Assembly: GCA_910578245.1 (NCBI GenBank)
Contig: CAJTPC010000001.1
Location: 91,603-155,602, forward strand
Origin: an uncultured Christensenella sp.
GTDB taxonomy: Bacteria > Bacillota > Clostridia > Christensenellales > UBA3700
Reading direction: 5' to 3'
Length of the DNA: 64,000 nt
Part shown: positions 1 through 64,000 of the stretch, piece by piece
Layout of the letters: every line of letters starts with the position of its first letter
Numbering within the stretch: the first letter of the stretch is position 1
Notes under the pieces: generated by a model
The model's input: only the letters and a program-made list of their open reading frames with translations
Database searches by the model: none
Told to the model about the DNA's origin: nothing
Made by a program: the position numbers and the translations under genes

Positions 1-435
1 TAATACATCGGTCCGCCTCTAAATTCGCCGTTTTTGCCCTTTTTGCGATAATAAATGCCAAGCACGTTTTCGGCAAAGTTGGTAAACATACCCACAAAAG
101 CGGACAGCCACATCCAAAATACCGCTCCCGCCCCGCCGGATAGTATTGCCGTTGCTACGCCCACGATATTGCCTGTGCCTACCGTGCCTGCTATAGCCGT
201 AGAAAATGCCTCGAATTGCGAAATGCCATCGCTCTTTTTCTTATTCTTCTTGCCTATCCCCGACAACGTCTTGCCGATAGTATTCTTTAACGCATAGGGA
301 AATTTGGTGATTTGCGTAAAACGGTTGCGTACAGTAAGATAAATACCCACTCCCAATATGAGTATTATCATGGGTATGCCCCAAAGTATATTGTCATTAA
401 TGAACACAATTATCTTTTGCAAACCGCTCTCCATT
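1..435 (-). CDS. Alanine/glycine:cation symporter (AGCS family), N-terminal 145 codons; the gene runs off the left window edge
   Basis: Reverse-strand ATG at 433-435, absent from the ORF track because the frame is open at the edge. My translation is MESGLQKIIVF...ISQFEAFSTAIAGTVGTGNIVGVATAILSGGAGAVFWMW. This matches the conserved N-terminal signature of sodium:alanine symporters as I recall it. Confidence 0.75.
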
Positions 436-762
436 GTATTAGTATCTTGCTACCTTATATTATCCATAAGAAATCTTTTGGACGCTCTTAACCGATGATA
501 GCTTACAGTACAGTATGGATATTATAACATATAATTAACGCAAAAACAATATAAGTAATAGATTTACGGCGTTTTTATATATGTTAAAATTTTAACGAGA
601 GAATATCGCAAATGTGTCGATTAACATACAACCGGCTAGATATGTGTTAGGATAAATATAATAAATTTTGACAAATTTTTATTCTATTTTTAACATAATA
701 TTTACAATTCTAATATTTAATGTTACAATCAGATTATCAAAAATATTTAGGAGGCAAAATTT

Positions 763-1107
763 ATGAAAAAGAAAGTCGTTCTTTCTGTTGCTGTTGTGCT
801 ATTGGTAGTAATGGTAGCAGTTATGTGCGTAGCTTGTACGCCTAGTCAAAAGAGTGTAATCAACAAGTTCAAAAATAAAGATTACAAACTCATTGTGGGT
901 GATGAGGATGCAAATTTAGTTACTCTTACAAAAGCAGAATCTCTGACGAGCATAAAGACAATCACTATCACTTGGTTTGAAAGTGAAGATGAAGCAAAAG
1001 AAGCTTATAACAATGCAATCAAACTCCCTGCTAACAGTGAAAAAACGGTAAAGAGAAAAGGCAATGCTGTAGCAATCGGCGATGAAGATTCAATAAAGCT
1101 GTTCTAA
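763..1107 (+). CDS. Small putative lipoprotein (114 aa), unknown function
   Basis: AGGAGG sits 8 nt upstream of the ATG. There is a hydrophobic signal ending in a Cys (VMCVAC|TPS). The C-terminal KRKGNAVAIGDEDSIKLF is shared with the next ORF. Confidence 0.6.
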   Translation: MKKKVVLSVAVVLLVVMVAVMCVACTPSQKSVINKFKNKDYKLIVGDEDANLVTLTKAESLTSIKTITITWFESEDEAKEAYNNAIKLPANSEKTVKRKGNAVAIGDEDSIKLF

Positions 1108-1223
1108 TCTTAACAAATTATTTTAACGTATTGGCGTGACTTTAGTCGCGCCTTTACTTTTCCCGCTTTACATTTTCTTTAATACGTAGTATAATATAAA
1201 TAATAAATTTCCGCGAGGTAAAA

Positions 1224-1577
1224 ATGCGCAAGACGAGCGTAATAATACTGTCTACTCTATTGATATGTTTTATAATAGTGCTTAGCGTTGGGCTTTTCTT
1301 TACCTCAACTCCCAGTGAGAGCAAAGTCACCAATAAATATCTTAAGGCCGACTATTCGCACAAGCATTTTAGCGCAGGAAGCAAGTTTTCCATACGCGTC
1401 TTTAATAAAGACGGCGTAAGTCTGTTTATTGTTTGGTATTCCAATGAAGTCTTGGCGCGAGAAGGCGTAGAAACTTTAAGCAAATATTATAAAGGTGAAA
1501 ATACTGTTATTCTAAAACGAGGCAAAGCAGTCGCATGTGGCGACAAAAACGCTATTAAAATATTTCAATTAGCATAA
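1224..1577 (+). CDS. Paralog of 763..1107; small membrane-anchored protein (117 aa)
   Basis: N-terminal TM segment. The C-terminal LKRGKAVACGDKNAIKIFQ aligns with the end of the preceding ORF. GAGG RBS. Confidence 0.55.
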   Translation: MRKTSVIILSTLLICFIIVLSVGLFFTSTPSESKVTNKYLKADYSHKHFSAGSKFSIRVFNKDGVSLFIVWYSNEVLAREGVETLSKYYKGENTVILKRGKAVACGDKNAIKIFQLA

Positions 1578-1587
1578 GGGGAAAAAT

Positions 1588-3213
1588 ATGAAACGAAACG
1601 GTATGTGTCCTGCGTGTTATATAAAAATGTTATTGACACCTAGGAAAAGAACGGCAAAGTTAGATATTGGCAAAAAATATGACAACGGCGTTGCGCTTAC
1701 TCCGCCAATGGGTTGGGCAAGTTGGAACACTTTCAAAAATAATATAGATGAAGACTTGATTTACGATACGGGCAAAGCAATGCTTGAAAAAGGCTTGCTA
1801 GACGCAGGATATAAGTTTATCAATCTTGACGATAATTGGCATTCCAATCTGCGCGATGAAAACTCGAACCTGCAGGGCGACTTGGTGCGTTTTAAGAACG
1901 GTATTCCCTCTTTAGTGGCTAAGCTCAATGACTTGGGACTTAAAGTGGGTATATATTCGTCAAACGGTACTCTCACTTGCGAAAACTTACCCGCATCACT
2001 TCACAACGAAGAAAAAGACGCGCTCAACTTTGCTAAGTGGGGAATCGAATACTTTAAGTATGACTTTTGTCATAATGAGCAATACAGTAAATACGCTCCG
2101 CTGGTATATGCTTTGGAAATAGTAAAGGTAGGAGAAAAGAAAGGCATTGTCGTAAATTGCAAAGACGCAAAACTTGACGGTCTTGCTAAGTTTATGCCCA
2201 ACAAAAATCTTGACGGCGGATATTATATCTCCGGACTTGATAAAGCTAGGGGCATAGCGACTTTTGACAGTATAAGCGTAGACGATGAGGGTGAATACGT
2301 GCTTACTGTTTGCGTCAAAAAGAAAGGCTGGTACAACAAGACTCTTGTAGCAAACGTCAACGGAGTAAATTATATCTACGAACTTCCTCACCAAAAATTC
2401 TTTAACCTGACTGCTAGATTTCAGCAAATCGTCCATCTTAATAAAGGCGTAAATAAAATACAGCTATCCAATCCCGTGACCTGCCGAGCAGACTCTTCTG
2501 CTTTACAGTATTATAAAATGGGGCAGGCGCTTAAAAACGCAACTAAGAAAGTTGCTCTCGAGAGTGGCGAAGAGGAAAAACCTATCACTTTCTCAATTTG
2601 CGAATGGGGTCTTAACAAACCGTATAAATGGGGAGCAAAAGCCGGCAATTTATGGCGCACCACTCCAGATATAAATCCAAATTGGAATTGGATAGTAATG
2701 CTTTATAAGCATACGGCAAAACTATATAAATACGCAGGCGTAGGAGGATGGAACGATCCCGATATGCTAGAAGTGGGCAACGGCAAACTTACTTATGACC
2801 AAAACAAATCTCACTTCAGCGCATGGTGTATGCTCTGCGCTCCTCTGATACTGGGCAACGACTTGAGAAGTATCAAACAAGACGTCTTAGATATAGTGAC
2901 AAACAAGAATATGATTGCCATCAATCAAGACGAACTCGGCAAACAAGCAAAAGTAATAAAAAGAAGCAACGGCGTGGATATTCTCGCCAAACCGCTATCT
3001 GGCGACAGAACGGCAATATGCGTATTCAATAAACGTAAAGGCAATAAAAAAATCACCGTCGATTTGCAAAAAATCGTAGACGATAAATACGTGGCAATGA
3101 ATCATAAAAACGAATATATCCTTACCGAACAATGGACGGGCGAAATCGTGAAAACTAATAGAAAGTTCTCTGCCTCGCTAAATAGTTATGAAACTAAGGT
3201 GTACGTAGTCTAA
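1588..3213 (+). CDS. Alpha-galactosidase, glycoside hydrolase family 27, with a large internal insertion
   Basis: GH27 motifs in order: PPMGWASWNTF, INLDDNW, IEYFKYDFC, FSICEWG, GGWNDPDMLEVGN. At 541 aa it is longer than typical GH27 enzymes. Confidence 0.8.
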   Translation: MKRNGMCPACYIKMLLTPRKRTAKLDIGKKYDNGVALTPPMGWASWNTFKNNIDEDLIYDTGKAMLEKGLLDAGYKFINLDDNWHSNLRDENSNLQGDLVRFKNGIPSLVAKLNDLGLKVGIYSSNGTLTCENLPASLHNEEKDALNFAKWGIEYFKYDFCHNEQYSKYAPLVYALEIVKVGEKKGIVVNCKDAKLDGLAKFMPNKNLDGGYYISGLDKARGIATFDSISVDDEGEYVLTVCVKKKGWYNKTLVANVNGVNYIYELPHQKFFNLTARFQQIVHLNKGVNKIQLSNPVTCRADSSALQYYKMGQALKNATKKVALESGEEEKPITFSICEWGLNKPYKWGAKAGNLWRTTPDINPNWNWIVMLYKHTAKLYKYAGVGGWNDPDMLEVGNGKLTYDQNKSHFSAWCMLCAPLILGNDLRSIKQDVLDIVTNKNMIAINQDELGKQAKVIKRSNGVDILAKPLSGDRTAICVFNKRKGNKKITVDLQKIVDDKYVAMNHKNEYILTEQWTGEIVKTNRKFSASLNSYETKVYVV

Positions 3214-3263
3214 GATCTCTCGACTACGCTCGAAATAATAAAATATTTTAATTATAAACAACT

Positions 3264-3293
3264 AAAAAGAGTGACCGTTAAGTCACTCTTTGA
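3264..3293. terminator. Hairpin terminator between convergent GH27 and lysC genes
   Basis: AGAGTGAC (3268-3275), 6-nt loop, GTCACTCT (3282-3289). A-run on the left, T-rich on the right. Confidence 0.6.
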
Positions 3294-3323
3294 TTTACTA
3301 CAATAAAGTCGTTCTTCGATAAA

Positions 3324-4643
3324 CTAATTTTGGAAAGCTTGATAAATGGCGTTGATTGCTTTCTCGTAGTCACTCGTAGCAATACCCACTATGATATTCA
3401 TTTCGCTTGAACCTTGGTCTATCATTCTGATGTTGATTTTTTCTTTAGCGAGAGCGCCAATAAGCGTAGACGCGCTACCGGGCTTGAATGACATACCGTG
3501 ACCTACTGTCGCTACCAAAGATATTCCGCTCTTGATTTCGATATGGTCAGGATTGACTACTTTCTTTATTCTCTCGACTACTACGTCTTCTTTGCCTGCA
3601 AGTTCGCTGTCGGCAATGACGATGCTCATAGTATCGATACCCGTAGGCAAATGCTCGAAAGATATATTGTAATACTCAAGTACTGCAAGTACTTTTCGGA
3701 CAAAGCCTAGCTCGCTGTTCATCATAGATTTTTCAATGTATACGATACTATAGCCTTTCTTGCCTGCTATACCTGTGATAACTCTCTTGCCAAGTTCTTC
3801 TTCGCTAAGCTCCGCTACTATCATAGTGCCGTCTGCTGTCGGGCAGAAAGTATTGCGTATATTGATTGGTATTTTGCTTATTCTTACAGGGAAAATGGAT
3901 TCGGGATGAAGTACGTTGGCTCCCATATAAGCAAGTTCGCGAAGTTCTTTATACGAGAGCGTTTCGATTGGTTTTGGATTGCTGACTATGCGCGGATCTG
4001 CCGACATAAAACCGTTGACGTCCGTCCAATTCTCGTATAGGCTTGCGCCTACCGCTCTTGCTATTACCGCGCCCGATACGTCCGAACCGCCTCTGCTAAA
4101 CGTGCGAACAATACCTGCCTCGTCACCGCCGTAAAATCCCGGTACGACTGCTCTCTCTATGCCTGCAAGCGCGCTCTTAACTTTCTCATTGGTAAGCTCC
4201 GCTTCAAAGTCGCCGTTGTCGTTGAAGACCATAATGTCCTTCGCATCAATGAAAGCGTATCCCAATACTTTAGCCATAATTACCGCCGAAAGATACTCGC
4301 CTCTAGACGCGCAAAACTCTGCGGAATCGTATTTGTACATCTCTTCTTCGACTTTGTCAAGATAACTGTCTATATCAAGATCTATTGCCAGATCGTCAAC
4401 TATGACCTTGAATCTCTCTCTTATCTTTTCAAAAGTGTCTTTGCACTCGCCGTTGATTTGCAAGTCGTGATAACATGCGTACAACATATCGGTGACCTTA
4501 TGGTCTTGCGAAAATCTCTTGCCCGGAGCTGATACAACTACGTATCTGCGCTTTTTATCCTGCTTAATGATTTCGGCGACTTTTGTTATTGACTTGGCGT
4601 CTGCCATTGACGTACCGCCGAATTTTGCCACTGTGATTGACAT
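3324..4643 (-). CDS. lysC: Aspartate kinase
   Basis: N-terminal VAKFGGTSMAD amino-acid-kinase motif. 439 aa with a C-terminal ACT-like regulatory region (ISLVATVGHGM...IRMIDQGSSEMNIIVGI). Confidence 0.85.
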   Translation of the reverse strand: MSITVAKFGGTSMADAKSITKVAEIIKQDKKRRYVVVSAPGKRFSQDHKVTDMLYACYHDLQINGECKDTFEKIRERFKVIVDDLAIDLDIDSYLDKVEEEMYKYDSAEFCASRGEYLSAVIMAKVLGYAFIDAKDIMVFNDNGDFEAELTNEKVKSALAGIERAVVPGFYGGDEAGIVRTFSRGGSDVSGAVIARAVGASLYENWTDVNGFMSADPRIVSNPKPIETLSYKELRELAYMGANVLHPESIFPVRISKIPINIRNTFCPTADGTMIVAELSEEELGKRVITGIAGKKGYSIVYIEKSMMNSELGFVRKVLAVLEYYNISFEHLPTGIDTMSIVIADSELAGKEDVVVERIKKVVNPDHIEIKSGISLVATVGHGMSFKPGSASTLIGALAKEKINIRMIDQGSSEMNIIVGIATSDYEKAINAIYQAFQN

Positions 4644-4661
4644 ATCTTACCTCTTATAACC

Positions 4662-4731
4662 TTTTTCTTATCTTGTTATTTATTATCTCTTATTTTTTAT
4701 CTCTTATCTCTTATTTCTTATTTCTTATCTA
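4662..4731 (-). repeat. About nine tandem heptanucleotide units (TAAGARA on the minus strand) in the lysC 5' leader
   Basis: Minus-strand reading: TAAGAAA TAAGAAA TAAGAGA TAAGAGA TAAAAAA TAAGAGA TAATAAA TAACAAGA TAAGAAA. The plus strand here is almost free of G. Confidence 0.7.
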
Positions 4732-4798
4732 ATATTATATATTTTATATAACATATTTTACATTGCCTTAAAGTTTTTGGCAAGCAAAAAATCGGCAA

Positions 4799-6037
4799 TT
4801 ATAAAATTACTCTACACTCAAGATAATATCTCTTGTCCTCAGCGTGTCCCATTGAGAAGGACTTACGAGGCAACACTCCTCGTCTGACGACGTAGTCAAA
4901 AAGTCCGTCCTTTTCAAGGCAAGGCATAAAGACCGCAACCGCGTTTTTCTCCTTGGCTACGCTAAGCAAATGCTCATCGCCGTGTATATAATCTATTACC
5001 ATTTCCTTATGCGTCTTGTTGTATTCGTCCATAAGATGTTGGATATCGGCTATTGCATCGCTTGCATTGGCAGATACTCTCCAAGAGTATTCCTTGTCGC
5101 CGTAGACGACTTTGACATCGCTATTTCCGCCTAGTTTGGCAAGCTCGATTCCCATATATTCCACAAACTCTTCGCCTACGCCAAAGACAGCCCTATGTAT
5201 CGGCTCGAACTTCAAAGATTCATCGTGCAGATTTACAAGCTCGCAAAGCGCATATCTGGCAGGATGAGAATAAATAGCGTCACCGCTCAACGTCTTTTTG
5301 ATATTGTTCCAGCACTCTTTTGCAGTAGCAAGCGAGTGATTGCCATCGCCTACAGCAAAAAGTATCGGCTTATCGCTTCCGTACTTCTCTACCAAAGTTT
5401 CGCTATCCAAAAGATTGTGAATTGCATCAATCACAGGCTTGCAATTCTTTATCTTGTATCCTTTGATACTTCCTCCGCCCATGTTGAGATTAAAGTCGTA
5501 GGCTAGTTCCAACTCGTTGCGACGAGCATACAACGCCTCTATAATCTTATCCTTTTTATCGTCCATAAGCATCATTATATGCGGACTTTCAAGACATGCG
5601 CCCTTACGGACTTCTATTCTTGCCGGTAGCCTTTCGACTACTGTTTTTTCAGTGGCTTTTATAAGCGCGTTGTTTTGCTCGGTGTACTCATAATCTTCAA
5701 GGTCAATCGCTATGACAAGACCTAATCTCTTTTGATTGTCGGGAGTTGTTCTCTCTACAAGTATAAAACCTTCAAATTCCTCAAATATATCGCTATGCAA
5801 ATACTTATGCATATTGTCGTTGATAGCTTTTATCCTCTCTCGTTTATTCTCCCCTTCTAAGTAAACCTCGGGGAAAATTATTCTCAGCGTTGACGGCGCT
5901 TGCGCAACCAACTTATCTACTTGCTCCCAATATGACGGCTGGGACGTAAACTGGTCGCATGCTATGACGCTCCATTTGCTTTTGTCAACGTCGGCTTTGG
6001 GTAATAAGATTTTGGGGATTGTAATCGTACTTTTCAT
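4799..6037 (-). CDS. Conserved hypothetical protein, DUF1015-like (412 aa)
   Basis: The length and a VGDGNHSLATAK motif resemble the DGHHR motif of DUF1015 proteins as I recall it. The N-terminus differs from the DUF1015 consensus I remember, so confidence is low. Confidence 0.4.
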   Translation of the reverse strand: MKSTITIPKILLPKADVDKSKWSVIACDQFTSQPSYWEQVDKLVAQAPSTLRIIFPEVYLEGENKRERIKAINDNMHKYLHSDIFEEFEGFILVERTTPDNQKRLGLVIAIDLEDYEYTEQNNALIKATEKTVVERLPARIEVRKGACLESPHIMMLMDDKKDKIIEALYARRNELELAYDFNLNMGGGSIKGYKIKNCKPVIDAIHNLLDSETLVEKYGSDKPILFAVGDGNHSLATAKECWNNIKKTLSGDAIYSHPARYALCELVNLHDESLKFEPIHRAVFGVGEEFVEYMGIELAKLGGNSDVKVVYGDKEYSWRVSANASDAIADIQHLMDEYNKTHKEMVIDYIHGDEHLLSVAKEKNAVAVFMPCLEKDGLFDYVVRRGVLPRKSFSMGHAEDKRYYLECRVIL

Positions 6038-6060
6038 ATCTTTTCCTTTTTATTTTTTTG

Positions 6061-6306
6061 CAGAAACGCGGCTTAAGCGATGCGTATAAGATTGCGTAAG
6101 CGATTGACGCATGAACTTAAGCATTTTTCTTATTCAGTTCTTCCTAGAAACGAGGCTTAAGCGACGCGTATAAGATTGCGTAAGCGATTTTTGTGATAAG
6201 AAGGATACGTATTGTCGGCGTAGCAGAGCTACGTTGGCAATGCGTAGACGATCTTAGCGCATAAATCGGTAGCAAGATTGACGCATGAACTTAAGCAGAG
6301 TTTCTG
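6061..6306. repeat. Nested palindromic intergenic repeat: a short unit (6061-6123) and a long unit (6146-6306) with a ~100-nt insertion
   Basis: Both units share GAAACG(C/A)GGCTTAAGCGA(T/C)GCGTATAAGATTGCGTAAGCGAT...ATTGACGCATGAACTTAAGCA. The whole block starts with CAGAAAC and ends with GTTTCTG. Confidence 0.7.
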
Positions 6307-6368
6307 TTATTAAAAATGCCAGACTAATAAATAGTTTGGCATTAAGATTTACTTTGTTGCTATAATAC

Positions 6369-7256
6369 TTAGTTCTTCTTAGTGTCATGCTTTTTAGCAT
6401 GCTTATCGCGTTTCTTTACTACAGACTGAGTACTTATTCTATAAATGACCTTGATTTCTTCAAGCAACTTCTCAGGAGTCATATATCTCTTTATAGTACC
6501 GCCTTGTACTACGCTTATTATACCGCTCTCTTCGCTGACAACGATAGCAAATACATCGCTTTCCTCAGTAATACCTATTGCCGCTCTGTGGCGAGTTCCA
6601 AGTTCTTTTGCAAGCGTAACTTCTTGCGAAAGAGGTAAGAAACAACCTGCGGAGATAATCCTATCTCCAAGCACTACGACTGCTCCGTCGTGCAAAGGCC
6701 CTTTGGTGCTGAATATGCTCTCCAAAAGTCCGCTGGATATAGTTGCGTCCAATGCCGTACCGGTATCAAGAATATGAGGAGGTATTTCCGTCGGCGCAAT
6801 AATAATTAAAGCTCCTACGTCGTTCTTTGCCATATTCTGACAAGCCTTGACGATCTCAGTAGCGGAAATCAAAAGCTCTTCGTCCGACGTATTGTAGTTG
6901 TACTTGGTCTTTTGACGTCTTGCCATCTTACTCAAAAATATCTTGAGGTCTGATCTATAAACGTCCACTATAGCTACTATCCAGAAAAGATTGAAATATT
7001 TCAATACGTCAATAGCTATGCTAATCTTTTCTTCCGCCAAGTTGATGTTCAAAATATAAAGAGCAAGATAAATTATTGTGTATACGGATATAATTACCGC
7101 CAAACGGTAGCTGTTACGTCTTGCAAAAAATACAAACATCATTATGGCAACAGCCAATGTCACCAAAATGTTTACTATTATCCACGCTACGTCCGACTGG
7201 CTTACATTCGCAGCCAATAAAGAATTGAGCAACTTATCTTCCTCCTTTATTTTCAC
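6369..7256 (-). CDS. cdaA: Diadenylate cyclase CdaA (c-di-AMP synthase)
   Basis: Three N-terminal TM helices plus a DAC domain with motifs VGALIIIAP, GPLHDGAVVV and LGTRHRAAIGITEESDVFAIVVSEESG. Confidence 0.85.
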   Translation of the reverse strand: MKIKEEDKLLNSLLAANVSQSDVAWIIVNILVTLAVAIMMFVFFARRNSYRLAVIISVYTIIYLALYILNINLAEEKISIAIDVLKYFNLFWIVAIVDVYRSDLKIFLSKMARRQKTKYNYNTSDEELLISATEIVKACQNMAKNDVGALIIIAPTEIPPHILDTGTALDATISSGLLESIFSTKGPLHDGAVVVLGDRIISAGCFLPLSQEVTLAKELGTRHRAAIGITEESDVFAIVVSEESGIISVVQGGTIKRYMTPEKLLEEIKVIYRISTQSVVKKRDKHAKKHDTKKN

Positions 7257-7320
7257 TATTATTATAATATAATGTTTTTTTGCAAAAATAAAGTGTTTTT
7301 ACTAAAGTTTTTGCAATAAA

Positions 7321-8772
7321 TTATACAAAAGGCTCCTCATCTTGCTCTTTTTTAGACTTTTCTTCGGTTTTTTGCTTATCTTTAGCTCCTGTATCGTCGC
7401 TTGAAGCATTGTCGGAATCAAAAGGCATTTGTATTTCTTCCCCGTCGCTTGCTTGCGTTTCCTTGGCTTTTTTAGCCTTAATATACTTGTCAAGATTTTT
7501 ATTCAAGTAATTTTTAATGACGTATGACGCCACAACCAAGCCGGCTATCAAAACTACTTTGAAAATCAAGTTTGCCAAATTCGCGCTTTTCCCACTCTGC
7601 ATTTTCCCGTTTGGCGCTTCGCTCTTTGCTACGCCAAGACATGATTTCAAAGTATTTTGGTTTGATTTATCAAGCGCAGTCAAAGTTACCCTTACGGTTT
7701 CAAAGAGTTGCGACTTGATAGCCTCCTCGCCTTTGCGCTCAATCATATTCTCTAAAGTATCGCTTTTTGTGTGATAGACGTTGTCTTTGCCTTTCATTTC
7801 GCTAAAGAGCGGATTATCGTTTATCTCCCAGTTGAGCGACAAAAAGTTGGCAGTGGGTATGCCTTTTAAGTCAAAATAGTATTGATTGGATAGCATACCT
7901 ACGTTTGTGTAACTGTATTTTGCATCTTCAGTCAAATAAAACTGACCTACGTTTCTATCTTTTGGCACTGCGGTAAGGTACCCCTCTCCGCACTTATAAA
8001 GATACTTTCCGTAAGTGTTGGCGCTTTCGCCCGTATAGATATACCAATTATCTCCTCCGCCCAACATCGCAAAGTTTAAGACAAGAGCTATTTTGTCAAG
8101 TTGGTTTCTATCTAGATTTTCGGTGTAATTCATTGCGCCTTTCCAACCGTAACATCCGCAAGTAAAAAATGCAAACGTCAAATCGTAATCCAAAGTCGAG
8201 TCCTTTAGCGCTTGAGCAAGTGTGAGTAATATCGCAACTGAAGCTCCGCTCTCATAACTGCCGTCTGCATTCCACAAATTCCCGCTTATATCGGCTTTTT
8301 CAGAATAGAGATTGTCGTATTGACATGCGAGTATAATTTCGCCGTTGCTTTTTTCTGAACCAGACTTTTTAGAAAATATGACGTTGTACCCCTGCGCGTC
8401 GGACACTTGTTCTCCGCCAAATCTCTTGATAGTCGTCTTAAAACCTTGTAAGCCTTTGATTCCATCGCTTGAATATTGGCTTTCATAACCCAAATCGCTC
8501 ATTACGCTTGCGATATATTTTGCCGAGTCAAGTTCGCCTTGCGTTCCAAAGGTCCTATTTTTAAGTTCATCTCCCGCCAGATCTTGTAAATACCCGTACG
8601 CCGTGTCTGCGATATTAAAGTCGAGAGATGCGATAACGTCGGGAATATTAACTTCCATCGTAGGAGAACTGCACCCTGCGAAAAATATCGTAACGAATAC
8701 TGTAAGTAAAACTATTGCAAAAACTAATATCTTTTTTGATTTCAACTTCTCTGCCATAATTACCTCACGCAA
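7321..8772 (-). CDS. Membrane-associated M28-like (aminopeptidase-fold) protein with a charged C-terminal tail
   Basis: N-terminal signal/lipobox-like FFAGCSS. The central ADGSYESGASVAILLTLAQAL resembles the M28 metal-ligand helix region. C-terminal TM, then a Lys/Glu/Asp-rich tail. Confidence 0.45.
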   Translation of the reverse strand: MREVIMAEKLKSKKILVFAIVLLTVFVTIFFAGCSSPTMEVNIPDVIASLDFNIADTAYGYLQDLAGDELKNRTFGTQGELDSAKYIASVMSDLGYESQYSSDGIKGLQGFKTTIKRFGGEQVSDAQGYNVIFSKKSGSEKSNGEIILACQYDNLYSEKADISGNLWNADGSYESGASVAILLTLAQALKDSTLDYDLTFAFFTCGCYGWKGAMNYTENLDRNQLDKIALVLNFAMLGGGDNWYIYTGESANTYGKYLYKCGEGYLTAVPKDRNVGQFYLTEDAKYSYTNVGMLSNQYYFDLKGIPTANFLSLNWEINDNPLFSEMKGKDNVYHTKSDTLENMIERKGEEAIKSQLFETVRVTLTALDKSNQNTLKSCLGVAKSEAPNGKMQSGKSANLANLIFKVVLIAGLVVASYVIKNYLNKNLDKYIKAKKAKETQASDGEEIQMPFDSDNASSDDTGAKDKQKTEEKSKKEQDEEPFV

Positions 8773-9373
8773 ACAATACGACGACTATCGTCGGTAACAA
8801 CATAATATTGAGAAGCAATGGTCGATACATCTTTTCTAAACCCCTTGAATAGGTAAAATAAAAGACAGCCATAGAAAGCAGAGCAAGAAGCGGAGGTATG
8901 AATACGTTCCCGAAGTTGTCCGCCAACGGATAGTAATTGAAAACGACTTGGAAAATACCAATTAATACGCTCAATAATATTATACTACCGTCAAGACAAA
9001 TCCTAAACTTGCGTATATCGAACTCTACTCCGAATACGCGCAGTTGGTTGAATACCAAAGTCGCAAAAAACCTTGCGTATAGGAAATAAAATAAGAAAAA
9101 CAACAACGCGCATATAGCCGGCAAAAGTATTTTCATTGCCAACAACATACTCTTGCCCATCGATGATATATATCCCGCAATCGATACGCCGAATATATCG
9201 GTGTACGAGGGGTCTATTACCGCCACAAAGAGCGAATTGAAATTGCGCTTGCCAAAGTAAAAAAGCGAAAAAAACATTCCCGCATATAGCAAGACTTTCA
9301 TAACTATTGTAACCCAATCGTTTTTTAATTTAGGCGTCTTTGGGCGTATGAACGCCTGGCTTTCATTTTGCAT
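8765..9373 (-). CDS. Integral membrane protein, unknown function
   Basis: 202 aa with several hydrophobic segments. Overlaps both neighbours by a few nt, consistent with an operon. Confidence 0.5.
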   Translation of the reverse strand: MQNESQAFIRPKTPKLKNDWVTIVMKVLLYAGMFFSLFYFGKRNFNSLFVAVIDPSYTDIFGVSIAGYISSMGKSMLLAMKILLPAICALLFFLFYFLYARFFATLVFNQLRVFGVEFDIRKFRICLDGSIILLSVLIGIFQVVFNYYPLADNFGNVFIPPLLALLSMAVFYFTYSRGLEKMYRPLLLNIMLLPTIVVVLFA

Positions 9374-10370
9374 AAGTCTTTCCTATAAGATGTGTTATTG
9401 CTAAATCAAGAGCATTTTCCGAAGATATTTTTCCGCTCTTGAAATTGTATTCCAGTTGATAAAGATAATACACGGTTTCCTTGAGTTTTGTCAGAAATCC
9501 GCTAACTCTGCGTTTTGCCTCATCAATCTTCTTTCTCGTCATAAACAGCGCGCCTTTCTTCATTCCAAGCCTTTCGCACAAAAACTCCTCATCGCCATCG
9601 TTTGTCATTATGGCAAACATACGCTTGTATGTCAACGTAATCGTTGCAAGTATCGAGTTTGGCTTGTCGCCTCTACTCAAAAGCACGCCTATAATCCCCA
9701 TAGCCTTGTCGTATTTGCCGTCTTGTATTGCATATATGAATTCAAATACTTGAGTTTCGGTATCCGTAGCCACAACGTTGTCTATCACCTGTCTGTCTAT
9801 CTCTATTTCGCTTCCTGCGTAAAGCATGAGTTTGTTTATCTCATTGTTTATCTTGCCAAAGTCTTTGTTGCATCTATTGACAATTTCGGAAAGCGCCGAT
9901 TTATCGTATTTGACCTTATAAAAATTAAAGAGCGTCTGTATATAATTGACGTAATCAAGCAATCCTAATTTGTTGCAATCTACGTCAACAACATATTGGT
10001 TTATTGCATTTCTAATAGTAGGACAATTCACAAGTATCAGAATATTGCCCTCGATCGTGTTGTCAACGTAGTCAAGCCAGTTTTCCGTCTCTTGCATAGT
10101 GAGTTTTTTATTGAAGTCCTTGACTATTACAAGCCGTCTGTCGCCAAACATAGACGGATAGGATAGCGATGCTATAACGTCGTCTTGACTTATATCATTG
10201 CCTTCGAACTTCTGTACGCAATACTCTCTCGTATCTGCCGGTATAAGCGCGTAAAACTTCTCCAAAGCAAACAAAATCATACCCTCGTCGTCGCCCGTAA
10301 GCGCGTAGACGTCGGATATATTCGTCTTAAAAGTTTGTTTGAGTTGAAGCGCCTGCATCAATACCTCCAA
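9363..10370 (-). CDS. holA: DNA polymerase III delta subunit
   Basis: 335 aa, immediately downstream of and overlapping comEC, which is the conserved comEC-holA arrangement in Bacillota. The general N-terminal layout fits. Assigned mainly by synteny and size. Confidence 0.65.
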   Translation of the reverse strand: MEVLMQALQLKQTFKTNISDVYALTGDDEGMILFALEKFYALIPADTREYCVQKFEGNDISQDDVIASLSYPSMFGDRRLVIVKDFNKKLTMQETENWLDYVDNTIEGNILILVNCPTIRNAINQYVVDVDCNKLGLLDYVNYIQTLFNFYKVKYDKSALSEIVNRCNKDFGKINNEINKLMLYAGSEIEIDRQVIDNVVATDTETQVFEFIYAIQDGKYDKAMGIIGVLLSRGDKPNSILATITLTYKRMFAIMTNDGDEEFLCERLGMKKGALFMTRKKIDEAKRRVSGFLTKLKETVYYLYQLEYNFKSGKISSENALDLAITHLIGKTYAK

Positions 10371-12511
10371 GAGCTTTGGACTTTTATTTTATCATTTTTT
10401 ATTTCAAATGTAAACGTACTTGGCACGCAATTTTTGACGGAATTGTCAAAACCTGCATCGCATACTATATATTTTCCCTCCGTGTCACCGCTAATTAGGT
10501 TGTAAGAGACGAGAATATCGTAATTACCCTCACTTACATAGTAATCGCTTGCCAAAATTCTCAAAGTAATTCCGCCCGATACGATATCTAAAGTTCCGTA
10601 GTTAAGATAACCTATTGTCAGTCCGGATTCTACAACCGATGTTCCAACGTAAATTCCGTTAGACGCGTTACCCGATCTGTTGGAACTGTAGACGTAAGGA
10701 CAATTGGTATACATTTGCAACTTTTCCAAATAATAATCATCCACATCGCCTACAACTATTATTCCGTCAATCTTGGTAAATTTATTCTCTCTCATAGCGT
10801 TTAGCACACTCGATACGCTGTCACTGCTTGTTTTTTCATCGATTATTAGATACTCCCCGCCAAACGCATTATCAACCAGTATGTATTGACAGTCGTACTT
10901 GTCGGTAAAACAGTAAATATAGAGATTATTCGAGCCCCAAATTCTAATAGACGTTGTTACTGTAAATATCATGGCTATGGCAAATACCGATACGGCTATC
11001 TTCTTAAAATTTTTGTGAACAAAGGCGTATTTGGATAGAATCACTGCGCTCATTAAACCAATAAAAATTATTATTGCATTCGCGTTAAAATTAATTAAGA
11101 GCGTAGGCAATTTACTTATCCATTCAATTATCGTTATTAAAAGCGTGAACAACCCGGCAACTATTGTCACAAGCCAACCCATAAATGGGCAAATCGAAGC
11201 TAAAATTACACACAAAAGATATATTGGGAAAAGCGCTGCAAGTACAGGCAAAATTATAAGATTAGCTATAATAAAGAGCAAGGTTTCGCCATTGAAAAAA
11301 TACATCATCAACGGAAGAAGCAAAATATTGACGGATATTGATGTGGACAACAATGCGCTAATCATTTTGGGAAACTTAATCTTTCTAAACAGACCATTAA
11401 TAGGTTTGTAAAACGCAAGTATGCCAAACACCGCAAGAAAACTCATCAAATATCCAATATCAAACAAGAATATAGGGTCAAATAATAAAATCAAGCTCGC
11501 AACCAACGACATACTTGAAATTCCGTCGTTGCGCATACCCAACGTCTTTGCAAGCATGAGCATAAAGGTCATTATGCTTGCTCTGACTGTAGATGGCGGA
11601 AATCCGCACAGCGCGCTGAATGTCAAAAGGACTATGGTCATTACTGCAATTCGCGCGATGCGATTATTCAACTTTATCTTCTTGAATATCCAAAGTATAC
11701 CGCCCGCAATTATTCCAATATGTAATCCCGATATAGCAAATACGTGCGCCGTTCCCGTATAACTGAAATTGTTTTTGATTTGACTGCTCAGTCCGCTCTT
11801 ATCGCCAAAAGTCATGGCGTACAAAAATCCTGCCGTATCGCTTCTCGTGTTGGAATAAAGAACGCTTTTGACTCTAATCTTTATTCTATCCATTAGATTC
11901 ATTCCTGACGACACCTTGTAAAAACAAAAATTATCATCGTCGAAATTTACTCTGCAATAGATATAATGATAAAGTTTGTTGCGAAAATCGAGAACGCTAT
12001 AAGAATCCTCTACTACGAGATTTTGCGGAGCAATATTGCCCCTGAACTTTATCCTATCGCCTATCTTGTATCCTTCTAAGATAGCTTTGTCGGAAAATAC
12101 TGCAATTGCCTTGCCATTTATTTCTCTGCCATCGACAATTATGTTGCTTAAACATACTTCTAAAACGTCATTGTCTGTCGGAACTTGCAAAACTCCATTT
12201 TCATCGCACTCCGTAAGTATATCTATATCGGCTTCAATCAGAGAATTCTCCGAATAAATTTCTCTGTTCTCTATCCTGACATAAGTCATAGTTGTCAAAC
12301 CTAAGAACAGTAAAAATGTGAAAATACAAACTATTACTTTTGGTCTTGCTTTCTTGAATTTCTTAATAAATATTGCAGATAATAGCGCAATTACCGCCAG
12401 AATTGCAATTACTAGAATTGTAGAACTGCTACAAAAAGTGATTGCCAAAATTGCCAATACTATGCTCAATAAAATCAACGGAGCAATTCTAAAATTAAAA
12501 GGTCTTTTCAT
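10358..12511 (-). CDS. comEC: ComEC/Rec2 DNA internalisation channel protein
   Basis: Polytopic membrane protein with the competence-domain motif GTAHVFAISGLHIGII and an N-terminal OB-like region. The C-terminal domain lacks all histidines (see findings). Confidence 0.8.
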   Translation of the reverse strand: MKRPFNFRIAPLILLSIVLAILAITFCSSSTILVIAILAVIALLSAIFIKKFKKARPKVIVCIFTFLLFLGLTTMTYVRIENREIYSENSLIEADIDILTECDENGVLQVPTDNDVLEVCLSNIIVDGREINGKAIAVFSDKAILEGYKIGDRIKFRGNIAPQNLVVEDSYSVLDFRNKLYHYIYCRVNFDDDNFCFYKVSSGMNLMDRIKIRVKSVLYSNTRSDTAGFLYAMTFGDKSGLSSQIKNNFSYTGTAHVFAISGLHIGIIAGGILWIFKKIKLNNRIARIAVMTIVLLTFSALCGFPPSTVRASIMTFMLMLAKTLGMRNDGISSMSLVASLILLFDPIFLFDIGYLMSFLAVFGILAFYKPINGLFRKIKFPKMISALLSTSISVNILLLPLMMYFFNGETLLFIIANLIILPVLAALFPIYLLCVILASICPFMGWLVTIVAGLFTLLITIIEWISKLPTLLINFNANAIIIFIGLMSAVILSKYAFVHKNFKKIAVSVFAIAMIFTVTTSIRIWGSNNLYIYCFTDKYDCQYILVDNAFGGEYLIIDEKTSSDSVSSVLNAMRENKFTKIDGIIVVGDVDDYYLEKLQMYTNCPYVYSSNRSGNASNGIYVGTSVVESGLTIGYLNYGTLDIVSGGITLRILASDYYVSEGNYDILVSYNLISGDTEGKYIVCDAGFDNSVKNCVPSTFTFEIKNDKIKVQSSWRY

Positions 12512-12543
12512 TTATTTTAGCTTTAGTAAATTAAATCTTTCCT

Positions 12544-13077
12544 TTAGTCTTTTAGAAACACTTCCTCGTACAAATTTATGGCATTATTTATGGACTCTAT
12601 AGCCTCATCTCTACCCGACAACTCAAGAACTTCCATTTTCTTGCCCTCAAGCTGCTTATATACTCCAAAAAAGTGTTTCATTTCTTCTATAATGTGTGGC
12701 GGAAGCTGACTGACGTCTTTGTATCCGTTCCAGTTTGGGTCCTTGAACGGAACCGCCAAAATCTTGATATCCTCCGCGCCATCGTCAATCATGGCGATTT
12801 GGCCTATCGGATAACACCTCACTAACGACAACGGAGCTATCTCCTCACTGCATATGACCAGCACGTCCAACGGGTCGCCATCGTCTGCATAGGTACGCGG
12901 AATAAATCCGTAATTGGCAGGATAATGCGTAGCCGTATAAAGTATTCTATCCAAAACAAGCATACCCGTCTGCTTGTCGACTTCATACTTGTTCTTACAT
13001 CCCTTAGGAATTTCAATACAAGCTATAAAATCTTCGCTGGCAATTCTGTCTTTGCTTATTTCATGCCAAATATTCAT
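12544..13077 (-). CDS. ppa: Inorganic pyrophosphatase, family I
   Basis: Motifs IEIPKGCKNKYEVD, DGDPLDVLV and DDGAEDIKILAV. 177 aa. Confidence 0.9.
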   Translation of the reverse strand: MNIWHEISKDRIASEDFIACIEIPKGCKNKYEVDKQTGMLVLDRILYTATHYPANYGFIPRTYADDGDPLDVLVICSEEIAPLSLVRCYPIGQIAMIDDGAEDIKILAVPFKDPNWNGYKDVSQLPPHIIEEMKHFFGVYKQLEGKKMEVLELSGRDEAIESINNAINLYEEVFLKD

Positions 13078-13239
13078 ACTTTCCGTTCCCCAAACGCATT
13101 TTTAATATTGTACTATATCTTTTATGATAAATCTATAATTTTTTGAACATTTCTCATTATTTTTTTATTTTTTTGATTGCAAATGCCCAAATTGTATGCT
13201 AATATAATAAAGCAATAAGCAATTTAACCGCAAAATTAT

Positions 13240-13326
13240 GCCGAAGTGGTGGAATTGGCAGACGCGCCGGACTCAAAATCCGGTGATGGCGACATCGTGC
13301 GGGTTCAAGTCCCGCCTTCGGCACCA
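13240..13326 (+). tRNA. tRNA-Leu (anticodon CAA), class II with long variable arm, CCA encoded
   Basis: GCCGAAG acceptor pairs with CTTCGGC. Anticodon stem CCGGA/TCCGG with loop CTCAAAA. T-arm GGTTCAAGTCC. 87 nt. Confidence 0.9.
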
Positions 13327-13353
13327 TAGTTAAGAAGTCGCGTCTTAGTGAGA

Positions 13354-13393
13354 AATAGAAAGTGAGATGGCTTACAATCTCACTTTTTCTATT
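13354..13393 (+). terminator. Long hairpin just downstream of tRNA-Leu(CAA)
   Basis: AATAGAAAGTGAGAT, 8-nt loop, ATCTCACTTTTTCTATT. A T-run sits in the 3' arm. Confidence 0.5.
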
Positions 13394-13696
13394 CGCCAGA
13401 TCTATGTGACTTTTTTTCATAGTTGTGACATAGGGATACCGAATTTGTGACGCTTGCACAAGACGCTACTAACTTGCTCGCTATTCCGTTGCTATCGCTC
13501 CTTACAAATCCCTACCTCTAGCGCCACCTTAGCACACGCAAAAGAAACTCCAAAGTGCGTGTTATTTATATTTCAAGCACTTTGAGTATCAAAATCCTTT
13601 TTGTTCATTCAACTATCACCTGCAACAACACTTTTCCACTGCTCCAAAAAATCTATCGCCATTGTACAATAAGGATTTTCCTATATGTTATAATTT

Positions 13697-14272
13697 TTAA
13701 ATGAATTGCTTTATTAATTCTTGGCTTAAAGCCGACAATGACCAAAGTTGTCCCATAGCACTATACTCAAAATTTTGTGTAATAGTATTCCATTGCATAA
13801 ATCCAAGTAAATGCGTCATTTCTTCCCCATGATTTTTTCTTCGGATAATTTTTGAGACATCTTCATCTGATGAAAGAATCGCTGACAAACGGCTACTTGC
13901 TCCATTATCTATATTAATTAGAAGCCCAAATTTAGCATTAGAAACCACATTGTATCCAAGTAATTGCGACCATTCCGCTAATCCTACAGATTCACGCAAT
14001 TTAACTTCTAAAATTACTATTTCAAATTTTTCCCCATTTGTTATGATTCCAAATATATCTAAATTCAAAGGATACATATTCCTACTATATGTCTTCATAC
14101 ATTGACACTTTTCGGGATGCTCCTCAATTAGCTCTTTGATTTTTGTAGTTAACTCTCCACTCTTCCAATATATCTCGATATCTTTAATGCCTTTAGCCGC
14201 AAAATTACTTTTAAGTTGAGCCTCAATAAATCTCGTAATCTCAGGATAATGTGCTATTTCATTTTTCTTCAT
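13697..14272 (-). CDS. PD-(D/E)xK-type nuclease candidate (191 aa), last gene of the methyltransferase operon
   Basis: The motif LNLDIFGIITNGEKFEIVILEVKL fits D...(D/E)xK. It overlaps the upstream gene by 4 nt. Confidence 0.55.
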   Translation of the reverse strand: MKKNEIAHYPEITRFIEAQLKSNFAAKGIKDIEIYWKSGELTTKIKELIEEHPEKCQCMKTYSRNMYPLNLDIFGIITNGEKFEIVILEVKLRESVGLAEWSQLLGYNVVSNAKFGLLINIDNGASSRLSAILSSDEDVSKIIRRKNHGEEMTHLLGFMQWNTITQNFEYSAMGQLWSLSALSQELIKQFI

Positions 14273-15663
14273 TTAAGATCATCCTCTATTATTTGTCTAA
14301 CTTTTAATTTATAAGTGTTGTTATCATCATAAGAAATAAGGTTTTTATAAACATTTGGATTATTAGGGCCTATCAAAACCGAATATCCATTCATAGAAAA
14401 ATACATAGGTGTCAAAATATCTGGTAAATTGCACTTAACTTTTGCTTGAGGATTGCGCTCTAAATACGAGATTATGATTTGCTCCTCCGAGCCCTTTGGT
14501 CTTAATCCATTAAGTTGACCTGTATCGGCAGCAATTAAAAATGCTATTGCCCGAATTATTTTTGATACTGGATAACCTGAATTAATTCCATTGCCCCACA
14601 TTAGGTGAGAGTCATTCTTACTATTTAGGATTGTTGAAATAGTAAGTTCCTCTTGTCTATAGGTACGGTTTTTAAATAATGGATCGGCATTGATTATTGA
14701 TTCGATATCATTATCCGTTCCTTTCACCATAATAGGGAAAGGATTTATATAATTTTCGGCTTTACACAAGATCTTTCTTACTTCGGAGTATGGAGCATGC
14801 TCACAACCTAAAACTGCGCAAACATGCTTATTATGTATATAATGTCCGCCTCTAATGTCAGTTGGTAATAATGAACTGTTTTCATCACTATGAACACAAG
14901 ACATTGATGGGCTTTTTATCTCTCGATCTTCACAAGGTATGGCTACATTAATTTGGCTTTCCAACTCAATATTCTGTTTTATAGAGGTGGCTTTAGATGC
15001 AAAAGCGAAAGCCCCAAATTTGTCATATTGATCCAAATACACTCTCAATTTAAAGCCCTTTTTCCATCTTTTATCATAAGGATTCATTCCACAATGAAAA
15101 TTAGGATGATTCCATAGAATCTGGTCTGGATAACATTTAATACTATGAAGCAACTTACATAATGCACAAACAAAGTGATACTCAAACCCATTAATCTCAA
15201 ATGAAATCATTTGCTTATCATCAGTAAATCTTCGATGCGATTGTTTAGTACTGCCAATTGTATCAGCAAGTCCGGCAATAAACCGCCGTTTTAAATTATC
15301 ATCAACGAGTGCCGGGACAATATTATTTATATTTGCAGTTTTTCTAATCTCCCCCTCACATACTATATCGTAAGATTCTAATTCAGCCCGCAATTCAGTT
15401 AAATCGCCTTCACATAATATATTCCACTCGCCACTAGTAACTGTATCATATGAAATTGATAGTCCATAAATTGCACGAAAATAAGGACTTACAACTTTCA
15501 TAACATCTTTTGATATTTGCCCTGCACGCAGAGGATTTGACTCATAAGACCCCCACTGTTTATACGGCAGTCTAATACGGAATACATCTTCTGCATCTCC
15601 CCAAATTCCACCACCTATTATCAATCCTAAAAGATACGCTCTATCTGAATCCATATTGATCAT
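14269..15663 (-). CDS. LAGLIDADG-like two-motif protein with an extra C-terminal domain (464 aa)
   Basis: AYLLGLIIGGGI lies at residues 9-20 and RFIAGLADTIGS at residues 127-138. The ~117-aa spacing fits single-chain LAGLIDADG enzymes. The canonical acidic residues are not in the expected positions. Coupled to both neighbours by 4-nt overlaps. Confidence 0.5.
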   Translation of the reverse strand: MINMDSDRAYLLGLIIGGGIWGDAEDVFRIRLPYKQWGSYESNPLRAGQISKDVMKVVSPYFRAIYGLSISYDTVTSGEWNILCEGDLTELRAELESYDIVCEGEIRKTANINNIVPALVDDNLKRRFIAGLADTIGSTKQSHRRFTDDKQMISFEINGFEYHFVCALCKLLHSIKCYPDQILWNHPNFHCGMNPYDKRWKKGFKLRVYLDQYDKFGAFAFASKATSIKQNIELESQINVAIPCEDREIKSPSMSCVHSDENSSLLPTDIRGGHYIHNKHVCAVLGCEHAPYSEVRKILCKAENYINPFPIMVKGTDNDIESIINADPLFKNRTYRQEELTISTILNSKNDSHLMWGNGINSGYPVSKIIRAIAFLIAADTGQLNGLRPKGSEEQIIISYLERNPQAKVKCNLPDILTPMYFSMNGYSVLIGPNNPNVYKNLISYDDNNTYKLKVRQIIEDDLK

Positions 15664-16697
15664 TTCTCCTCAAAAACTTGTTGCATGATCTCTGTGGCCA
15701 TCACATTAGCAAGCCTAGGCGGAACAGCGTTTCCTATAACCTTATACATAGCTGTAATGTTTTTTAATCCATCATCGTTAAATATGAAATCATCGGGAAA
15801 TGTTTGAATCCTTGCAACCTCTCTTATCGTAAAACGTCTATTTTCAGTTGGATGTATAATTCCACAGTTTTCGGGTTGCGCAGAAGCCGTTATTGTTCCT
15901 GCTATCTCTTCTCTCGAAAAACGTCTATAGAATTTAGGTGAATGATATTTCTTCATATCATCTCTAATTCTCTTAAATCTTGGTGCAAGATGTTCGTATG
16001 GCACATCTTTCCATGAACCACCTTCTGGAATATACTCTATCATTTCCAAAGCTTGAGGTGAAAGTGGCCAATGCACCTGATTTGGGATATCTTCTTCTAT
16101 ATTCAAGATATATTTTAATGCAAGTCCGTTCCTAGATTGTTTCTTAGGAAATCTAAATACCCTATTCAAATCTTTTCTAATGCCAACGAATAGAACCCTT
16201 TGCCGATTTTGAGGAACTCCATAATCCGCTGCATTAACCAGTTGATATTCTACATTATAACCGATATCATTTATTGTCGACAAGTCTTCTTTTATTACCA
16301 AAGCTAAATCACGTCCATCAATATATTTGGTTGACAATAATCCCTTTACATTTTCAAAAACAATTACTTTTGGCATCTTTTCACCAATTATACGTAAACA
16401 TTCTTTATATAACATTCCTCTTGAATCATGAACGCCTTTACGCTTTCCTGCGTTTGAAAATGGCTGACATGGAAACCCTGCTGTCAATATATCACAGTCA
16501 GGAATATCATTTTCGCTAACAGTCATGATATCTCTACCATCAATATCGCCTAAATTTAATTTATGTATTGCTTGTGCATCCTTGTCAAAGTCATTAGCCC
16601 ATATAATATCAAAACCTGCTTGTCTAAAACCAAGGTCTAATCCACCGCAACCAGAAAAAAGCGATACCATCTTAGGTTTGTTTCCATTAACTTTCAT
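15660..16697 (-). CDS. DNA (cytosine-5)-methyltransferase
   Basis: Motifs I FSGCGGLDLGF, IV GFPCQPFS, VI ENVKGL, VIII QNRQRVLFVG, X GNAVPPRLA. Confidence 0.9.
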   Translation of the reverse strand: MKVNGNKPKMVSLFSGCGGLDLGFRQAGFDIIWANDFDKDAQAIHKLNLGDIDGRDIMTVSENDIPDCDILTAGFPCQPFSNAGKRKGVHDSRGMLYKECLRIIGEKMPKVIVFENVKGLLSTKYIDGRDLALVIKEDLSTINDIGYNVEYQLVNAADYGVPQNRQRVLFVGIRKDLNRVFRFPKKQSRNGLALKYILNIEEDIPNQVHWPLSPQALEMIEYIPEGGSWKDVPYEHLAPRFKRIRDDMKKYHSPKFYRRFSREEIAGTITASAQPENCGIIHPTENRRFTIREVARIQTFPDDFIFNDDGLKNITAMYKVIGNAVPPRLANVMATEIMQQVFEEK

Positions 16698-17021
16698 TTT
16701 CTCTTTCCTTATATTTTGCGAAATATATTCACATATTAATATTTTGTAACTCTACAAGTATAAATCATATATTTGTCACTAAATTACTTTTTGGTTATGT
16801 AACCAAAGACAATATATTATTAATATTATTTTATCATTAATATAATTAAAAGTCAAAAATATAGGAACCAATAAATATCTGTTTTTAAAAAGTTATCTAT
16901 TAAAAACTAAAACTATGCATTTTTTACTTCCATACTGTGTAAATATTTAGACATAAAATTCAAGTCCCGACTTCGGCTATGCCTTAAAAAAATCCTTTTT
17001 GTTCATCACGCACAATATTAG

Positions 17022-17049
17022 AAAGGCTCACGCAAGTGAGCCTTTTTTT
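17022..17049. terminator. Rho-independent terminator, probably the original tRNA-Leu(CAA) flank
   Basis: AAAGGCTCAC, loop GCAA, GTGAGCCTTT, then TTTT. Confidence 0.65.
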
Positions 17050-17077
17050 GCGGCGTGAAGAGCAGGAGCGCCGAATT

Positions 17078-17863
17078 TTACTGCTTTTTAAGTTCAACTA
17101 GAGCGCCATAGTGTAGAATATCAAATTCATTAGGAGCAATACGTTCAAGTAGCGCTCTATGTTCCTGCTCCCACTTCTCTATCTCTTCCTCGGAAAGCGA
17201 GGCGCCGATTCCACGACAAGCCTTCATTCTACCGTTCCAACTTTCACGAGTAAACGGTACTCTTAAAGTAAATTCCTCGTGATAAACGAGTTCAAAGTTT
17301 TCTTTGTAACAATCGGGTACGTCTATCGGGCGTTTCGTCTCTCCTGCGCCACTCCAATTCGGATTATATTTTAATACAAGGTTTTCACTCGCGCCTGCTA
17401 TCTTATCTTCAAACGGCAACCACGCCATATATAAAATAAGAATTACCCCACCTCGTTTGAGCATACGATAAAGTTTAGGCATAACGGTTTTATGGTCAAA
17501 ATACCAAAAACATTGACAAGCTGTAATTACGTCAAAAGAATTATCGGGAAAACTTAGGTCTTCCGTCGCTAATGTGTGATAATCTATATTCAAACCCTTT
17601 GAAAGGATTTTGGCTTGCTTTATTTGATTTTCTGAAATATCCAGAGCCGTCCACTTTGCTCCATATTGATACATGTTTCTAGGAAGCACTCCCGTACCCG
17701 TTCCAATATCAAGGACAGATTGTCCGCTCACGCATAACTTTCGGTCAATGATCTTTTGATAAAACTCTTTTGGATAGATATCTCGGAACTTCGCATAATC
17801 CAAAGACGTACGCCCCCAATCAAACGGCTTGCCCCCGTCTATATCTTTATTCGTTTTCTTCAT
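17078..17863 (-). CDS. Class I SAM-dependent methyltransferase
   Basis: Motif I VLDIGTGTGVL, followed by an acidic residue (ALDISENQI). 261 aa. Confidence 0.75.
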   Translation of the reverse strand: MKKTNKDIDGGKPFDWGRTSLDYAKFRDIYPKEFYQKIIDRKLCVSGQSVLDIGTGTGVLPRNMYQYGAKWTALDISENQIKQAKILSKGLNIDYHTLATEDLSFPDNSFDVITACQCFWYFDHKTVMPKLYRMLKRGGVILILYMAWLPFEDKIAGASENLVLKYNPNWSGAGETKRPIDVPDCYKENFELVYHEEFTLRVPFTRESWNGRMKACRGIGASLSEEEIEKWEQEHRALLERIAPNEFDILHYGALVELKKQ

Positions 17864-17973
17864 ACCAAATCTCCGTAATTACTATTTTATCTAAATATTA
17901 AAATTATACAATGATTTACAGTAGGAATCAAAAGGAACGTACAAATTAGTCCAAAAGCGTGCGCTTTTCATTC

Positions 17974-19692
17974 CTACTCTTTGCCGAACTTAACAGTAGA
18001 TAAATCTTTACCCGGTAAAATGATGGGATAGACGTTCTCTTCTTCGTCAATCATAAATTCTAACAAAGTGGGAACGTCTGTTTGTTGTACTGCAAAAGAA
18101 AAAGCCTCGTCTACTTCTTCTTTTCTTGTAACTCGTCTATACCTTACTTCATAACTATCCGCGAGTTTTTGGAAATTGGGAACGTAAGCCGGACATTCTT
18201 GCATTGTCGCGCATTGCGTGGGACAACTTACTCTTCGTCTTAGACAGGTGCTTTGATATCTCTTTCCGTAATACAATTCTTGCCATTGTCTTACGTTGCC
18301 AAGCCAACAATTATTCAACAAACATATTATAATAGGCAAGCCGTTGATAACTGCAGTCGCAAGTTCTTGCGCGTTCATTTGAAAACCGCCGTCGCCTACT
18401 ATTGCCACAACGGGAGTTTGAGGATTTGCCAACTTGGCTCCTATTGCCGCAGGCAGTCCGAATCCCATAGTACCAAAACCGCCAGATGTCAGCAGCCTTC
18501 TACGTTCGTTTAGCTTCAAAAACTGCGTAGTCCACAATTGGTTTTGGCCTACATCGGTTGCGACAATTATATCGTCAAACAAAGTATTTAGTTTTTCAAT
18601 TATAATTTGCGGATTAAGTTTATCGTTTGCTATCTTGACGGGATACGCCGATTTCAATTCATCCAACTCCTTTATCCAGCTAGATAATTCCAGCGATTTT
18701 GCGCTTTCCGTCAATAAAGATAATACTGCTCCGGCATCGCCTAATAAAGATATGTCTGCTTGTACATTTTTAGATATAGTCGAAGGGTCTATATCAATGT
18801 GAATAATCTTCGCGTGTTTTGCAAAATCTTGCCTATTTCCTGCAATTCTATCGTTAAACCTTGTTCCTATTGACAGCAATAAATCACACTTTTCTATTGC
18901 GCTATTTGCTCCGAAACTTCCGTGAATGCCTACATTCCCAAAGAATAATGCGCTGTCACTTGGAATCGCTCCCTTGCCCATAATCGTAGTCACTACTGGA
19001 ATGCCTGTCAGTTCAACAAATTTGCCCAACTCCTTTTCTGCTTTTGCAATTCTTACTCCGCCACCCGCCAACAATAATGGACGTTTTGCGCTTTGCAAAG
19101 CCTCAATAGTTTCGTTGATTTGGTTGCTTTGTTGTTCTAAAGTTGGCACGGTATCACATATCTGTACAAAAGACGGATATTCTTCACTTCCAAGTTGCTG
19201 TTGAATATCTTTGGGTATATCGACAAGAACGGCTCCCGGTTTGCCTGATTGCGCAATATAAAAAGCCTTTTTGATTACCTCGCCCAACTCTTCTCGACTG
19301 CGTACTGTAATCGCATACTTCGTAACGCTCTTAACCATATCTACTATGTCTGCTTCTTGAAAAGCGTCCTTGCCGATAAGTGAAGTAACGACTTGCCCTG
19401 TAAAACATACAAGCGGAACTGCGTCATAATTTGCAGTCGCAATCGCCGTAACGAGATTCGTAGCGCCCGGTCCGCTTGTAACAAGACACACACCCGGCTT
19501 GCCACTTGATCTCGCATAGCCGTCGGCTGCGTGCGCTAGCCCTTGTTCATGTCTTGGCAATATCATATTTATTGAATTGTCATTGTACAATTCGTCTAAT
19601 ATATCAATAATCTGCCCGCCTGGGTATGCGAATAGAACTTCTACTTTTTCCTCTTTTAATGCTTTTACAAACAACTGCGCTCCCGTAATCAT
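17974..19692 (-). CDS. Acetolactate synthase large subunit-like thiamine-diphosphate enzyme
   Basis: N-terminal GAQLFVKALKEEKVEVLFAYPGG...VCLVTSGPGATNL. TPP motif GDGGFQMNAQELAT. No ilvN or ilvC nearby. Confidence 0.8.
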   Translation of the reverse strand: MITGAQLFVKALKEEKVEVLFAYPGGQIIDILDELYNDNSINMILPRHEQGLAHAADGYARSSGKPGVCLVTSGPGATNLVTAIATANYDAVPLVCFTGQVVTSLIGKDAFQEADIVDMVKSVTKYAITVRSREELGEVIKKAFYIAQSGKPGAVLVDIPKDIQQQLGSEEYPSFVQICDTVPTLEQQSNQINETIEALQSAKRPLLLAGGGVRIAKAEKELGKFVELTGIPVVTTIMGKGAIPSDSALFFGNVGIHGSFGANSAIEKCDLLLSIGTRFNDRIAGNRQDFAKHAKIIHIDIDPSTISKNVQADISLLGDAGAVLSLLTESAKSLELSSWIKELDELKSAYPVKIANDKLNPQIIIEKLNTLFDDIIVATDVGQNQLWTTQFLKLNERRRLLTSGGFGTMGFGLPAAIGAKLANPQTPVVAIVGDGGFQMNAQELATAVINGLPIIICLLNNCWLGNVRQWQELYYGKRYQSTCLRRRVSCPTQCATMQECPAYVPNFQKLADSYEVRYRRVTRKEEVDEAFSFAVQQTDVPTLLEFMIDEEENVYPIILPGKDLSTVKFGKE

Positions 19693-20297
19693 AACGCTAT
19701 CCCTCCAATGAGCGATTTGACCGTTGAATCGATATACTTCATCCGTTCTAAATCAAATAAATTATTGCCGAACGATGAAGAAAGAAAAGTAAATCCAAAC
19801 GTAGCGGACAATATCGTTGACGCTACTGCGTTGCAGTCTATATCTCTTATTTTGCCTTTGTTCTTCATTTCGCACAAATAGTCTGTCAACGCACGAAGAA
19901 AAGTTTGAGGTATATCCATAATTAACGGCGCAGTTTGCGGATAAATTTGTGGCGAACGCAAACCTATTGACAAGCGAACGAATTGAGGCGTAACTTCTTT
20001 CATATAGTTTGCCATAAACATTTTCAAATCGCTTTCAATATCCCATTTTATATCTGCAAACGTCTCTAACGTAATGTTGGGGCGATATTGAGGCAATTCC
20101 ATTCCCGCAATGACTATTTCTTTTTTCTCTTTGAATTTACGAAAAATCGTACATTCATTTACGCCCGCTTTTTCAGCAATATCTTTTGTCGTTGCGCCGG
20201 TATATCCCCTTTCAAGAATGATTTCCATCATCGCATCAATTATCTTTTTGCTTGTCTTGTCCATACTATTCTCCAAAATGCAAGTGTTCACTTGCAT
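19689..20297 (-). CDS. TetR family transcriptional regulator
   Basis: N-terminal HTH TTKDIAEKAGVNECTIFRKFKEKKEI. Overlaps the ALS-like gene start by 4 nt. Confidence 0.85.
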   Translation of the reverse strand: MQVNTCILENSMDKTSKKIIDAMMEIILERGYTGATTKDIAEKAGVNECTIFRKFKEKKEIVIAGMELPQYRPNITLETFADIKWDIESDLKMFMANYMKEVTPQFVRLSIGLRSPQIYPQTAPLIMDIPQTFLRALTDYLCEMKNKGKIRDIDCNAVASTILSATFGFTFLSSSFGNNLFDLERMKYIDSTVKSLIGGIAL

Positions 20298-20419
20298 TTA
20301 TTTTAACAGGAAAAAAAGATATTGTCAAGTACTAAAAAAACTTGAATGATATTTTTTAGAAACCAAAAGGCATTTTTATTCACTGTCAATAACCAAAAAC
20401 CTGCAAAAGCAGGTATTTC

Positions 20420-21223
20420 TTATTTTTCTAGAACAATCAAAATCATATTAGAAGTGATCTTTTTCGATTGGTTTTTAACTCTATATCCTAAACTCATATA
20501 TAAGCGCAAAAGATGTCTTTCCTGCAAAATCGTTTCCACCACCCAACCTGTAGATCCGTGAATATTTTCTGCTGATTTTATTGCCGAACGCGCGTAACCT
20601 TTTAGCCTATACTTCGGCATAATGAATATTTGAGCAAGTCGTTTCTTCTCTTGGGACTTTGAATCAACGACCCTTATTACGCCTACCGTCTGTTCTTCTG
20701 CCTTTATAAAATAGTGATAAGTATTGGGATCTTCTAATCTCGACTTTACTTTGTCAAGCGTCTCATTAGCCGGCGAGGTTTCGTAGTCCCCGTACTTTTG
20801 TAATAATTCGGCTAAAGCAATCTCTTGCATTTCCCATATAATTTGAGCGTCGCTAACGTTTGCCTCGACAAATTGCGCTGAGACATCTCTTTTGGCATTA
20901 TTTTCGCAATTACGTTGTTCACTTTTTAATCCGCAAGATACGGAATCAATAAACTCATCAAAGTCTTTTCCCGTAGGCGAACTTTCTTTCTTTAAGTCCC
21001 TATATATTCTTTTTGCTGTGATTACCGCATCTTTAGTCTGAAATATCCTTGAGCAAATTCCTATCACTACGACGTCGAATATTATCAAAGCTACGGCTAC
21101 TTTGACTATGACATTTTGAATATCTGCCGCCACGAAAATGCTTATTACACACAATGCAAAGCCCGCTATACCAATTACGGTTCCAATTATTCCTATTAGT
21201 TTTCTTAGCTTTTCTTTGTTCAT
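20420..21223 (-). CDS. Membrane-anchored GNAT-family N-acetyltransferase candidate
   Basis: Two N-terminal TM helices. C-terminal GNAT-like core (VGVIRVV...IFIMPKYRLKGYARSAI). Confidence 0.55.
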   Translation of the reverse strand: MNKEKLRKLIGIIGTVIGIAGFALCVISIFVAADIQNVIVKVAVALIIFDVVVIGICSRIFQTKDAVITAKRIYRDLKKESSPTGKDFDEFIDSVSCGLKSEQRNCENNAKRDVSAQFVEANVSDAQIIWEMQEIALAELLQKYGDYETSPANETLDKVKSRLEDPNTYHYFIKAEEQTVGVIRVVDSKSQEKKRLAQIFIMPKYRLKGYARSAIKSAENIHGSTGWVVETILQERHLLRLYMSLGYRVKNQSKKITSNMILIVLEK

Positions 21224-21338
21224 ATTTACAGATTTCCGTTTACTATTTCGTTTTTAATATAAAAACATATTGTTTTTCAAATATAAAGTGATTTGATTTA
21301 CGCGCAAATATAAAATACCTGCGAATTGCATATATTCT

Positions 21339-21998
21339 TCATTCTTTGTATCCATTTATAACGGCAGTTGCCCAATTGAGCAACAACTTTGACATTTCCT
21401 CGAATTTCACGATTGCGCCGTTCTGCAAATTTTGCGCGGTTTCTAAAATAGCAGAAGGCGGATTAATTGCTTTTTGTAATTCTATCTTAGACTTAATATA
21501 CTTATCGGTTTCATAAAAATAAATAGCTTGTATGACAAAGACGGATGATTTATATAACGAACGCAGAATACCTTCGTTTTTCTCGTGTACAAAGTTGTGA
21601 ACGCAGGCGTGATACACATTACATGCGCCTACTCTTATCGCGCGTCTTACGGCTGACTTGTCTATCTTGTCAAGTAGCGCGTCAAGCGTTCCTTTTATCG
21701 GCGTTGTATCGTAATAGAATTGAAAGAGGTCAGAAGACTCCCAATTCAAAAGTTCGTCTTTCCCAGAAATAAAGCCGCAAATTAAATCTCTGTTAGGTAA
21801 AGTATCGAGCATATCCCGATATATTTTTAGATCGTTTATACGCAACTCATCGAGAATAACGACCGCGTCTATATCGCTTTTGTCAGTTGCCTCTCCTCTA
21901 CCGTAACTTCCCTGTAAACCAATAAACCATACGCGATTAGCAAATGTCTGTCGAAGTTTTTCAGTAAAAGCATTTATCCAAGTATTAATATCAATCAT
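21339..21998 (-). CDS. Nucleotidyltransferase-domain protein (KNTase/ANT(4')-like)
   Basis: GLQGSYGRGEATDKSDIDAVVILD is a pol-beta-type NTase GS...DxD motif. Helical C-terminal half. Confidence 0.6.
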   Translation of the reverse strand: MIDINTWINAFTEKLRQTFANRVWFIGLQGSYGRGEATDKSDIDAVVILDELRINDLKIYRDMLDTLPNRDLICGFISGKDELLNWESSDLFQFYYDTTPIKGTLDALLDKIDKSAVRRAIRVGACNVYHACVHNFVHEKNEGILRSLYKSSVFVIQAIYFYETDKYIKSKIELQKAINPPSAILETAQNLQNGAIVKFEEMSKLLLNWATAVINGYKE

Positions 21999-22041
21999 TC
22001 TTTAACTTCCTTTGAGTATTTTGAGGTTTATTAAAAACTTT

Positions 22042-22674
22042 TTATGCCTTTTTTATCGGGTGTCTTATTACGGTTTTTAATTTGCTAATATCGCATTTGC
22101 GCGGGTCGCTTAAATATATCTCATGATGATAGCGCTTTTGGTTGATATCCAATTCATAGCCGTTTACTTGCATATATTCATGCATAAGAGCGACAGTTTT
22201 AGGTTCGTCGTCGTAGGAACCTATATGCATGCATTGAACGCAAATGCCCTCGTCATAGGTTAAAAATTCCACATTGGAAAAGTCAGTTTTTTTCTTATTA
22301 GTCGCTTCTTTAATTGCCCAATCAAAGTCGTCTTTAGTCACGAAATCCGGTAAGCGGATAAGCGAAATAAAGTTAAATCCGTCTTTATTTGCATAGTCAA
22401 CGGTATAAGAGTCTTCTTGCCACCAAAAGCCTTCAAGCGGCGGAACGACATACTCGAAATATCCGTCTATTTTATGCGAGCCTTTATAGCTCATCTTTAT
22501 GGTAAACGCTATTGCATACAAAAGCGCGATTGAGTTTTTGTATGCGCCGTTCTCGTCGTTGGGATTACCTTTGCCTCGCACCGCTATGTAATTCATTATT
22601 GGTAAACTCACGATAGACGGCGTGTTTTTGGGCAAATAAAATTCTTTGTATTCTTTTTTATAATCAAATGCCAT
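22042..22674 (-). CDS. GyrI-like small-molecule-binding domain protein
   Basis: The N-terminal FDYKKEYKEFYLPKNTPSIV...YIAVRGKGNPN is typical of the GyrI-like/YdeE-type family as I recall it. Confidence 0.6.
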   Translation of the reverse strand: MAFDYKKEYKEFYLPKNTPSIVSLPIMNYIAVRGKGNPNDENGAYKNSIALLYAIAFTIKMSYKGSHKIDGYFEYVVPPLEGFWWQEDSYTVDYANKDGFNFISLIRLPDFVTKDDFDWAIKEATNKKKTDFSNVEFLTYDEGICVQCMHIGSYDDEPKTVALMHEYMQVNGYELDINQKRYHHEIYLSDPRKCDISKLKTVIRHPIKKA

Positions 22675-22687
22675 AAATACCTCTCTT

Positions 22688-23419
22688 TTACTTACTTTTC
22701 CCTACGCCCGTTAAATCTTTTATTACCTCGCCTGCGATAATTAGTCCTACGACTGACGGAACGAAGGCGTTACTGCCGGGGATTTCTCGCCTTGCGCTAT
22801 CTTGATTATCTATCTCTAAATCTTCGATAGGCTTAATTGGCTCTTCTTTTGAATAGACGACTTTGAGGGAATTGATACCACGCTTTTTGAGTTCTCTACG
22901 CATGACCTTGGCGAGCGGACAAACAGAAGTCTTGTATATATCCGCTACCTCAAAAGCTGTCGGGTCGAGTTTATTTCCCGCGCCCATAGAACTTATGACG
23001 GGAGTATTGCATTTCTTAGCATTCTCAACAATGGTAAGTTTTCCGGTAACGGTATCTATCGCGTCCACAACGTAATCGTACAAAGTAAAGTCAAACTCGG
23101 CTTGAGTTTGTGGCATATAAAAAGTTTTATAAACGTTTACTTTGCAGTTGGGATTGATTTGCGCAATGCGCTCCGCCTCAACGTCCACTTTGTACCTACC
23201 TATTGTATTGTGCGTCGCGATTATCTGACGGTTTATATTTGTTAAACAAACCTTGTCGTTGTCGATAATATCGATAGCCCCCACGCCAGATCGCGCAAGA
23301 GCCTCAACCGTATATCCGCCTACACCGCCAATTCCAAATACAGCTACGCGCGATTTTGAAAGTCGCTCCATTGCTTCTTTGCCAAACATCAACTGAGTTC
23401 TTGAAAATTCCTTGAGCAT
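22688..23419 (-). CDS. tcdA: tRNA threonylcarbamoyladenosine dehydratase (ThiF/E1-like)
   Basis: Rossmann motif VAVFGIGGVGGY. ThiF-family layout, 243 aa. Confidence 0.7.
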   Translation of the reverse strand: MLKEFSRTQLMFGKEAMERLSKSRVAVFGIGGVGGYTVEALARSGVGAIDIIDNDKVCLTNINRQIIATHNTIGRYKVDVEAERIAQINPNCKVNVYKTFYMPQTQAEFDFTLYDYVVDAIDTVTGKLTIVENAKKCNTPVISSMGAGNKLDPTAFEVADIYKTSVCPLAKVMRRELKKRGINSLKVVYSKEEPIKPIEDLEIDNQDSARREIPGSNAFVPSVVGLIIAGEVIKDLTGVGKSK

Positions 23420-23449
23420 TTTGAATCTATCCTTTATGTTTTGCTTACA

Positions 23450-23905
23450 TTACAGCGATGCGTCTAAAAACGACTTGTCGATTTTCTTTTCCGGATCGAT
23501 TTCGTCTTGCATAAGATCTTTAACTGTGATACCGTCAAAATATTCGTCTATCAGCGTTTTAAGATTTCTCCACATTTTAATAGTACGGCAATTGTCTACT
23601 CTATCGCAGACTTTAGCTCCGCATTCCAGGCAAGCGACCGGAGCGAGGTCACCCTCGACAAGTCTTAAAATTTCGCCTACGGTATACTCTTCCGGTCTTC
23701 TTGTAAGCCTATAGCCTCCGCCTTTGCCGTGTATACCGTCTACGATATTGTTCTGCTTCAATACCGGCAAAATGTGTTCCAAATATTTATGCGACAGCCC
23801 TTGCCTTTGCGCAACGCTCTTCATGGGTATATAACCCCCGTTGTCATTCTCGGCGAGGTCGATAATAATTCTCAGCGCATATCTTCCCTTGGTAGAAATT
23901 GTCAT
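23450..23905 (-). CDS. Rrf2 family transcriptional regulator (CymR/IscR-like)
   Basis: MTISTKGRYALRIIIDLA...IPMKSVAQRQGLSHKYLEHIL, with three spaced Cys (CLECGAKVCDRVDNC). I moved the start to the internal Met at 23905. It lies upstream of cysK. Confidence 0.8.
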   Translation of the reverse strand: MTISTKGRYALRIIIDLAENDNGGYIPMKSVAQRQGLSHKYLEHILPVLKQNNIVDGIHGKGGGYRLTRRPEEYTVGEILRLVEGDLAPVACLECGAKVCDRVDNCRTIKMWRNLKTLIDEYFDGITVKDLMQDEIDPEKKIDKSFLDASL

Positions 23906-24050
23906 TATAATCCGTCCTATCGTGTTATTTATAAGAATACTTTTTGTTTCTCTCAACTTTTTATCCGCTGTCTGTCCTTAAAGGATATAATTTTATTTAT
24001 AAAATCGCAATTTAGATATATTCTTTTAGGAACGACAGCGGATATTACTA

Positions 24051-24983
24051 TTAATCTGCAAACAGCGCCGTGGACAGATATCTGTCGCCCGTGTCCGGCA
24101 AAAGTACCACTATTGTCTTGCCGGCGTTCTCCGGACGCTTCGCTAGTTGTATCGCCGCATGCGTTGCCGCTCCCGAAGATATACCTACCAGCACTCCCTC
24201 GGTCTTGCCTATCAATTTACCGGTAGCAAAAGCGTCTTCGTTGGATACTGGGAAAATCTCATCATATATCTTAGTATTAAGTACTTCAGGTACGAATCCT
24301 GCGCCTATGCCCTGTATCTTGTGAGCGCCCGCAATTCCTGTGGACAACACTGCCGAAGTAGCCGGTTCGACTGCCACTACTTTAACGGCAGGTTTCTTAG
24401 ACTTGAGATATTCTCCTACTCCGCTAATCGTACCGCCTGTGCCTACGCCTGCGACAAATATATCAACTTCTCCGTCAGTGTCCTCAAATATCTCGGGGCC
24501 GGTTGTTGCTATGTGCGCCTGTGGGTTTGCCGGATTGACAAACTGTCCTGCAATAAAACTGTCGGGCGTTTCTTTCGCCAGTTCTTCCGCCTTGGCGATT
24601 GCGCCTTTCATACCCTTAGCTCCATCGGTAAGCACAAGTTCTGCGCCGTACGCTTTCATGATTTGTCTGCGCTCTACAGACATAGTTTCGGGCATTACGA
24701 TAATTATTCTATATCCTCTTGCCGCCGCTACAGACGCTAAACCTATACCGGTATTACCCGAAGTTGGCTCGATAATAACGGAATTGGGTTTAAGTTTGCC
24801 CGACTTCTCCGCCTCGTCAATCATAGCCTTGGCTATTCTGTCCTTGACGGAACCTGCCGGATTGAAGTACTCAAGTTTTGCAAGTATTCTAGCTTTTAGA
24901 TTGTATTGTTTTTCTATGCGCGTCAACTCCAAAAGCGGAGTTCTTCCTATAAGTTGATCAGCTGAAGTATAAATCTTTGACAT
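24051..24983 (-). CDS. cysK: Cysteine synthase A (O-acetylserine sulfhydrylase)
   Basis: PLP-lysine motif NPAGSVKDR. Also [12 protein letters not shown] and [10 protein letters not shown]. Confidence 0.9.
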
Positions 24984-25000
24984 GGTAAGTTCCTCCTCAA

Positions 25001-26290
25001 TTATTTAACTGATGCAAATCCATTCTCGAGATCTGCAATAATATCGTCGATATGCTCCGTGCCGATTGACAAACGAATGGTATTTTGCTTGATACCTTGA
25101 TCGGCAAGTTCTTCTTCAGTAAGCTGGCTGTGCGTGGTCGTAGCCGGATGAATCACAAGGCTCTTGACGTCTGCAACGTTGGCAAGCAACGAGAATATTT
25201 TAAGGTTGTCTATAAACTTATGCGCTTCCTTTGCTCCGCCCTTAATCTCAAATGTGAAAATAGAACCGCCGCCGTTTGGGAAATACTTCTCGTAAAGAGC
25301 GTGATCGGGATGGTCGGGTAAAGAAGGATGATTGACCTTCTCTACGAGAGGATGCTTTGTTAGGTACTCTATTACCTTCTTGGTGTTCTCCGCATGACGC
25401 TCAATCCGCAAAGATAGAGTTTCCGTACCTTGCAATAGCAAGAAAGCCGAGAACGGCGAAAGAGTTGCGCCTGTATCGCGAAGTAAGACTGCTCTGATAT
25501 AAGTGACGAACGCCGTAGGACCGACCGCATCTACGAAAGATATGTTGTGATAAGAGGGGTTTGCGTCTGCAATAGCAGGATACTTACCCGACGCTTTCCA
25601 ATCAAACTTACCAGAATCGACAATTACTCCGCCGAGCGTAGTTCCGTGACCGCCTATAAATTTGGTAGCCGAGTGTACGACGATATCTGCGCCGTGCTCT
25701 ATAGGACGAATGAGATACGGCGTACCGAAAGTATTGTCTACGACTAGCGGTAATCCGCGCTTATGAGCAAGCTCTGCCAAAGCGTCGATATCGGGAATAT
25801 CGCTGTTTGGATTGCCAAGCGTTTCGATATAAATAGCTCTGGTATTTTTCTTTATGGCTTTTTCTACTTCTTTAAGATTGTGAATATCCACGAAAGTAGT
25901 ACTTATTCCAAAATTGGTAAGCGTGTGCGCAAGAAGATTATAGCTTCCGCCATATATCGTCTTTTGCGCTACGAAGTGACCGCCGTTCTGACCGAGAGCC
26001 TGCAAAGTATATGTGATAGCGGCCGCGCCAGAAGCGAGAGCCAAGCCCGCTGCGCCGCCCTCAAGGGCTGATATTCTTTGCTCAAAGACGTCTTGAGTGG
26101 AGTTGGTCAAACGACCGTATATGTTTCCCGCGTCTGCCAGTCCGAATCTAGCTGCCGCGTGAGCGGAATTCTTAAAAACGTAAGAAGTTGTTTGATATAT
26201 AGGAACCGCTCTTGCGTCCGTTGCTGGATCGGGCTGTTCTTGACCTACGTGAAGTTGAAGCGTTTCAAATTTATATTTATGCTTAGACAT
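25001..26290 (-). CDS. O-acetylhomoserine/O-acetylserine sulfhydrylase (Cys/Met-metabolism PLP enzyme)
   Basis: [15 protein letters not shown] and the [14 protein letters not shown]-lysine motif. 429 aa. Confidence 0.85.
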
Positions 26291-26505
26291 TGTTATATCT
26301 CCTTGATTATCTTAATTGATTTATATTATTATTTTTGTTGTTGGTTCTTTATTGGTTTGCTACTAGCCTCTTTCGGCTTTTAACATCGCCACATTCGTCC
26401 AAAACGAAAATTTTCTCTGACAAGTTTCTCAAAATAGTTTAGCATTTTTACCTTCCTTACAAAAAAATAAAAGAACTAACTTCTTTTACTTTTGAGATTG
26501 ATATA

Positions 26506-26535
26506 ATCATATCACCTACTTGCCTACTATGTCAA
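26506..26535 (-). promoter_or_regulatory. Sigma-A-type promoter candidate for the sulfhydrylase gene
   Basis: Minus strand TTGACA (26535-26530), 18-nt spacer, TATGAT (26511-26506). Confidence 0.45.
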
Positions 26536-26585
26536 TAGGTTTATTACATCTTTTTCAAAAAAATTTTTAACAAATTATACAGATG

Positions 26586-26612
26586 AAAAAGACCCACCGT
26601 TAGGCAGGTCTT
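26586..26612 (-). terminator. Rho-independent terminator after the OLD-family gene
   Basis: Minus strand AGACCTGCC, loop TAAC, GGTGGGTCT, followed by TTTTTC. Confidence 0.6.
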
Positions 26613-26642
26613 AGTTGATTTATCAACACCACAATTACTATC

Positions 26643-28490
26643 TTATAACGATTTCTCTATGTAATCAAACACCATTTTGAAATTCTTTTCCGTATCTTTG
26701 GATACATTCTCTATATCAAAAGTCTTAAATAGCGCGGAAGTTGAAGAATGTTTGACGTATGCGCCATTCTCCTTAGTAATACCCAATTTTTTCTGGTCAG
26801 CTCCGCTAAATAAGCATTCTATAGTAATGAATTGCTCATTGACGTCACTTAACGCGAAGACAGTCAACTCGGAGTCTTTGTTGGTGTCTTTCATTGACTT
26901 GCCTGTGCCATCGCCGTCAACCATAAGAATCGGCGAATGCTTCTTAATCTTTATCAGTCTTTTACTTATATCCTTTTGCTTGTCCTTAAAGCCTTGCGAA
27001 CCGTATTTGCCGATACCTTGAATAGGAAGAAATACGATATCCTGTATATTAAACTTATTTTTGAAGGCAACCATATAGTTGTAATCTGTAATGCCCTCGA
27101 CGAACACGACCTTGTTATCTGGGTCGTATAAAACGTTGTTAGCAACAGTCAATGCTTCCTTTATAGGTCGTAATGAATCGGGGTCGTCTGCATCAATGGT
27201 AGAAAAATCATTGCATATATGCGAGAAGTTATTCTCCATAGAAATAACTCTCAACTCGTCCAAGTTATCCATATCTATAAAGAAAGGCGAATGCGTTGCC
27301 AATACGATAGTAATATCATTTTTTATGGCAAAGTCTTTTAAGAATGCTCTTAGCTCCCGATGACCCCCAACGTGCAAATGTGTTTCCGGCTCGTCCATTA
27401 CTACTATATCGCCGGCATTAAGCGTTTTTGAACATAAGAAGTTGAAATAGAGATTGAAGAACCACTTAAATCCTGTAGACTGATGGCCTAAAATCAGACT
27501 TTTGTTTCCTCTTTTCATAGTAAAGTTTACGCTTTCAGAAAGTTTGACTTTGAAGATGTAAGCATCTTTATTGGCGCTATACAAATTGTTAAAATTCTTA
27601 GCGATAGGTTTAAGTTTTTCGTTTATCTTATCCTCTAAATCTTCTAATATCCCCATATTATTGTAAGCGTTAGCTGTATTATACGCATTGTAAATCTCCT
27701 CGAATTCCATACCTATTGTAGAAAATACTGCTTTGAAAAATACGCTATTCTCAATTCTATCAACTGTTGACTGTAATTCCTCATCGTTTATTTGTCTTTC
27801 ATTGTATCTATAGATATTTGGAAAGAAAGTAATGCCGTATTTATTAAAAAATGTCTTTTTTAGGACTTCTTCTGCCGACTCGTTTTCGTTTGGAAAATAT
27901 CTATTGCCATTGCATACCTCGCGCATTCTGCTCCAAGCATATCTATAATAGCTTCTGCTACTTTGAGTTCTAATATTTTCTATTATACTCATCACTGTGT
28001 CGTCGATTTTTTTGATTTCCGATTCATCGTTGATACTTTTTAGTCTATCTAGTGTTTTCTTAATCTGCCACTCGTCTTTAAGTCCATACTCCTCCAATGA
28101 TTTCAAAAGACTTTCAAGCGTCTTAACTGCTTCTTTCTTGACGTTTTCAGCGTTGAATTGCGGTTTAGGATATCCAATGCGATTTGTTGATCTATCCTCC
28201 GTCAGTTTATAATAGTATACGTCTCCGCCATCCTTTGCGCACAAAGTCAAAGACGGATGTCTATCTGCTTCCGTATAGCTCAACGTCGTCAAGTCCTTCT
28301 TAGTAAGTTTCCTATTAGAAAACTCCGTAAGCGCGTCCAATACGTTTGATTTTCCTGAGTTATTTGCGCCGACAACAATAACCAGATTGCCCATTTTACC
28401 TTTTTCTAATGAATAATTTAATACTAATTTTTCATTTTTATTATTGAATCCTATATTTCTGAATTTTTCAAACTCCAATGCTCTTTCCAT
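26643..28490 (-). CDS. OLD-family ATP-dependent nuclease (ABC-type ATPase plus C-terminal Toprim)
   Basis: Walker A GANNSGKSN, Walker B IVVMDEPETHLH, H-loop LATHSPFF. Toprim Glu (VVFVEGITD) and DxD (LMVDGDGTGK). Confidence 0.8.
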   Translation of the reverse strand: MERALEFEKFRNIGFNNKNEKLVLNYSLEKGKMGNLVIVVGANNSGKSNVLDALTEFSNRKLTKKDLTTLSYTEADRHPSLTLCAKDGGDVYYYKLTEDRSTNRIGYPKPQFNAENVKKEAVKTLESLLKSLEEYGLKDEWQIKKTLDRLKSINDESEIKKIDDTVMSIIENIRTQSSRSYYRYAWSRMREVCNGNRYFPNENESAEEVLKKTFFNKYGITFFPNIYRYNERQINDEELQSTVDRIENSVFFKAVFSTIGMEFEEIYNAYNTANAYNNMGILEDLEDKINEKLKPIAKNFNNLYSANKDAYIFKVKLSESVNFTMKRGNKSLILGHQSTGFKWFFNLYFNFLCSKTLNAGDIVVMDEPETHLHVGGHRELRAFLKDFAIKNDITIVLATHSPFFIDMDNLDELRVISMENNFSHICNDFSTIDADDPDSLRPIKEALTVANNVLYDPDNKVVFVEGITDYNYMVAFKNKFNIQDIVFLPIQGIGKYGSQGFKDKQKDISKRLIKIKKHSPILMVDGDGTGKSMKDTNKDSELTVFALSDVNEQFITIECLFSGADQKKLGITKENGAYVKHSSTSALFKTFDIENVSKDTEKNFKMVFDYIEKSL

Positions 28491-28511
28491 TTTTTTATTA
28501 TCCTCCGCTTA

Positions 28512-28979
28512 TTAATTATTTTTGATTTGGCTTTTGATTTCCTTAAATTTAACGAGCAGACTTTTCTCTTCGTCGCTCAAGTTTTTCTTTCTCAACAATG
28601 GATATATATCTACTAAAAAATAAACTATATCGTCATATGCGTCAGTTTGGGTACAGATATCAATGAACTGACATTTTTTAGATTTGGGATTAGATGCTAA
28701 AAATTTTCTTACTTTCTTTAACGTATCTTGTTCTTCGTCGCTACCAAGCTCTTTTATTTCAACCAAATTAGTCAAAATATAATTTACTACGTTCTTCTTA
28801 CCGGCTAATTCATTTTCCGTAATATAATTAAATAATCTCAAAACTTTTCTGTTAATCAAATCAAAATTTCGCGTGTCATAATAATCTATGAATTTATACA
28901 TAGTCGGTCTGGAAATCTGTAAATAATCTGCCAATTCGGTTATTCTTAAGTCAATTTCTTTTAATCTTTCTTTCAACAT
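28512..28979 (-). CDS. HTH-domain protein co-transcribed with the OLD-family nuclease
   Basis: N-terminal ITELADYLQISRPTMYKFIDYY helix-turn-helix. 21-nt gap to the nuclease gene. Confidence 0.6.
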   Translation of the reverse strand: MLKERLKEIDLRITELADYLQISRPTMYKFIDYYDTRNFDLINRKVLRLFNYITENELAGKKNVVNYILTNLVEIKELGSDEEQDTLKKVRKFLASNPKSKKCQFIDICTQTDAYDDIVYFLVDIYPLLRKKNLSDEEKSLLVKFKEIKSQIKNN

Positions 28980-29006
28980 TTTCGCCTCACAAGATAAATA
29001 TAAGTC

Positions 29007-29048
29007 ATTTTACATATTTTGTAAAGCGAATTTTACATATTTTGTAAA
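29007..29048. promoter_or_regulatory. Two tandem 19-bp palindromic operator-like repeats upstream of the HTH gene
   Basis: ATTTTACATATTTTGTAAA occurs at 29007-29025 and again at 29030-29048. Each contains TTTACA-N5-TGTAAA dyad symmetry. Confidence 0.55.
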
Positions 29049-29070
29049 ATTTTTTGGAAAAATTCTAATT

Positions 29071-29937
29071 TTACGTAAATACAGCCATACAAATAGTACC
29101 TGCCGACAATAAGGCAAGACCTATCCACGCTTTTACAGATAGTTTTTCATTGAGGAAAATTAACGAAAAGATTACGGTGACGAGTATGCTCATTTTATCA
29201 ATAGGAACTACTATACTCACTTGTCCTTTTTGAATTGCGTAATAATAACAGAACCAATTAGCGGTGGTGGTAATACCCGAAAGTATCAAGAAGAAAATCT
29301 CTTTGCCTTTCAATTCCTTAATATACTTCGTTTCCCTTTTGCAAAATACGATTAGCCAAGCCATAACTAAAATAACGCACGTTCTTAAAGCTGTCGCTGC
29401 ATTTGAATCAACGTCTTGAGTTCCTATTTTTCCAAGTAAAGACGTCGCCGTAGAAAACACTGCCGAAAGCAAAGCAAATATTAGCCAAGCAATTTTTCTT
29501 TTGCCGTCATCGCGTTTAATATCCGTCATAAGCGCAGTACCTATTATTATGACCACAAGACAGATAAGTTTTATCCACCAAAGGGAACGCTCGTCCGGAA
29601 AGATTATAATTGCAAGCAAAACCGATAACGCTACGCTGGATTTATCTACAGCGGCGACCTTTGACGCGTCGCCTATTGACAAAGCCTTAAAATAACATAT
29701 CCAGCAAGCGCCCGTGGAAATCCCCGATAGAATAATTGATATCAGCGCATTTGCGCTCATAGTTGCAATGGCTTTATACGCGCCCATAGCAAATACGATT
29801 ATCCAAGAACAGACAAAGATAACGGAAATACGCAAGGCAATTACTACGTCAGAATTGGCTTTTTCATTACCGCCTTTAGACAGCACTGCCGTCAGTCCTG
29901 CAAATAAAGCAGATAATACAGCTACAACAATCCACAT
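29071..29937 (-). CDS. EamA/DMT-family transporter
   Basis: 288 aa with ~10 TM segments in two halves, typical of EamA repeat proteins. Confidence 0.8.
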   Translation of the reverse strand: MWIVVAVLSALFAGLTAVLSKGGNEKANSDVVIALRISVIFVCSWIIVFAMGAYKAIATMSANALISIILSGISTGACWICYFKALSIGDASKVAAVDKSSVALSVLLAIIIFPDERSLWWIKLICLVVIIIGTALMTDIKRDDGKRKIAWLIFALLSAVFSTATSLLGKIGTQDVDSNAATALRTCVILVMAWLIVFCKRETKYIKELKGKEIFFLILSGITTTANWFCYYYAIQKGQVSIVVPIDKMSILVTVIFSLIFLNEKLSVKAWIGLALLSAGTICMAVFT

Positions 29938-30010
29938 AACGCGCCTCCCGATATCGTTGCTAATAGTATATCATATGCGTAATGAAATGTATATTTTTAA
30001 GACGAAGAAT

Positions 30011-30040
30011 TTATAAAGACCTGCAATATTGCAGGTCTTT
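30011..30040 (-). terminator. Terminator after the surface-protein operon
   Basis: AAAGACCTGCAA, loop TA, TTGCAGGTCTTT: a perfect 12-bp stem. T-rich on the minus strand. Confidence 0.65.
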
Positions 30041-30079
30041 ACTTAGTTTAATAAAGCTCAGTCCATATTATTTGACTAT

Positions 30080-31672
30080 CTAGTCTTCCTTAGTAGTTTT
30101 CTCCTCAATTTCTTGCGATTTTGTCGGGTCTTCCGTGAGCTTCTCTACGATGCCGCCATATCCGGTCTTGCCGTTAAACTTAACTACTTTTTTGACAAGT
30201 TGACGCTCGATAAGATTTAGAGTCGTGTCATACGGCTGATTGTAATCTACCCACTCGCGTTCGATGCGCTCAGCGCCCATATTTTCCATAACCTGCGCAA
30301 TCAAATCCTTAGCGTAATTCAATCGACGCTCGTTCTTAATTCTATAAAGACAAGGAGTGTCTGCGCTCGACACAATATGAGATACGTCCTCAACCTTGTA
30401 CTTGGTATCTTCATACTGGGTTGGATCAAGCGGGAGCTGAATACATAGCGTTTTGCCTCTTATGACAAATCGAGCAACGCATACTCTTCCAAAACGATAA
30501 CTTTCACGCTTCCAACTCATTCTATCTTTTACCTTCTTGTATGACAAAAGCTCATTCTTCAATTCGGTATACCAAGAGTTAGATACCTCGTCAATCTGAA
30601 TAAGTTTTGCCGTAAAACTCTTATTGAAGCGAATAACGTTGTGACCGTCAAACATTACTTCCTCTTCATCCTCGTCTTCGTCCTCTGCGTTTACTGCGAC
30701 AACTTCCGCCTCTTCCACCGTTACAGGTATAGCCTCAAAAGTTGCGCTGATAAACGCGTCTGCATTGATTACAAATTCGTGAAAGTCATTGCCAACGTCT
30801 TGCTCCTCGCCGTTTACGACCAAATGAGATAGATAATATCCCTCGTCCGCAACTACGCCGACTCTGACGATATCTCCCTCAACAAACTCAACTTGCTCCT
30901 CGCCGTTTTCATTTGTCACTAAAATAACGCCGTTCTTGCTTGGTTCAACCGTAACGCTATACCTTACAGCAGGTTTCGGCAAGAACTCTACGTTTATCTT
31001 TACAGGCGCAGTTACTACGAATTCGTATACGCCCTCTACAAGTTCTTTCTCTTCATCGTCAATAGCAAAGTAAGCGAGGTAGTATCCATCGTCCGCAACC
31101 GTCGATATTCTGACAATCTCCCCTTCAACGAATTGATTCTTTTCTTCGCCTAAAGCGTTTGTCAAAGTAACTCTGCCTCCGACCCCGTTGAATTGCTCAT
31201 CGAAAGTAAACGTCTGAGGCGCGTTCGCAAAGTCGGGTTCAAACTCTGCCTTTACGACTGTATTTGCAGAAATGATAAACTCATACACGCCCTCGCAGAG
31301 CTTTTTATCCGCATTATCAACCTTAAATCGCGCAACTACGTTATCGTCTACCTCTATAGAAATATTAGTAAGAAGATAGCCCTCGTTAGCTTTAACGACA
31401 ACCTTAACAGTTTCGCTCGGTTTGAATATAGACTTCTCTACGTCGTTTTCGTCTTTTAAGGTTATCTTACCCAATGAATTATCAAAATCTGCGATGACTG
31501 TCCACGCATTGAGTTGAGACTTAACCTCGTTCTTTCTCTTTACTCCCAAGATAAATATTGTTGCCAGTACTGCAAGTAAAATTATCAAAACTATCAATAC
31601 CGCCATTAAGACAATGAGAGTAGTTTGACTGATTTCAACTGCAAGCAATGCATTATTCATTAACGCTGTCAT
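30080..31672 (-). CDS. Membrane-anchored repeat protein (530 aa), unknown function
   Basis: N-terminal TM. Three ~85-aa tandem domains share EGVYEF(V/I)... and GEIVR/GDIVR, followed by an acidic linker (EDEDEDEEE). Overlaps the giant gene by 20 nt. Confidence 0.55.
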   Translation of the reverse strand: MTALMNNALLAVEISQTTLIVLMAVLIVLIILLAVLATIFILGVKRKNEVKSQLNAWTVIADFDNSLGKITLKDENDVEKSIFKPSETVKVVVKANEGYLLTNISIEVDDNVVARFKVDNADKKLCEGVYEFIISANTVVKAEFEPDFANAPQTFTFDEQFNGVGGRVTLTNALGEEKNQFVEGEIVRISTVADDGYYLAYFAIDDEEKELVEGVYEFVVTAPVKINVEFLPKPAVRYSVTVEPSKNGVILVTNENGEEQVEFVEGDIVRVGVVADEGYYLSHLVVNGEEQDVGNDFHEFVINADAFISATFEAIPVTVEEAEVVAVNAEDEDEDEEEVMFDGHNVIRFNKSFTAKLIQIDEVSNSWYTELKNELLSYKKVKDRMSWKRESYRFGRVCVARFVIRGKTLCIQLPLDPTQYEDTKYKVEDVSHIVSSADTPCLYRIKNERRLNYAKDLIAQVMENMGAERIEREWVDYNQPYDTTLNLIERQLVKKVVKFNGKTGYGGIVEKLTEDPTKSQEIEEKTTKED

Positions 31673-34600
31673 TCTTTCTATACCTCCTTACTACTGCGCT
31701 TATGACCACTATTGTAAATATCGAAGCTAGCGTTGCCAATGCGATATCTATATAGACAAGCAAGTCGCTTGACATTGCCGACGTCGCTCTTTCGTATATC
31801 TCGAAGAATACGTTTGCGATTAAGGCATTGTAACCTTCAGACGCTCCTACGCTTGCAACGAGGATATACTGTCCTACTTCTTCCGGCGGATTTTCTCCGT
31901 CAGTGGAAATCGCCTCTCCCGTTGGGATCCATTTATTGAGCGCTTCGCTCCAAGTCGCCTTGTAATACGTCCATGTAACGTTGCCGTACGCCGATTCTCC
32001 TTCAGGCAGGCACTTATCCGAACCGAATACCCAGCTTTGAATTGTCGGTTGCGTCTTCCAGTAGTTGTACTTTGAATTGGATACGCGAAGTACGAACTGA
32101 GCGGAGAGTGGAGCGTAGTAATCGTTGCCCTCTACGTCGGCTTGTACGATATACACGCCGGCGTCGGCAATTTCGTCTTTACCCCATCCGTCAAATGCGG
32201 AGTTTTCTACGACTTGATACTTACCGTTCTTAAATATCGGCTCACCGTTGGCGTCAAGTACCGCCTTGTAGTAGGTATACTTGATTTTATCTCCGAAGAT
32301 TGCGCTACCCGTAGGCGCATTTGTTGGGCTGCCGTACGTCCAATCTACTATGTCGGGCGTCATAACCCACTTGTTTTCTGCGTGTTTGATTACAAACTCG
32401 CTCTCGTTATTCTTATCGAGCTTATTGTAATCTTCGAGTTCAGGATAGTACGCTAAGAGATGATAAGTAGCAGGTTTTAGATTCTTAAGAACGTCCGACA
32501 CCTTTGCTATATCTGTGAAGTAGCCTTGATTGTCTACCAATCCGCTAAACTCGCTGATTTCACCGTAAGCGCTATCCACTATCTTGAAGTGTACGGAAAG
32601 CCCGTCTTTAGTATTGAGAGGAATTGCTTTAAGTCCTGCCGTCTTAGCATCGAACGAACCCCATGCCCAACTGTCTATACTTGGTTTTTGCAACCATAGG
32701 TTGTCTGCCTTGGTTACTACAAAGGTACTTGTCGTAGTCTTACCGCCGAGATAATTGCCGTCAACATCCGGAGTAATCGCCCAAACCACTTCATAGCTGC
32801 CCGCGTGAAGCGCGGTAAGCACATCGTTAAGACCGTTAGTATTTACGGTAGTTATCAATTCGCGTTTGCTATCCGTAGTAATATATACGCTTGCCGTAAT
32901 ATCTCCAAACTGCGCGGTAGGCGCGCTCCAGTATCCTCTAAAATCCGAATACGCGTAGCCCTTAATATAGCAATCCTTTGAAGTAAATTCGTTTTCGTTG
33001 GGAATGACGGTAAACGGTAGCACCGATTCTATTCCCAAAAACCTTCCTTGTTCGTCTTGAGGTACGCTAACCTTAATTAGGTATTTTCCTATGGAAAGGT
33101 TGTTGATTGCATCTAGCGTAGCAAGCGTAATACCGTCTATTGCCGAGCATTTGCTCTCGTCCAGTATATACTTATTGTTGAGATCGTCATACTCAAAATC
33201 GCAACCGTCATCGAGTTTATATACCGTTGCGCTTATATCATTATGGTGGTATTGCGCCGAAGGTATTTGCCAATAGGCAAGCGTAAAGGTTTTCCACTGC
33301 CATTGACTGTCGGTTGCAGTAATTGCCGGCTTGATTATCCAACCGTTGACGTTAACCGATACTTGGAACGTGAGGTCGTCTTTATTCTCACCCTCGATTT
33401 CATAATTATCGTTTTCGTCAGCTGTCCATACAAGACGATAATTGCCGACTTCAAGTTCTGCAAGTTGAGCGCTGAGATACTCTGCAGAGATTTTTTCGAT
33501 TATATGTTCTCCGTCGGTACCGTCGCTATTCAACTTGATTACCGTAGCGTTAGGACTTCCTGACGCAAGTCCCGGCGCTTTCCACAAACTACTGTCAAAT
33601 GCGCCCCACTGCCAGCCGTCTATATACGGTTTGTCACCCGTCCAAGAGTTAACGCCGCGATTTATAATAAATTCAATTGCTTTGGGATAGTCGATCTCTT
33701 CAAAGTTGCCGGTAGAGTTGGGATCTGTAGCCGACCACTCGATTCTATAACGCCCAACGTCAAGACGGTCTAGCGTATTGGCTATACTAATATGATTGGA
33801 AACACCGTCGACTATAAGCGTTGGATTATTCCACGTAGAATCGTATTTAGTTATTTTTGCAACTACAAGTCCATACTTAGCCACAGGAACGGTAAAGTAA
33901 TCCACTCCCGCGTCTTTGCCGTATTCTCCCCACGTCCAACCGAACTCTATGCCCGAAATTTCTTTCTTATCGTTTTCGCGCATAGTTGCCGGCTTGTCAT
34001 CGTCCCATTTATTTGCGTTGACTTTTACTTCAAAGTCGATATATTCGCGCGTTATGGATTCATAGTTGGTATCTCCTACTACCGTCCAAATAATATAGTA
34101 GAAACCTGCGTCAAGCGAATTCATTACTATATCCAACGAATATAGCGCTATATTACTGCGAATCAACTCGCCGCCTACGCCGTTCTTGCCTCTATATATC
34201 GTAGCTTGCGATGTCCCGTATTTAGGCGCAGGCTCTTTCCATACCGGCGCTCCGCCCGAAATATCGTTGTTATATTCACCCCAAGTCCAATCATTGATAA
34301 ACGCCGTATTATCTTTATCGCCGTCTTTCCAACCGTTCTTGTTTTTAATTATCGAAAACTTTCGCGTTTCGTCTAAGCCTTCATAGTTGGAAGTCCCTTC
34401 TACGAAGAAACGAATGTTATGCTCTCCAACGTCAAGTCTTGAGAGGTTATTGGAAACCGATAACGACGCAACTGCATTGTCGTCAATAAATATCGTGACT
34501 TCGCCAAACTTTGTTGCGACTTCTCTCCAAAGCGTAGCATCGTAACCGTTCCACTCCCACTGCGTAACGTTGTTGACAATTGCCGGAGATTTGCCGTCTT

Positions 34601-37600
34601 CGTATCCGTTATGCGCCTTATTTACAGTCAATATAATAGGATTAAGCGCCAGTTCTTTATAATTCGCCGAAGAAGAAAGCGTGATATATAATTTGTATTC
34701 GCCTACGTCAAGCGCTTTGAGTTTGGAATAAAAAGAGTCCAAAGCAATCAGATTGTTGTTGACTTCTCTTCCCAAAACCCAAGACAAAATAGCCATACGG
34801 TCTTCTTCATCGCTACCGCTGATAGCGCGAGTAACGACATATTGAATATTCATATTCCCTTCTTCGTTGACAGGCGCGCCCATGATGATGTCATCAAGCA
34901 TTAATTGCGAATAATCCCAAGAGTTGTTTTTGATTGACGGCGTAGTCTTAAAACTGTTGTCTGCCATATTGACGCGGAAAAACAAATCAACCGACATTCC
35001 TCTATAATACTCATCGGATCCCACCGTAATTTTGACAAAGTAACTGCCGGTGTTTGTCGGACAATCGTTCAAAAGCGAGCCAATGACATATTGACCGGTG
35101 TCATCATCTAGCATAGCAACGTAATAATCAATGCTGATTTTGCTATCGTCAACTTCATGGATAAGACTAATACTGTCTTTATCAAAAGCGTGCTCCGTCT
35201 TGTCGTAAGTCCAATCGTTCATATCGGGAGCCTCGCCTTTCCAAGCATTTTGACCTAGATATACCCAGAATGCTCTAGAACCGTATTGAGCGGAATAGTT
35301 GTCACTGCCTATAGTCGTCCACCATACGGTATACTGACTTCCTATCTCCGTACTGGAAAGTTGAGAAATCTTTTCTAATAGTTCGTCATACGTCAATGAT
35401 TGACCGTAACTAATAATATCGTCAGACGTCTGAGTATCGCTCAATCCGTCTACGTATTTACCGCCTTGAGAAATACGGTAACCTACCTTTTTACTGTCAA
35501 AGCGAGCTGTATATTGAGATATTAAGCCCTCTGTACTTGTACCTATAGTATAAGCTCCGACCGCGAACGTATCGCTGAGCGTATTCGCCGCTTTGATGAC
35601 CATAATCTTACGCTGGTCGTCAATTGCGAGATAGTTTATACCGCCTCTATCGTTGCGTTGAGCCTCGTCACCGTGTACTTTAAGCATATAAGAGCCCACG
35701 CCAAGCATACCTAAAAGTTCTTCGTAGGTATATGCCGAACCTGACGCAGCTACCTTAAAATCAGTAATGCCTTCAAGTCTTACGCCCTCAATTTCCACAA
35801 CGTTTGTTGTGTCGTCATAATAAACAGAATATTTAAGTTGAGTTTCATACTTGGCTTCGCCTATATGGAGATGATGTCCAAGTTCAAATTCCGAATACGC
35901 CCAGTCCGTTGCAATGATCGTATCTGACCATACGTTATTGGCAGACGCAATGGTAAACGGAACTGCTCCTTTAACAAAGGAATCTACCGCATTGTTAAGA
36001 CCTGTATAGTTATTATGATCATAGACTGTAGCAACCAAATAGTACTGACCGGCAGGAAGCGATGCAAGTTTTTTGGCTACGTCTATAGGCAAAATGAAAT
36101 GCCCTCCGTCTTTTGGATCAACTCCGTTTGTCAAGAAATCTCCGTTGATATCTCTTTCAAATTGGAAGTGGAAGTCGTCGCCGAAATATACCACGTTGTA
36201 CATATCGTCGCCGGTTGCGTCTTCATTGATAGAATAGATACGGAAATCGAATCTTCCTGAACCTGACTTGCTCTCCGTAGAAGTAGAATAGTAGGTCGGC
36301 ACTGCATGTATCTCAATAGGACTTCCCAAACTCCAATCGTAATTTTCATACTGATTCCAACTCCAAGACGTAATACTCGGCGACTTATACCATGTGTTGA
36401 CTGCCTTAGAAATTGTTACGGTAAGAGTTTGTTCAAACTCATTCCAATTGCCGTCCTTATCCGCCGGACAATATGCGTGAAGCGTATATACGCCTGCCGG
36501 CGCAATGCCGAACTTGTCAATATCCGAAACGGTTTCTCTATCATCGTTGTCTCCGCTTCTTACCGGCACAAGCGTAAAAGTAAAATCTTCTTTTTCATTA
36601 CCGAATTGAGTTTCCCAAACGATATTGTCCAACGTAATCTCGCTATTCCAAGACCATCCCGCCATATACAGCGGTACTGTAGTCTTGTTGTTGGCGGCAA
36701 CTATATTGTACGGTATTTCAATGATATTGCCTGTCTCCGCAGTTGCGCCTGTCTGCCAACGGTAAAGTTGGAAATCTCTGTCTGCTATTGTAAGAATAGC
36801 CTTCTTCTCACCGTTGTTCACGTTGTCTTGAGCAGACGGATAAGATACAGTATAGTACGATTGCTCAAAAGCTAATTCGCCGTTGAGATAACTCACCGTC
36901 GGATAGATATCGTATCCTGTGTAAGTAATATCGTTTACCGTCGGCGTAGTCAGCGTCCTATAGACGACTACGTAGAAGAAACACTGTCTGCGCGCGTCAT
37001 CGTTTTCATTGACGAGCGATTTGCGATTCTTGCACGTAAGCTGATAGTATACTGTATATACGTCGGGCGTATTCATAGGATAATTGACTTGAAGTTCAGA
37101 TAGATTCAAATACGAATTATTCCACATACGGTTGAGGTTGTACGTAATTGAAAAATGTCTGTCAAAAAGAGCGTCATACCCCTTCTCTCTCCATATTCCC
37201 ATACGTTGGGTATTCCCCACCGTTTCATCATTTAAGCCCAACATATCTCGAAGTTTATCCGTAGAATCCAACTTGCTTAGATCAAACAAAACTTTGTTTT
37301 TATTATAAGCGTTTGACACGTCAGTCATATCGTATTCAAAGGTCTTACCCTTTAGTTGATTTATTGCGCTGTTCTCTTCCGTTGCAAACTCTTTTTCATA
37401 TACGGTAAAAGAAAAACTTTGTTGGAAAGTATCGAATTTCGTATTATCATCGTTCTTAAAATCAACCGAATAAATAATTCTATAATTTCCTACGGGCAAC
37501 GAACTGTTTATATACTGTGCGTATTTGTCAATTGTGATAGGATCTCCATTCTCATCTGTAGAAAGTATCAAAATACCGCTGCCGCCGACGATGTATTGAG

Positions 37601-38543
37601 AAGTCAATTCCAGACTAAACGTTATATGAACGTCGGTTCCCAGCGCTACTGCCGGCGCGCTTGGCACGTCAACCGTACCGAATTCCCAAGAAGACGCCAT
37701 ATGATAAGACGGAGCGTCATTATTTCCTTCGTTACCTTGGGTCGTGAGCCAGTTGTTAAGTTTGACGATATACCAAGTTTTGTTGATTGTTGCTATAGAC
37801 TGATCAGAGTTAGAATATCCGTAAAACTGACGCGATGAATCGTTCGTCACAGCAAATCTATAATTGTTTTTTGCTTTTTCAGTCAACTCAACAGTAAATT
37901 GATCTGTATATTGTCCCGATTCACTCCTTGCAGTGCCGGGGAAAGAACACGTGAATATGCCGGTATTACTATCGTGCGCGTCAAGGATTACATCGGTAAC
38001 AAGCGTAAGCCTGAACTTCATTTCTTCGCCTTCTGCGCGAACGAAACTGTTCCAAAGTCCGTCTCTTTGCTCTATCAACTCGCCTAACGTATCATCGGTT
38101 TGTTTATCCGTATACCAAGAATTCTTGTATTTATAAAGCGACGTTCCTTGCTCCCCTGCGATTTCCTTGCCGGGACGGAGATTGTTGAGAGTTAAGCCGT
38201 CTGTTACGCCCAAACGGAAAATACTTGAATCACCCAAATCTATTTCGGTTTTGTTTACCGTAACGGTCATTGTAGGTATATCGCCGACATCCCATTCGCC
38301 AAAGTCTTCGTTGGGTTGGATTTGTATAGTATACGTGCCTGCCTCTTGTATAATCGAGCCTATAGAACTATAACTTTTCTCGATGCCGTTGCTGTCTACG
38401 TAACGCGTTACTTTTACGTCATAGTCGCCTTTTATTGCCAAAGGAATTCCCGTAATTTCCGTTTCGTCCGCTTGTAGCGACCTGTCCTTATACTCTCTGG
38501 TCTTATTCTCAAGAGCGACGGAAATAATTTTTTTAGCGTACAT
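31653..38543 (-). CDS. Giant tandem-repeat protein (2,296 aa) with a C-terminal TM anchor
   Basis: A single uninterrupted 6.9-kb ORF. At least 13 repeats of ~100-110 aa each carry N-x-W...P-x-I-x-x-W-x-(W/Y)-G, for example NTWYKSPSITSWSWNQ and DNLWLQKPSIDSWAWGS. C-terminal IALATLASIFTIVVISAVV followed by RRYRK. Confidence 0.75.
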   Translation of the reverse strand: MYAKKIISVALENKTREYKDRSLQADETEITGIPLAIKGDYDVKVTRYVDSNGIEKSYSSIGSIIQEAGTYTIQIQPNEDFGEWDVGDIPTMTVTVNKTEIDLGDSSIFRLGVTDGLTLNNLRPGKEIAGEQGTSLYKYKNSWYTDKQTDDTLGELIEQRDGLWNSFVRAEGEEMKFRLTLVTDVILDAHDSNTGIFTCSFPGTARSESGQYTDQFTVELTEKAKNNYRFAVTNDSSRQFYGYSNSDQSIATINKTWYIVKLNNWLTTQGNEGNNDAPSYHMASSWEFGTVDVPSAPAVALGTDVHITFSLELTSQYIVGGSGILILSTDENGDPITIDKYAQYINSSLPVGNYRIIYSVDFKNDDNTKFDTFQQSFSFTVYEKEFATEENSAINQLKGKTFEYDMTDVSNAYNKNKVLFDLSKLDSTDKLRDMLGLNDETVGNTQRMGIWREKGYDALFDRHFSITYNLNRMWNNSYLNLSELQVNYPMNTPDVYTVYYQLTCKNRKSLVNENDDARRQCFFYVVVYRTLTTPTVNDITYTGYDIYPTVSYLNGELAFEQSYYTVSYPSAQDNVNNGEKKAILTIADRDFQLYRWQTGATAETGNIIEIPYNIVAANNKTTVPLYMAGWSWNSEITLDNIVWETQFGNEKEDFTFTLVPVRSGDNDDRETVSDIDKFGIAPAGVYTLHAYCPADKDGNWNEFEQTLTVTISKAVNTWYKSPSITSWSWNQYENYDWSLGSPIEIHAVPTYYSTSTESKSGSGRFDFRIYSINEDATGDDMYNVVYFGDDFHFQFERDINGDFLTNGVDPKDGGHFILPIDVAKKLASLPAGQYYLVATVYDHNNYTGLNNAVDSFVKGAVPFTIASANNVWSDTIIATDWAYSEFELGHHLHIGEAKYETQLKYSVYYDDTTNVVEIEGVRLEGITDFKVAASGSAYTYEELLGMLGVGSYMLKVHGDEAQRNDRGGINYLAIDDQRKIMVIKAANTLSDTFAVGAYTIGTSTEGLISQYTARFDSKKVGYRISQGGKYVDGLSDTQTSDDIISYGQSLTYDELLEKISQLSSTEIGSQYTVWWTTIGSDNYSAQYGSRAFWVYLGQNAWKGEAPDMNDWTYDKTEHAFDKDSISLIHEVDDSKISIDYYVAMLDDDTGQYVIGSLLNDCPTNTGSYFVKITVGSDEYYRGMSVDLFFRVNMADNSFKTTPSIKNNSWDYSQLMLDDIIMGAPVNEEGNMNIQYVVTRAISGSDEEDRMAILSWVLGREVNNNLIALDSFYSKLKALDVGEYKLYITLSSSANYKELALNPIILTVNKAHNGYEDGKSPAIVNNVTQWEWNGYDATLWREVATKFGEVTIFIDDNAVASLSVSNNLSRLDVGEHNIRFFVEGTSNYEGLDETRKFSIIKNKNGWKDGDKDNTAFINDWTWGEYNNDISGGAPVWKEPAPKYGTSQATIYRGKNGVGGELIRSNIALYSLDIVMNSLDAGFYYIIWTVVGDTNYESITREYIDFEVKVNANKWDDDKPATMRENDKKEISGIEFGWTWGEYGKDAGVDYFTVPVAKYGLVVAKITKYDSTWNNPTLIVDGVSNHISIANTLDRLDVGRYRIEWSATDPNSTGNFEEIDYPKAIEFIINRGVNSWTGDKPYIDGWQWGAFDSSLWKAPGLASGSPNATVIKLNSDGTDGEHIIEKISAEYLSAQLAELEVGNYRLVWTADENDNYEIEGENKDDLTFQVSVNVNGWIIKPAITATDSQWQWKTFTLAYWQIPSAQYHHNDISATVYKLDDGCDFEYDDLNNKYILDESKCSAIDGITLATLDAINNLSIGKYLIKVSVPQDEQGRFLGIESVLPFTVIPNENEFTSKDCYIKGYAYSDFRGYWSAPTAQFGDITASVYITTDSKRELITTVNTNGLNDVLTALHAGSYEVVWAITPDVDGNYLGGKTTTSTFVVTKADNLWLQKPSIDSWAWGSFDAKTAGLKAIPLNTKDGLSVHFKIVDSAYGEISEFSGLVDNQGYFTDIAKVSDVLKNLKPATYHLLAYYPELEDYNKLDKNNESEFVIKHAENKWVMTPDIVDWTYGSPTNAPTGSAIFGDKIKYTYYKAVLDANGEPIFKNGKYQVVENSAFDGWGKDEIADAGVYIVQADVEGNDYYAPLSAQFVLRVSNSKYNYWKTQPTIQSWVFGSDKCLPEGESAYGNVTWTYYKATWSEALNKWIPTGEAISTDGENPPEEVGQYILVASVGASEGYNALIANVFFEIYERATSAMSSDLLVYIDIALATLASIFTIVVISAVVRRYRKNDSVNE

Positions 38544-38587
38544 GTTTATTACGTCGATTCCCTTGCTCGATGCATTGCGAAGCGATG

Positions 38588-40507
38588 CTATACTACTGCC
38601 GTTTTATCTGCCGTACTTATCAGCGTTTCTGTATATTTAGTATTGAAATTCGTATTGGTAAACCAACTCGTCTTTGCATAGCCTGTATACTTTGTCAATG
38701 ATGGGAAAGTTTGAGTTTCGTGTTCCCACACATCGCTGTCTTTACGTACGTAATCAAAAGGATTGTTATAAAGAGCGCTGTTATAACTAGACAAACTGCC
38801 TGAATACAAGCGTTGCATTTTCGCTTCTTCAACGGCGTTATACTGATATTTATTTGCGTCGGTATCCCATTCCGCTACGTTAGGTACGATGTCTATCAAA
38901 TAGGTATAGTATTTCCCCGTGCTCACAGAAAAATCCTTAGCGACTTTTTGAAATCCGCTTGTCGCATTAGAATTAATATAATAGTTGTTGTAATCGGTAT
39001 AATTGCGATAAATAAACAAAGGCGGAACTGTAGACGAATAACTAAATCCTCCGGTACTTGTTATCGCCGGATTATTTGACGGAAGATAGAATATAAGACC
39101 CGTGGTTCTTCCCAAAAAAGCAAGCCCCTGACTTCCGATTTTTTCTACGTTGCCCAAATTAAACGTCCACATTGGCGCATTATGGAACGCCTTGTTGCCA
39201 ATTACGGAAACAGCGTCGTCAGGTATTGTCATGTGCCATACCCAACGATAAAAGAATGCTTGCTGACCTATGTCGTATCTCAACTTCGAGCTGCCTTGAG
39301 TACCTGCGATTACACGGCTTCTTTCAGTATCGACATTGGAAATTGCGCCGTTAATAGCTACGTTTTCTCCAAGTTGAGCTTGCGTAGTAAATGCGCTGAA
39401 ATCATTTTGAACTTGATTGCCGGAGCAATCAAGATAGTCGAATTGCCCCGCTCTGCTTTCTGAATTTTTAGCCAGATCTACTTGCGTAGGCAAAATTACG
39501 TTATAATTGTCCGAAGCGTTGACGGTATCGCCCCCGCTCTCCGTACCGTGATAACCCACCAAATACCATTTGCCTATTTTATATGATTCGTCAGACGTAA
39601 GTCCGGTAGCCAGCGAAGATGTTCTTGAAATATTTTTACAAAATACGAATCCGTCTACGGTGCGAATCAACCAAGAACGTCCTGCGCCTTTAACGTATAC
39701 ATTCATATATGCACCGCTTATTGATGCCAAACTTTGAACTTTAGATACAAAAGTACCGTTTGCATTGGAAGGAAGTTCGACTTCCACAATTTTTCCACAT
39801 CCGTTAAAAGCGGAAGTATTCAGTCCGCTTCCGTCTGCGCCCAGTCCTGATGGCAAAGAAATGTGACACAATGCGTTTCCGACAATGGCTTGCTCTCCTA
39901 TCGAAGTAACGCTGTCGGGAAGAGCGACGTCATACAATCTATCGCAAGTCTTAAAAGTGTAGGCGGGAATTGAAGTGAGTTTTGTAGCCTTGCTTAAATC
40001 CACTCTCTCCAACCAACCGCCACCCAAAGCAGATTTTGCGGAAGTAGCTCCGATAAACGACTGAAGATTGCTTCCCTCATCTGCCGTAATAGAAAGCCAC
40101 TTAACAGAGGGAATACCTTTTGTGTTATCATTGGAACCGGCGTCTATTGTCTTAACAGAGTTTGGCAAAAGCAAATGCACGTATTTATCAATAACATCGG
40201 TAGAATTCATACCCGTCCAAAGTCCGTCGGTTATTGACATTACGCTTGAACTGGTATAAATAAATTGTTCTTCAAGTATACCAAGTTTATTCGCGTACGC
40301 TTTAGCTTTGTCTTCAGTTTCAGCTATTATGTAAGGTTTTTCCCTGTAAAACTTATTGACTGCCGTGTTTTGTGTAACTACGCCGTTTTCGTCGTTAAAT
40401 TTATTGCTTAAAGGCAAAGTCAACAATGCGATCACTGTTAAGAACGCGATAAGAACTGTGGCTAAAACTACCCAAATGATTTTTCCAGATTTATTCTTCG
40501 TATTCAT
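38588..40507 (-). CDS. BspA-type leucine-rich-repeat surface protein (639 aa)
   Basis: N-terminal signal anchor. Repeated I(P/G)..AF..C..L..V.LP.SVTSIG-type LRR units. Confidence 0.65.
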   Translation of the reverse strand: MNTKNKSGKIIWVVLATVLIAFLTVIALLTLPLSNKFNDENGVVTQNTAVNKFYREKPYIIAETEDKAKAYANKLGILEEQFIYTSSSVMSITDGLWTGMNSTDVIDKYVHLLLPNSVKTIDAGSNDNTKGIPSVKWLSITADEGSNLQSFIGATSAKSALGGGWLERVDLSKATKLTSIPAYTFKTCDRLYDVALPDSVTSIGEQAIVGNALCHISLPSGLGADGSGLNTSAFNGCGKIVEVELPSNANGTFVSKVQSLASISGAYMNVYVKGAGRSWLIRTVDGFVFCKNISRTSSLATGLTSDESYKIGKWYLVGYHGTESGGDTVNASDNYNVILPTQVDLAKNSESRAGQFDYLDCSGNQVQNDFSAFTTQAQLGENVAINGAISNVDTERSRVIAGTQGSSKLRYDIGQQAFFYRWVWHMTIPDDAVSVIGNKAFHNAPMWTFNLGNVEKIGSQGLAFLGRTTGLIFYLPSNNPAITSTGGFSYSSTVPPLFIYRNYTDYNNYYINSNATSGFQKVAKDFSVSTGKYYTYLIDIVPNVAEWDTDANKYQYNAVEEAKMQRLYSGSLSSYNSALYNNPFDYVRKDSDVWEHETQTFPSLTKYTGYAKTSWFTNTNFNTKYTETLISTADKTAVV

Positions 40508-41039
40508 GAATTCCTCTCCATCACAAAAACCATATTTTATATGTTTTAACTTTACTCAATTCCCCTTATTATAGTTTTATTAGATCCCCTTATTTTTTTA
40601 TTTGCCGTCACACTTTAGCGACATGCGCAAATTATGCTATGCCTAAAATGATAAACTAATCGCCTCGCATATTACTACTAAGCAAAATGTCTTGTCAACT
40701 GTTTTTTTGTATTTTTTGGCTTATTTCCATCATTTTCCTCTATTTTTCGCCATTATTCTACAAAATCTTACACTAATTAAACAACTTTATCACAATATTA
40801 CATATTGCAAATATTCCATTATTGTTAATATAACTTCATTTACTATAACAATTTAAGTTAAAAAATTTGTCAAAACGCGACATCTAATTGCCTATTTCAA
40901 CAAATTTTATATTTCTTTCTCTTTACATTATAGTGATATAATAATAACACGATAGTTTCAAATAGTCAACACAATAGTTTTAATAAAACATAAAAATAGT
41001 GCATAAACTAGAACTATAGTTTAGCGCGTGGTGATAAAT

Positions 41040-41333
41040 ATGGATAAATTTGAAGTTGCAAGGCGCATAAAAAGTTTGCGTGAAGCAAAAAACTTAACTC
41101 AAAATGCTTTGGCTAATAATGCAGGGGTATCTCCAACTTATATTTATCAATTAGAAAAAGGTGAAAAGAGTCCTACGGTAGAATACCTTGACCACATTTG
41201 TTGGGGATTAGGAATATCGATTGAAGATTTTTTCAGTACAAAAGAAAAGTCAAAGGAACAAATTCCCGATAAATACTCAAATCTTACAGCAGAACAAAAA
41301 AAACTTCTAAACGAATTTTTGAATAGTTTGTAG
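41040..41333 (+). CDS. XRE-family HTH regulator
   Basis: IKSLREAKNLTQNALANNAGVSPTYIYQLEKGEKSPTVEYL. I moved the start to the Met at 41040. Confidence 0.8.
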   Translation: MDKFEVARRIKSLREAKNLTQNALANNAGVSPTYIYQLEKGEKSPTVEYLDHICWGLGISIEDFFSTKEKSKEQIPDKYSNLTAEQKKLLNEFLNSL

Positions 41334-41540
41334 TTTCAAGTCCATATCCACGATAGAAATTATATTACACTCCTTATATAACTTTCTTGACAAAATCTAT
41401 CGTGAAAACGTTGTTATGTTCCACTCAATTAATTCTAAATTTCAAAAAATCAACTCGAAATGCCAATAAATGCCCTATTTTTGCTACATTAGGATGAAAA
41501 AAGGTCTAATCGTCAAAAGACTTTTAGACCATTACACTTG
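41331..41540. repeat. Direct repeat copy A (~210 bp), left boundary of the tRNA-Leu(CAG) island
   Basis: Aligns with 47165-47374. The first ~115 bp are near-identical, the middle is diverged, and the end is conserved. It contains a minus-strand terminator GGTCTAA...TTAGACC followed by TTTTTT. Confidence 0.8.
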
Positions 41541-41598
41541 TGTGTATAAGACGAAATTTATCGTTTTGATAGGTGTGTATGACAACTTTTTATTTCGT

Positions 41599-42129
41599 CT
41601 ATCGCAATACATCGATAGGTTTGCGTTTAGACACGACGTAACTTCCGGTTAGGCTTATTATAAGCGTAACCGCAAGCGATACTGCAAATATTAATGCCAC
41701 CTGCCGTATTCCAAATACCGAAATAGGTATCATAATACCTAAATCGCTCTTTACCATAGAGTTGATGACAATACCCGCTATTCCGCTGATAAGAGAAGAT
41801 ATTGGGAATATCACAGCAAAGAGTATCATCCCTTCAAATAAACATATATGGAAAATATCTCTCGACGTTGCTCCGATCGCTCTCAATATGCCTATCTCCC
41901 TTTCTCTTGCCATAATTGAGTTTACCAAATAGTTGCCAAACATAAACGAGGCAAAAATGCCAATGCCAAGAGACACATAATAAAATATCTTTTTCATTAT
42001 ATCCATTGTGCTTTTAATAAATCCTGCTTGTTCCAAGACGCCGTTATTTGTCCGTATTTTTTCATTATTATCAAGGTATTGTGATATAACGTTCTTTATC
42101 TTAGATTTATTTTCAGGAGAAATCTTCAC
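41599..42129 (-). pseudogene. FtsX-family ABC permease, C-terminal fragment only
   Basis: The FtsX-domain motif REIGILRAIGATSRDI and three TM helices are present. The N-terminal TM and extracytoplasmic domain are missing. An in-frame TAA lies a few codons upstream of the GTG start, and there is no partner ATPase. Confidence 0.6.
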
Positions 42130-42322
42130 TAAGCCTGCGGTTGCCTCAATGTGTTTTGCTTCTAGCGTTGCTTTATCATTTTGGTATGCTACCGAATTTA
42201 TAAGTACCCTACTGCTCTCAGTGATAAAGTACGACCAAACATTGTCAAGTACTGAAATGTCTAGATATTAATCTAATATTTGAAAAATTACTCCATAATT
42301 CCTCAAGTATTATAATTAACCT

Positions 42323-44545
42323 CTATCTTCCTTCTTTTCCAGTATCACCTGGATCGCCAGTAGGTCCTGGTTTTCCTACTCCTGAATAACTCTTTCCACC
42401 TTGACCACCATTGCCGCCATCACCACCTGGGCCACCGGTGCCATTACTTCCATTCACTAACTGCGTGAAACTGCCTGTTATTGTTGCCATACCAGATTTA
42501 GCATCATAGCCTTGTCCTTTTGTACCACCTCTGCCGCCGGTACCACCTTTACCGCCTTTGCCACCAGTGCCCCAAGCATTATTTTTTCCTGGTCCACCTG
42601 TGCCGCCTTTGCCGCCTTTACCGCCATTGCCTCCATCGCCACCACGTGCGTATACTTGTGCCCATGACGCTATTTTGATTGCTCTCGCTACATTAAAAGC
42701 ATATCTGCCTGAACCACCTGTGCCACCTTGATGCCCTGTGTTACCTTGCGCTGCAGTTTCGGTCATAGCATCCCCTTGTTTGCCTTGTGCTCCGTTGCCT
42801 CCATTACCGCCATAGACTTCTAGTCTACTGACATTTATATATACATAGGACGCCCATACAGCGCTACCGCCATGTCTTCCAGCTATTGCCACTATATCTC
42901 CAGGTCCTACTGGGTTATTTACGTTTCCGTCGATCCCATTGCCACCATATATTTTCAGTGTGGAGGTACCTTCTTGTTGTATATTTATACTATGGCATAC
43001 TATACCGCTACAATAGTGCTCTGGGCTTCCCGTATACATTATATTGTACGTTAGTCTTTTCCCACCTCTTATTATTGAGTCACCTTTACATACTAAATTT
43101 AATCGGCAATCTCCACTCATTTCCATTCCACTTGTACCATTGATTCTAACTGCTATTGCTATATTCGAAGCCTTTGAGTAAATAGCGTTGTAGTCGTCTT
43201 GAGCTTGGAATTTGAAATCCCATAGTGTTATTGCTATTGGAGTCTCTCTTTCTTTCTCTATCTCAAATCTCAAATTCTTAAATTCTTTACTTGTTGTTCC
43301 CCTCAATATTACTTCTTCAACATCCGTACTAAATGTATATACACTATCCACGTTTGTTGGCAAATCTCTAAAGTCCATTATGGACAAAACCTTTGTTATT
43401 GTCCTTGTTTGATTTGTGCCAACTGATTCCGTCTCTGGCCATCTCGCTTTTAGAACTAAATTCCCTGTTGTCCCTTTCTCTATTCTCGTTATAACATTGT
43501 TATTATTTGTAAGGTTTATCCATCCTCTATTATATAAACCATTACTTAATCCATATTGCCTACTGCTTGGCAAGTCAAATGCGTCTTCTATTGTATAATT
43601 CCTATTTGATACGCCACTGCCGCCGTCTGCATTAAATGTAATACTGTATACTGTTGGCGTCCACTTTGCATATAATGTTATACTTGGAGCAGTTATTCCT
43701 TCTATATCTTGATCCCACTTGATTCCATTTCCGTAGTTTTTACCGCTTAAATCCGATTCTGCAAACCATCCTGCGAAGTCATAACCATCCTTCGTTGGCT
43801 TTGGCATACCTGACAATATACTTCCATATACCACTCCTGACATGTTACTACATGCGCTACCACCATTACTGTTAAATACTATTTCACTATTCTTCTCTTC
43901 CCATTGTGCCAATATTTCCAAAGTTCCATTATTTTCATAGTTATCAGTAATGTCTGGCATAGTGACAAATTCGAATTTTTTATTACTTTCATTTTTGTAT
44001 GTCCAATATGTAAAATTGTAACCTACTTTTAAAGGAATATCTACCGAAATATCCATCCCTACGTTTGCTGTTATTTCTTTATATATATTGCTATCATCAT
44101 AATAATATATAACTGTATGCAATTCGTCTGTATAGCGTGGGGACAAAACAATAATCCCATCACTATTTTTAAATGCTTCTAGATTAGGCACGTACGAACT
44201 TGCCCAGCCAAAAATTTGATCTTGACAATAAAAGTCCTCAAACTTTTTACCGCTTATATAACCGCCTTTCTCTATAAATAACTTCTTTATTTCAAAAAAA
44301 TTAACCTCTTTTCCTTGTGTTAATTTTACCGAACTGTCAGTGCTTATTCCATCATCGCCAATATACAAATAATTATTGCCCATATCTATCTTTACTGTAT
44401 AAGCAACAATCTCCTCGCATGCGAAGACGATTTCATCCCCAATAATAACATTTATTATTGAAGCAATAAAAACCAAACTGACTACAATTAATATCAAAAA
44501 TAATCTTTTTTGTCTTATACCAAATGTTTTCATAAATACCTCCAT
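42323..44545 (-). CDS. Secreted/anchored protein with Listeria-Bacteroides (InlB B-type) repeats and a glycine-rich C-terminal third
   Basis: N-terminal TM/signal. Repeats include GYDFAGWF...ITLYAKWTP. The C-terminus has YGGNGGNGAQGKQGD, GGDGGNGGKGGKGGTGGPGK and GGPGGDGGNGGQGGK. Confidence 0.65.
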   Translation of the reverse strand: MEVFMKTFGIRQKRLFLILIVVSLVFIASIINVIIGDEIVFACEEIVAYTVKIDMGNNYLYIGDDGISTDSSVKLTQGKEVNFFEIKKLFIEKGGYISGKKFEDFYCQDQIFGWASSYVPNLEAFKNSDGIIVLSPRYTDELHTVIYYYDDSNIYKEITANVGMDISVDIPLKVGYNFTYWTYKNESNKKFEFVTMPDITDNYENNGTLEILAQWEEKNSEIVFNSNGGSACSNMSGVVYGSILSGMPKPTKDGYDFAGWFAESDLSGKNYGNGIKWDQDIEGITAPSITLYAKWTPTVYSITFNADGGSGVSNRNYTIEDAFDLPSSRQYGLSNGLYNRGWINLTNNNNVITRIEKGTTGNLVLKARWPETESVGTNQTRTITKVLSIMDFRDLPTNVDSVYTFSTDVEEVILRGTTSKEFKNLRFEIEKERETPIAITLWDFKFQAQDDYNAIYSKASNIAIAVRINGTSGMEMSGDCRLNLVCKGDSIIRGGKRLTYNIMYTGSPEHYCSGIVCHSINIQQEGTSTLKIYGGNGIDGNVNNPVGPGDIVAIAGRHGGSAVWASYVYINVSRLEVYGGNGGNGAQGKQGDAMTETAAQGNTGHQGGTGGSGRYAFNVARAIKIASWAQVYARGGDGGNGGKGGKGGTGGPGKNNAWGTGGKGGKGGTGGRGGTKGQGYDAKSGMATITGSFTQLVNGSNGTGGPGGDGGNGGQGGKSYSGVGKPGPTGDPGDTGKEGR

Positions 44546-44695
44546 TCTATTAATAAAACAATTTAACTTCTTAATTCGTCCCCCAATTTAATATTTTTAT
44601 AAGAAAATCATTCTATTAGGCACTACATGCTCTCTACTCCTCTACTTAAATAACAATTCTATCAACGATTTTGTCCCATCTTCTCACAAAATTTC

Positions 44696-44727
44696 ATAAA
44701 AAAAGACAACTAGTCTAAATAGTTGTC
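44696..44727 (-). terminator. Rho-independent terminator after the anti-sigma-like gene
   Basis: Minus strand AGACAACTA, 7-nt loop, TAGTTGTCT, followed by a T7 run. Confidence 0.7.
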
Positions 44728-44770
44728 TCTCAAATAGATTTATGAACTTACTATAATATCACTTCACCTC

Positions 44771-45448
44771 TTAAGAATAAATCATGTCTAATGCTTCAGT
44801 TACTGGCATTTCACTAAAACTATCAAAATTTATAAAATAATTATATTCGCCAATCGTAAATGTCATTGCATATGAGTAATAAAAATTATCCTCCTCATAA
44901 CTTATCAAATATCTAACTGGTATATCTCTCCATTTTACACTATCCGTTATAATGTCGAATTTTTGAAGTTGAGTTAAAATGTATGATTTATTTACCACAT
45001 TTAACTTAATATCGTCAAAATACTCATCGAATATAATCATCTCAATATACAATCCAAAATTTTGATTGTTTTCTTTATATGTCATTATGGACGTATATGA
45101 CTCAATATATTCTATTGACGGCAATAGACAATTAAAATTATATTTATTATTAATCTCATCAATATCGCTTATTTCTACTAATTCGATTTGAGAATTATCA
45201 CAATAAAAATATTGTGACGCATCTTGCGGTGCCCCTTCTTTATTCAACAATATTGGAAGAGCAACTGACAAGGAAACTATTACCGCTAAGAGCATAGTAA
45301 ACGCAATCCATACATATTTGGGAATGCTTCTATGCACCTTTATCTCGTACTCACTTCTATTTCTCAATTTTTGCAGGTCTGTATCTTTCCCTCTCTTTGT
45401 AGAGTCAACATACTTTCCCATTAATTCGTTAAATCTATCGTCTTTCAT
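44771..45448 (-). CDS. Single-pass membrane protein, anti-sigma-factor candidate
   Basis: ~45-aa cytoplasmic N-terminus, a TM (YVWIAFTMLLAVIVSLSVALPILL) and an extracytoplasmic domain. It lies two genes downstream of a sigma factor. Assigned by context only. Confidence 0.4.
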   Translation of the reverse strand: MKDDRFNELMGKYVDSTKRGKDTDLQKLRNRSEYEIKVHRSIPKYVWIAFTMLLAVIVSLSVALPILLNKEGAPQDASQYFYCDNSQIELVEISDIDEINNKYNFNCLLPSIEYIESYTSIMTYKENNQNFGLYIEMIIFDEYFDDIKLNVVNKSYILTQLQKFDIITDSVKWRDIPVRYLISYEEDNFYYSYAMTFTIGEYNYFINFDSFSEMPVTEALDMIYS

Positions 45449-45449
45449 T

Positions 45450-46319
45450 CTAATTTATTGCAACAGCTTCTGCCGCTATCATATTACCTCCGCTATTTAG
45501 TAAATAATATCCGTCTTCGTTATTTATTCCCGAAGAAACATGAATATATGTATTTGATAGTATTAAAGTATTATCCGCGTTATAATAATTTACCTTTTGG
45601 TATCCGTATGCTACAACTATATGATTACCCCCATAAAAATTTTTGCTAATTAAAACATGGGTTCCCAAATCATTAAATGACACAAAATTATAACCACTCA
45701 GGAAAAGTGCTACTGGTCTTCCACTGCGCAGCTCTGCTTCAAAATTAGCGAAATTAAAATTGCCATTTGACATAACTGATATATAAGATATATTCCTATC
45801 CCGCGATTGCACATACAATCTTAAGCCGTTTTGAAAATCCTCTTGTGTAGTTCCGTCACTCTTTGTGTTAGTTTTCATATACGTATAAAGCGTATTTATT
45901 ACTGCTTGCTTTTTATCTTTATTCAAAGCCATAAGATAGTATGTATAATTATTGCCACGCTGTATCCCAATCGTACAATCTGGGATCAAATTGTCATAAT
46001 ACCTATCATAAAAGCCTATAATATTCGCTCCTGCCACGTTAGCGCAAGTATTTTTCAATGATCCATTCGTATTATAATAATCTGGGAACGAACTGTTGAT
46101 TTTATATTTAGTAGTATCTTTCCAGCTGTAATAAATAGTTTCCACTTCGGCATTTTGTGTAGCCGCCTCTGAATAAAGTATATCATCAGAATAGGTTGTT
46201 GCTACTTCTGCCTCGCATTTATTGTTAGCACTGAATGTTGTTATGCAAAAAGACGAAACAACGATAATTAGGACCATTATAATTACATTTATTTTTTTAT
46301 TCATTATTTTACCCTCCAT
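45450..46319 (-). CDS. Secreted papain/C39-like cysteine peptidase candidate
   Basis: Signal peptide. Candidate nucleophile in KNTCANVAGANIIGFY and candidate His in GGNHIVVAYGY. The fold assignment is inference. Confidence 0.4.
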   Translation of the reverse strand: MEGKIMNKKINVIIMVLIIVVSSFCITTFSANNKCEAEVATTYSDDILYSEAATQNAEVETIYYSWKDTTKYKINSSFPDYYNTNGSLKNTCANVAGANIIGFYDRYYDNLIPDCTIGIQRGNNYTYYLMALNKDKKQAVINTLYTYMKTNTKSDGTTQEDFQNGLRLYVQSRDRNISYISVMSNGNFNFANFEAELRSGRPVALFLSGYNFVSFNDLGTHVLISKNFYGGNHIVVAYGYQKVNYYNADNTLILSNTYIHVSSGINNEDGYYLLNSGGNMIAAEAVAIN

Positions 46320-46331
46320 AAATATAGCAAT

Positions 46332-46904
46332 CTAAATGTCAATTTTGTCCCAACCTTTTATATTCAATTCGTTTTTCAAAATTTCTATTGCGTCATTTTT
46401 CAATCTCCCAACCTGTGTTTTGGAAATACCTAAATCCTTAGCAATCTGTCTAATCGTTTTGTCTTCAAAATATGTTTCCTGAATTATTATCCGTTGCATA
46501 TCTGTTAATTTCATCATTGCAACATTTATATCATTTCTTAATCCTACGACTTCCATCGAATCGTCAGTCTGATAATTATTGACTTTTAAATAATCAACGT
46601 ATGCTATATTATTCCCAACTTGACGATTTAACTTTTTTAATCTGTTTAGCACTTGCCTAGTCATTACTCTACATAAGTAACCATAAGCATTTTTATATAT
46701 TAAAAAACCATTTGCATATTTCTTTATATCATACCAAAAATCTTGAACTAAATCATCTGCCTCACTTTCATTTTTGAGATATTTTAAGGCAATGTATCTG
46801 ATAGTTGGAGACATAAGTTCATAGAGATGTGATATGCTATCATCGTCTCCTTGTCTGACTTTTATCAATAATACATTTAAATATTCTCTTGGCTCTTTAT
46901 CCAT
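46332..46904 (-). CDS. Sigma-70 family (ECF-like) RNA polymerase sigma factor
   Basis: Region 2-like ADDLVQDFWYDI. Region 4 HTH LTDMQRIIIQETYFEDKTIRQIAKDLGISKTQVGRL. Confidence 0.8.
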   Translation of the reverse strand: MDKEPREYLNVLLIKVRQGDDDSISHLYELMSPTIRYIALKYLKNESEADDLVQDFWYDIKKYANGFLIYKNAYGYLCRVMTRQVLNRLKKLNRQVGNNIAYVDYLKVNNYQTDDSMEVVGLRNDINVAMMKLTDMQRIIIQETYFEDKTIRQIAKDLGISKTQVGRLKNDAIEILKNELNIKGWDKIDI

Positions 46905-47164
46905 GCGTAATTCTCTTTATTTAACATTGTATATCGAAATTTATTATACTATACACTTAACAAACTTTCAAGAACAATCGTAATCTTTCTAAAAATGATT
47001 CTTGACATAAATCAGAGTGTAAAATCATAATTCATTACTATTCGTTTTATCAGTGCAATATTTTACACTTGCAATATCTATTTCTTGTGTATTATAAATA
47101 ACTGCTCTTCTCACTTATTTGCAATTTGATTATTACTTCACTTTATCAATTTATGAAGCCATAA

Positions 47165-47374
47165 TAGTTTCAAGTCCATATGCACGATAGAAATTATATT
47201 ACACTCCTTACGTAACTTTCTTGACAAAATCTATCGTGAAAACGTTGTTATGTACCACTCAATTAATTCTAAATATCAATAAATAAACTCAAAATGCCAA
47301 TAATTGTCATAAATTTTCTATAATAGAATGAAAAAAGGTCTAAATGTCAGAAGACTTTTAGACCAATACACTTG
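47165..47374. repeat. Direct repeat copy B (~210 bp), right boundary of the island
   Basis: See copy A. It is followed immediately by a 21-nt exact copy of the tRNA-Leu(CAG) 3' end. Confidence 0.8.
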
Positions 47375-47393
47375 GTGCGGATAACAAGATTTG
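47373..47393 (-). repeat. Duplicated 3' terminal 21 nt of tRNA-Leu(CAG) (att-like remnant)
   Basis: TGGTGCGGATAACAAGATTTG is identical to 47501-47521. A degenerate third copy (TGTGTATAAGACGAAATTT) follows repeat A at 41541-41559. Confidence 0.75.
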
Positions 47394-47500
47394 TAAGGAG
47401 CAACGCGACGGTATAGCGAGCGAATATGCGAGCGTCACAGTTTGGACTGTCGCCGTTATCCCACAAAAACGGCAGACTCAATACCTTGAGCCTGCCTTAA

Positions 47501-47587
47501 TGGTGCGGATAACAAGATTTGAACTTGCACGGCCTTTCGGCCATAAGAACCTGAATCTTACGCGTCTGCCAATTCCGCCATATCCGC
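47501..47587 (-). tRNA. tRNA-Leu (anticodon CAG), class II, CCA encoded
   Basis: The reverse complement is GCGGATATGGCGGAATTGGCAGACGCGTAAGATTCAGGTTCTTATGGCCGAAAGGCCGTGCAAGTTCAAATCTTGTTATCCGCACCA. Anticodon loop TTCAGGT. A hairpin plus T-run follows at 47465-47496 on the minus strand. Confidence 0.9.
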
Positions 47588-47973
47588 TTAATATGGAAAA
47601 ATATTTTGTAGTTACTATATTATCAAAATATGATTTCTTAGTCAATGAATATCAAAATGTTTTTAGCAATTATTTATAAACTCTTTGGATTGTAGAAAAT
47701 AACTGCAATATTTGTCATAAATGCAAATATCGTAAATAAAATATATTGTAGATTCGTCATAAAATAGCAACATTATATGGATATTTTAGCATTAGATACA
47801 ACAGTTGATTAATATTCAAATGCGATTATTATGCTAAATAGAAGTATTAATGATATTTCTCATATGGATATTTTAGGAGTATATTCCTGCCTATCCCCTA
47901 TTTTGACGTTTTTACGAATCTACTGCATTTATTGGCAATATTTAGAAGCATAAATGCTAAAAAGGAGAATTTA

Positions 47974-48258
47974 ATGAGCCAAATAACGCAACCGACAACA
48001 ACTAAGCCGCAAAAATCCTTGAATATCGTATTTGACAGCATAATAGAAATAAATGGGCTAACAGAAATGATAGAAAGCGATGAAAAGCAGGTTATATGCA
48101 ATTTGGGCGATAAATCGCTTATAATTACCGGAGAAAAACTTAAAATAGTCAATCTAGACACGTCTAGAGGCATTTGCTCTTTATCCGGCAGTATTACAGC
48201 GCTAAAATACTCAAAAGGCAAGCAAAAGCTATCATTTTTCAAGAAAATATTCAAATGA
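47974..48258 (+). CDS. yabP: Sporulation protein YabP
   Basis: GGAGA RBS, then ATG at 47974. GDKSLIITGEKLKIVNLDTSRGICSLSGSITALKY matches the YabP beta-rich repeat pattern as I recall it. 4-nt overlap with the next gene. Confidence 0.7.
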   Translation: MSQITQPTTTKPQKSLNIVFDSIIEINGLTEMIESDEKQVICNLGDKSLIITGEKLKIVNLDTSRGICSLSGSITALKYSKGKQKLSFFKKIFK

Positions 48259-48626
48259 TACTCTCCGATACGCTTAATCAGCCTTTAGCATTGGCTATAT
48301 ACACGTCTTTTGGCATAATATTTGGCTTGATATACTCGGTCAATGCTTTTGCTTGCGCATTTTTTGTTAAAAAAGCAATATATAGGCATATATCGCAATG
48401 CTTATACGTTTTACTTTACGGCGCAGTCTTCTTTGTAATTACGTTCACGCAGTTCAATTACGATTTGAAGATTTATCACTTTATAATTTCAGCATTCTTT
48501 ACTGCCTTGACGTCGTTAGCATTATATTTGCTTACAAGAAAGCATCAACGGTCAATAAATGCTAAGTGCGACGCTATTAAAATCAAAATAGCTCAGAGCA
48601 AGATAGTTAAAAAATTTAAGAAGTAA
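48255..48626 (+). CDS. yabQ: Spore cortex protein YabQ-like membrane protein
   Basis: ATGA overlap with yabP. 123 aa with 4 TM segments. Called by position and topology. Confidence 0.55.
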   Translation: MILSDTLNQPLALAIYTSFGIIFGLIYSVNAFACAFFVKKAIYRHISQCLYVLLYGAVFFVITFTQFNYDLKIYHFIISAFFTALTSLALYLLTRKHQRSINAKCDAIKIKIAQSKIVKKFKK

Positions 48627-48648
48627 TAAATCTTCTAAATGCGCTTTA

Positions 48649-48795
48649 CTAATTAAAATGACGCATCTTACCACCGCAATCACAGGTCTTGCCGTATCTT
48701 ATGATACACTCGCCACAAGTGTAATTGTGACAAACGTCGCAGAAAAAAGCATTTTCATAGTCGACTTGACCTCTGCAAATACTGCATCTAGGCAT
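48649..48795 (-). CDS. Small Cys-rich zinc-ribbon protein (48 aa), below the ORF-track size cut-off
   Basis: AGGAGG lies 5 nt upstream of the ATG. Translation: MPRCSICRGQVDYENAFFCDVCHNYTCGECIIRYGKTCDCGGKMRHFN, with 8 Cys arranged as CxxC, CxxC, CxxC, CxC. Confidence 0.55.
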   Translation of the reverse strand: MPRCSICRGQVDYENAFFCDVCHNYTCGECIIRYGKTCDCGGKMRHFN

Positions 48796-48965
48796 AACAA
48801 CCTCCTAAATCTTAATATTATTAGTATTGCCCAAAGATCACTGTATATTCATGTTAATAATACTGAACGCGTTCAAAATAATTGGCTGATTTTAGCCAAT
48901 TATTTTACTAAAAATAGCAAATTTAGCACAAAATTGCGCTAAATAGTACAGTTTGAATTAATAGT

Positions 48966-48994
48966 AAATGTTTCACAAATATCGTGAAACATTT
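48966..48994. promoter_or_regulatory. Split parS-like palindrome (half-sites separated by 7 nt)
   Basis: AAATGTTTCAC-aaatatc-GTGAAACATTT, with perfect 11-nt arms. Confidence 0.35.
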
Positions 48995-49522
48995 ACCGAA
49001 AAACCAGTGAGAACGAAGATTTTAGATAAATTTGTTCTTGTTTTTACTTAATTATTAGGTATATATTAGAATATATTTGAGTAAAATATGCATATTTAAG
49101 AACATATAATGCTAAAAATTGTTTCACAGGGAACATAACGGAGAAAAATGGACAAACTGCCGAATTCAACTGTGAAACGGCTCAATTTTCCTAATTTTTT
49201 CACAAATTTACACATTTTTGTATTTTAGTAAGACAACACGAATATATATGCCTATGTTACAACTTATGCAATATACAATTTGCAACAAATGCCAAGCAAT
49301 ATTTTATACACAAATCAACTAACACAATACAATTATCTCGTTATATTCACATGACCAGCCGTTTAACCGATATTTATGAAAGCGTTATTTTTAATTTTCT
49401 GTAATAGCAATTATCAACCGGCGTATTGCAAAAGTACTATTTCTTCTCAATGCATTCACAGACTACTTAGAATAGAATCTAAACGGTTTTATTTATGCTT
49501 ATAACTGACGTATAATTTATAA

Positions 49523-49538
49523 TGTTGCACGTGAAACA
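49523..49538. promoter_or_regulatory. parS: parS site (ParB/Spo0J binding site)
   Basis: TGTTGCACGTGAAACA is an exact match to the Bacillus-type consensus TGTTNCACGTGAAACA. Confidence 0.8.
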
Positions 49539-50204
49539 TTATATTTTTAGTTCTTTATTCCCATTGGCAATTTTATTGATTCGCACCAAACATCCCTATC
49601 CGATCCCAATTAATACATTAAAATTAATTTAACATTATATCAGCTTCGATACTTATTTGCTACAACCCAAGATACGGTAGCAATACAAACATTAAAGCCA
49701 CCTTAAGCCATCTAGACCGTCAGGGAAGTCATAACATGGGAAGCTATAACATAATAGCAAACCGCCGCGCAACGATAATATGTTGTGCGACAGACACAAC
49801 GCAACCGCATTTATCGGTAATTTTATAATTAAACAACAAGACAATATAATACGTTTTCATAACGCGAACATATTATCAAGTTATTTGAAAGTAAGGATAT
49901 CTTAAATGCCTAAACATATTATGAAAGACCAGAAAGTATGCAAACGCCTGAGAATCAACTGTTTTGATGCGTTTATTGTATTTATCTAAAGCAGAGCATT
50001 GCGCGCAAGAGCAACGCAAAATAGCGAGCAAAGCCTAGCTTAGCATTATTATTAGCGACAATATGGCTCGCGAACTCCACAACCACCCATTATTACGTTA
50101 ATTTGCAATTTAATCAACCTATCGCACCGGTTTATAATAATGACACCCTATGCGTGGTAACAAATTGATAAATCAACTATATTGAACTTCACCCGTATAT
50201 CATA

Positions 50205-50220
50205 CGTTTCACGTGAAAAT
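50205..50220. promoter_or_regulatory. Degenerate parS-like site
   Basis: CGTTTCACGTGAAAAT has a perfect 12-bp core TTTCACGTGAAA and three mismatches in the outer positions. Confidence 0.4.
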
Positions 50221-51197
50221 GATTTCTAAAACATCCGTTGCAACATCTTATTGCTATTAATCTTAAGTTTGCCACATCTACTGCATTGAAGACAAGCTAA
50301 TCATTCGGTTAGACAAATTTATTCTTAAATCGCAACCAAATGCAATACCTACCGCATTGTTACATTTCCCATTTCCGATTGAGCTACTTATCAACACATA
50401 TATTAAAATTTATTAGAGTATGTCGGCAAACATCTATAGGCAAAGCTAAATTAGACGTGGCATCATGAATTGCAATTTATACTTAAGAACTTGTAAACAT
50501 AATTTATGCCGGAAGCGCTTAACCCGAACAATTATTATGACATTTTCACGCGCAACCTTTGCTCAAAGCCAATAATACGTCTGCAGGCAGTCATTTACTT
50601 GATAAGAATAAAATCAGCGGTGTATACCATTAAAGCCGATTCGATTGGATATTCATCCCCGGACAATCGCTATACTATTTATTGTAGCGTATTGGAACCT
50701 TGATTACTAATATTATAATTAGCCATTCGACAATTTATAGAATCTTTTTAGATTATTTATCCATGAAGCATTAAATTCATTGACTGATATCTCGCTACTG
50801 TGTAATTATACCAAACGTAGGAGTCACATAATCCAATATGACAAAGCATTTAGACTTTATTAACATTGTCGGAATGGCGCGCGCATTTTTTATTATTTTC
50901 TCGACTTATTATTGAAGTTGCCAATATAAATTAGAACGCGAAATCATAAATTAACTTCGAATCACAAAAGAAATAACTTGACTCTACAATTATTACGTTG
51001 TATTCATTTCATTTTATTAATTGCGTTGCGAGGTTATCTTGTATATTCAAAGCTATATTTCTATTTCAAATCGCTTTGACTTCTGTAAAAATCAAATTAA
51101 ATTACGCCATCTATAAATTATTCACTCCTTATTAATTACTTCAAATTACGAGATAGAGTAACTACGCAATTATAAAAACCAATGGACATAAACGCAA

Positions 51198-51213
51198 TGT
51201 TACACGTGAAACA
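51198..51213. promoter_or_regulatory. parS: parS site (ParB/Spo0J binding site)
   Basis: TGTTACACGTGAAACA is an exact match to TGTTNCACGTGAAACA. Confidence 0.8.
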
Positions 51214-51922
51214 TGGTATTTTTTTGAGTTTTGCTATTTTAGCACTTTTGACACATAATACTGCATAAAGAAGTCGGCATTACGATCTGATTGGTTAGTG
51301 TATTGCAAAAAACCATCTAGTAGCAACATTTTTAAGTCTAGTTATGCTCATTAGTGATAATTATCTCTAACAAAAAAAATTATTTATTGCCTTATATTCA
51401 AAAGAATAGTAACTCATACTATTAATCGAATAGTAAACACCTTGCTTTTATTGGGCAAATCTGTCAAGCGTTGCCATTGGGCATAACAAAAAATATAAGT
51501 AGGCGAACCAACACGCTCTCATTAGACCGTATTATTTCTTTTTATGCAATTCTCTAATAATCACGCCATTTTACAGCCAGAGTATTGACATTATATTTTT
51601 AGGGTACCATTATTTCAATGACTGCATGTATAACGCTTTTGCAATCTAAAATGATATGATTTTTTAGTTGCGAATAGTTCCTTGTGTAATTTTGCATATT
51701 CTGTAGTACAATATAGCAGAATTTTGGCTATACTTTGTCTGTACTTCTATATTTCGGCTGTTTTTTGATTATTATTTATAATAATCAAAGTGGATTTTCT
51801 AGTGATTTTCTCATTGAATAATGATATAAAATACCTATTTTTACAACAAGACATGAGTATCCTACTTTAACTATGCGCTATATGAATGCGGGCAGGTACA
51901 AAATAAAGTAGTGGCAATTTAC

Positions 51923-51951
51923 TTGACAGTTACTTGCTATTTATTTATAAT
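51923..51951 (+). promoter_or_regulatory. Consensus sigma-A promoter of the rpmH operon
   Basis: TTGACA (51923-51928), 17-nt spacer, TATAAT (51946-51951). Confidence 0.75.
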
Positions 51952-51995
51952 AATAAAGCGTAATTATTTTTTTATATAAAAAGGAGACAATAGAT

Positions 51996-52130
51996 ATGAA
52001 ACAGACGTATCAACCCAAGAAAAGACAAAGATCAAAGGTTCACGGCTTCCGTGAAAGAATGCGTTCAAAGAGCGGTAGAAACGTAATTAAGAGACGTCGC
52101 AATAAGGGCAGAAAGCAACTCACCGCTTAA
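51996..52130 (+). CDS. rpmH: 50S ribosomal protein L34
   Basis: Not in the ORF track (44 aa). AAGGAGA RBS. Translation: [44 protein letters not shown]. Confidence 0.95.
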
Positions 52131-52136
52131 TAGAGT

Positions 52137-52544
52137 ATGCAAAAAAAGTACAGGCTGAAAAACGGCAGAGTATTTAGATATCTGCGCTTAAAAGGGCAAA
52201 GCAACGCCAACAAAATGCTTGTACTTGTCCACGCCCCTTCCAAGTTCCCTTTGAAGGTGGGTTTTATCGTAAGCAAAAAAGTTGATAACAGAGCAGTTGT
52301 TCGCAACAAGGTCAGACGACGTCTAAGAGAAGCGTTTAGGGCAATGATTCCGTATCTTAAGGACAACGTAAATTATATTGTCATCGCAAGAGAAGTATGC
52401 GGCGAAGCGAATTTTGAGGAACTGACAAACAATCTTGCGCATTTGATAATCAAAAGCGACTTATTTGCAAGAAAAATCGACGATGACGTAGTTGAAAGAT
52501 TAAAACTCAAACAGAGCGTATTGGAAAAAGCAAAGTTTGATTGA
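52137..52544 (+). CDS. rnpA: Ribonuclease P protein component
   Basis: Immediately follows rpmH. GFIVSKKVDNRAVVRNKVRRRLREAFR is the RNR motif region. Confidence 0.9.
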   Translation: MQKKYRLKNGRVFRYLRLKGQSNANKMLVLVHAPSKFPLKVGFIVSKKVDNRAVVRNKVRRRLREAFRAMIPYLKDNVNYIVIAREVCGEANFEELTNNLAHLIIKSDLFARKIDDDVVERLKLKQSVLEKAKFD

Positions 52545-52560
52545 GGCGTACGGACGATAA

Positions 52561-52800
52561 ATGAAAAGCGGAAATTTTTTTATTCAATATTATAAGCAAT
52601 TTATCAATCCCGCAGTGGGTGGCAGGTGCAAACATATTCCGTCGTGTTCGGCATATATGGGACAAGCCATAGCCAAAAAAGGATATATCAAAGGCTCTGC
52701 AATGGGCGTAGCTAGGATATTGAGATGCAATCCCTTTTCAAAAGGCGGATATGATCCCGTAAAGGATAATCTTAAAGGAAACGCAAAATGGCTATTATGA
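52561..52800 (+). CDS. yidD: Membrane protein insertion efficiency factor YidD
   Basis: CKHIPSCSAY and the ILRCNPFSKGGYDPV motif. Confidence 0.9.
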   Translation: MKSGNFFIQYYKQFINPAVGGRCKHIPSCSAYMGQAIAKKGYIKGSAMGVARILRCNPFSKGGYDPVKDNLKGNAKWLL

Positions 52801-53972
52801 ATTTTAGTTTGCTTGCTGCGGTTAGTTCTATTTGGAAACCCATCATCAGCTTGCTACATTGGATGAACAGCGGTATCGGCAACTTCGGTTGGACGGTAGT
52901 GGTGTTTTCTATTATGTTGCGCTTATTGCTTTTGCCGTTAGACGTATGGCAGAAGATGATTATGCGCAAACAAAAAGCTAAAATGGACGCAATACGTCCT
53001 CAGCTTGAAAAAATCCAAAAACAATACGCCAATAGACCCGACCTTCTAAGGCAAAAGCAATACGAACTTCAGAAGGGCTCTATGAATATATTTACTTCTT
53101 GCTTGCCAATGATTTTCACGCTTGTGATATTCTACGTGGTATTCCAAGGATTTAGGCAGTATATCGTGCAATACAATCAAGACAAAGTAACCGAACTGTA
53201 CAATATATATCTGCAATTCTTCAAAGACAGTGACAACGTGGAGCAGATTTTGAAAGTCTACAATGAACAACTCGTTGCGGCGGGAAAAACCGCAGTCGAT
53301 ACGTATTTGAGTGGCGATGGATTCATCGAAGGCTTTTTCCCGTCATACGATTATATACGTCAAGCGGGACTTATCGACCAACTTAACGCATCTTTGGTAG
53401 ACAAATATCCTCTTGAAAGTTGGCTTTGGGTCAAAAACGTGTTTATGTCGGATACTTGGGCAAACGTAATACCTAGCCTTGACAACTTCACGTCAACGAA
53501 GTTGGGCGGTATAGGCGCAACCGTTCCGGACATTGCCGGCGTATCGTACGATCAACTTATGAGTCCTATAATCGACAGTTATAACAAGAAAAGTTTTTGG
53601 AATATGAGTAAATGGAACGGTTATTTTATACTTCCGATACTCTCTATTGCGACTAGCTTTTTGTCAACAACGTTGCAACAAAAAATGCAACCTGTACAAG
53701 TTACGGGCGATCAAGCTCAGCAAAAGCAACAACGCATAATGAACAAAATTATGACGTATCTTATGCCACTCATACTCGGCTTCTTTGCGATAATGTACAG
53801 CGCGGCATTTGCAATATACTACTTCGTCAGCAACTTTATGACGATGGCAACTTCTCTCACGTTCAATCTTATTGTAAAGAATATGGACAAGAAAAAAGCA
53901 AATCAGCCTATTATTATTCAAAAAAACACCGACAACAATAACGCTAAAAAGTCTAATAAGACAAAAAGATAA
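52788..53972 (+). CDS. yidC: YidC/Oxa1-family membrane insertase (SpoIIIJ-like)
   Basis: GWTVVVFSIMLRLLLLPL and the MRKQKAKMDAIRPQLEKIQKQY motif. Multi-TM with a basic C-terminal tail. Confidence 0.85.
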   Translation: MAIMNFSLLAAVSSIWKPIISLLHWMNSGIGNFGWTVVVFSIMLRLLLLPLDVWQKMIMRKQKAKMDAIRPQLEKIQKQYANRPDLLRQKQYELQKGSMNIFTSCLPMIFTLVIFYVVFQGFRQYIVQYNQDKVTELYNIYLQFFKDSDNVEQILKVYNEQLVAAGKTAVDTYLSGDGFIEGFFPSYDYIRQAGLIDQLNASLVDKYPLESWLWVKNVFMSDTWANVIPSLDNFTSTKLGGIGATVPDIAGVSYDQLMSPIIDSYNKKSFWNMSKWNGYFILPILSIATSFLSTTLQQKMQPVQVTGDQAQQKQQRIMNKIMTYLMPLILGFFAIMYSAAFAIYYFVSNFMTMATSLTFNLIVKNMDKKKANQPIIIQKNTDNNNAKKSNKTKR

Positions 53973-54043
53973 AATAGGTAAAACTAGATATACGGTTATA
54001 GATTATTAGAAAAAGATACTTTGGTATCTTTGAGGAGAAATAT

Positions 54044-54835
54044 ATGAAAAGTGTAGAAATTACTGCAAACAGCTTTGAAGAGGCGCTCGAGCAAGCTCTT
54101 GAAGAACTTGGTCTTGACAAAAGCCAAGTCGAAGCAGAAAAAGTAAAAGAAACGGGACTAATTCGCAAAAAGATTACCGTAAAAGTGACGCAAAAAGTCA
54201 CCGGAGCTACAATGGTAAGCGATTTTGTCAACGGTATTATTCAAAGAATGAATATCAACTGCGCCGCTGAGGTTGAAGAGAAAGAGGACGCTTTTTATGT
54301 CAATCTTACCGGCGATGATACAGGCGTACTCATTGGATACAGAGGAGATGTCTTGGACGCGCTCCAATACCTTTCGCTTTTGGTGGTCAACAAGAACAAT
54401 CCTGACAACAAAAGACTTGTTATCGACGGCGAAAACTACAGAGAAAAGAGAATCGCAACTCTATCTAAACTTGCTAAAAAGATTGCTTTCAGAGTGGCTA
54501 AATCCCACAAGGCAGAATCACTTGAGCCTATGAATCCATTCGAGAGAAGAATTATTCACTCGGCTTTGCACGACGATAGATTCGTTACGACGGAAAGCCA
54601 TGGGGAAGAACCCAATAGATATATCGTTATCTCTCCCAAAAAGCCTGCTTTCGATAGAGAAAGAGGAGATAGAAGGGGCGACAGAGGAAACAGAGAAAGA
54701 AAAGAAAACCGTCAATCTCAACCAAAGACGGAAAGCCAAGCTGCCGAAAGACAACAGCAAGAAAATCGCAACTTTAATAAAACCGGCGTAACGAGAATGA
54801 AATCTTACGGCGGAGATATGAAGAAATTTTTCTAG
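54044..54835 (+). CDS. khpB: Jag/KhpB RNA-binding protein (Jag-N, KH, R3H)
   Basis: N-terminal Jag-N domain, a KH-like GVLIGYRGDVLDALQYL, and R3H EPMNPFERRIIHSAL. Confidence 0.85.
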   Translation: MKSVEITANSFEEALEQALEELGLDKSQVEAEKVKETGLIRKKITVKVTQKVTGATMVSDFVNGIIQRMNINCAAEVEEKEDAFYVNLTGDDTGVLIGYRGDVLDALQYLSLLVVNKNNPDNKRLVIDGENYREKRIATLSKLAKKIAFRVAKSHKAESLEPMNPFERRIIHSALHDDRFVTTESHGEEPNRYIVISPKKPAFDRERGDRRGDRGNRERKENRQSQPKTESQAAERQQQENRNFNKTGVTRMKSYGGDMKKFF

Positions 54836-55020
54836 AGAGTTCGACGAAAACGGAGGCTAGTCAAAACTAAAATGCATCTTTTTCGCCAATACAACACTCG
54901 GCTCGCTTCAACGTACATCCAGTACGACGGAGCGAGCCGAGCGCTATCTTGACAAAAAATCTACTATTTTATATTTTGCCTATCTCCATTCTCTTCGAAC
55001 GAAAGTGGAGCACTTATTCT
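54836..55020. repeat. ~180-nt imperfect long palindromic element downstream of jag
   Basis: The arm GTTCGACGAAAACGGAGGCTAGTCAAAACTAAAAT is matched by the reverse complement of a similar arm at about 54970-55010. The central hairpin is CGGCTCGCT...AGCGAGCCG. Confidence 0.5.
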
Positions 55021-55031
55021 TTCAATACTTT

Positions 55032-55235
55032 TTAATCAACCAATCCCAATAAATAATCGGCGCTAACGTCTAACACTTTACATATGGCAATTAGAGTATC
55101 TAAAGATGGCTCTCTTTTGCCCGTACAGTAATTATTGATTATAGTCTGCGACATAAATAATTTTTTAGCAAGCGCATTTTGTGATATGCCATTTTCTGCT
55201 AATACTTCTCTAAGACGGTATTTGAATTTATTCAT
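55032..55235 (-). CDS. XRE-family HTH protein (67 aa)
   Basis: LREVLAENGISQNALAKKLFMSQTIINNYCTGKREPSLDTLIAICKVL. Confidence 0.7.
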   Translation of the reverse strand: MNKFKYRLREVLAENGISQNALAKKLFMSQTIINNYCTGKREPSLDTLIAICKVLDVSADYLLGLVD

Positions 55236-55252
55236 AGTTTACGTTCAATTTA

Positions 55253-55513
55253 TTATTCTATCTCAAGTTTTTCACAATCAAAATATGGGCTATCTAAAAA
55301 CTCTAATATCGTCATATCAAAACCTTTCGCTATCATTATTACAGTCTTAAAATTAACGCTATTATTTCTATTCTTTAAGATAAATCCTAACTGACTATGT
55401 GAAACACCGCTATTTTGTTCCAACCTATATTGCGACATATTCTTCAACTTAAGCAATTCTTTAATTCGCAAAGATAAAGCCATATTAACAGTCATTATTA
55501 CTTCTTTTTCCAT
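55253..55513 (-). CDS. XRE-family HTH protein (about 80-86 aa)
   Basis: IKELLKLKNMSQYRLEQNSGVSHSQLGFILKNRNNSVNFKTVIMIAKGF. The start codon is uncertain. Confidence 0.7.
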   Translation of the reverse strand: MEKEVIMTVNMALSLRIKELLKLKNMSQYRLEQNSGVSHSQLGFILKNRNNSVNFKTVIMIAKGFDMTILEFLDSPYFDCEKLEIE

Positions 55514-55646
55514 AATTATATCTTATATCATTATGCTACACAAATTACGCCACATAAGTAGCCTAGTTTACTTGACAAAATATTATCTGCAATTGTACAC
55601 TTATATATGGCGATTAGCCTTATGTTGCTTAAAAGAGAGGTAAAAA

Positions 55647-55847
55647 ATGAAAAAAGAAATAAACGTTAAACTTATTTTAGATTATAAAAAGAAAAACAAA
55701 TTGACAATAAAAACATTTTGCGAGCAATGCAATATTTGTATGGACACTTATTATTGTATAATTAAAGGAAAGCGTTTTAATATAAAATCTTTATTTGGAA
55801 TAGCAAGAACAATGAATGTAACAATGACACAACTTTTTAATGCATAG
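55647..55847 (+). CDS. Small HTH-like protein (66 aa), divergent from the two XRE genes
   Basis: GAGAGG RBS. LTIKTFCEQCNICMDTYYCIIKGKRFNIKSLFGIARTMNV resembles an XRE HTH. Confidence 0.5.
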   Translation: MKKEINVKLILDYKKKNKLTIKTFCEQCNICMDTYYCIIKGKRFNIKSLFGIARTMNVTMTQLFNA

Positions 55848-55908
55848 AGGTTCCTTCACTTCGTTTCGGTCGAAATGACATATTTATCCGCTTGAAAAAC
55901 GTTGCTTT

Positions 55909-56036
55909 CGACTGTGGAGATTAGTTCTATTTTTGCGTATGCTAGGGCGAAATGAAGTCGTCAAGTGTACTCCTTATACACGTCGATTTCTTGAGTCCCG
56001 ACGTATGCGTAAAAAGAGGGCTGATATACACAGTCG
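55909..56036. repeat. 128-bp structured repeat, copy 1 (abuts the mnmE stop codon)
   Basis: Near-identical to 57474-57601. The termini are inverted (CGACTGTG...CACAGTCG), with an internal hairpin GAAGTCG...CGACTTC. Weaker similarity extends ~17 nt further upstream. Confidence 0.8.
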
Positions 56037-56037
56037 T

Positions 56038-57366
56038 TTATTTCCCTAAGCAGAATTTACTGAATATAGTATCAATGATATCCTCGCTTGCAGTATTACC
56101 TGTAATAACTCCAAGCGTAAAATATGCCTCTCTCAAGTCTATCAAGCTACATTCGGTGGGTAGAGCAGAGTAGCTTAATTTAGCGCTCTTAAGGCTTGAA
56201 ATAGCCTGTCGTATTGCTTGCGCGTGACGCTCGTTGGTGATAATATTGCCATTGGTATCCACGCTTGAATCTATAAAAGTATTTATTATTTGCTTTTTAA
56301 GTTGGTCAATACCTACGTTGTTTTTTGCGCTTATTTTTATACCTTTACGATTATCTTGCGCCGTATCGCACTTATTTATAACCAATAGTACTTTGTTGTT
56401 ACTGTCAAAACTCTTTATTAGATTATTTTCGTATTCGTTGAGTTGCCGTCCGGCTTCGGTGACAAACAAGACTATATCGCTGCCTTTTGCGACCTGAATA
56501 CTTCTCTCCACGCCCAATGCTTCCACTATATCGCCTGTTTCGCGTATGCCAGCGGTATCTACGAGTTTGAGCATAACTCCGTCTACTTCGACGTATTCCT
56601 CCAAGCTATCTCGGGTAGTGCCTGCAATATTTGTTACGATAGCCCTATCCTTGCCGATGAATGCGTTGAGTAGAGATGACTTTCCGACGTTGGCTTGACC
56701 TACGATTGCTACGCTGATACCTTGACGGATATATCCGCCTACCTTTGCGGTAGAATTGAGTTTTTCTAAGTGTGTTATTAAATCGTCTGTAGTCTTATTA
56801 GCGTTGGACTTTGCTTCCTCTTCCATTTCTTCGGGATAGTCCAGGCTAGCTTCAAGTTCGGATATACAATCGAGAAGCGTATTTTGTAAGGCAAGTATTT
56901 GCTTGGCAATATCTCCCGTGGAAAGTCTATAACTTGCGTTGAGAGACGCTACGCTCTCGCTGTTTATCATATCGATTATGCCTTCGGCGTCGCTCAAAGC
57001 TATCTTACCGTTGAGAAAAGCGCGCTTGGTAAATTCCCCTTTGTCGGCAATCTCGCAACCGTGTCTTAGACAAGCCTTGAGAACCTCGTCAATCAATCTC
57101 ATACCGCCGTGGCATTGAAATTCAACTATATCTTCGCCTGTGTAGGAATGAGGAGCTTTGAAGTATACCGCCAAAATATTGTCCTTAAATACTCCTACGT
57201 CAATACTGCCGTAATACATATAGTTGGGCTGAGCGTCCTTAAAACTTGCAAGTTTTTTGCAAGTAAAAATAGACGATGCAATCTCTAATGCTTTATCTCC
57301 GCTCATTCTAACAATGGCTATTGCTCCGCGTCCTACGGGAGTTGAAATAGTGGCTATGGTTTTCAT
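56038..57366 (-). CDS. mnmE: tRNA modification GTPase MnmE
   Basis: G1 GQANVGKSSLLN, G3 DTAGIRE, NKCD, and the C-terminal FCLGK. Confidence 0.9.
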   Translation of the reverse strand: MKTIATISTPVGRGAIAIVRMSGDKALEIASSIFTCKKLASFKDAQPNYMYYGSIDVGVFKDNILAVYFKAPHSYTGEDIVEFQCHGGMRLIDEVLKACLRHGCEIADKGEFTKRAFLNGKIALSDAEGIIDMINSESVASLNASYRLSTGDIAKQILALQNTLLDCISELEASLDYPEEMEEEAKSNANKTTDDLITHLEKLNSTAKVGGYIRQGISVAIVGQANVGKSSLLNAFIGKDRAIVTNIAGTTRDSLEEYVEVDGVMLKLVDTAGIRETGDIVEALGVERSIQVAKGSDIVLFVTEAGRQLNEYENNLIKSFDSNNKVLLVINKCDTAQDNRKGIKISAKNNVGIDQLKKQIINTFIDSSVDTNGNIITNERHAQAIRQAISSLKSAKLSYSALPTECSLIDLREAYFTLGVITGNTASEDIIDTIFSKFCLGK

Positions 57367-57473
57367 AATTAAATTATATCATAGTAATCATTGCGTTTGC
57401 AAATAATACGCGCTTATGATATAATTATGTTGTTTTAAGAGCAAAGGATTGAGATTTTTGAAAAAGCTGGTCA

Positions 57474-57601
57474 CGACTGTGGAGATTAGTTCAATTTTTG
57501 CGTATGCTAGGGCGAAATGAAGTCGTCAAGTGTACTAGTCGTACACGTCGACTTCTTGAGTCCCGACGTATGCGTAAAAAGAGGGCTGATATACGCAGTC
57601 G
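57474..57601. repeat. 128-bp structured repeat, copy 2 (upstream of mnmE, before mnmG)
   Basis: Same orientation as copy 1, with about eight mismatches. Confidence 0.8.
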
Positions 57602-57631
57602 GCAGTAACGGTATATAGGATATTATCTATT

Positions 57632-59488
57632 ATGCAAAAGAATTATGACGCTATAGTAATAGGTTGCGGACACGCGGGAGTTGAGGCATGTCTTGCTTTA
57701 GCGCGCCTCGGACACAAGACTTTGGCGGTAACTTTATCTCTTGACGCAATAGCCTTTATGGCTTGCAATCCTGCGATTGGCGGTACAGCAAAGGGACATC
57801 TGGTGAGAGAAATAGACGCGCTTGGCGGACAGATGGGAATATCTGCCGACAATAATTTACTTCAAATTCGTATGCTCAACATGGGTAAAGGATCGGCGGT
57901 ACAGTCACTTCGCGGACAAGCCGACAAAACTCTTTATCACCACTATATGAAGAATATTATGGAGACTACGCCCAACTTGGATATTTTGCAGGGCGAAGTA
58001 GCCGAGATACTTACTAAAAACGGTACCGTATACGGAATAACAACAACCTTGGGACAGACTTTTTATGCAGACAGCATAGTAGTAGCTACGGGAGTATATC
58101 TCAATGCGCATATCATTATAGGCGACAACGTAACCAAGACGGGTCCAAACGGCTTTTCAAGAGCTACAAAACTCACCGACAGCTTGATAAGTCTTGATAT
58201 TCCTACTAGAAGATTCAAGACGGGCACTCCTGCAAGAGTGGATAAAAACAGCATAAATTTCGACGTAATGCAAATACAGAACGGCGATGATAATATATAT
58301 CCCTTTTCCTTTATGACAAAAGGATACATACCCAATAAAGAGGTATGCTATCTCACTTATACCACACAAAAGACAAAAGATATTATTATGGCAAATATCG
58401 ATAGATCTCCGCTCTATAACGGTTCTATACACAGCATAGGACCGAGATACTGTCCGTCTATTGAGGACAAAGTCATGAGATTTGCCGATAAAGAACGTCA
58501 TCAAATCTTTATTGAACCTGAGAGTAGTCTGACTAACGAAATGTACGTGCAAGGCATGAGTTCGTCTTTGCCTTTCGACGTGCAACTTGAGATGTATAAA
58601 TCGGTAATAGGCTTGGAAAACGTCAAGATTATGAGATTTGCTTATGCAATAGAGTATGACTGCATAGACTCGCTTTGTCTGACGCCGTATCTTATGGTAA
58701 AACACGTCAAAGGTCTTTTCTTAGCGGGACAGCTCAACGGCAGCAGCGGATACGAAGAAGCGGCGGCGCAAGGTCTTATTGCCGGCATAAACGCTTCGCT
58801 ATATCTAAAACAAAAACAGCCTTTGGTATTGACGAGAGATTCGTCGTATATTGGCGTACTTATAGACGACTTGGTAACTAAAGGCACCAACGAACCTTAT
58901 AGAATGATGACGGCTAGAGCGGAACATAGACTGCTATTACGACAGGAAAACGCCGACAGACGACTTACTCCGATTGGTAGGGAAATAGGCTTGGTAAACG
59001 ACGAAAGGTGGCAATCTTTTGAAAAGAAGATGCAGACTATTGAAGATATATCTAATATCTTAAATAAGTCTTTACCTCCCAAAGAATTCAGGCAGTTTTT
59101 TGAAAATATCGGCGAGCCTGTACCAAACAACGCTCTAACTTATAAAGATATGCTTAAACGAGCAAACGTATCTTTTGATATGCTTATGCAAAACTTTGAA
59201 GATCTTAAAGACATAGATAGAAGATGTCTTGAAGAAGTAGCTACGTCTATCAAATACGAAGGCTATCTCAACAAACAGCAGGCTGTCATTGAAGATATAA
59301 ACAAACTTGAAAATAAGTCGCTTCCGCAAGACATAGATTATAGCCAAATAAAAGGTCTGAGAATCGAGGCCAGACAAAAACTCGACAAAATAAAACCTCT
59401 CAACTTAGGTCAGGCTTCGAGAATAAGCGGAGTATCACCGGCGGATATAACGGTGCTTTTAGTGTATATTTCCAAGACGGGTAGGTAA
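57632..59488 (+). CDS. mnmG: tRNA uridine 5-carboxymethylaminomethyl modification enzyme MnmG (GidA)
   Basis: FAD motif YDAIVIGCGHAGVEA. Also GPRYCPSIEDK and GQLNGSSGYEEAAAQG. Confidence 0.95.
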   Translation: MQKNYDAIVIGCGHAGVEACLALARLGHKTLAVTLSLDAIAFMACNPAIGGTAKGHLVREIDALGGQMGISADNNLLQIRMLNMGKGSAVQSLRGQADKTLYHHYMKNIMETTPNLDILQGEVAEILTKNGTVYGITTTLGQTFYADSIVVATGVYLNAHIIIGDNVTKTGPNGFSRATKLTDSLISLDIPTRRFKTGTPARVDKNSINFDVMQIQNGDDNIYPFSFMTKGYIPNKEVCYLTYTTQKTKDIIMANIDRSPLYNGSIHSIGPRYCPSIEDKVMRFADKERHQIFIEPESSLTNEMYVQGMSSSLPFDVQLEMYKSVIGLENVKIMRFAYAIEYDCIDSLCLTPYLMVKHVKGLFLAGQLNGSSGYEEAAAQGLIAGINASLYLKQKQPLVLTRDSSYIGVLIDDLVTKGTNEPYRMMTARAEHRLLLRQENADRRLTPIGREIGLVNDERWQSFEKKMQTIEDISNILNKSLPPKEFRQFFENIGEPVPNNALTYKDMLKRANVSFDMLMQNFEDLKDIDRRCLEEVATSIKYEGYLNKQQAVIEDINKLENKSLPQDIDYSQIKGLRIEARQKLDKIKPLNLGQASRISGVSPADITVLLVYISKTGR

Positions 59489-59490
59489 TT

Positions 59491-60210
59491 ATGGAACTGA
59501 ATATTCTTAAAGATTATTTGTTAAATAATTATAAAAATTCTTGCGAAAACAGTGATATTTCACTTTACTTGACTAAATTCTCACTTTATTACGATAAATT
59601 GATAGAGTGGAACTGCAAATTTAATCTTACGGCAATAACTCAATCTGACGACGCGCAAATAAAGCACTTTATTGACAGTATATTGCCCAACAATTTGCTT
59701 GATAAAAGCAATAATATTTGCGATATAGGTTGCGGAGCAGGCTTTCCCAGTATTCCTTTAGCAATTCTCAATCCCGACAAAAAGTTTACTTTGGTTGACA
59801 GCGTAAATAAGAAGATAACCTTTATTAATTATATCATAGAATTGCTTGATTTACAAAACGTAACTGCAATACATTCAAGAGTAGAGGACTTTGCCAAAAG
59901 TAATTTCCAAAGTTTTGACGCATGCGTAGCAAGAGCCTTAGCAAGCATGCCTACGCTTGTGGAATATACTTTACCTCTTATCAAAAAAGACGGCTTTTTA
60001 TTTGCATATAAGGGTATAAATTATAAGGAAGAATTAGAACAATGTTCAAAAATTCTCCGTATTCTAAACGGAAAATTGCAAAGAGTAGAGCAATATGATT
60101 TGACAGAAGAAGAAAAAAGATACGTGCTGGCAATACAAAAAATGGGAGATTGCCCAAAAAAATATCCGAGAATTGGCAATAAACCTAGACTACAACCTAT
60201 ATTAGGATAA
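59491..60210 (+). CDS. rsmG: 16S rRNA (guanine527-N7)-methyltransferase RsmG (GidB)
   Basis: ICDIGCGAGFPSIPLAI SAM motif. Position after mnmG. 239 aa. Confidence 0.85.
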   Translation: MELNILKDYLLNNYKNSCENSDISLYLTKFSLYYDKLIEWNCKFNLTAITQSDDAQIKHFIDSILPNNLLDKSNNICDIGCGAGFPSIPLAILNPDKKFTLVDSVNKKITFINYIIELLDLQNVTAIHSRVEDFAKSNFQSFDACVARALASMPTLVEYTLPLIKKDGFLFAYKGINYKEELEQCSKILRILNGKLQRVEQYDLTEEEKRYVLAIQKMGDCPKKYPRIGNKPRLQPILG

Positions 60211-60286
60211 AAATTTATGTTGCATATCTAAAATTTCTTTGATATAATAGAGTTGAACGGTATTTCAAAAGCAAACAGGAGGAATT

Positions 60287-61159
60287 ATGAAAAATAATTT
60301 TGATAAGAATTTGGACATAGACAGCGATTTTACTACCTACGATAAAAACGGTAATCTAAACGAAGGCGTAGAAATAATGCCTTTGGAAAGCATAGTTCCC
60401 AATCCTAATCAACCGAGAAAAAAATTTGACGAAAGTTTGCTTGAAGAACTTGCTGTTTCTATAAAGAACTACGGAATTATACAACCTATCATAGTTTGTC
60501 CTGCAGGCGGTGGAAAATATCAAATCGTAGCGGGCGAGAGAAGATACAGAGCTAGTAAACTCGCCGGTATAGCTACTATTCCTGTCATCAAAAAATACTA
60601 TACGGAAAAACAAATTAAAGAGATTTCTCTTATAGAGAATCTTCAACGTCAAGACCTCAATCCTATCGAAGAAGCTCAAGCGTATAAGGCATTGATTGAC
60701 GAATATGATTTCACTCAAGAACAACTTGCAGATAAATTGGGCAAATCGCGTCCAGTAATTACAAATTCTTTAAGACTTCTCACTCTCAATCCGGTCGTAA
60801 TAGATATGGTTGTCAACGGCAGAATATCGGCAGGTCACGCAAGATGTCTTACTTCTATAAAGGACTACGTAGTACAACACACCTATGCTTTGGCTTGTTG
60901 TGATAAACAACTTAGCGTAAGACAGTTGGAACTCATGGTTCGCAATTATCTTAAGACCGATCCTAACGACCCCGAGCGTAAAAAGAAAGAGATTCCTGAA
61001 TTGACGGTCGAACTAAAAGATTTGGCAAATATAATGCAAAGAAAATTCGGTACTAAGGTAAATGCAGTCGGAAATAACAATAAGGGTAGAATATATATCG
61101 ATTATTATTCCACTGCCGATTTAGATAGAATTTACGAGATACTTGAAAAAATAAATTAA
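60287..61159 (+). CDS. parB: ParB/Spo0J/Noc-family partition protein; no parA next to it
   Basis: IVPNPNQPRKKFDE, GIIQPIIV, the GERRYRASKLAG box and an HTH TQEQLADKLGKSRPVITNSLRL. Confidence 0.85.
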   Translation: MKNNFDKNLDIDSDFTTYDKNGNLNEGVEIMPLESIVPNPNQPRKKFDESLLEELAVSIKNYGIIQPIIVCPAGGGKYQIVAGERRYRASKLAGIATIPVIKKYYTEKQIKEISLIENLQRQDLNPIEEAQAYKALIDEYDFTQEQLADKLGKSRPVITNSLRLLTLNPVVIDMVVNGRISAGHARCLTSIKDYVVQHTYALACCDKQLSVRQLELMVRNYLKTDPNDPERKKKEIPELTVELKDLANIMQRKFGTKVNAVGNNNKGRIYIDYYSTADLDRIYEILEKIN

Positions 61160-61273
61160 ATTTTATTTATATATTATAGACGCGGATATTATATAATTTT
61201 AGCGATATATTATTTATTAATTTCAATCCGTTTCGTTGTTGTAAAAGTATACAATAGATAAAAGGAGTAACAT

Positions 61274-62470
61274 ATGAAAAAATTTTTCGCTGTTTTAACG
61301 GTTTTAATATGCGCAATTCTCTGCTCATTAGGACTTGTAGCCTGCAATACGGACGAGGATGAACTTGTTGAGGTTAAGGGAATTACACTTGACGTAACTG
61401 AATTAACGCTTAAAGAAGGCGAATATTATGCATTAACTGCTACAGTAACACCGTCAAACGCAAGCAATCAGGAAATTGAATGGTTGACGTCGAATGATAG
61501 AGTAGCAACGGTGGATAACGGTAACGTCGTAGCCGTAGCGGAAGGTAAGGCAATTATATCCGTAACTACAAACAACGGCAAAACTGCGTCGTGTACCGTG
61601 ACGGTTGAAGCGGAGATGGAAGAATCGCCTGTTAAATGTACCGTTACTCTATATGCAAATGGCGGAGTTTTTGAGGGAGGAAGCGAAACTTACGAAATGC
61701 AGGTGAACCACGGTGATAGGCTGAGCGGTGATTTAACCGTGACTAGAGGAGATAAGTATGTCTTCACAAACTGGTATACAGACGAAAACCGCACAAATTT
61801 ATGGGACTTAGACGAGGATATTGTAACAGAGGATATAGAACTTTTCGCAGGTTGGAAATATTTGAATAAATATCAGTCAGTTATCGACTCTCTTGAAGAG
61901 AGAATTAAAGCCCAATTGCAAGATAATAGCGCAGATGTCGAAATTCTGTCCTTATTCAAGGATAAAGATGGATATCTTTGCTTTGTCGAAAAAAACGGCA
62001 AAGACGTGTTTTCGTATAAGACTGACATTTACGGTTTTGACGAAATAGTAGGCGACGCAGATATTATTTTACAAATTTCTAATACTACTTTAACACAGCT
62101 TAAAACTTACAATGATAAATATACGTCTGAAAATAATTCCTATGTTGCGGATAATATGGCTTATAAATATACGTCGGCGTTAAACGCAAACGACGCTATA
62201 ATATACAGTTGCGTTTCCGAATGGAAATTGTATTCAGAGGATGATTTTTCTACCAACGGTCCTTGGTATGGCTGTCAAATAAAAGCTATTATAGTAGACG
62301 AAAACGGTAATGTTTTTGATTGCAGTTTTACGGTAGTTGCGCCAATTGCTTATTATAGTTTAGTTATCGGCGGGTCTGTGTTGAGTGAAGCGGTCGACTT
62401 AATTATGATAGAATTGGGTGAAATTTCAAACGATTTTTATTCAGAGTATATCAAATCACAACAAGCTTAA
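61274..62470 (+). CDS. Lipoprotein with a Big_2 Ig-like domain and an InlB B-type repeat
   Basis: Lipobox LGLVAC. Big_2-like ITLDVTELTLKEGEYYALTATVTPSNASNQEIEWLTSNDRVATV. Also YVFTNWYTDE...ELFAGWK. Confidence 0.7.
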   Translation: MKKFFAVLTVLICAILCSLGLVACNTDEDELVEVKGITLDVTELTLKEGEYYALTATVTPSNASNQEIEWLTSNDRVATVDNGNVVAVAEGKAIISVTTNNGKTASCTVTVEAEMEESPVKCTVTLYANGGVFEGGSETYEMQVNHGDRLSGDLTVTRGDKYVFTNWYTDENRTNLWDLDEDIVTEDIELFAGWKYLNKYQSVIDSLEERIKAQLQDNSADVEILSLFKDKDGYLCFVEKNGKDVFSYKTDIYGFDEIVGDADIILQISNTTLTQLKTYNDKYTSENNSYVADNMAYKYTSALNANDAIIYSCVSEWKLYSEDDFSTNGPWYGCQIKAIIVDENGNVFDCSFTVVAPIAYYSLVIGGSVLSEAVDLIMIELGEISNDFYSEYIKSQQA

Positions 62471-62622
62471 AAATAGTATATGTAGGTTGAGATTCTTTGA
62501 CTTCACTTCGTTTCGCTCAGAATGACGCCTATTTAATAAAAAATTCTCTACAAACTATTTAACTTAGATTTGTAGAGAATTTAATATCTATTACTTTTTA
62601 CTTATTATTTATTACCTATCTT

Positions 62623-63729
62623 TTATCTCGTTCTTATCGGCAAAATAAGATATAAATATTCATTACTTTCAATAGGGGTAATAACCACAGGATTACTGCT
62701 ATTGGATATTTTGATAGATATATATTCGTCACTGCTGTTTTTAATGCAATCGGTGAGATATTTAGCGCTAAGACTAATAGTTACGTCTTTACCTTTAGTA
62801 AAAGTATTTATTACTTCTTTTATATTACTCATACTGGTATTGCAATAAATAGACATCTTACCTTCTTTTATATCTATCTTAATATAATTGCTCTTATCTT
62901 GCTTAGCTATTACGTCAACTTTATCCATACTGTATTCAAGACTTGCTCTATCTACTGTTACTTCAGTCTCAAAATTCTTAGGAATAGTAGACTCATATTT
63001 TATAAAACTTCCGCCTATTAGAGAAGTAACAATCTTGCTATTTTCAAATTCAACCATCATTTTCTTGTCGTTGAATTTAATATTTACCGTTTCTTCATCA
63101 TTTTCTAAGAGTTTAGAAATCTCGCTTAAGCTCTTTGCCGGAACTATTATGCTCGATTCTTTTTGTTCTTCAGCAAGTTCCTTATTGCAAATTGCAAGTC
63201 TGTAGCCGTCAAGACCTACGCTTCTTATTTGATTTCCTTTTATTTCAAGCAAACAACCTTTAAGCTGTTGTCTAATATCTTCGGTAGACGTAGCGAATAT
63301 AGTCTTATTTACAAGGTCTTTGAAATCCTTTTGTTTAACAGAAAGGGAAGTGATATATTCTTGATCCTCGATAGCGGGATATTCGCTTATATTCATGGTT
63401 GCTATATAAATAAAGCTGTCGCAGTGAGAAATATATAGCTTGTCCGCTTCTATTTGAGAATCGAATTCTATTATATTTTCCTTACTTATTTTTCTTATAT
63501 ATTCGCAAATAGTTCTTCCCGGAACTAGTACTTCTCCTTCCATAATTATATCAGCTTTTATTTTCATTACGATAACAAACTCAATATCTGTTGCCATTAT
63601 CGTCAAAGTATCGCCGAAAGCGCTAAATTTAATGCTCTCTAATATAGGCATACTCTTTTTTGAAGGAAGAGCCTTCATTACTTTTGATAAAGCGTCTGAC
63701 AAATCCGTTCCGTTGCAAATAAACTTCAT
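62623..63729 (-). CDS. dnaN: DNA polymerase III beta sliding clamp
   Basis: MKFICNGTDLSDALSKV...LPILESIKF N-terminus. 368 aa three-domain layout. C-terminal LILPIRTR. Confidence 0.9.
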   Translation of the reverse strand: MKFICNGTDLSDALSKVMKALPSKKSMPILESIKFSAFGDTLTIMATDIEFVIVMKIKADIIMEGEVLVPGRTICEYIRKISKENIIEFDSQIEADKLYISHCDSFIYIATMNISEYPAIEDQEYITSLSVKQKDFKDLVNKTIFATSTEDIRQQLKGCLLEIKGNQIRSVGLDGYRLAICNKELAEEQKESSIIVPAKSLSEISKLLENDEETVNIKFNDKKMMVEFENSKIVTSLIGGSFIKYESTIPKNFETEVTVDRASLEYSMDKVDVIAKQDKSNYIKIDIKEGKMSIYCNTSMSNIKEVINTFTKGKDVTISLSAKYLTDCIKNSSDEYISIKISNSSNPVVITPIESNEYLYLILPIRTR

Positions 63730-63801
63730 TTATACACCTCTGTAAATTATATATTTTTTATATTTATTAGATAATCATAATATCAATAAGGGGAGTGGAA
63801 A

Positions 63802-63901
63802 TGTTGATAAGTTATTTAATAGACCTATAATCAATAAAAATTGAGAATTTTATGTTTATAAGTATGTTGATAAATAATTTTAGTTTTCCACATTGTCCAC
63901 A
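63802..63901. promoter_or_regulatory. DnaA-box cluster upstream of dnaN (oriC segment in the presumed dnaA-dnaN spacer)
   Basis: TGTTGATAA occurs at 63802-63810 and 63865-63873, TTTTCCACA at 63884-63892 and TTGTCCACA at 63893-63901. Each differs by one mismatch from TTATCCACA or its complement. A very AT-rich stretch follows to the window end. Confidence 0.7.
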
Positions 63902-64000
63902 AAAAGATATTTTTATTTATCTATTATGTCAATCGGTTATATATTTTTTATTATAAGCAGTTATTTTTTGCTTATAATTATCTTTTTTGAATCATATTTT

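Follow-up and report, generated by a model that had tools for sequence, protein, structure and literature searches.

Organization of the M-L-S locus

The stretch of DNA analyzed here (the window) is 64,000 nt long and carries three adjacent minus-strand genes, which we named M (345 aa), L (464 aa), and S (191 aa). All three open reading frames occupy the positions at which a preliminary description, made from the sequence alone, had placed them (Table 1). The same description had the genes joined throughout by 4-nt overlaps, and this proved correct for one of the two junctions. L and S share a genuine ATGA overlap with a Shine-Dalgarno-like GAGGATGA ahead of it. The overlap between M and L, however, holds only if L starts at its first ATG (position 15663). 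A GAGGAG ribosome-binding site is located 2 nt before this ATG and 11 nt before a second one at 15654, and it is the second ATG at which L homologues start, as does a 100%-identical database protein (P0001, 461 aa). Judged by this spacing and by these starts, M and L are probably separated by a 5-nt gap. Under either start of L, the three genes are tightly coupled. A promoter-like sequence, the one best matching the consensus, was found upstream of M. Since such sites were no more numerous in the region than in shuffled sequences, it is regarded as a candidate only.

M, L, and S are the only genes within an islet of about 3.65 kb that is enclosed by repeats of a tRNA 3' end. The tRNA-Leu gene forms one edge, part of its 3' end recurs on the far side of the cassette, and a second pair of direct repeats lies close by. 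The GC content of the islet is 0.335 to 0.346 versus 0.37 to 0.42 in the flanks. No integrase gene is present inside the repeat-bounded islet. Integrase-mediated insertion typically leaves a partially duplicated tRNA gene behind.

Table 1. Features of the cassette and its surroundings (positions are counted from the first nucleotide of the window)
Feature	Position	Strand	Details
M, C5-cytosine DNA methyltransferase, Dcm-type	15660..16697	-	345 aa
L, proposed large subunit	14269..15663	-	464 aa; probable real start 15654
L half-domain 1, residues ~5-100	15364..15651	-	helix 6-18, motif AYLLGLIIGGG; canonical acidic position = G19
L half-domain 2, residues ~120-235	14959..15306	-	helix 122-136, motif FIAGLADTIGS; canonical acidic position = I136
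L Cys/His cluster, residues 244-289	14797..14934	-	C244, C256, H258, H274, H277, H280, C282, C287, H289
L C-terminal alpha/beta domain, residues 305-464	14272..14751	-	pLDDT 90-98; no recognized relative
S, proposed small subunit, predicted PD-(D/E)xK nuclease	13697..14272	-	191 aa
S predicted catalytic signature D72, E89-V-K91, Q103-x-x-x-Y107	13952..14059	-	invariant residues
Candidate promoter upstream of M	16828..16856	-	TTGACT, 17 nt, TG-TAAAAT; consensus 10/12, extended -10
tRNA-Leu(CAA), one islet edge	13240..13326	+	ARAGORN; Rfam RF00005, 57 bits
Direct repeat copy 1, 3' end of tRNA-Leu gene	13304..13322	+	TTCAAGTCCCGCCTTCGGC
Direct repeat copy 2, partial tRNA 3' end, far side of the cassette	16959..16977	+	18/19 identical to copy 1
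Second direct repeat	13591..13608 and 16989-17006	+ (first copy)	AAAATCCTTTTTGTTCAT; exact 18/18

M is a Dcm-type methyltransferase

In profile searches, M matched PF00145 with an E value of 8e-83 (model positions 2 to 323 of 324 covered), TIGR00675 (dcm) with 7e-76, and PADLOC MTase_II with 5e-102. Coverage of the whole PF00145 model together with the TIGR00675 match bears out its earlier designation as a canonical Dcm-type methyltransferase. The closest PDB sequences, M.HaeIII and M.HhaI, aligned with the catalytic half only (residues 9 to 193). For this reason, the target-recognition domain, which had no match to characterized enzymes in the PDB sequence search, is not assignable, and no source names a specificity. 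In many cassettes, M has an N-terminal HTH_17 domain. In one lineage (8 contigs from one sample series), M and L are naturally fused in frame into an M::L protein of 833 aa, which ties L functionally to M.

L combines a catalytically dead LAGLIDADG fold with an orphan C-terminal domain

At the sequence level, L had no match in NCBIfam, PADLOC, or PHROGs. Pfam returned Hom_end alone, below its threshold (E = 0.13; 12.9 bits versus a cut-off of 21.1), and 2 of 48 relatives reached an E value of 0.076 with this profile. The 555 homologues are all about 460 aa long and all named "hypothetical." In the AlphaFold model of L (pLDDT, 91.4; pTM, 0.88), the N-terminal ~235 residues adopt the single-chain LAGLIDADG homing endonuclease fold. 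When the model was compared with the PDB by Foldseek, the best E value was 1.1e-5 and the first 35 matches were all LAGLIDADG proteins or WhiA, I-DmoI, I-Tsp061I, and PI-SceI among them. Target-normalized TM scores to I-DmoI and I-Tsp061I were 0.56 to 0.62 (0.56 to 0.60 for I-DmoI alone). Against BFVD, the best E value was 2.9e-8 and 79 matches had E values of 1e-3 or less; all 50 of the BFVD matches listed were either LAGLIDADG/DOD endonucleases or proteins of a kind that hosts inteins, such as terminases, polymerases, and ribonucleotide reductases, and no other fold was among them. The structure searches thus placed the N-terminal part of L in the LAGLIDADG fold, and the model and both sets of matches support the LAGLIDADG-like N-terminal half that had been proposed.

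Both motifs on which that proposal was based are present, namely, AYLLGLIIGGGI at residues 9 to 20 and RFIAGLADTIGS at residues 127 to 138. The first (LLGLIIGGG) we take to resemble the motif of I-DmoI. Replacement of the catalytic acids, also reported earlier, extends through the family. In the 48 relatives, which reach down to 22% identity, position 19 is always one of G, A, W, and P, and position 136 one of R, I, V, K, L, T, and A, so that Asp or Glu occurs at neither position in any of the 48 sequences. Because both metal-binding acidic residues have been lost, L is unable to cut in the canonical manner. The alignment of relatives revealed no conserved acidic or PD-(D/E)xK motif elsewhere in L, and searches of Pfam, NCBIfam, PADLOC, PDB sequences, and Foldseek detected no PD-(D/E)xK, HNH, GIY-YIG, or PLD nuclease. 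Neither an HTH nor another regulator domain was found in Pfam or NCBIfam.

Conservation is distributed unevenly along L. Half-domain 1 has 4 of 96 columns conserved at 90% or more. Half-domain 2 is the most conserved part of the protein (18 of the 27 columns at 90% or more), with S138, R144, S154, E156, D180, Q181, N185, H186, P187, W200, K202, G203, K205, and R207 among its conserved columns, several of which sit two apart on predicted β-strands. Invariant or near-invariant polar residues kept in L are D134, E156, D180, H186, K202, K205, and H258.

The Cys/His cluster that follows the LAGLIDADG half is present as described, with GGHYIHNKHVCAVLGCEH at residues 272 to 289, but its conservation is not family-wide. 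It is invariant in the close clade; in divergent members, only H258 of the cluster is conserved at 90% or more, and several of them are without the cysteines of the cluster. The region is mainly coil with short helices in the model. Since it is not conserved throughout the family, the cluster more likely holds a structural metal than takes part in catalysis. The C-terminal ~220 residues matched nothing in Foldseek, the PDB matches listed beyond LAGLIDADG all having E values of at least 0.39. Within the C-terminal domain, only R388 and G391 are conserved at 90% or more family-wide.

S is a predicted PD-(D/E)xK nuclease

The AlphaFold model of S (pLDDT, 94.2) has an α-β-β-β-α-β core, in which strands 70 to 78 (D72) and 83 to 91 (E89 and K91) are followed by helix 98 to 111 with Q103xxxY107. 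Additional C-terminal strands and a helix lie past this core. The D...EVK motif that had been noted in the 191-aa protein corresponds to D72...E89-V-K91. Residues D72, E89, K91, Q103, and Y107 are invariant in S of the window and in 15 relatives, among which are the most divergent loci (L061 to L073), and the same signature (D72, E89-x-K91, and QxxxY) is invariant in a 40-sequence alignment. From the topology and these residues, S is predicted to be a PD-(D/E)xK nuclease.

No structure or sequence match of S was statistically significant. Its weak Foldseek neighbors were enriched for nucleases of restriction and defense, namely, PaqCI, BamHI, EndoMS, MunI, FokI, Can2, Cap4, and Dna2, of which PaqCI and FokI are Type IIS enzymes, with a best nuclease E value of 0.097 and nonsignificant values of about 0.097 to 0.42 for the first five. 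The match of the window S to PDDEXK_3 (E = 0.009; 16.8 bits) was below the cut-off of 22, and 37 of 40 family members matched this profile weakly (best E, 2.4e-4). For L and S alike, no match in Pfam, NCBIfam (June 2026), PADLOC, PHROGs, or PDB cleared the threshold of a family. Two outcomes that the preliminary description had named as refuting it, a fold of L other than LAGLIDADG and membership in a characterized restriction enzyme family, were both checked, and neither was found, the family searches for L and S covering Pfam, NCBIfam, PADLOC, and PDB.

The M-L-S order is conserved across bacterial and archaeal phyla

Loci were collected starting from each of the three genes separately, and the M-L-S order was kept wherever contig and gene integrity permitted a check (about 160 loci). 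In the L-centered set of 74 loci (71 from a genome scan and 3 further loci), M was upstream of L in 74/74 and S was downstream in 69. Four of the five loci without S downstream have a contig or L gene that is cut short, and at locus L071, no S open reading frame was detected in the 248 bp remaining past L. An S-centered metagenome scan placed L directly upstream in 71/71 loci with room, and M-centered look-ups yielded M-L-S every time. L was always the middle gene of this operon; it was found neither in an intron or intein nor free-standing by a homing site of its own.

The hosts of the cassette include Bacillota, Bacteroidota, Proteobacteria, Melainabacteria, CPR bacteria, Anaerolineae, spirochaetes, and Verrucomicrobia as well as three methanogen lineages of archaea, at 33 to 86% identity. 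Cassettes occur in association with integrases, IS elements, viral contigs, and tRNA genes, a tRNA gene being located within about 750 bp in 7 of 53 other loci scanned. A Vsr gene accompanies the cassette in 16 loci and directly follows S in about ten. L is frameshifted or interrupted beside an M gene in four loci (L060, L067, L069, and L073), and in two (L077 and L109), M is broken along with L. The synteny, horizontal spread, HTH-fused M, adjacent Vsr, and decayed L all fit a restriction-modification module.

A split restriction enzyme is the most likely reading

As in a Type II system, M is complete and is encoded beside the proposed endonuclease genes, and the nuclease component S has a catalytic site that is predicted to be intact from conservation and model. 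L-S is most likely an uncharacterized split restriction enzyme that has spread over many bacterial and archaeal phyla. We consider the chances slightly better than even that the cassette is a Type II-like restriction-modification system in which L would recognize DNA and S would cleave it. The cassette would then be mobile, with its endonuclease divided into two obligate subunits. M would methylate cytosine C5 at a short target, protecting the host DNA. L would act as the DNA recognition and scaffold subunit on its dead LAGLIDADG fold; conservation suggests that bases may be read by half-domain 2, mainly through its conserved β-sheet. L may be stabilized, and S docked, by the zinc-type cluster together with the orphan C-terminal domain, and S, presumably with little specificity alone, would depend on L for its positioning and activation at unmethylated sites. 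With a single predicted active site per L-S pair, a double-strand cut would require two S protomers or sequential nicking. An L2S2 assembly, transient S dimerization as in FokI, and sequential nicking are the options.

It is an even call whether evolution has turned a dead meganuclease scaffold into a reader of short sites that recruits a nonspecific PD-(D/E)xK cutter via a C-terminal domain of a kind unseen before. If true, this would be the first restriction-modification system with an endonuclease on the LAGLIDADG homing endonuclease fold and a sixth structural class of restriction enzyme architecture, and it would directly connect homing endonucleases with restriction-modification systems in evolution. 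The LAGLIDADG saddle normally reads 18 to 22 bp, and a monospecific 345-aa Dcm enzyme typically reads 4 to 6 bp. This difference in site length was counted against a split enzyme, as was the size of S, which is large enough for a self-sufficient Type IIP enzyme. A bolder variant, suggested by the natural M::L fusion, would have L also guide or gate the methylase, a Type I-like logic with a C5 methylase, and we regard it as quite improbable.

Alternative explanations

Among the alternatives, all of which we judge unlikely, the most probable one holds that S by itself makes up a conventional small homodimeric Type IIP enzyme and that L is an accessory DNA-binding protein, be it a WhiA-like regulator of cassette expression, an S modulator, or a cassette establishment factor. 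At 191 aa, S is within the size range of the textbook self-sufficient enzymes PvuII, BglII, and BamHI; it has additional strands and a helix past the nuclease core, and BamHI and MunI are among its weak structural neighbors. Known controller proteins, however, are HTH proteins of roughly 80 to 100 aa, whereas L is well conserved at 464 aa and has no regulator domain, and many cassettes already have an HTH regulator fused to M. A dead LAGLIDADG domain does serve in a regulator in WhiA (PMC3384342). Some loci hold an intact S beside a broken L, but these may equally be dead systems. Against an accessory role, L is translationally coupled between M and S and was never missing from an intact cassette in the three gene-centered surveys.

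Somewhat less probable still is that L and S cut one strand each, like the heterodimeric BtsI, BsrDI, and BspD6I, with L using a noncanonical site composed, for example, of D134, E156, D180, H186, and K202 or of H258 and the Cys/His cluster. With such an arrangement, a single active site would no longer have to serve both strands, most of these residues and K205 are kept in L, and subunits of 464 and 191 aa resemble the 56 and 25 kDa quoted for BsrDI (PMC3017599). Yet both canonical LAGLIDADG metal ligands are absent family-wide, the searches described above recovered no nuclease family or motif in L, the Cys/His cluster is lost from part of the family, and several of the conserved polar residues lie two apart on predicted strands, as expected of a DNA-reading β-sheet face.

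Least probable is that L-S is no restriction enzyme but a 5-methylcytosine-tied repair or nicking module or a homing-like, cassette-spreading endonuclease: LAGLIDADG ancestry does point toward mobile-element biology, tRNA genes lie nearby in the window as in 7/53 other loci, and short direct repeats flank a window cassette without an integrase, but the repair role is already filled in 16 loci because a separate canonical Vsr gene accompanies the cassette, homing into a single target does not fit the variety of insertion sites from genome to genome (various tRNAs, IS-flanked, or integrase-adjacent), the partial tRNA duplication has the usual explanation in integrase insertion, and strict pairing with one coevolving methylase lineage is as expected for a toxic nuclease that needs protection.

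Comparison with known systems

The split enzyme proposed here can be compared with the heterodimeric Type IIS/IIT set BtsI, BsrDI, and BstNBI/BspD6I, termed "Class III" in PMC3017599. In that class, the small subunit needs the large one to be active (PMC3017599). Here, as in these enzymes, the large subunit and a small PD-(D/E)xK subunit of about 20 to 25 kDa come from neighboring genes, and the S gene is directly downstream of L in all loci with room. Their large subunits, unlike L, which has no detectable nuclease motif, contain a PD-(D/E)xK site of their own and nick alone. The class recognizes asymmetric sites and pairs with different methylases. The DNA-binding domain of BspD6I, the structures of which have been solved, is FokI-like rather than LAGLIDADG, and neither L nor S had a sequence or structure match to enzymes of this class in PDB and Foldseek searches.

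To our knowledge, WhiA is the only dead LAGLIDADG protein known. The top structural matches of L include the WhiA N-terminal domain (3hyj; E = 1e-4). L shares with WhiA/DUF199 the single-chain LAGLIDADG fold, the replacement of both catalytic acids, and recruitment to a host function (PMC3384342). The LAGLIDADG domain of WhiA may not bind DNA at all (PMC3384342), which was counted against the split-enzyme reading. WhiA is a chromosomal regulator of sporulation and cell division in Gram-positive bacteria and has a C-terminal HTH, whereas L has the Cys/His cluster and an orphan alpha/beta domain, with no HTH or WhiA match in Pfam. Unlike WhiA, L always lies between methylase and nuclease genes, on mobile DNA of many phyla.

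With I-DmoI, I-Tsp061I, I-SceI, I-AniI, and PI-SceI, L has in common the fold and two interface helices with conserved glycines. It differs from active LAGLIDADG enzymes in that the helix-end catalytic Asp/Glu is absent in every family member compared. In contrast to LAGLIDADG homing endonucleases, it also lies outside introns and inteins, has about 220 more C-terminal residues, and escapes sequence profiles, as the Hom_end value illustrates.

FokI and PaqCI differ from L-S in that L and S are separate polypeptides and in that their recognition module is of another fold. The Foldseek matches of S to PaqCI (E = 0.097) and FokI (E = 0.42) were not significant. The spacing from D72 to E89 in S is 17 residues, equal to that between D450 and D467 in FokI. 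The proposed logic would be the same, namely, a recognition module plus a nonspecific PD-(D/E)xK module, the latter having to pair up to cut both strands.

Gene organization and the methyltransferase

The genes encoding M (a Dcm-type C5-cytosine methyltransferase), L (a large protein) and S (a small protein) are arranged head to tail. The preliminary description had both junctions as 4-nt overlaps. The L/S junction is a true ATGA overlap, and a ribosome-binding site, GAGGATGA, lies ahead of S. An M/L overlap, however, requires L to start at its first ATG (15663). A second ATG (15654) is located 9 nt downstream, and a GAGGAG site is better spaced for this codon. Homologues of L begin at the second ATG, and so does a 461-aa database protein that is 100% identical. 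The start of L is therefore ambiguous, with the second ATG favored, and M is probably followed by a 5-nt gap and an L protein of 461 aa. Whichever start applies, the three genes are translationally coupled. Promoter and terminator scans at the cassette yielded no more than was expected by chance.

As predicted, M is a methyltransferase of the Dcm type. It matched PF00145 from end to end (E = 8e-83), TIGR00675 (E = 7e-76), and the PADLOC Type II methyltransferase models (E = 5e-102). M.HaeIII and M.HhaI are its best solved relatives and aligned over the catalytic half only, so that the target-recognition domain, and hence the target sequence, is not assignable. Among the 120 closest relatives, none was given a specificity name by the database sources.

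Coordinates of the cassette genes, of features at the islet edges, and of variants in surveyed loci from other genomes and metagenome contigs (L011 and the like)
Feature	Location	Strand	Size or remark
M	window 16697..15660	minus	345 aa
L	window 15663..14269	minus	464 aa
S	window 14272..13697	minus	191 aa
tRNA-Leu(CAA)	window 13240-13326		one islet edge
Repeat of tRNA 3' end	window 13304-13322 / 16959-16977		18/19; far islet edge
Second direct repeat, AAAATCCTTTTTGTTCAT	window 13591-13608 / 16989-17006		exact, 18 nt
Cassettes near tRNA genes	L011, L019, L021, L048, L061, L062, L066		cassette at ~3950-6970 in each
HTH_17-M, examples	L033:3729-4988, L028:3629-4996, L161:4001-5296
Vsr-like gene, examples	L003:7983-8417, L015:3904-4356, L027:4553-4984, L044:6972-7412
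M::L fusion	L134, L136, L137, L140, L141, L143, L144, L146		e.g., L134:816-3317

The large protein has a predicted LAGLIDADG fold and no canonical active site

L had no match in NCBIfam, PADLOC, or PHROGs, and its only Pfam match, to Hom_end, was sub-threshold (E = 0.13). Searches of L and S against PDB chain sequences, using single sequences and family profiles, gave chance-level matches only, such as IL-8, MMS21, and integrin. A Pfam scan of 48 divergent L relatives recovered no LAGLIDADG family significantly. The L family has 555 members in the 90%-identity collection; each is about 460 aa long and carries the name "hypothetical." An exhaustive profile search returned 248 clusters at 50% identity and found no L relative with other domain partners; the full-length relatives listed share one architecture of approximately 430 to 486 aa, and the remainder are fragments.

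The fold was assigned from an AlphaFold model of L built on 59 homologues (pLDDT 91.4, pTM 0.88). When this model was compared with the PDB using Foldseek, the first 35 matches were all LAGLIDADG proteins, with E values down to 1.1e-5. They included the TliVMA and PI-SceI intein endonucleases, I-Tsp061I, I-DmoI, I-AniI, I-SceI, I-OnuI, and the N-terminal domain of WhiA. Target-normalized TM-scores to I-DmoI and I-Tsp061I were 0.56 to 0.62, and the alignments, of about 220 to 250 columns, spanned the N-terminal half of L. Against BFVD, a viral structure library, 79 matches reached E <= 1e-3, of which 50 were listed, all of the same LAGLIDADG/intein type. The motifs quoted in the preliminary description were all found at the residues it gave, and its assignment of a LAGLIDADG fold to L is, on the predicted structure, correct.

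The same description noted that the acidic catalytic residues of L are replaced. Using the G-S at the end of each motif as an anchor, we placed the catalytic Asp/Glu positions at G19 and I136. Across 48 aligned relatives, the most distant of which is 22% identical, position 19 was occupied by G, A, W, or P and position 136 by R, I, V, K, L, T, or A; neither was ever acidic. The L family as a whole therefore lacks the canonical LAGLIDADG active sites, which confirms the loss. Conservation is concentrated elsewhere, with 18 of the 27 columns conserved at at least 90% falling in the second LAGLIDADG half-domain, four in the first, and two in the last 160 residues. Conserved residues of half-domain 2 include S138, R144, S154, E156, D180, Q181, N185, H186, P187, W200, K202, G203, K205, and R207, a list that is not exhaustive. 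Several conserved polar residues, such as S154/E156 and K205/R207, are two apart on predicted strands, and from this spacing we infer the pattern of a DNA-reading face of a β-sheet.

Residues ~305 to 464 of L were confidently modeled by AlphaFold as an α/β domain. In the search with the whole L model, the non-LAGLIDADG PDB matches listed all had E >= 0.39, and no non-LAGLIDADG fold occurred among the BFVD matches listed; this is an unannotated domain with no structural relative among those matches. We looked for a nuclease in this domain and found no conserved acidic triad or cluster. A candidate motif, "PD415," was discarded: relatives have D, E, or N at this position, and a (D/E)xK partner is missing. 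The Cys/His cluster is invariant in the close clade, and its cysteines are gone in part of the family. It was rejected as an HNH or His-Me site because its ligands vary in divergent members and the region has no ββα structure; we read it as a structural metal site.

The small protein is a predicted nuclease

The D...EVK motif pointed out earlier in S is present on a predicted PD-(D/E)xK core. The AlphaFold model of S (pLDDT 94.2) has the αβββαβ topology of these nucleases, with D72 on the second strand and E89-V-K91 on the third. On the helix after the third strand lies Q103-x-x-x-Y107, which resembles motif IV of RecB/Cas4-type nucleases. None of these residues (D72, E89, K91, Q103, and Y107), nor E5, varies, even in the cassettes that have diverged most. 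PDDEXK_3 was matched weakly but consistently, by 37 of 40 S relatives, with a best E value of 2.4e-4 that is below Pfam's cut-off. A Foldseek search with the S model gave no significant match, and its weak list was rich in restriction and defense nucleases (PaqCI, BamHI, EndoMS, MunI, FokI, Can2, Cap4, and Dna2). PADLOC yielded no match to S, and PHROGs yielded a single chance-level one (phrog_22598, E = 0.028). From its core topology and invariant residues, S is predicted to be an active nuclease, and its family has no relatives in the catalogues searched.

The triad is widespread and variable

Conservation of gene order was examined from all three genes. In an L-centered survey of 74 loci, 71 obtained by scanning a single genome for each species plus three further loci, M was upstream of L in all 74 and S was downstream in 69. 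Of the other five, four have a contig or L gene that is cut short, and one (L071) has 248 bp left after L, in which no S ORF was detected. An S-centered metagenome scan found L directly upstream in 71/71 loci with room for it. The same M-L-S triad was recovered in M-centered look-ups from two abundant methylase relatives, one of them from Phascolarctobacterium faecium. Hosts of the cassette belong to the Bacillota, Bacteroidota, Alpha-, Gamma-, and Deltaproteobacteria, Melainabacteria, Coriobacteriia, Akkermansiaceae, Brachyspira, Anaerolineae, CPR bacteria, and three methanogen lineages, and their proteins are 33 to 86% identical to the window protein. In the public assembly collection, 366 blocks list one cassette methylase and 199 list another; the samples behind these contigs include human and mouse gut. 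Hosts include Phascolarctobacterium, Parabacteroides, and Lachnospiraceae. Candidate cultured carriers are Phascolarctobacterium faecium, Parabacteroides gordonii, Merdibacter massiliensis Marseille-P3254, Parablautia muri D42-62, and Syntrophomonas palmitatica JCM 14374.

Additional features of a kind common in restriction-modification systems accompany the triad in many loci. In a large share of cassettes an N-terminal HTH_17 domain (PF12728), presumably a built-in regulator, is fused to M, which is then about 419 to 431 aa, and up to 455 aa, in length; it is absent from the window M. A Vsr-like (PF03852-type) mismatch endonuclease gene is encoded on the cassette strand in 16 of 156 loci, and in about 10 of these it directly follows S, giving M-L-S-Vsr. 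The window has none. Because canonical Vsr genes co-occur with S, we rejected S as a Vsr substitute.

Other loci carry damaged or rearranged cassettes. L is frameshifted or interrupted beside an M gene in four loci (L060, L067, L069, and L073), in the last of which it was apparently split by an insertion of ~3 kb. M is broken in addition to L in L077 and L109, and two remnants (L149 and L079) have lost M and retain S beside no more than a fragment of L. M and L are also found as an in-frame fusion of 833 aa, in which M residues 6 to 344 are joined by a 25-residue linker to L (371 to 830), with S separate and downstream. All eight contigs with this fusion derive from one sample series, so it probably represents a single lineage.

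Genomic setting

The window cassette forms an islet of ~3.65 kb with a GC content of 0.335 to 0.346, compared with 0.37 to 0.42 in the flanks. It is bordered by a tRNA gene on one side and by a repeat of the 3' end of that gene on the other. One copy of AAAATCCTTTTTGTTCAT is located ~270 bp inside one islet edge and the other just outside the opposite edge. No integrase was found inside the islet. Elsewhere, integrases, flanking IS copies, and viral contigs are among the surroundings of the cassette. In 7 of the 53 other loci scanned, a tRNA gene is no more than ~750 bp from the cassette; by our rough estimate, ~3% of random positions would be that near one. In L019 the nearby gene is again tRNA-Leu(CAA), and in L061 the cassette is found between tRNA-Gln and tRNA-Met.

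Other features were observed in the window. A further tRNA gene (47504-47587, minus strand) is within a low-GC segment at 43 to 51 kb. An AT-rich stretch of ~3.2 kb (48900-52130; GC content, 0.30 to 0.32) has no ORF of at least 70 aa and no Rfam match. It is directly upstream of rnpA-yidD-yidC (52137-53972, plus strand), where the cumulative GC skew is lowest, and may be near the replication origin. At the very end of the window (63802-63901), four DnaA-box-like 9-mers with one mismatch to TTATCCACA occur in 100 bp; window-wide, 32 such 9-mers were observed versus 17 +/- 5 expected.

Interpretation and comparison with known systems

The simplest reading of M-L-S is a restriction-modification module. 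It draws on the intact methylase and the obligate pair that bears the nuclease, on promiscuous horizontal transfer, on the built-in regulators and the Vsr genes, and on the decay seen in genes other than the methylase. Since S carries the only predicted active site of the cassette and L would be a large DNA-binding fold that has lost its own catalytic chemistry, we lean toward a division of labor in which L would recognize DNA and S would cut it. With one predicted active site per L-S pair, each cleavage event would take two S protomers, or the strands would be nicked in sequence. It seems unlikely that S is a complete Type IIP enzyme and L an accessory protein. More doubtful is a cryptic second active site in L, by which L-S would be a heterodimer like BtsI or BsrDI; such a site would have to lie outside the lost acidic positions. 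Least probable is a nonrestriction role of the pair, such as repair or mobility. The observation made in the preliminary description is real, and its reading, recognition by L and cleavage by S, is supported as far as computation reaches.

Given how often cassette methylases are listed, the cassette may be a real obstacle to gene transfer and to the genetic manipulation of hosts such as Phascolarctobacterium, Parabacteroides, and Lachnospiraceae. Few engineerable DNA readers have been studied as thoroughly as LAGLIDADG scaffolds, and a natural system in two pieces, with a short-site reader and a detachable cutter, could provide new restriction or nicking reagents and a modular nuclease template. 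The cassette should be of interest to specialists in restriction enzymes and homing endonucleases.

Characterized restriction endonucleases are known to use the PD-(D/E)xK, HNH, GIY-YIG, PLD, and half-pipe folds. Literature searches turned up no restriction-modification system described as having a LAGLIDADG-fold component; prior unpublished annotation is possible. M-L-S would be a new architectural variant of such a system. Mechanistically it would come closest to heterodimeric Type IIS/IIT enzymes with one large and one small subunit, namely BtsI, BsrDI, and BspD6I (PMC3017599), and to the modular logic of FokI. However, the BtsI class has a nuclease site in the large subunit, whereas none was detected in L, which places L-S outside the class. 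The closest structural relatives of L are single-chain LAGLIDADG enzymes of the I-DmoI type and WhiA. L does not belong with the active LAGLIDADG endonucleases, as it has neither the catalytic residues nor a family HMM match and its genetic context is wrong. Like L, WhiA is without canonical LAGLIDADG active sites (PMC3384342), but it has an HTH that L does not, and L is not WhiA. A 2012 review connects homing endonucleases of the HNH, GIY-YIG, and PD-(D/E)xK types with restriction enzymes; for the LAGLIDADG class, WhiA is the only host relative that it names (PMC3384342). If the reading of M-L-S is true, the cassette would be a widespread restriction-modification family whose LAGLIDADG-derived subunit closes this fold gap between homing and restriction endonucleases, and L would be a second case, independent of WhiA, in which a dead meganuclease was domesticated.

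What the first reader, a model, noticed from the sequence alone, without database searches (positions are those of the whole stretch)
41331..47587. 5.8-kb island beside tRNA-Leu(CAG), bounded by ~210-bp direct repeats with three tRNA 3'-end copies
Reading the minus strand, the order is:
1. The intact tRNA (47587-47501).
2. A 107-bp spacer with a terminator hairpin.
3. An exact 21-nt copy of the tRNA 3' end (47393-47373).
4. Repeat B (47374-47165).
5. The cargo.
6. A degenerate tRNA-end copy (about 41559-41541).
7. Repeat A (41540-41331).

Each repeat contains its own terminator (GGTCTAA...TTAGACC followed by T6). The cargo is a sigma-70/ECF-like factor, a secreted Cys-peptidase-like protein, an anti-sigma-like membrane protein, a 740-aa glycine-rich surface protein and a truncated FtsX permease.

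No recombinase is present. The layout resembles tandem site-specific integrations followed by decay. It parallels the organisation at the other tRNA-Leu gene in this window.
Basis: seen in the sequence. Interest (0 to 1): 0.6.

Follow-up and report, generated by a model that had tools for sequence, protein, structure and literature searches.

The report
Layered gene cassettes behind tRNA-Leu
The stretch behind this tRNA-Leu gene is a real, recombinase-less accessory island in a hypervariable hot-spot, but its 21-base tRNA-end copy belongs to a separate small "tRNA-linked repeat" found behind many tRNA genes, and the 227-base repeats are the matching head pieces of two stacked cassettes, not classical attachment sites.

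Summary
The tRNA-Leu(CAG), an exact 21-nt copy of its 3' end, and two direct repeats 5,834 bp apart (227 nt, 88% identical) are all present. The third, "degenerate" tRNA-end copy is no better than chance.

Relatives show three points.

1. The gap between tRNA-Leu(CAG) and a conserved BspA-like/giant surface-protein pair is hypervariable. It measures 0.9 to 7.0 kb, holds R-M, Mrr or surface-protein genes in other species, and never contains a recombinase.
2. The 128 bp that carry the 21-nt copy are one unit of a tRNA-linked repeat family. The family sits behind at least 5 tRNAs in this genome and occurs in 16 of 118 sampled genera of the order. The unit is missing at this tRNA in at least three relatives aligned base by base.
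3. The 227-bp repeats are the "heads" (terminator T plus regulatory region P) of two stacked segments. The 5.8-kb segment ends in a conserved "tail" (L). The same head/tail layout bounds other cassettes in G022, G013 and G001.

The cargo is a mosaic:
- a mobile sigma / papain-like / anti-sigma module;
- a unique Gly-rich surface protein;
- a MacB-type permease fragment.

Most likely these segments accumulated one after another at the tRNA 3' boundary, inserted by a recombinase encoded elsewhere. That step is inferred, not shown. Interest is moderate.

The parts
47501..47587 (-). tRNA-Leu(CAG), the anchor of the hot-spot
   Evidence: ARAGORN; Rfam RF00005, 53.8 bits; 91-98% identical in 20+ relatives
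47373..47500 (-). One 128-bp tRNA-linked repeat unit. It comprises the term1 hairpin (47496-47471), an inverted copy of the tRNA end, GTGGGATAAC (47464-47455), the conserved core (47454-47394), and the exact 21-nt tRNA 3' copy (47393-47373).
   Evidence: Absent from the otherwise colinear site in G020, G013 and G022, and present in G018 (alignment A4). The family was found by nhmmer and a covariance model. As single-stranded DNA the unit folds with z = -3.0.
47148..47374 (-). Repeat B, the head of the 5.8-kb segment. It comprises terminator T (hairpin 47364-47337 plus T6) and regulatory region P, which holds TTGACA and the inverted repeat CACGATAGA..TCTATCGTG (47218-47242 and nearby).
   Evidence: Family D3/D11; alignments. 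T(B) is 100% identical over 43 nt to the T element of G001:C74. G001:C24 carries the 21-mer plus T plus P at 86% over 288 nt.
44637..46996 (-). Mobile three-gene module with its own promoter: sigma-70/ECF factor (46332-46904), secreted papain-like candidate (45450-46319), and a single-pass membrane protein that may be an anti-sigma factor (44771-45448).
   Evidence: Pfam and NCBIfam. The module is colinear in G011 (82% nt), G003, G005 and G009, each time in a different context. Promoter TTGAAA-17-TATAAT at 46971-46943. AlphaFold2 model and fold search.
42323..44545 (-). 740-aa surface-protein candidate with a signal/TM segment, Listeria-Bacteroides repeats and a Gly-rich GGxGG tail.
   Evidence: Pfam PF09479, 5.5e-18. 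No orthologue in 40 relatives, only domain-level hits.
41599..42234 (-). Pseudogene fragment: the C-terminal 211 aa of a 963-aa ABC-ATPase/FtsX (MacB-like) protein.
   Evidence: tblastn with the G009 gene gives 92% identity over residues 753-963 and no N-terminal part anywhere in the genome; Pfam FtsX.
41541..41598 (-). Tail element L, with the box ACGATAAATTT and the end ..TATACACAC.
   Evidence: Conserved (85-92%) at the distal end of other cassettes in G022, G001:C74, G011:C17 and G013. Its likeness to the tRNA end is not above chance. It is not significantly structured (z = -1.6).
41314..41540 (-). Repeat A, the head (T hairpin 41530-41503 plus P) of the older, distal segment.
   Evidence: Family D3. 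T(A) differs by 1 nt from the T element that directly follows tRNA-Leu in G020 and G022.
41028..41333 (+). XRE/Cro-type HTH repressor, convergent on repeat A. It may bind the CGATAGA boxes.
   Evidence: Pfam HTH_3, 2.6e-13. The binding role is inferred only.
40508..47500 (.). The whole hypervariable gap between tRNA-Leu(CAG) and the conserved BspA-like (38588-40507) and 2296-aa (31653-38543) gene pair.
   Evidence: The flanks are conserved in G009, G003, G018 and G019, with gaps of 0.9, 1.7, 2.7 and 6.3 kb holding unrelated content.

Best explanation
The DNA behind tRNA-Leu(CAG) is an accretion hot-spot where recombinase-less segments are inserted one after another at the 3' boundary of the tRNA gene, or at an identical 21-nt copy of it. 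Reading away from the tRNA, three layers are visible.

1. A 128-bp tRNA-linked repeat unit. It rebuilds a terminator for the tRNA and ends in a copy of the tRNA's last 21 nt.
2. A 5.8-kb segment with a 'head' (terminator T plus regulatory region P, which is repeat B), a mosaic cargo, and a conserved 'tail' L. The cargo is a sigma / papain-like / anti-sigma module, a Gly-rich surface protein and a permease fragment.
3. An older segment that starts with its own T-P head (repeat A) and carries the XRE gene.

On this reading the 227-bp direct repeats exist because two related segments, each beginning with T-P, lie in tandem.

Shown:
- the anatomy;
- the empty and alternative states in relatives;
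- the recurrence of the head/tail layout.

Inferred:
- insertion is site-specific;
- it is carried out by a recombinase encoded elsewhere. The genome has three tyrosine-type and three serine-type candidates.
For: - Hypervariable gap between conserved flanks in five species, with no recombinase in any of them.
- Precise presence/absence of the 128-bp unit.
- The same unit family lies behind Leu(CAA), Ser(GGA), Thr(CGT) and Val(GAC) in this genome. It occurs in 23 of 201 genomes and 16 of 118 genera of the order.
- In 17 of 25 further units that have a tRNA upstream, the last 21 nt match that tRNA 21/21.
- The head/tail layout recurs. G022: tRNA|T-P2-ORF-L|T-P2'-ORF-L'. G013: tRNA|T-lipoprotein gene-L|term1-unit-21mer|T-Mrr-L'|term1'. 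G018: tRNA|term1-unit-21mer|T-Mrr.
- L is always followed by whatever normally follows the tRNA's CCA, either T or term1.
- T(B) is identical to a cassette-borne T in G001:C74, whereas T(A) resembles the native T of G020 and G022. This is what insertion at the tRNA/T boundary predicts.
- The sigma module is more similar to G011 (82% nt) than the core genes are (~69%).
- In G005 the sigma module lies inside the tRNA-Leu(CAA) island.
- The FtsX fragment is 92% identical at protein level to G009, against 63-77% for neighbouring orthologues.
- Candidate recombinases encoded elsewhere exist. A T-bearing island in G011 starts with a serine recombinase.
Against: - No recombinase has been linked to T, L or the 21-mer.
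- The L tail's similarity to the tRNA end is at chance level, so a shared crossover core is unproven.
- Both T and P are duplicated. Plain homologous (Campbell-type) recombination explains that equally well.
- The 12% divergence between repeats A and B, and the mosaicism of the G001:C24 copy, show later gene conversion that blurs the junctions.
- GC content of the cargo does not stand out from the yabPQ flank.
Confidence: 0.55

Rival explanations
1. There is no site-specific step. A circular or linear piece of foreign DNA carrying a T-P stretch recombined with the resident T-P by ordinary RecA-dependent homologous recombination (a Campbell-type single crossover, or a double crossover after uptake). 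That duplicated the 227-bp homology around the cargo. The tRNA is only a bystander, because T happens to be its terminator.
For: - The duplicated stretch (T plus P, 227 bp) is much longer than a typical att core and contains no tRNA sequence.
- In G022 the duplicated stretch is again terminator plus promoter, about 130 nt.
- The T, L and P copies are mosaic between genomes.
- No recombinase lies in any of the islets.
Against: - T(B) and T(A) look wholly donor-like and wholly native respectively. That places the exchange at the very edge of T, next to the CCA.
- L joins equally well to term1, which is unrelated to T, in G013 at the same point relative to the tRNA end. Homology through T-P cannot explain this.
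- Insertions use both the true tRNA end (G013) and the 21-nt copy (this genome).
Confidence: 0.27
2. The repeats arose by a local tandem duplication of the region downstream of the tRNA, followed by deletion and gene replacement. Nothing was inserted from outside.
For: - In G009 the full-length FtsX-type gene lies 13.7 kb downstream in the same orientation, beyond the BspA/giant pair. A large duplication followed by deletions could therefore have brought its tail next to a second T.
Against: - In G009 the gene is not followed by L or T.
- The closest relative with this synteny (G018) has no such gene downstream.
- The cargo genes have no second copy in the genome.
- The cargo shows higher identity to distant species than the core genes do.
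- The same L-T junction occurs with unrelated cargo in other genera (G240).
Confidence: 0.08
3. This is a classical tRNA-integrating genomic island or prophage remnant whose tyrosine integrase gene was deleted. The 21-nt copy would be its attR.
For: - The 21-nt copy starts in the T-loop, the sublocation used by many tRNA-targeting integrases.
- The genome has a tyrosine integrase beside tRNA-Glu(CTC).
Against: - The 21-nt copy lies between the tRNA and the island, only 107 bp from the tRNA.
- It belongs to a unit found on its own behind many tRNAs and in tandem arrays.
- No tRNA-end copy is detectable at the far end of the island.
- None of the five species has an integrase in this gap.
Confidence: 0.07

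Closest known systems
tRNA-linked repeats of E. coli (the tyrT-rtT 178-bp repeats; RtT RNA, Rfam RF00391)
   Same: Short gene-less units sit directly behind a tRNA gene. Each ends in a copy of the last ~19-21 nt of that tRNA, and they are sometimes iterated in tandem (G021, 3 units; G022, at least 3 units). The function and origin of the E. coli repeats are still unclear (own knowledge; the rtT/tyrT context is mentioned in bioRxiv 10.1101/2024.07.17.603846).
   Different: - No sequence or structure match to RF00391 or any other Rfam family.
- This family has its own ~60-nt conserved core.
- It is found behind many different tRNAs.
- It often carries an inverted copy of the tRNA end at its 5' side.
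Genomic islands and integrative elements that target the 3' part (T-loop sublocation) of tRNA genes with tyrosine integrases
   Same: Located immediately 3' of a tRNA gene. The tRNA gene stays intact. The duplicated tRNA segment starts in the T-loop. The locus is variable between relatives.
   Different: - No integrase in the island or in any relative's islet.
- The duplicated tRNA segment bounds a 128-bp unit, not the island.
- The island's own flanking repeats contain no tRNA sequence.
CIMEs (cis-mobilisable elements) and tandem accretion of ICE/IME-type elements in streptococci
   Same: Recombinase-less segments bounded by att-like ends are stacked in tandem at one chromosomal site. They would depend on a recombinase supplied by another element.
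   Different: - No cognate autonomous element or recombinase has been identified here.
- The ends (T-P head, L tail) are unrelated to known att sites.
- Mobilisation is only inferred.
Integron gene-cassette arrays
   Same: Arrays of small cassettes of unrelated function, each ending in a conserved element (L), next to a fixed insertion point.
   Different: - No IntI-type integrase is adjacent.
- L is not a significant imperfect palindrome (z = -1.2 to -1.9).
- The cassettes carry their own promoters and terminators.

Membership tests
tRNA-targeting integrative genomic island (tyrosine-integrase type) | Lies directly 3' of an intact tRNA gene | tested here: met
   The tRNA is at 47501-47587 and accessory DNA starts at 47500.
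tRNA-targeting integrative genomic island (tyrosine-integrase type) | Encodes its own integrase or recombinase | tested here: not met
   No recombinase domain in any ORF of 40508-47500. The nearest PF00589 and PF00239 hits are on other contigs.
tRNA-targeting integrative genomic island (tyrosine-integrase type) | Distal boundary marked by a direct repeat of the tRNA 3' segment (attR) | tested here: not met
   The only significant copy (47373-47393) is proximal. The candidate at 41541-41559 is at chance level (25% of random 30-mers).
tRNA-targeting integrative genomic island (tyrosine-integrase type) | Absent from the same site in related genomes (empty or alternative site) | tested here: met
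   The flanks are conserved, and the content differs in G009, G003, G018 and G019. The cargo is absent from G020 and G018.
tRNA-linked repeats (E. coli TLR / RtT type) | Gene-less unit directly behind a tRNA gene, ending in a copy of that tRNA's 3' end | tested here: met
   21/21 identity here and in 17 of 25 further units.
tRNA-linked repeats (E. coli TLR / RtT type) | Tandem iteration of the unit | tested here: met
   One unit at this locus. Arrays of 3 units occur in G021 (180/273/273 nt) and in G022 (124-nt period).
tRNA-linked repeats (E. coli TLR / RtT type) | Homology to RtT RNA (Rfam RF00391) | tested here: not met
   cmscan of 40500-48500 at E <= 1 finds only the tRNA.
Integron cassette array | Adjacent IntI integrase and attC-type imperfect palindromes at cassette ends | tested here: not met
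   No tyrosine recombinase lies near the locus. The L elements fold no better than shuffles.
CIME-like recombinase-less elements in tandem accretion | Bounded by functional att sites recognised by a recombinase of a related autonomous element | not testable with these tools
   The head/tail layout recurs, but no cognate recombinase has been identified. This needs an excision/integration assay.
ECF-type sigma / anti-sigma module | Sigma-70 regions 2 and 4 with a co-transcribed membrane anti-sigma factor | tested here: inconclusive
   Regions 2 and 4 are present. The 225-aa partner has one TM helix but matches no anti-sigma domain.

The most novel reading that the evidence does not exclude
Two kinds of protein-less DNA may be inserted by the same still-unidentified recombinase, encoded elsewhere, which recognises the last ~21 nt of tRNA genes. 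One kind is the ~125-nt tRNA-linked units: a conserved core held between an inverted and a direct copy of the tRNA 3' end. The other is the T-head/L-tail gene cassettes. Every inserted unit would add a fresh landing pad, its 21-nt copy, so tRNA trailers would grow into layered cassette arrays. This would be an integron-like gene-capture system anchored on tRNA genes in gut Clostridia.
Probability: 0.3. Interest if true: 0.75.

Novelty: new variant of a known kind. Interest (0 to 1): 0.45.

Why it matters
tRNA genes are the classic landing sites for mobile DNA, yet integrase-less islets behind them are usually dismissed as 'decayed' elements. Here the decay reading is too simple.

- The same head/tail layout and the same tRNA-linked unit recur across species with different cargo: restriction systems, surface proteins, a sigma module.
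- Cassettes are found both at the real tRNA end and at the unit's copy of it.

If a shared recombinase is behind this, it would be a simple, testable gene-capture mechanism in an abundant group of uncultured gut bacteria. It would also give a functional context to the long-unexplained tRNA-linked repeats. If not, the locus is an ordinary recombination hot-spot.

Tried and rejected
- Rfam scan of 40500-48500 at E <= 1: only the tRNA was found. No RtT, ribozyme or other family.
- RNAalifold on 19 units: only one 6-bp stem (GUGACG/CGUCGC), with weak covariation. A well-folded conserved RNA is therefore not supported by this alignment.
- The idea that the unit's 5' segment is the tRNA's own 5' acceptor strand was rejected. 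In G079 the complementarity runs 12 nt into the T-stem, so it is an inverted copy of the 3' end. About half of the units lack it.
- The idea that the 227-bp repeats hold a decayed XRE gene rests on only a 12-nt identity and 'TQNA', and was dropped.
- L as an attC-like hairpin: z = -1.2 to -1.9, not significant.
- Composition: the cargo's GC content (27-35%, with 49% in the Gly-rich part) is no different from the yabPQ flank.
- PADLOC: no defence-system match for the cargo, apart from generic HTH hits for the XRE gene.
- PDB sequence search, Pfam and NCBIfam for the 289-aa and 225-aa proteins: nothing significant.
- Gly740 orthologues: none in 40 relatives.
- Islands in G005 and G001 bounded by a tRNA and a unit were scanned for integrases: none.
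- Two literature searches found no description of this repeat family.

Full report
**1. Observation**

ARAGORN finds two tRNA genes in the window: tRNA-Leu(CAA) at 13240-13326 (+) and tRNA-Leu(CAG) at 47501-47587 (-).

The repeat finder confirms two features:
- An exact 21-nt copy of the tRNA 3' end at 47373-47393 (family D16).
- A direct repeat of 227 nt at 88% identity, 41314-41540 versus 47148-47374, spacing 5834 (family D3).

The 227-nt sequence occurs only at these two places in the 1.56-Mb genome. The spacer after the tRNA holds a strong intrinsic terminator (47496-47471). Each long repeat starts with the hairpin GGTCTAAA..TTTAGACC followed by T6.

The claimed third, degenerate tRNA-end copy (41541-41559) gives a local alignment score that about 25% of random 30-mers of this genome reach. 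On its own it is not evidence.

**2. Cargo**

On the minus strand the ORFs are:
- A sigma-70/ECF-type factor (regions 2 and 4; TIGR02937, 1.9e-20).
- A 289-aa secreted protein with no family match.
- A 225-aa single-pass membrane protein with no match.
- A 740-aa protein with Listeria-Bacteroides repeats and a Gly-rich tail.
- A 176-codon FtsX-domain ORF.

The FtsX piece is the C-terminal 211 residues of a 963-aa MacB-like protein. It is 92% identical to the intact gene of relative G009, and the N-terminal 752 residues are nowhere in this genome.

The 289-aa protein family has an invariant Cys92 and His233. Its AlphaFold2 model (pLDDT 82.5) gives only weak fold matches, enriched in papain-like proteases such as falcipain and calpain (E 0.04-0.3, TM about 0.35). 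'Cys-peptidase-like' is therefore plausible but unproven.

No ORF has a recombinase domain, and nothing matches a known defence system.

**3. The locus is a hot-spot**

The order yabQ-yabP-tRNA-Leu(CAG)-gap-BspA-like gene-giant 2296-aa gene is conserved in G009, G003, G018 and G019. The gap varies:

| Genome | Gap size | Content |
|---|---|---|
| G009 | 0.9 kb | no identified genes |
| G003 | 1.7 kb | a 235-aa gene also present in the G019 gap (not checked against a family library) |
| G018 | 2.7 kb | an Mrr restriction enzyme |
| G019 | 6.3 kb | by N-terminal sequence (not scanned): two cytosine methyltransferase-like genes, a possible endonuclease, a small XRE-like gene |
| this genome | 7.0 kb | the cargo described above |

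. I saw no integrase-like ORF in any of these gaps; only the G018 Mrr gene was scanned against Pfam.

Other points on mobility of the cargo:
- The closest relative for this flank, G020 (98% in the tRNA region, 90% across yabPQ), lacks the sigma module.
- The sigma-peptidase-membrane protein module (44637-46996) is colinear in G011 (82% nt, against about 69% for core genes), G003, G005 and G009. Each time it lies in another context.
- In G005 it sits inside the island behind tRNA-Leu(CAA). The far end of that island is homologous to window 16949-17040.
- The 740-aa protein has no orthologue in 40 relatives.

The cargo is therefore accessory, mosaic and at least partly exchanged between species.

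**4. The 21-nt copy belongs to a separate element**

G020, G013 and G022 have tRNA...GCACCA followed directly by AGTGTA-T hairpin. This genome and G018 have 128 extra bases at exactly that point (alignment A4).

The extra piece consists of four parts:
- a new terminator (term1);
- a short inverted copy of the tRNA end (GTGGGATAAC);
- a conserved core (GTGACGCTCGC...GCTCGCTAT.CCGTCGC...GCTCCTTAC);
- the 21-mer.

The same core, followed by the 3' end of the local tRNA, lies about 100 nt behind tRNA-Ser(GGA), Thr(CGT) and Val(GAC, truncated) in this genome, and behind Leu(CAA). In the Leu(CAA) case the tRNA-like end is non-cognate.

A covariance model of 19 units finds the family in 23 of 201 sampled genomes of the order, in 16 of 118 genera, with up to 16 copies per genome.

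In 20 newly fetched regions, a tRNA gene was called in 15, on the same strand and upstream of the units (Leu, Ser, Pro, Gly, Thr isoacceptors). In 17 of 25 units with a tRNA upstream, the last 21 nt match that tRNA 21/21.

Tandem arrays occur: three units behind tRNA-Leu(CAG) in G021, and a 124-nt period in G022.

The segment 5' of the core is complementary to the unit's own 3' end more than to non-cognate ends (mean -11.2 versus -7.95 kcal/mol; 0 of 5000 permutations). This holds in only about half of the units. In G079 the complementarity is a perfect 12-mer that includes the T-stem strand, so it is an inverted copy of the tRNA 3' end.

In G010 the unit behind Leu(TAA) carries the 5' segment typical of the Leu(CAG) unit but the 3' end of Leu(TAA). 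This suggests the 3' copy is acquired from the target while the rest travels.

No Rfam family matches, and only one 6-bp internal stem is supported.

My results agree and add three things: the empty-site alignment, the inverted copy, and the taxonomic tally.

Because the unit is flanked by 21-nt direct repeats, its absence in G020 could be precise loss rather than primary absence. The homologous units of G018 and G013 (86% identical) argue that the unit predates these species.

**5. What the 227-bp repeats are**

Each repeat has two parts:
- T, the terminator hairpin.
- P, about 180 nt holding a TTGACA box inside the inverted repeat CACGATAGA...TCTATCGTG.

T directly follows tRNA-Leu(CAG) in at least six species. 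Beyond T their sequences differ from ours.

The segment between the repeats ends in a 58-nt element, L (41541-41598). L recurs at 85-92% identity at the far end of unrelated cassettes:
- G022 reads tRNA|T-P2-(HEAT-like ORF)-L|T-P2'-(next ORF)-L'. This gives a ~130-nt terminator-plus-promoter duplication of the same kind as ours.
- The HEAT-like ORF with L|T is also in G001:C74. A pair of T copies at the same ~0.87-kb spacing is seen in another genus, G240; its content was not examined.
- G013 reads tRNA|T-(590-aa Flg_new lipoprotein)-L|term1-unit-21mer|T-(Mrr)-L'|term1'.
- G018 reads tRNA|term1-unit-21mer|T-Mrr.

So L is followed by whatever normally follows the tRNA's CCA, either T or the unrelated term1. 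New segments are found both at the true tRNA end (G013) and at the unit's 21-nt copy (this genome).

T(B) is 100% identical over 43 nt to the cassette-borne T of G001:C74. T(A) differs by one base from the native T of G020 and G022. Insertion at the CCA|T boundary predicts exactly this.

G001:C24 has 23 nt of the tRNA-Leu 3' end plus T plus P (86% over 288 nt) right after the stop codon of an unrelated operon, inside a tRNA-Ser island. Such junction pieces therefore move.

**6. Mechanism**

The most economical reading is accretion. Related recombinase-less segments, each with a T-P head and an L tail, and the small units are inserted successively at the 3' boundary of the tRNA or of its 21-nt copy. 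The two 227-bp repeats are the heads of two neighbouring segments.

The enzyme is not identified. Candidates:
- Three PF00589 genes in this genome, one of them beside tRNA-Glu(CTC).
- Three PF00239 genes in this genome.
- A serine recombinase at the start of a T-bearing island in G011.

The main rival is plain homologous recombination through T-P. It explains the length of the duplication but not the L|term1 junctions.

Two points remain against a site-specific reading. L is not a significant hairpin, and its end resembles the tRNA end only at chance level. A crossover core is therefore unproven.

**7. Limits**

G020 stops 95 bp after T.
- The organism is a low-GC spore-former-like Firmicute (YabP/YabQ genes).

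**8. Verdict**

The finding is a real, integrase-less accessory segment in a tRNA-proximal hot-spot. That is an ordinary kind of object, but it has two features that are not ordinary: the tRNA-linked unit that supplies the 21-nt copy, and a recurring head/tail cassette layout. I rate it moderately interesting, and the island itself as a new variant of a known kind.

Noticed in passing
window 13413-13526 (+): The repeat unit behind tRNA-Leu(CAA) ends in ..CAAATCCCTACCTCTAGCGCCA. That is not the 3' end of the adjacent tRNA (..CAAGTCCCGCCTTCGGCACCA), so this is a non-cognate unit, perhaps carried in with other DNA.
   Followed up: partly
window 16949-17040 (+): A degenerate copy of the tRNA-Leu(CAA) 3' end plus a terminator marks the far end of the other island. 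It is homologous to the far end of the G005 island (L053 ~10800-10900), which contains the sigma module there.
   Followed up: partly
own genome C34:4571-4878, C52:2379-2686, C17:~220, C22:~20950, C21:~200, C10:~43000: The same ~60-nt core also occurs without any tRNA end, inside larger dispersed repeats. In at least one copy (C34) these are flanked by ~39-nt inverted repeats (GAGATnTTTCGACTTCACTACGTTTCGCTCA..ATGACA), so they may be MITE-like elements sharing a module with the tRNA-linked units.
   Followed up: no
window 31653-40507 (-): A BspA-type LRR protein (639 aa) and a 2296-aa repetitive membrane-anchored protein form a conserved pair next to the hot-spot in at least five species (63-86% aa identity).
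   Followed up: partly
L038 (G019) 11714-15212 and L056 (G011:C17) 3593-6893: The same type of restriction-modification cassette (a 329-aa protein with two Dcm-type methyltransferases) sits in the tRNA-Leu(CAG) gap of G019. In G011 it sits in a T-flanked array away from that tRNA.
   Followed up: no
window 41384-41408, 47218-47242, 46999-47023, 41541-41598: Boxes of the form (A)CGATAGATTT / AAATCTATCG recur in P, in L and near the sigma promoter, and likewise in the L elements of G022 and G001. They may be operators of the XRE protein or recombinase arm sites.
   Followed up: partly
L028 / G015:C8:68644-75659: In G015 a diverged sigma module (43% aa) lies about 6 kb from a 1432-aa protein with the same Gly-rich C-terminal domain as the 740-aa protein. 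This hints that the sigma factor and this surface-protein class work together.
   Followed up: no
L043 (G001:C24) 7300-7370: Two further tRNA T-arm/3'-end-like fragments lie in series next to a tRNA-Ser-type unit. This is another sign of layered insertions behind tRNA genes.
   Followed up: no

Follow-up and report, generated by a model that had tools for sequence, protein, structure and literature searches.

A 3.2-kb stretch of DNA next to rpmH in an uncultured Christensenella sp. is probably an origin-proximal centromere, in the form of a dedicated gene-free platform of predicted ParB-binding sites. It occupies positions 48796..51995 of the window, i.e. the 64,000-nucleotide stretch that was analysed, and extends from a 48-aa Cys-rich open reading frame to rpmH. 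An earlier note on this DNA had offered three readings without ranking them: a centromere and ParB/SMC platform, a large non-coding RNA locus, and decayed DNA at a rearrangement junction. The comparative evidence favours the first, as the sites are conserved, a ParB gene lies 8 kb away and the probable oriC 12 kb away. The parS sites themselves are ordinary; the gene-free platform with split half-sites is the aspect of which a literature search found no account.

The gene-free tract

No open reading frame of at least 66 aa is found within 48796-51995. The sole one of at least 60 aa (50506-50703) has no SD-like motif, in agreement with the earlier note, which saw no ribosome-binding site, and L001, a related locus, has no reading frame of at least 60 aa at the corresponding position. 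With 3194 bp, the tract forms the longest run without an open reading frame of at least 90 aa in the 73.7 kb examined; the runners-up have 1202 and 993 bp. It is AT-rich, as first described (GC 0.31 vs 0.38 for the window), and a hand tally of bases for 49201-51600 was essentially right: C is 449, as counted, G is 325 (tallied as 328), and GC is 32%. The tract had been placed between yabQ and rpmH. It does adjoin rpmH, but on the yabQ side the minus-strand Cys-rich open reading frame (48649-48795) intervenes, the 48-aa product of which belongs to no Pfam family and has just three clusters in the protein database.

The rpmH end is conserved. Positions 51901-51995 are 100% identical to L001, with conserved blocks that comprise the rpmH promoter and leader. 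The promoter (TTGACA-17-TATAAT, plus strand, 51923..51951) matches the consensus at 12 of 12 positions, and the leader then runs to the ATG at 51996. Upstream of the promoter is a palindrome, TTGATTATTATTTATAATAATCAA (51765..51788), conserved as a block within the clade of the window. There is no tandem array in the tract, and a search for tandem and dispersed repeats returned parS copies only. Terminator-like hairpins are three in number and weak (1.8 expected), which fits the earlier remark that obvious terminators are missing.

No coding remnants were found either. A six-frame Pfam scan of the tract yields no families, and tblastx among the homologous gaps of related species gives matches in all six frames that are confined to DNA islands, so the pseudogene remnants that had been suggested as a check were not found. 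One small open reading frame (49148-49228, 26 aa) passed a screen for an SD-like motif and an intact frame in L001, and was rejected because neither L002 nor L003 retains it. The tract has no transposase or integrase and no blastn match to plasmids, and site A (see below) is absent from the viral contigs scanned.

That the tract is a large non-coding RNA locus, or the source of several small RNAs, is very improbable. Promoter-like hexamers are somewhat enriched (34 vs 20.9 expected), and the C>G and A>T bias to the left of one of the parS sites (site D) resembles that of genes transcribed from the minus strand. In addition, a scan of folding z-scores on both strands shows one segment, 48796-49115, that stands out against shuffled sequences, with z down to -8.5. 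The mean for the tract is -0.43, however, and in 16 homologs the corresponding segment ranges from -6.7 to +1.2; the strong hairpins are thus specific to this species. RNAalifold recovers the invariant palindromes only, with a covariation term of +0.05. Rfam, with large RNAs such as OLE, GOLLD and ROOL among the families considered, gives nothing at the gathering threshold, and with the search opened to E<=10 there are only chance-level matches with E values of 2-8. Moreover, the bulk sequence cannot be aligned beyond close relatives, and its divergence exceeds that of third codon positions. The possibility of a small RNA or leader around site A was also considered and dropped; the homologs are inconsistently structured and show no RNAalifold covariation.

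parS sites and flanking motifs

Two exact matches to the Bacillus-type parS consensus, TGTTNCACGTGAAACA, had been reported, and both are present: parS C, TGTTGCACGTGAAACA, at 49523..49538, and parS D, TGTTACACGTGAAACA, at 51198..51213. Each has a flank motif. That of parS C, TTATTCCCATTGGCAATT, is on the plus strand at 49555..49572, 16 bp to the right of the site, and forms a block conserved within the clade of the window. It recurs inverted 4 bp to the left of parS D as CCAATGGACATAAAC (reverse complement GTTTATGTCCATTGG; minus strand, 51179..51193), and both copies face inward. A third site, CGTTTCACGTGAAAAT at 50205..50220, has the perfect 12-bp core attributed to it and is invariant among eight conspecific assemblies, but it is absent from L001 and other species, the closest one included, and is therefore species-specific.

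The concentration of sites is pronounced. All parS matches with at most two mismatches in the 64 kb fall inside the tract, where 0.13 is expected by chance. With up to three mismatches there are four sites in the 73.7 kb, again every one in the tract, including those at 49120 and 50205, and the tract also has seven of the window's nine GTTTCAC heptamers. Further parS sites may occur beyond the 73.7 kb.

The A-B module

Two split versions of parS had also been noted and are real (48969-48991, with a 7-bp spacer, and 49120-49135, paired with GTGAAAC at 49172). Site A (48964..48996) consists of AATGTTTCAC and GTGAAACATT separated by 7 bp (AAAAnYC), which together form perfect inverted arms of 13 bp. 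The arms are invariant in 17 loci. Site A is also kept in a more distant group (L022, L025, L027, L028 and L037) and in 25 metagenome contigs, and its exact pattern is found in 53 loci, once per locus. Among the eight conspecific assemblies one spacer base varies and the half-site arms do not. Site B (49120..49178) has TGTTTCAC, which is invariant in the 17 loci, a degenerate right half (AGGGAACA) and a distal half-site, GTGAAAC at 49172-49178, which is 51 bp on. Fifteen of the 17 loci have A and B 151 or 152 bp apart.

Other palindromes accompany the two sites. About 100 bp to the left of site A is (C/T)TGAACnnGTTCAA at 48863..48876, the GAAC and GTTC of which are invariant in the 17 loci. 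It is the only match in the window, and its spacing is fixed relative to site A and not to the neighbouring gene. Immediately to the left of site B are two AT-rich palindromes of the AGAA-N9-TTCT type (49066..49113), of which the AG at 49099-49100 and the CT at 49112-49113 are invariant in the same loci; as a general motif AGAA-N9-TTCT is not enriched in the window.

The 7-bp insertion sets the arms of site A on different faces of the helix, and therefore a ParB dimer may be unable to bind there in its usual manner. It may serve a protein other than ParB. A Rex or CRP-type operator was rejected by eye, the orientation of the half-sites being reversed, and a Spo0A-box-like TGTCGAA seen beside site B in distant loci is not enriched in the 17 gaps.

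Conservation and selection

A gene-free tract of 2.3-5 kb adjoins rpmH in a set of more than 25 genomes and metagenome contigs from related Christensenellales. The 17 closest species have a homologous ORF-poor gap of 2296-5087 bp, in which the order A-B-C-D is identical, parS C and D are 0.75-1.7 kb apart, and two to three parS-like sites are found. Outside the gaps, the roughly 20-kb loci of these 17 species have a single parS match with at most two mismatches, in L002. The half-site AATGTTTCAC has 42 copies in 57 kb of gaps vs none in 262 kb of flanks, and GTGAAAC is found 96 times in gaps where 7.4 are expected. In other clades, a 3-4-kb gene-free stretch beside rpmH contains site A and as many as five parS sites that are complete or nearly so, and the same pattern is present in a lineage of 50% GC. 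The conservation in relatives that the earlier note asked about thus extends to 17 species and further clades.

Within the species, eight independent assemblies from different samples all carry the tract, at 3171-3209 bp, with pairwise identities of 97.8-99.4% over a 5.9-kb aligned region. An assembly artefact or chimeric join, which might be suspected because the genome was assembled from a metagenome and AT-rich DNA is sometimes misassembled, is refuted by these assemblies and by an architecture common to seventeen other species and many metagenome contigs; its probability is negligible.

Selection distinguishes between the sites and the DNA around them. Among the eight assemblies the 16-bp parS sites are invariant, and diversity is 0 at parS C (±30 bp) and 0.003 at parS D, compared with 0.025-0.029 in the bulk. 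Identity to L001 is 0.92 at parS C and 0.91 at parS D but 0.74-0.75 in the bulk, which is lower than at third codon positions (0.81-0.94). The inter-site DNA also has many insertions and deletions and can be aligned only among close relatives. As judged from these comparisons, purifying selection acts on the sites only. A separate observation, made in the pooled gaps alone, is that the 10-bp periodicity of AA/TT is raised.

The fast divergence of the bulk raises the question of whether functional parS sites simply lie in unselected leftover DNA, such as a rearrangement junction or a zone of insertion and decay, with a functionless spacer whose size reflects a balance between insertion and slow deletion. 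Several observations are consistent with this. Gap length varies from 2.3 to 5.1 kb and spacer GC follows genome GC. The gap of some relatives contains an additional gene, which in L018 and L026 encodes an FAD oxidoreductase, and more distant loci have LRR or FtsX-type genes there. A tRNA-linked variable region is located 1.3 kb to the left of the tract, and the order of rpmH, dnaA and dnaN differs from that of Bacillus, which bears out the earlier statement that the gene order is non-canonical. On the other hand, the tract has no coding remnants by tblastx or six-frame Pfam and no plasmid or viral matches, and tblastn with the extra genes of relatives finds no trace of the L018/L026 oxidoreductase. 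All 17 species and further clades, one of them GC-rich, have an ORF-poor tract that is no shorter than 2.3 kb and in which C and D are separated by 749 bp or more. Bacterial genomes have a deletion bias, and a tract kept in all of these is therefore hard to square with leftover DNA. We consider this reading unlikely; decay at a rearrangement junction in the form first proposed is unsupported, with no coding remnant in any frame and a tract that is kept order-wide.

ParB and the replication origin

The cognate parB gene is at 60287..61159 on the plus strand, outside the tract and 8 kb from it. Its product has the Pfam domains ParB_N, HTH_ParB and ParB_C, and displays the motif GERRYRA (GERRxRA, of the CTP-binding N-terminal domain); the best PDB match is B. 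subtilis Spo0J, 6SDK. The specificity residues R173/S179/T184/G201 are of the parS type, unlike the Q/K/K/R of Noc. A tblastn search with an approximate B. subtilis Soj query found no parA adjacent to parB, elsewhere in the 73.7 kb or at the loci of the clade, and matched only the distant L033 and L034 and, weakly, L038. Active segregation driven by ParA is therefore no more than a possibility. It should be added that ParA is dispensable for a site being parS, as in pneumococci.

The probable oriC unwinding region is in the dnaA-dnaN spacer, also outside the tract (63730..63978, minus strand). It has the only DnaA-box cluster in the 73.7 kb, with four boxes at 63802-63901, after which come a GC-rich block and an AT-rich run, and its distance to parS D is 12.5 kb.

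A different possibility is that the tract belongs to the replication-origin system, either as a remnant or distal half of a bipartite oriC or as a DnaA-box/ParB region that controls initiation, and is not a centromere alone. In canonical Firmicutes the dnaA-side half of oriC is upstream of rpmH, which is where the tract is found. In L012, L013, L017, L018 and L026 parS C is bracketed by two DnaA boxes with a consensus or one-mismatch sequence, 117 bp apart, and in L070, L082 and L085 there are three tandem DnaA boxes at a distance of about 28 bp to site A and 0.4 kb upstream of rpmH. Strand composition switches at parS D in most loci, and the cumulative GC skew of the window is lowest near 51.6-52 kb. 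DnaA-box clusters near the oriC of B. subtilis interact genetically with spo0J, according to one report (PMC3245932).

However, the tract has just two isolated one-mismatch DnaA boxes in its 3.2 kb and no cluster, as the earlier note had stated along with the lack of a tandem array or RNA family, and the single clear cluster, which has a GC block and an AT-rich run beside it, is that of the dnaA-dnaN spacer. The boxes of relatives have no shared GC-cluster or AT-rich pattern after them. Nor does the GC skew place the origin, because it is flat from 52 to about 65 kb. That the tract is part of the origin system and not a centromere alone is considered improbable. Nevertheless, the DnaA boxes by the parS-type sites of relatives and the skew switch at parS D hint at a link to replication that is outside a simple centromere model.

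Proposed function

On the centromere reading, ParB dimers would nucleate on parS C (49523) and D (51198), and probably also on the species-specific site at 50205. ParB would then bind CTP, close into sliding clamps and spread across the surrounding DNA, and the resulting ParB domain would load SMC-ScpAB and, at 12 kb from oriC, tag the origin region for segregation. The A-B module (48863-49178), with its half-sites split by 7 bp and 44 bp and its other palindromes, most likely binds ParB or a partner protein but loads no clamps, and might serve at one end of the platform as its boundary or anchor. The inter-site DNA, 2-5 kb in length and fast-evolving, would be a spacer of which length and absence of genes, and not sequence, are kept. 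It may provide ParB with a transcription-free zone, and may buffer rpmH and other neighbours from ParB spreading. These roles are predictions from comparative sequence analysis.

In canonical ParB function, 16-bp sites suffice and surrounding genes are tolerated, as in B. subtilis; the centromere reading alone therefore leaves the persistence of a kilobase-scale spacer unaccounted for. One can speculate, tentatively, on a ‘regional’ centromere, i.e. a multi-kilobase, transcription-free and fast-evolving spacer whose length is selected order-wide, and in which parS sites, split half-sites and, in some lineages, DnaA boxes assemble a ParB/SMC domain, possibly with DnaA. Site A would then be a non-loading anchor or boundary for clamps.

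The usual view of chromosomal centromeres in bacteria is one of isolated 16-bp sites that function anywhere, including inside genes. A literature search found no account of a dedicated gene-free parS platform with split half-sites kept across an order. Here, an order-level clade of gut Clostridia combines kilobases of gene-free, fast-evolving DNA with ordered accessory motifs and fixed, non-canonical half-site spacing. If the spacer and split sites matter, then the local DNA context can influence how ParB loads clamps, spreads or loads SMC, and the tract would be a natural system for the limits of ParB domains and their coexistence with transcription. If they are without importance, the tract nevertheless marks the origin region and centromere clearly, and is an aid in the annotation of Christensenellales metagenome-assembled genomes, where dnaA is not beside rpmH.

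Comparison with known systems

The parS sites of B. subtilis are distributed across a large origin domain and are mostly intragenic. The Spo0J/parS system shares with the present one the 16-bp consensus, the origin-proximal location and a ParB with GERRxRA and parS-type residues. It differs in that all sites seen here are packed into one conserved gene-free tract, which also has split half-site modules and flank motifs. With respect to the DnaA-box clusters near oriC in B. subtilis, some relatives similarly have DnaA boxes flanking the parS-type sites upstream of rpmH, whereas the window's tract has no such cluster.

Pneumococci have no ParA, and here no parA was found near parB. In S. pneumoniae, ParB binds parS at four positions near the origin, and from one of these it spreads into adjoining DNA (PMC4488948). 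Several origin-proximal sites are thus common to both, but the pneumococcal sites are among genes, whereas here a multi-kilobase buffer separates the sites from their neighbours.

Clusters of parS within a few kilobases near oriC that form one ParB domain are described for P. aeruginosa (parS1-4), C. glutamicum and Caulobacter (PMC4368675; see also PMC7083940), and to that extent they resemble the present tract. ChIP-seq in P. aeruginosa also shows that ParB binds single parS arms in vivo, including GTTTCAC, at half-sites that are scattered genome-wide and are mostly intragenic (PMC5961200). The half-sites described here differ in having a fixed geometry (splits of 7 bp and 44 bp, 151 bp apart), in being confined to the tract and in being kept order-wide.

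The non-coding, multi-site character of the tract is also that of plasmid centromeres. Those such as sopC of F and parS of P1 are non-coding and have multiple sites, and some mix box types with sites for accessory proteins (for a review see PMC5002424). Their size is small, in the range of tens to hundreds of bp, and the arrangement is often tandem, in contrast to the five to six sites that are distributed here over 2-3 kb of non-repetitive spacer.

A gene-free tract with parS sites

The tract between a small ORF and rpmH (48796–51995) had been described in the earlier note as gene-free and AT-rich, and both properties are borne out. The sequence was prolonged to 73.7 kb with a contig of GCA_949535765.1, found via the dnaN product (11.4-kb overlap, 100% identical). 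Within it the tract is the longest stretch lacking an ORF of at least 90 aa (3194 bp versus 1202 bp for the next), and its GC content is 0.31 versus 0.38 for the window. The base tally of 49201–51600 was correct to within three bases, and the two exact parS consensus sites, C and D, are located as reported, at 49523 and 51198. All parS-like matches in the 73.7 kb lie inside the tract, as do seven of the window's nine GTTTCAC heptamers. The tract has neither a DnaA-box cluster nor a tandem array, and no Rfam family matches it, in agreement with the note. The third, parS-like site (50205) is invariant within the species but missing from other species.

Eight conspecific assemblies, 97.8–99.4% identical over 5.9-kb aligned regions, have 3171–3209 bp between rpmH and the small ORF, where the collection's own caller places no gene except one 40-aa call. 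An assembly artefact is ruled out, since these assemblies come from different samples and all carry the tract.

The left border is a 48-aa Cys-rich ORF (48649–48795, minus strand), zinc-ribbon-like and constant in the window's clade; no Pfam family covers it, and a database of 5.8 billion proteins has just three clusters of it. Farther left are yabP (47974–48258) and an ORF in the yabQ position with no family match (48255–48626), both on the plus strand, and tRNA-Leu (47501–47587) and an ECF sigma factor (46332–46904), both on the minus strand. The region by tRNA-Leu(cag) has the look of an integration hotspot linked to the tRNA. The 3′ end of the tRNA is repeated directly, over 21 bp, at a distance of 128 bp (47373–47393), and L001, the closest other species, is without the intervening piece. 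The DNA beyond the tRNA varies in the eight assemblies, being an ECF-sigma block, an ABC transporter, or an rve transposase with OLD-TOPRIM and UvrD genes.

Ordered motifs

From left to right, the first motif is TGAACnnGTTCA (48863–48876), followed by site A (48964–48996), which consists of AATGTTTCAC, a 7-bp A-rich spacer and GTGAAACATT, i.e. both parS arms moved 7 bp apart. Two AGAA-N9-TTCT palindromes separate it from site B (49120–49135), where the left arm is perfect and the right arm degenerate; an extra GTGAAAC lies 51 bp beyond site B. parS C is followed after 16 bp by TTATTCCCATTGG, and the same motif, inverted, stands 4 bp before parS D, so that C and D bear inward-facing flanks. The flank motif, TTAT[TG][CT]CCATTGG (49555–49572 and 51179–51193), thus turns C and D into one large inverted pair. 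Some 135 bp upstream of the −35 hexamer of rpmH lies a conserved 24-bp palindrome, TTGATTATTATTTATAATAATCAA (51765–51788); the rpmH promoter matches the consensus at 12 of 12 positions. Given the flank motifs, the additional palindromes and the fixed splits of 7 and 44 bp, the region is clearly more complex than parS sites alone.

Conservation across species

The tract is conserved as architecture, not as sequence. A yidC-based scan with one genome per species gave 54 loci, most of which carry the label Christensenellaceae, Christensenella or uncultured Clostridia. In 17 of these, the window included, the order is yabP-yabQ-small ORF-[gap]-rpmH, with gaps of 2296–5087 bp that are ORF-poor, lower in GC than their own locus, and furnished with two or three parS-like sites each. 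Only one parS match (up to two mismatches), in the locus L002, falls outside the gaps of these ~20-kb loci. The parS arm stood out in unbiased k-mer counts, with 42 copies of AATGTTTCAC in 57 kb of gaps and none in 262 kb of flanks; GTGAAAC is found 96 times in the gaps versus 7.4 expected. The A-to-B distance is 151 or 152 bp in 15 of the 17 loci. AA/TT periodicity is raised at ~9.75–10.25 bp in the 17 gaps (the window and loci L001–L026; z 5–7 versus locally shuffled sequence only).

By blastn against related genomes, the tract aligns end to end with L001 only, at 75.7% versus 97% for the yidC protein; farther species keep the conserved elements, or islands, alone. Site A is present also in a farther group (yidC ~49% identical), where a B-like site again comes after it. 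A pattern scan located site A in 25 metagenome contigs, and viral contigs gave no match. The exact pattern is single-copy in all 53 loci that have it. Of the metagenome contigs, 13 also include rpmH in the fetched stretch, four have yabP or the small ORF but no rpmH there, and eight have none of the tested genes.

One clade has the tract inverted, with site A nearest rpmH and then three to five full or near-full parS sites over ~2–2.7 kb, in a 3–4 kb stretch without ORFs of at least 80 aa, bar a few of 80–145 aa. The same arrangement occurs in a lineage of 50% GC. There the spacer GC equals that of the contig, and AT-richness is therefore not a required property.

Selection on islands and spacer

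Identity between the window and L001 and diversity among conspecific assemblies were compared. Selection is confined to the islands. Within 30 bp of parS C and D, identity is 0.92 and 0.91 and diversity 0.000 and 0.003; the A-B module has 0.86 and 0.0175, and the rpmH promoter 1.00 and 0.003. The bulk of the tract has an identity of 0.74–0.75 and a diversity of 0.025–0.029 (0.0165 from D to rpmH). Among six flanking genes, third codon positions are 0.81–0.98 identical (rpmH 0.98), the tRNA-yabP spacer is 0.90 identical, and most flanking genes have a diversity of 0.004–0.012. By these figures the spacer evolves at least neutrally, possibly faster. A GC-rich pair of loci (L076/L066) has the same island-versus-spacer pattern. 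As a separate observation, yidD (52561–52787) has a within-species diversity of 0.031, which is as high as in the non-coding spacer and several times that of its neighbours.

The earlier note had considered that the tract might be decayed DNA at a rearrangement junction. tblastx between gaps does yield matches, but these fall in every one of the six frames and at the same DNA islands, which speaks against gene remnants. An FAD oxidoreductase lies inside the gaps of two relatives (L018 and L026) and leaves no trace in the others. A six-frame Pfam scan of the tract found no family, and none of the small ORFs that have an SD-like motif persists past the closest relative. On these searches the tract is not coding, and the decayed-DNA reading finds no support.

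A large non-coding RNA had also been proposed, and this reading is likewise unsupported. Very stable hairpins are present at 48876–49035, peculiar to this species; the tract has no Rfam match, and the mean fold z-score over 78 windows is −0.43. RNAalifold gives only invariant palindromes, without covariation. The invariant arms are identical to the parS arms, which favours recognition of the DNA by a protein over RNA pairing.

ParB and the origin region

The gene order of the origin region is unusual: it runs on the plus strand from rpmH (51996–52130) through rnpA, yidD, yidC and jag (52137–54835), mnmG and rsmG (57632–60210) to parB (60287–61159), with mnmE inverted (56038–57366, minus strand). 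A Big_2-domain protein (61274–62470, plus strand) comes next, then dnaN (62623–63729) and, in the extension, dnaA, both on the minus strand; recF, an acetyltransferase, gyrB and gyrA follow. The order rpmH...parB, dnaN(−) is kept throughout the clade. parA-like genes are absent from the 73.7 kb and, in this clade, from the vicinity of parB; two distant loci have one.

The only DnaA-box cluster in the 73.7 kb, four boxes in 100 bp followed by a GC-rich block and an AT-rich run, sits between dnaA and dnaN, 12 kb right of the tract. The dnaA start is only 78 bp from the divergent recF-gyrB-gyrA block, which leaves no space for a second cluster upstream of dnaA. GC skew in the window is flat from 52 to 65 kb and gives no origin position.

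The tract could be derived from the rpmH-side half of an ancestral origin, or could still be in communication with it. Two DnaA boxes (consensus or one-mismatch), 117 bp apart, bracket parS C in five species (L012, L013, L017, L018 and L026), and in another lineage (L070, L082 and L085) three tandem boxes lie ~28 bp left of site A, just upstream of rpmH. The window, unlike those relatives, has no DnaA boxes next to its parS-type sites. Left of parS D the plus strand is C- and A-rich in 16 of the 17 loci, a bias that is gone right of D.

A probable centromere and comparison with known systems

The simplest account of these sequences is that the tract serves as a centromere and ParB/SMC loading region, as the earlier note had suggested among its readings; it is backed by a motif signature made up of parS alone and kept by purifying selection, by a ParB of the parS type and by the position near the origin. 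The spacer may be kept because a gene-free zone would suit ParB clamp accumulation or would shield neighbouring promoters. The spacer could instead be tolerated junk, but its presence in all lineages covered, at multi-kb size despite fast divergence, makes this less likely.

The ParB has ParB_N, HTH_ParB and ParB_C domains and a GERRYRA motif; among known structures, Spo0J of B. subtilis is its best match. Four residue positions have been shown to decide between parS and the Noc site as target (PMC7383237); the window's ParB has R, S, T and G there, whereas Noc has Q, K, K and R. Binding of ParB to half-sites has an in vivo precedent (PMC5961200). In the open-access literature, searches turned up parS clusters, ParB binding to half-sites and ParB spreading for other bacteria, but nothing that dealt with Christensenellales, with gene-free parS platforms or with split parS sites.
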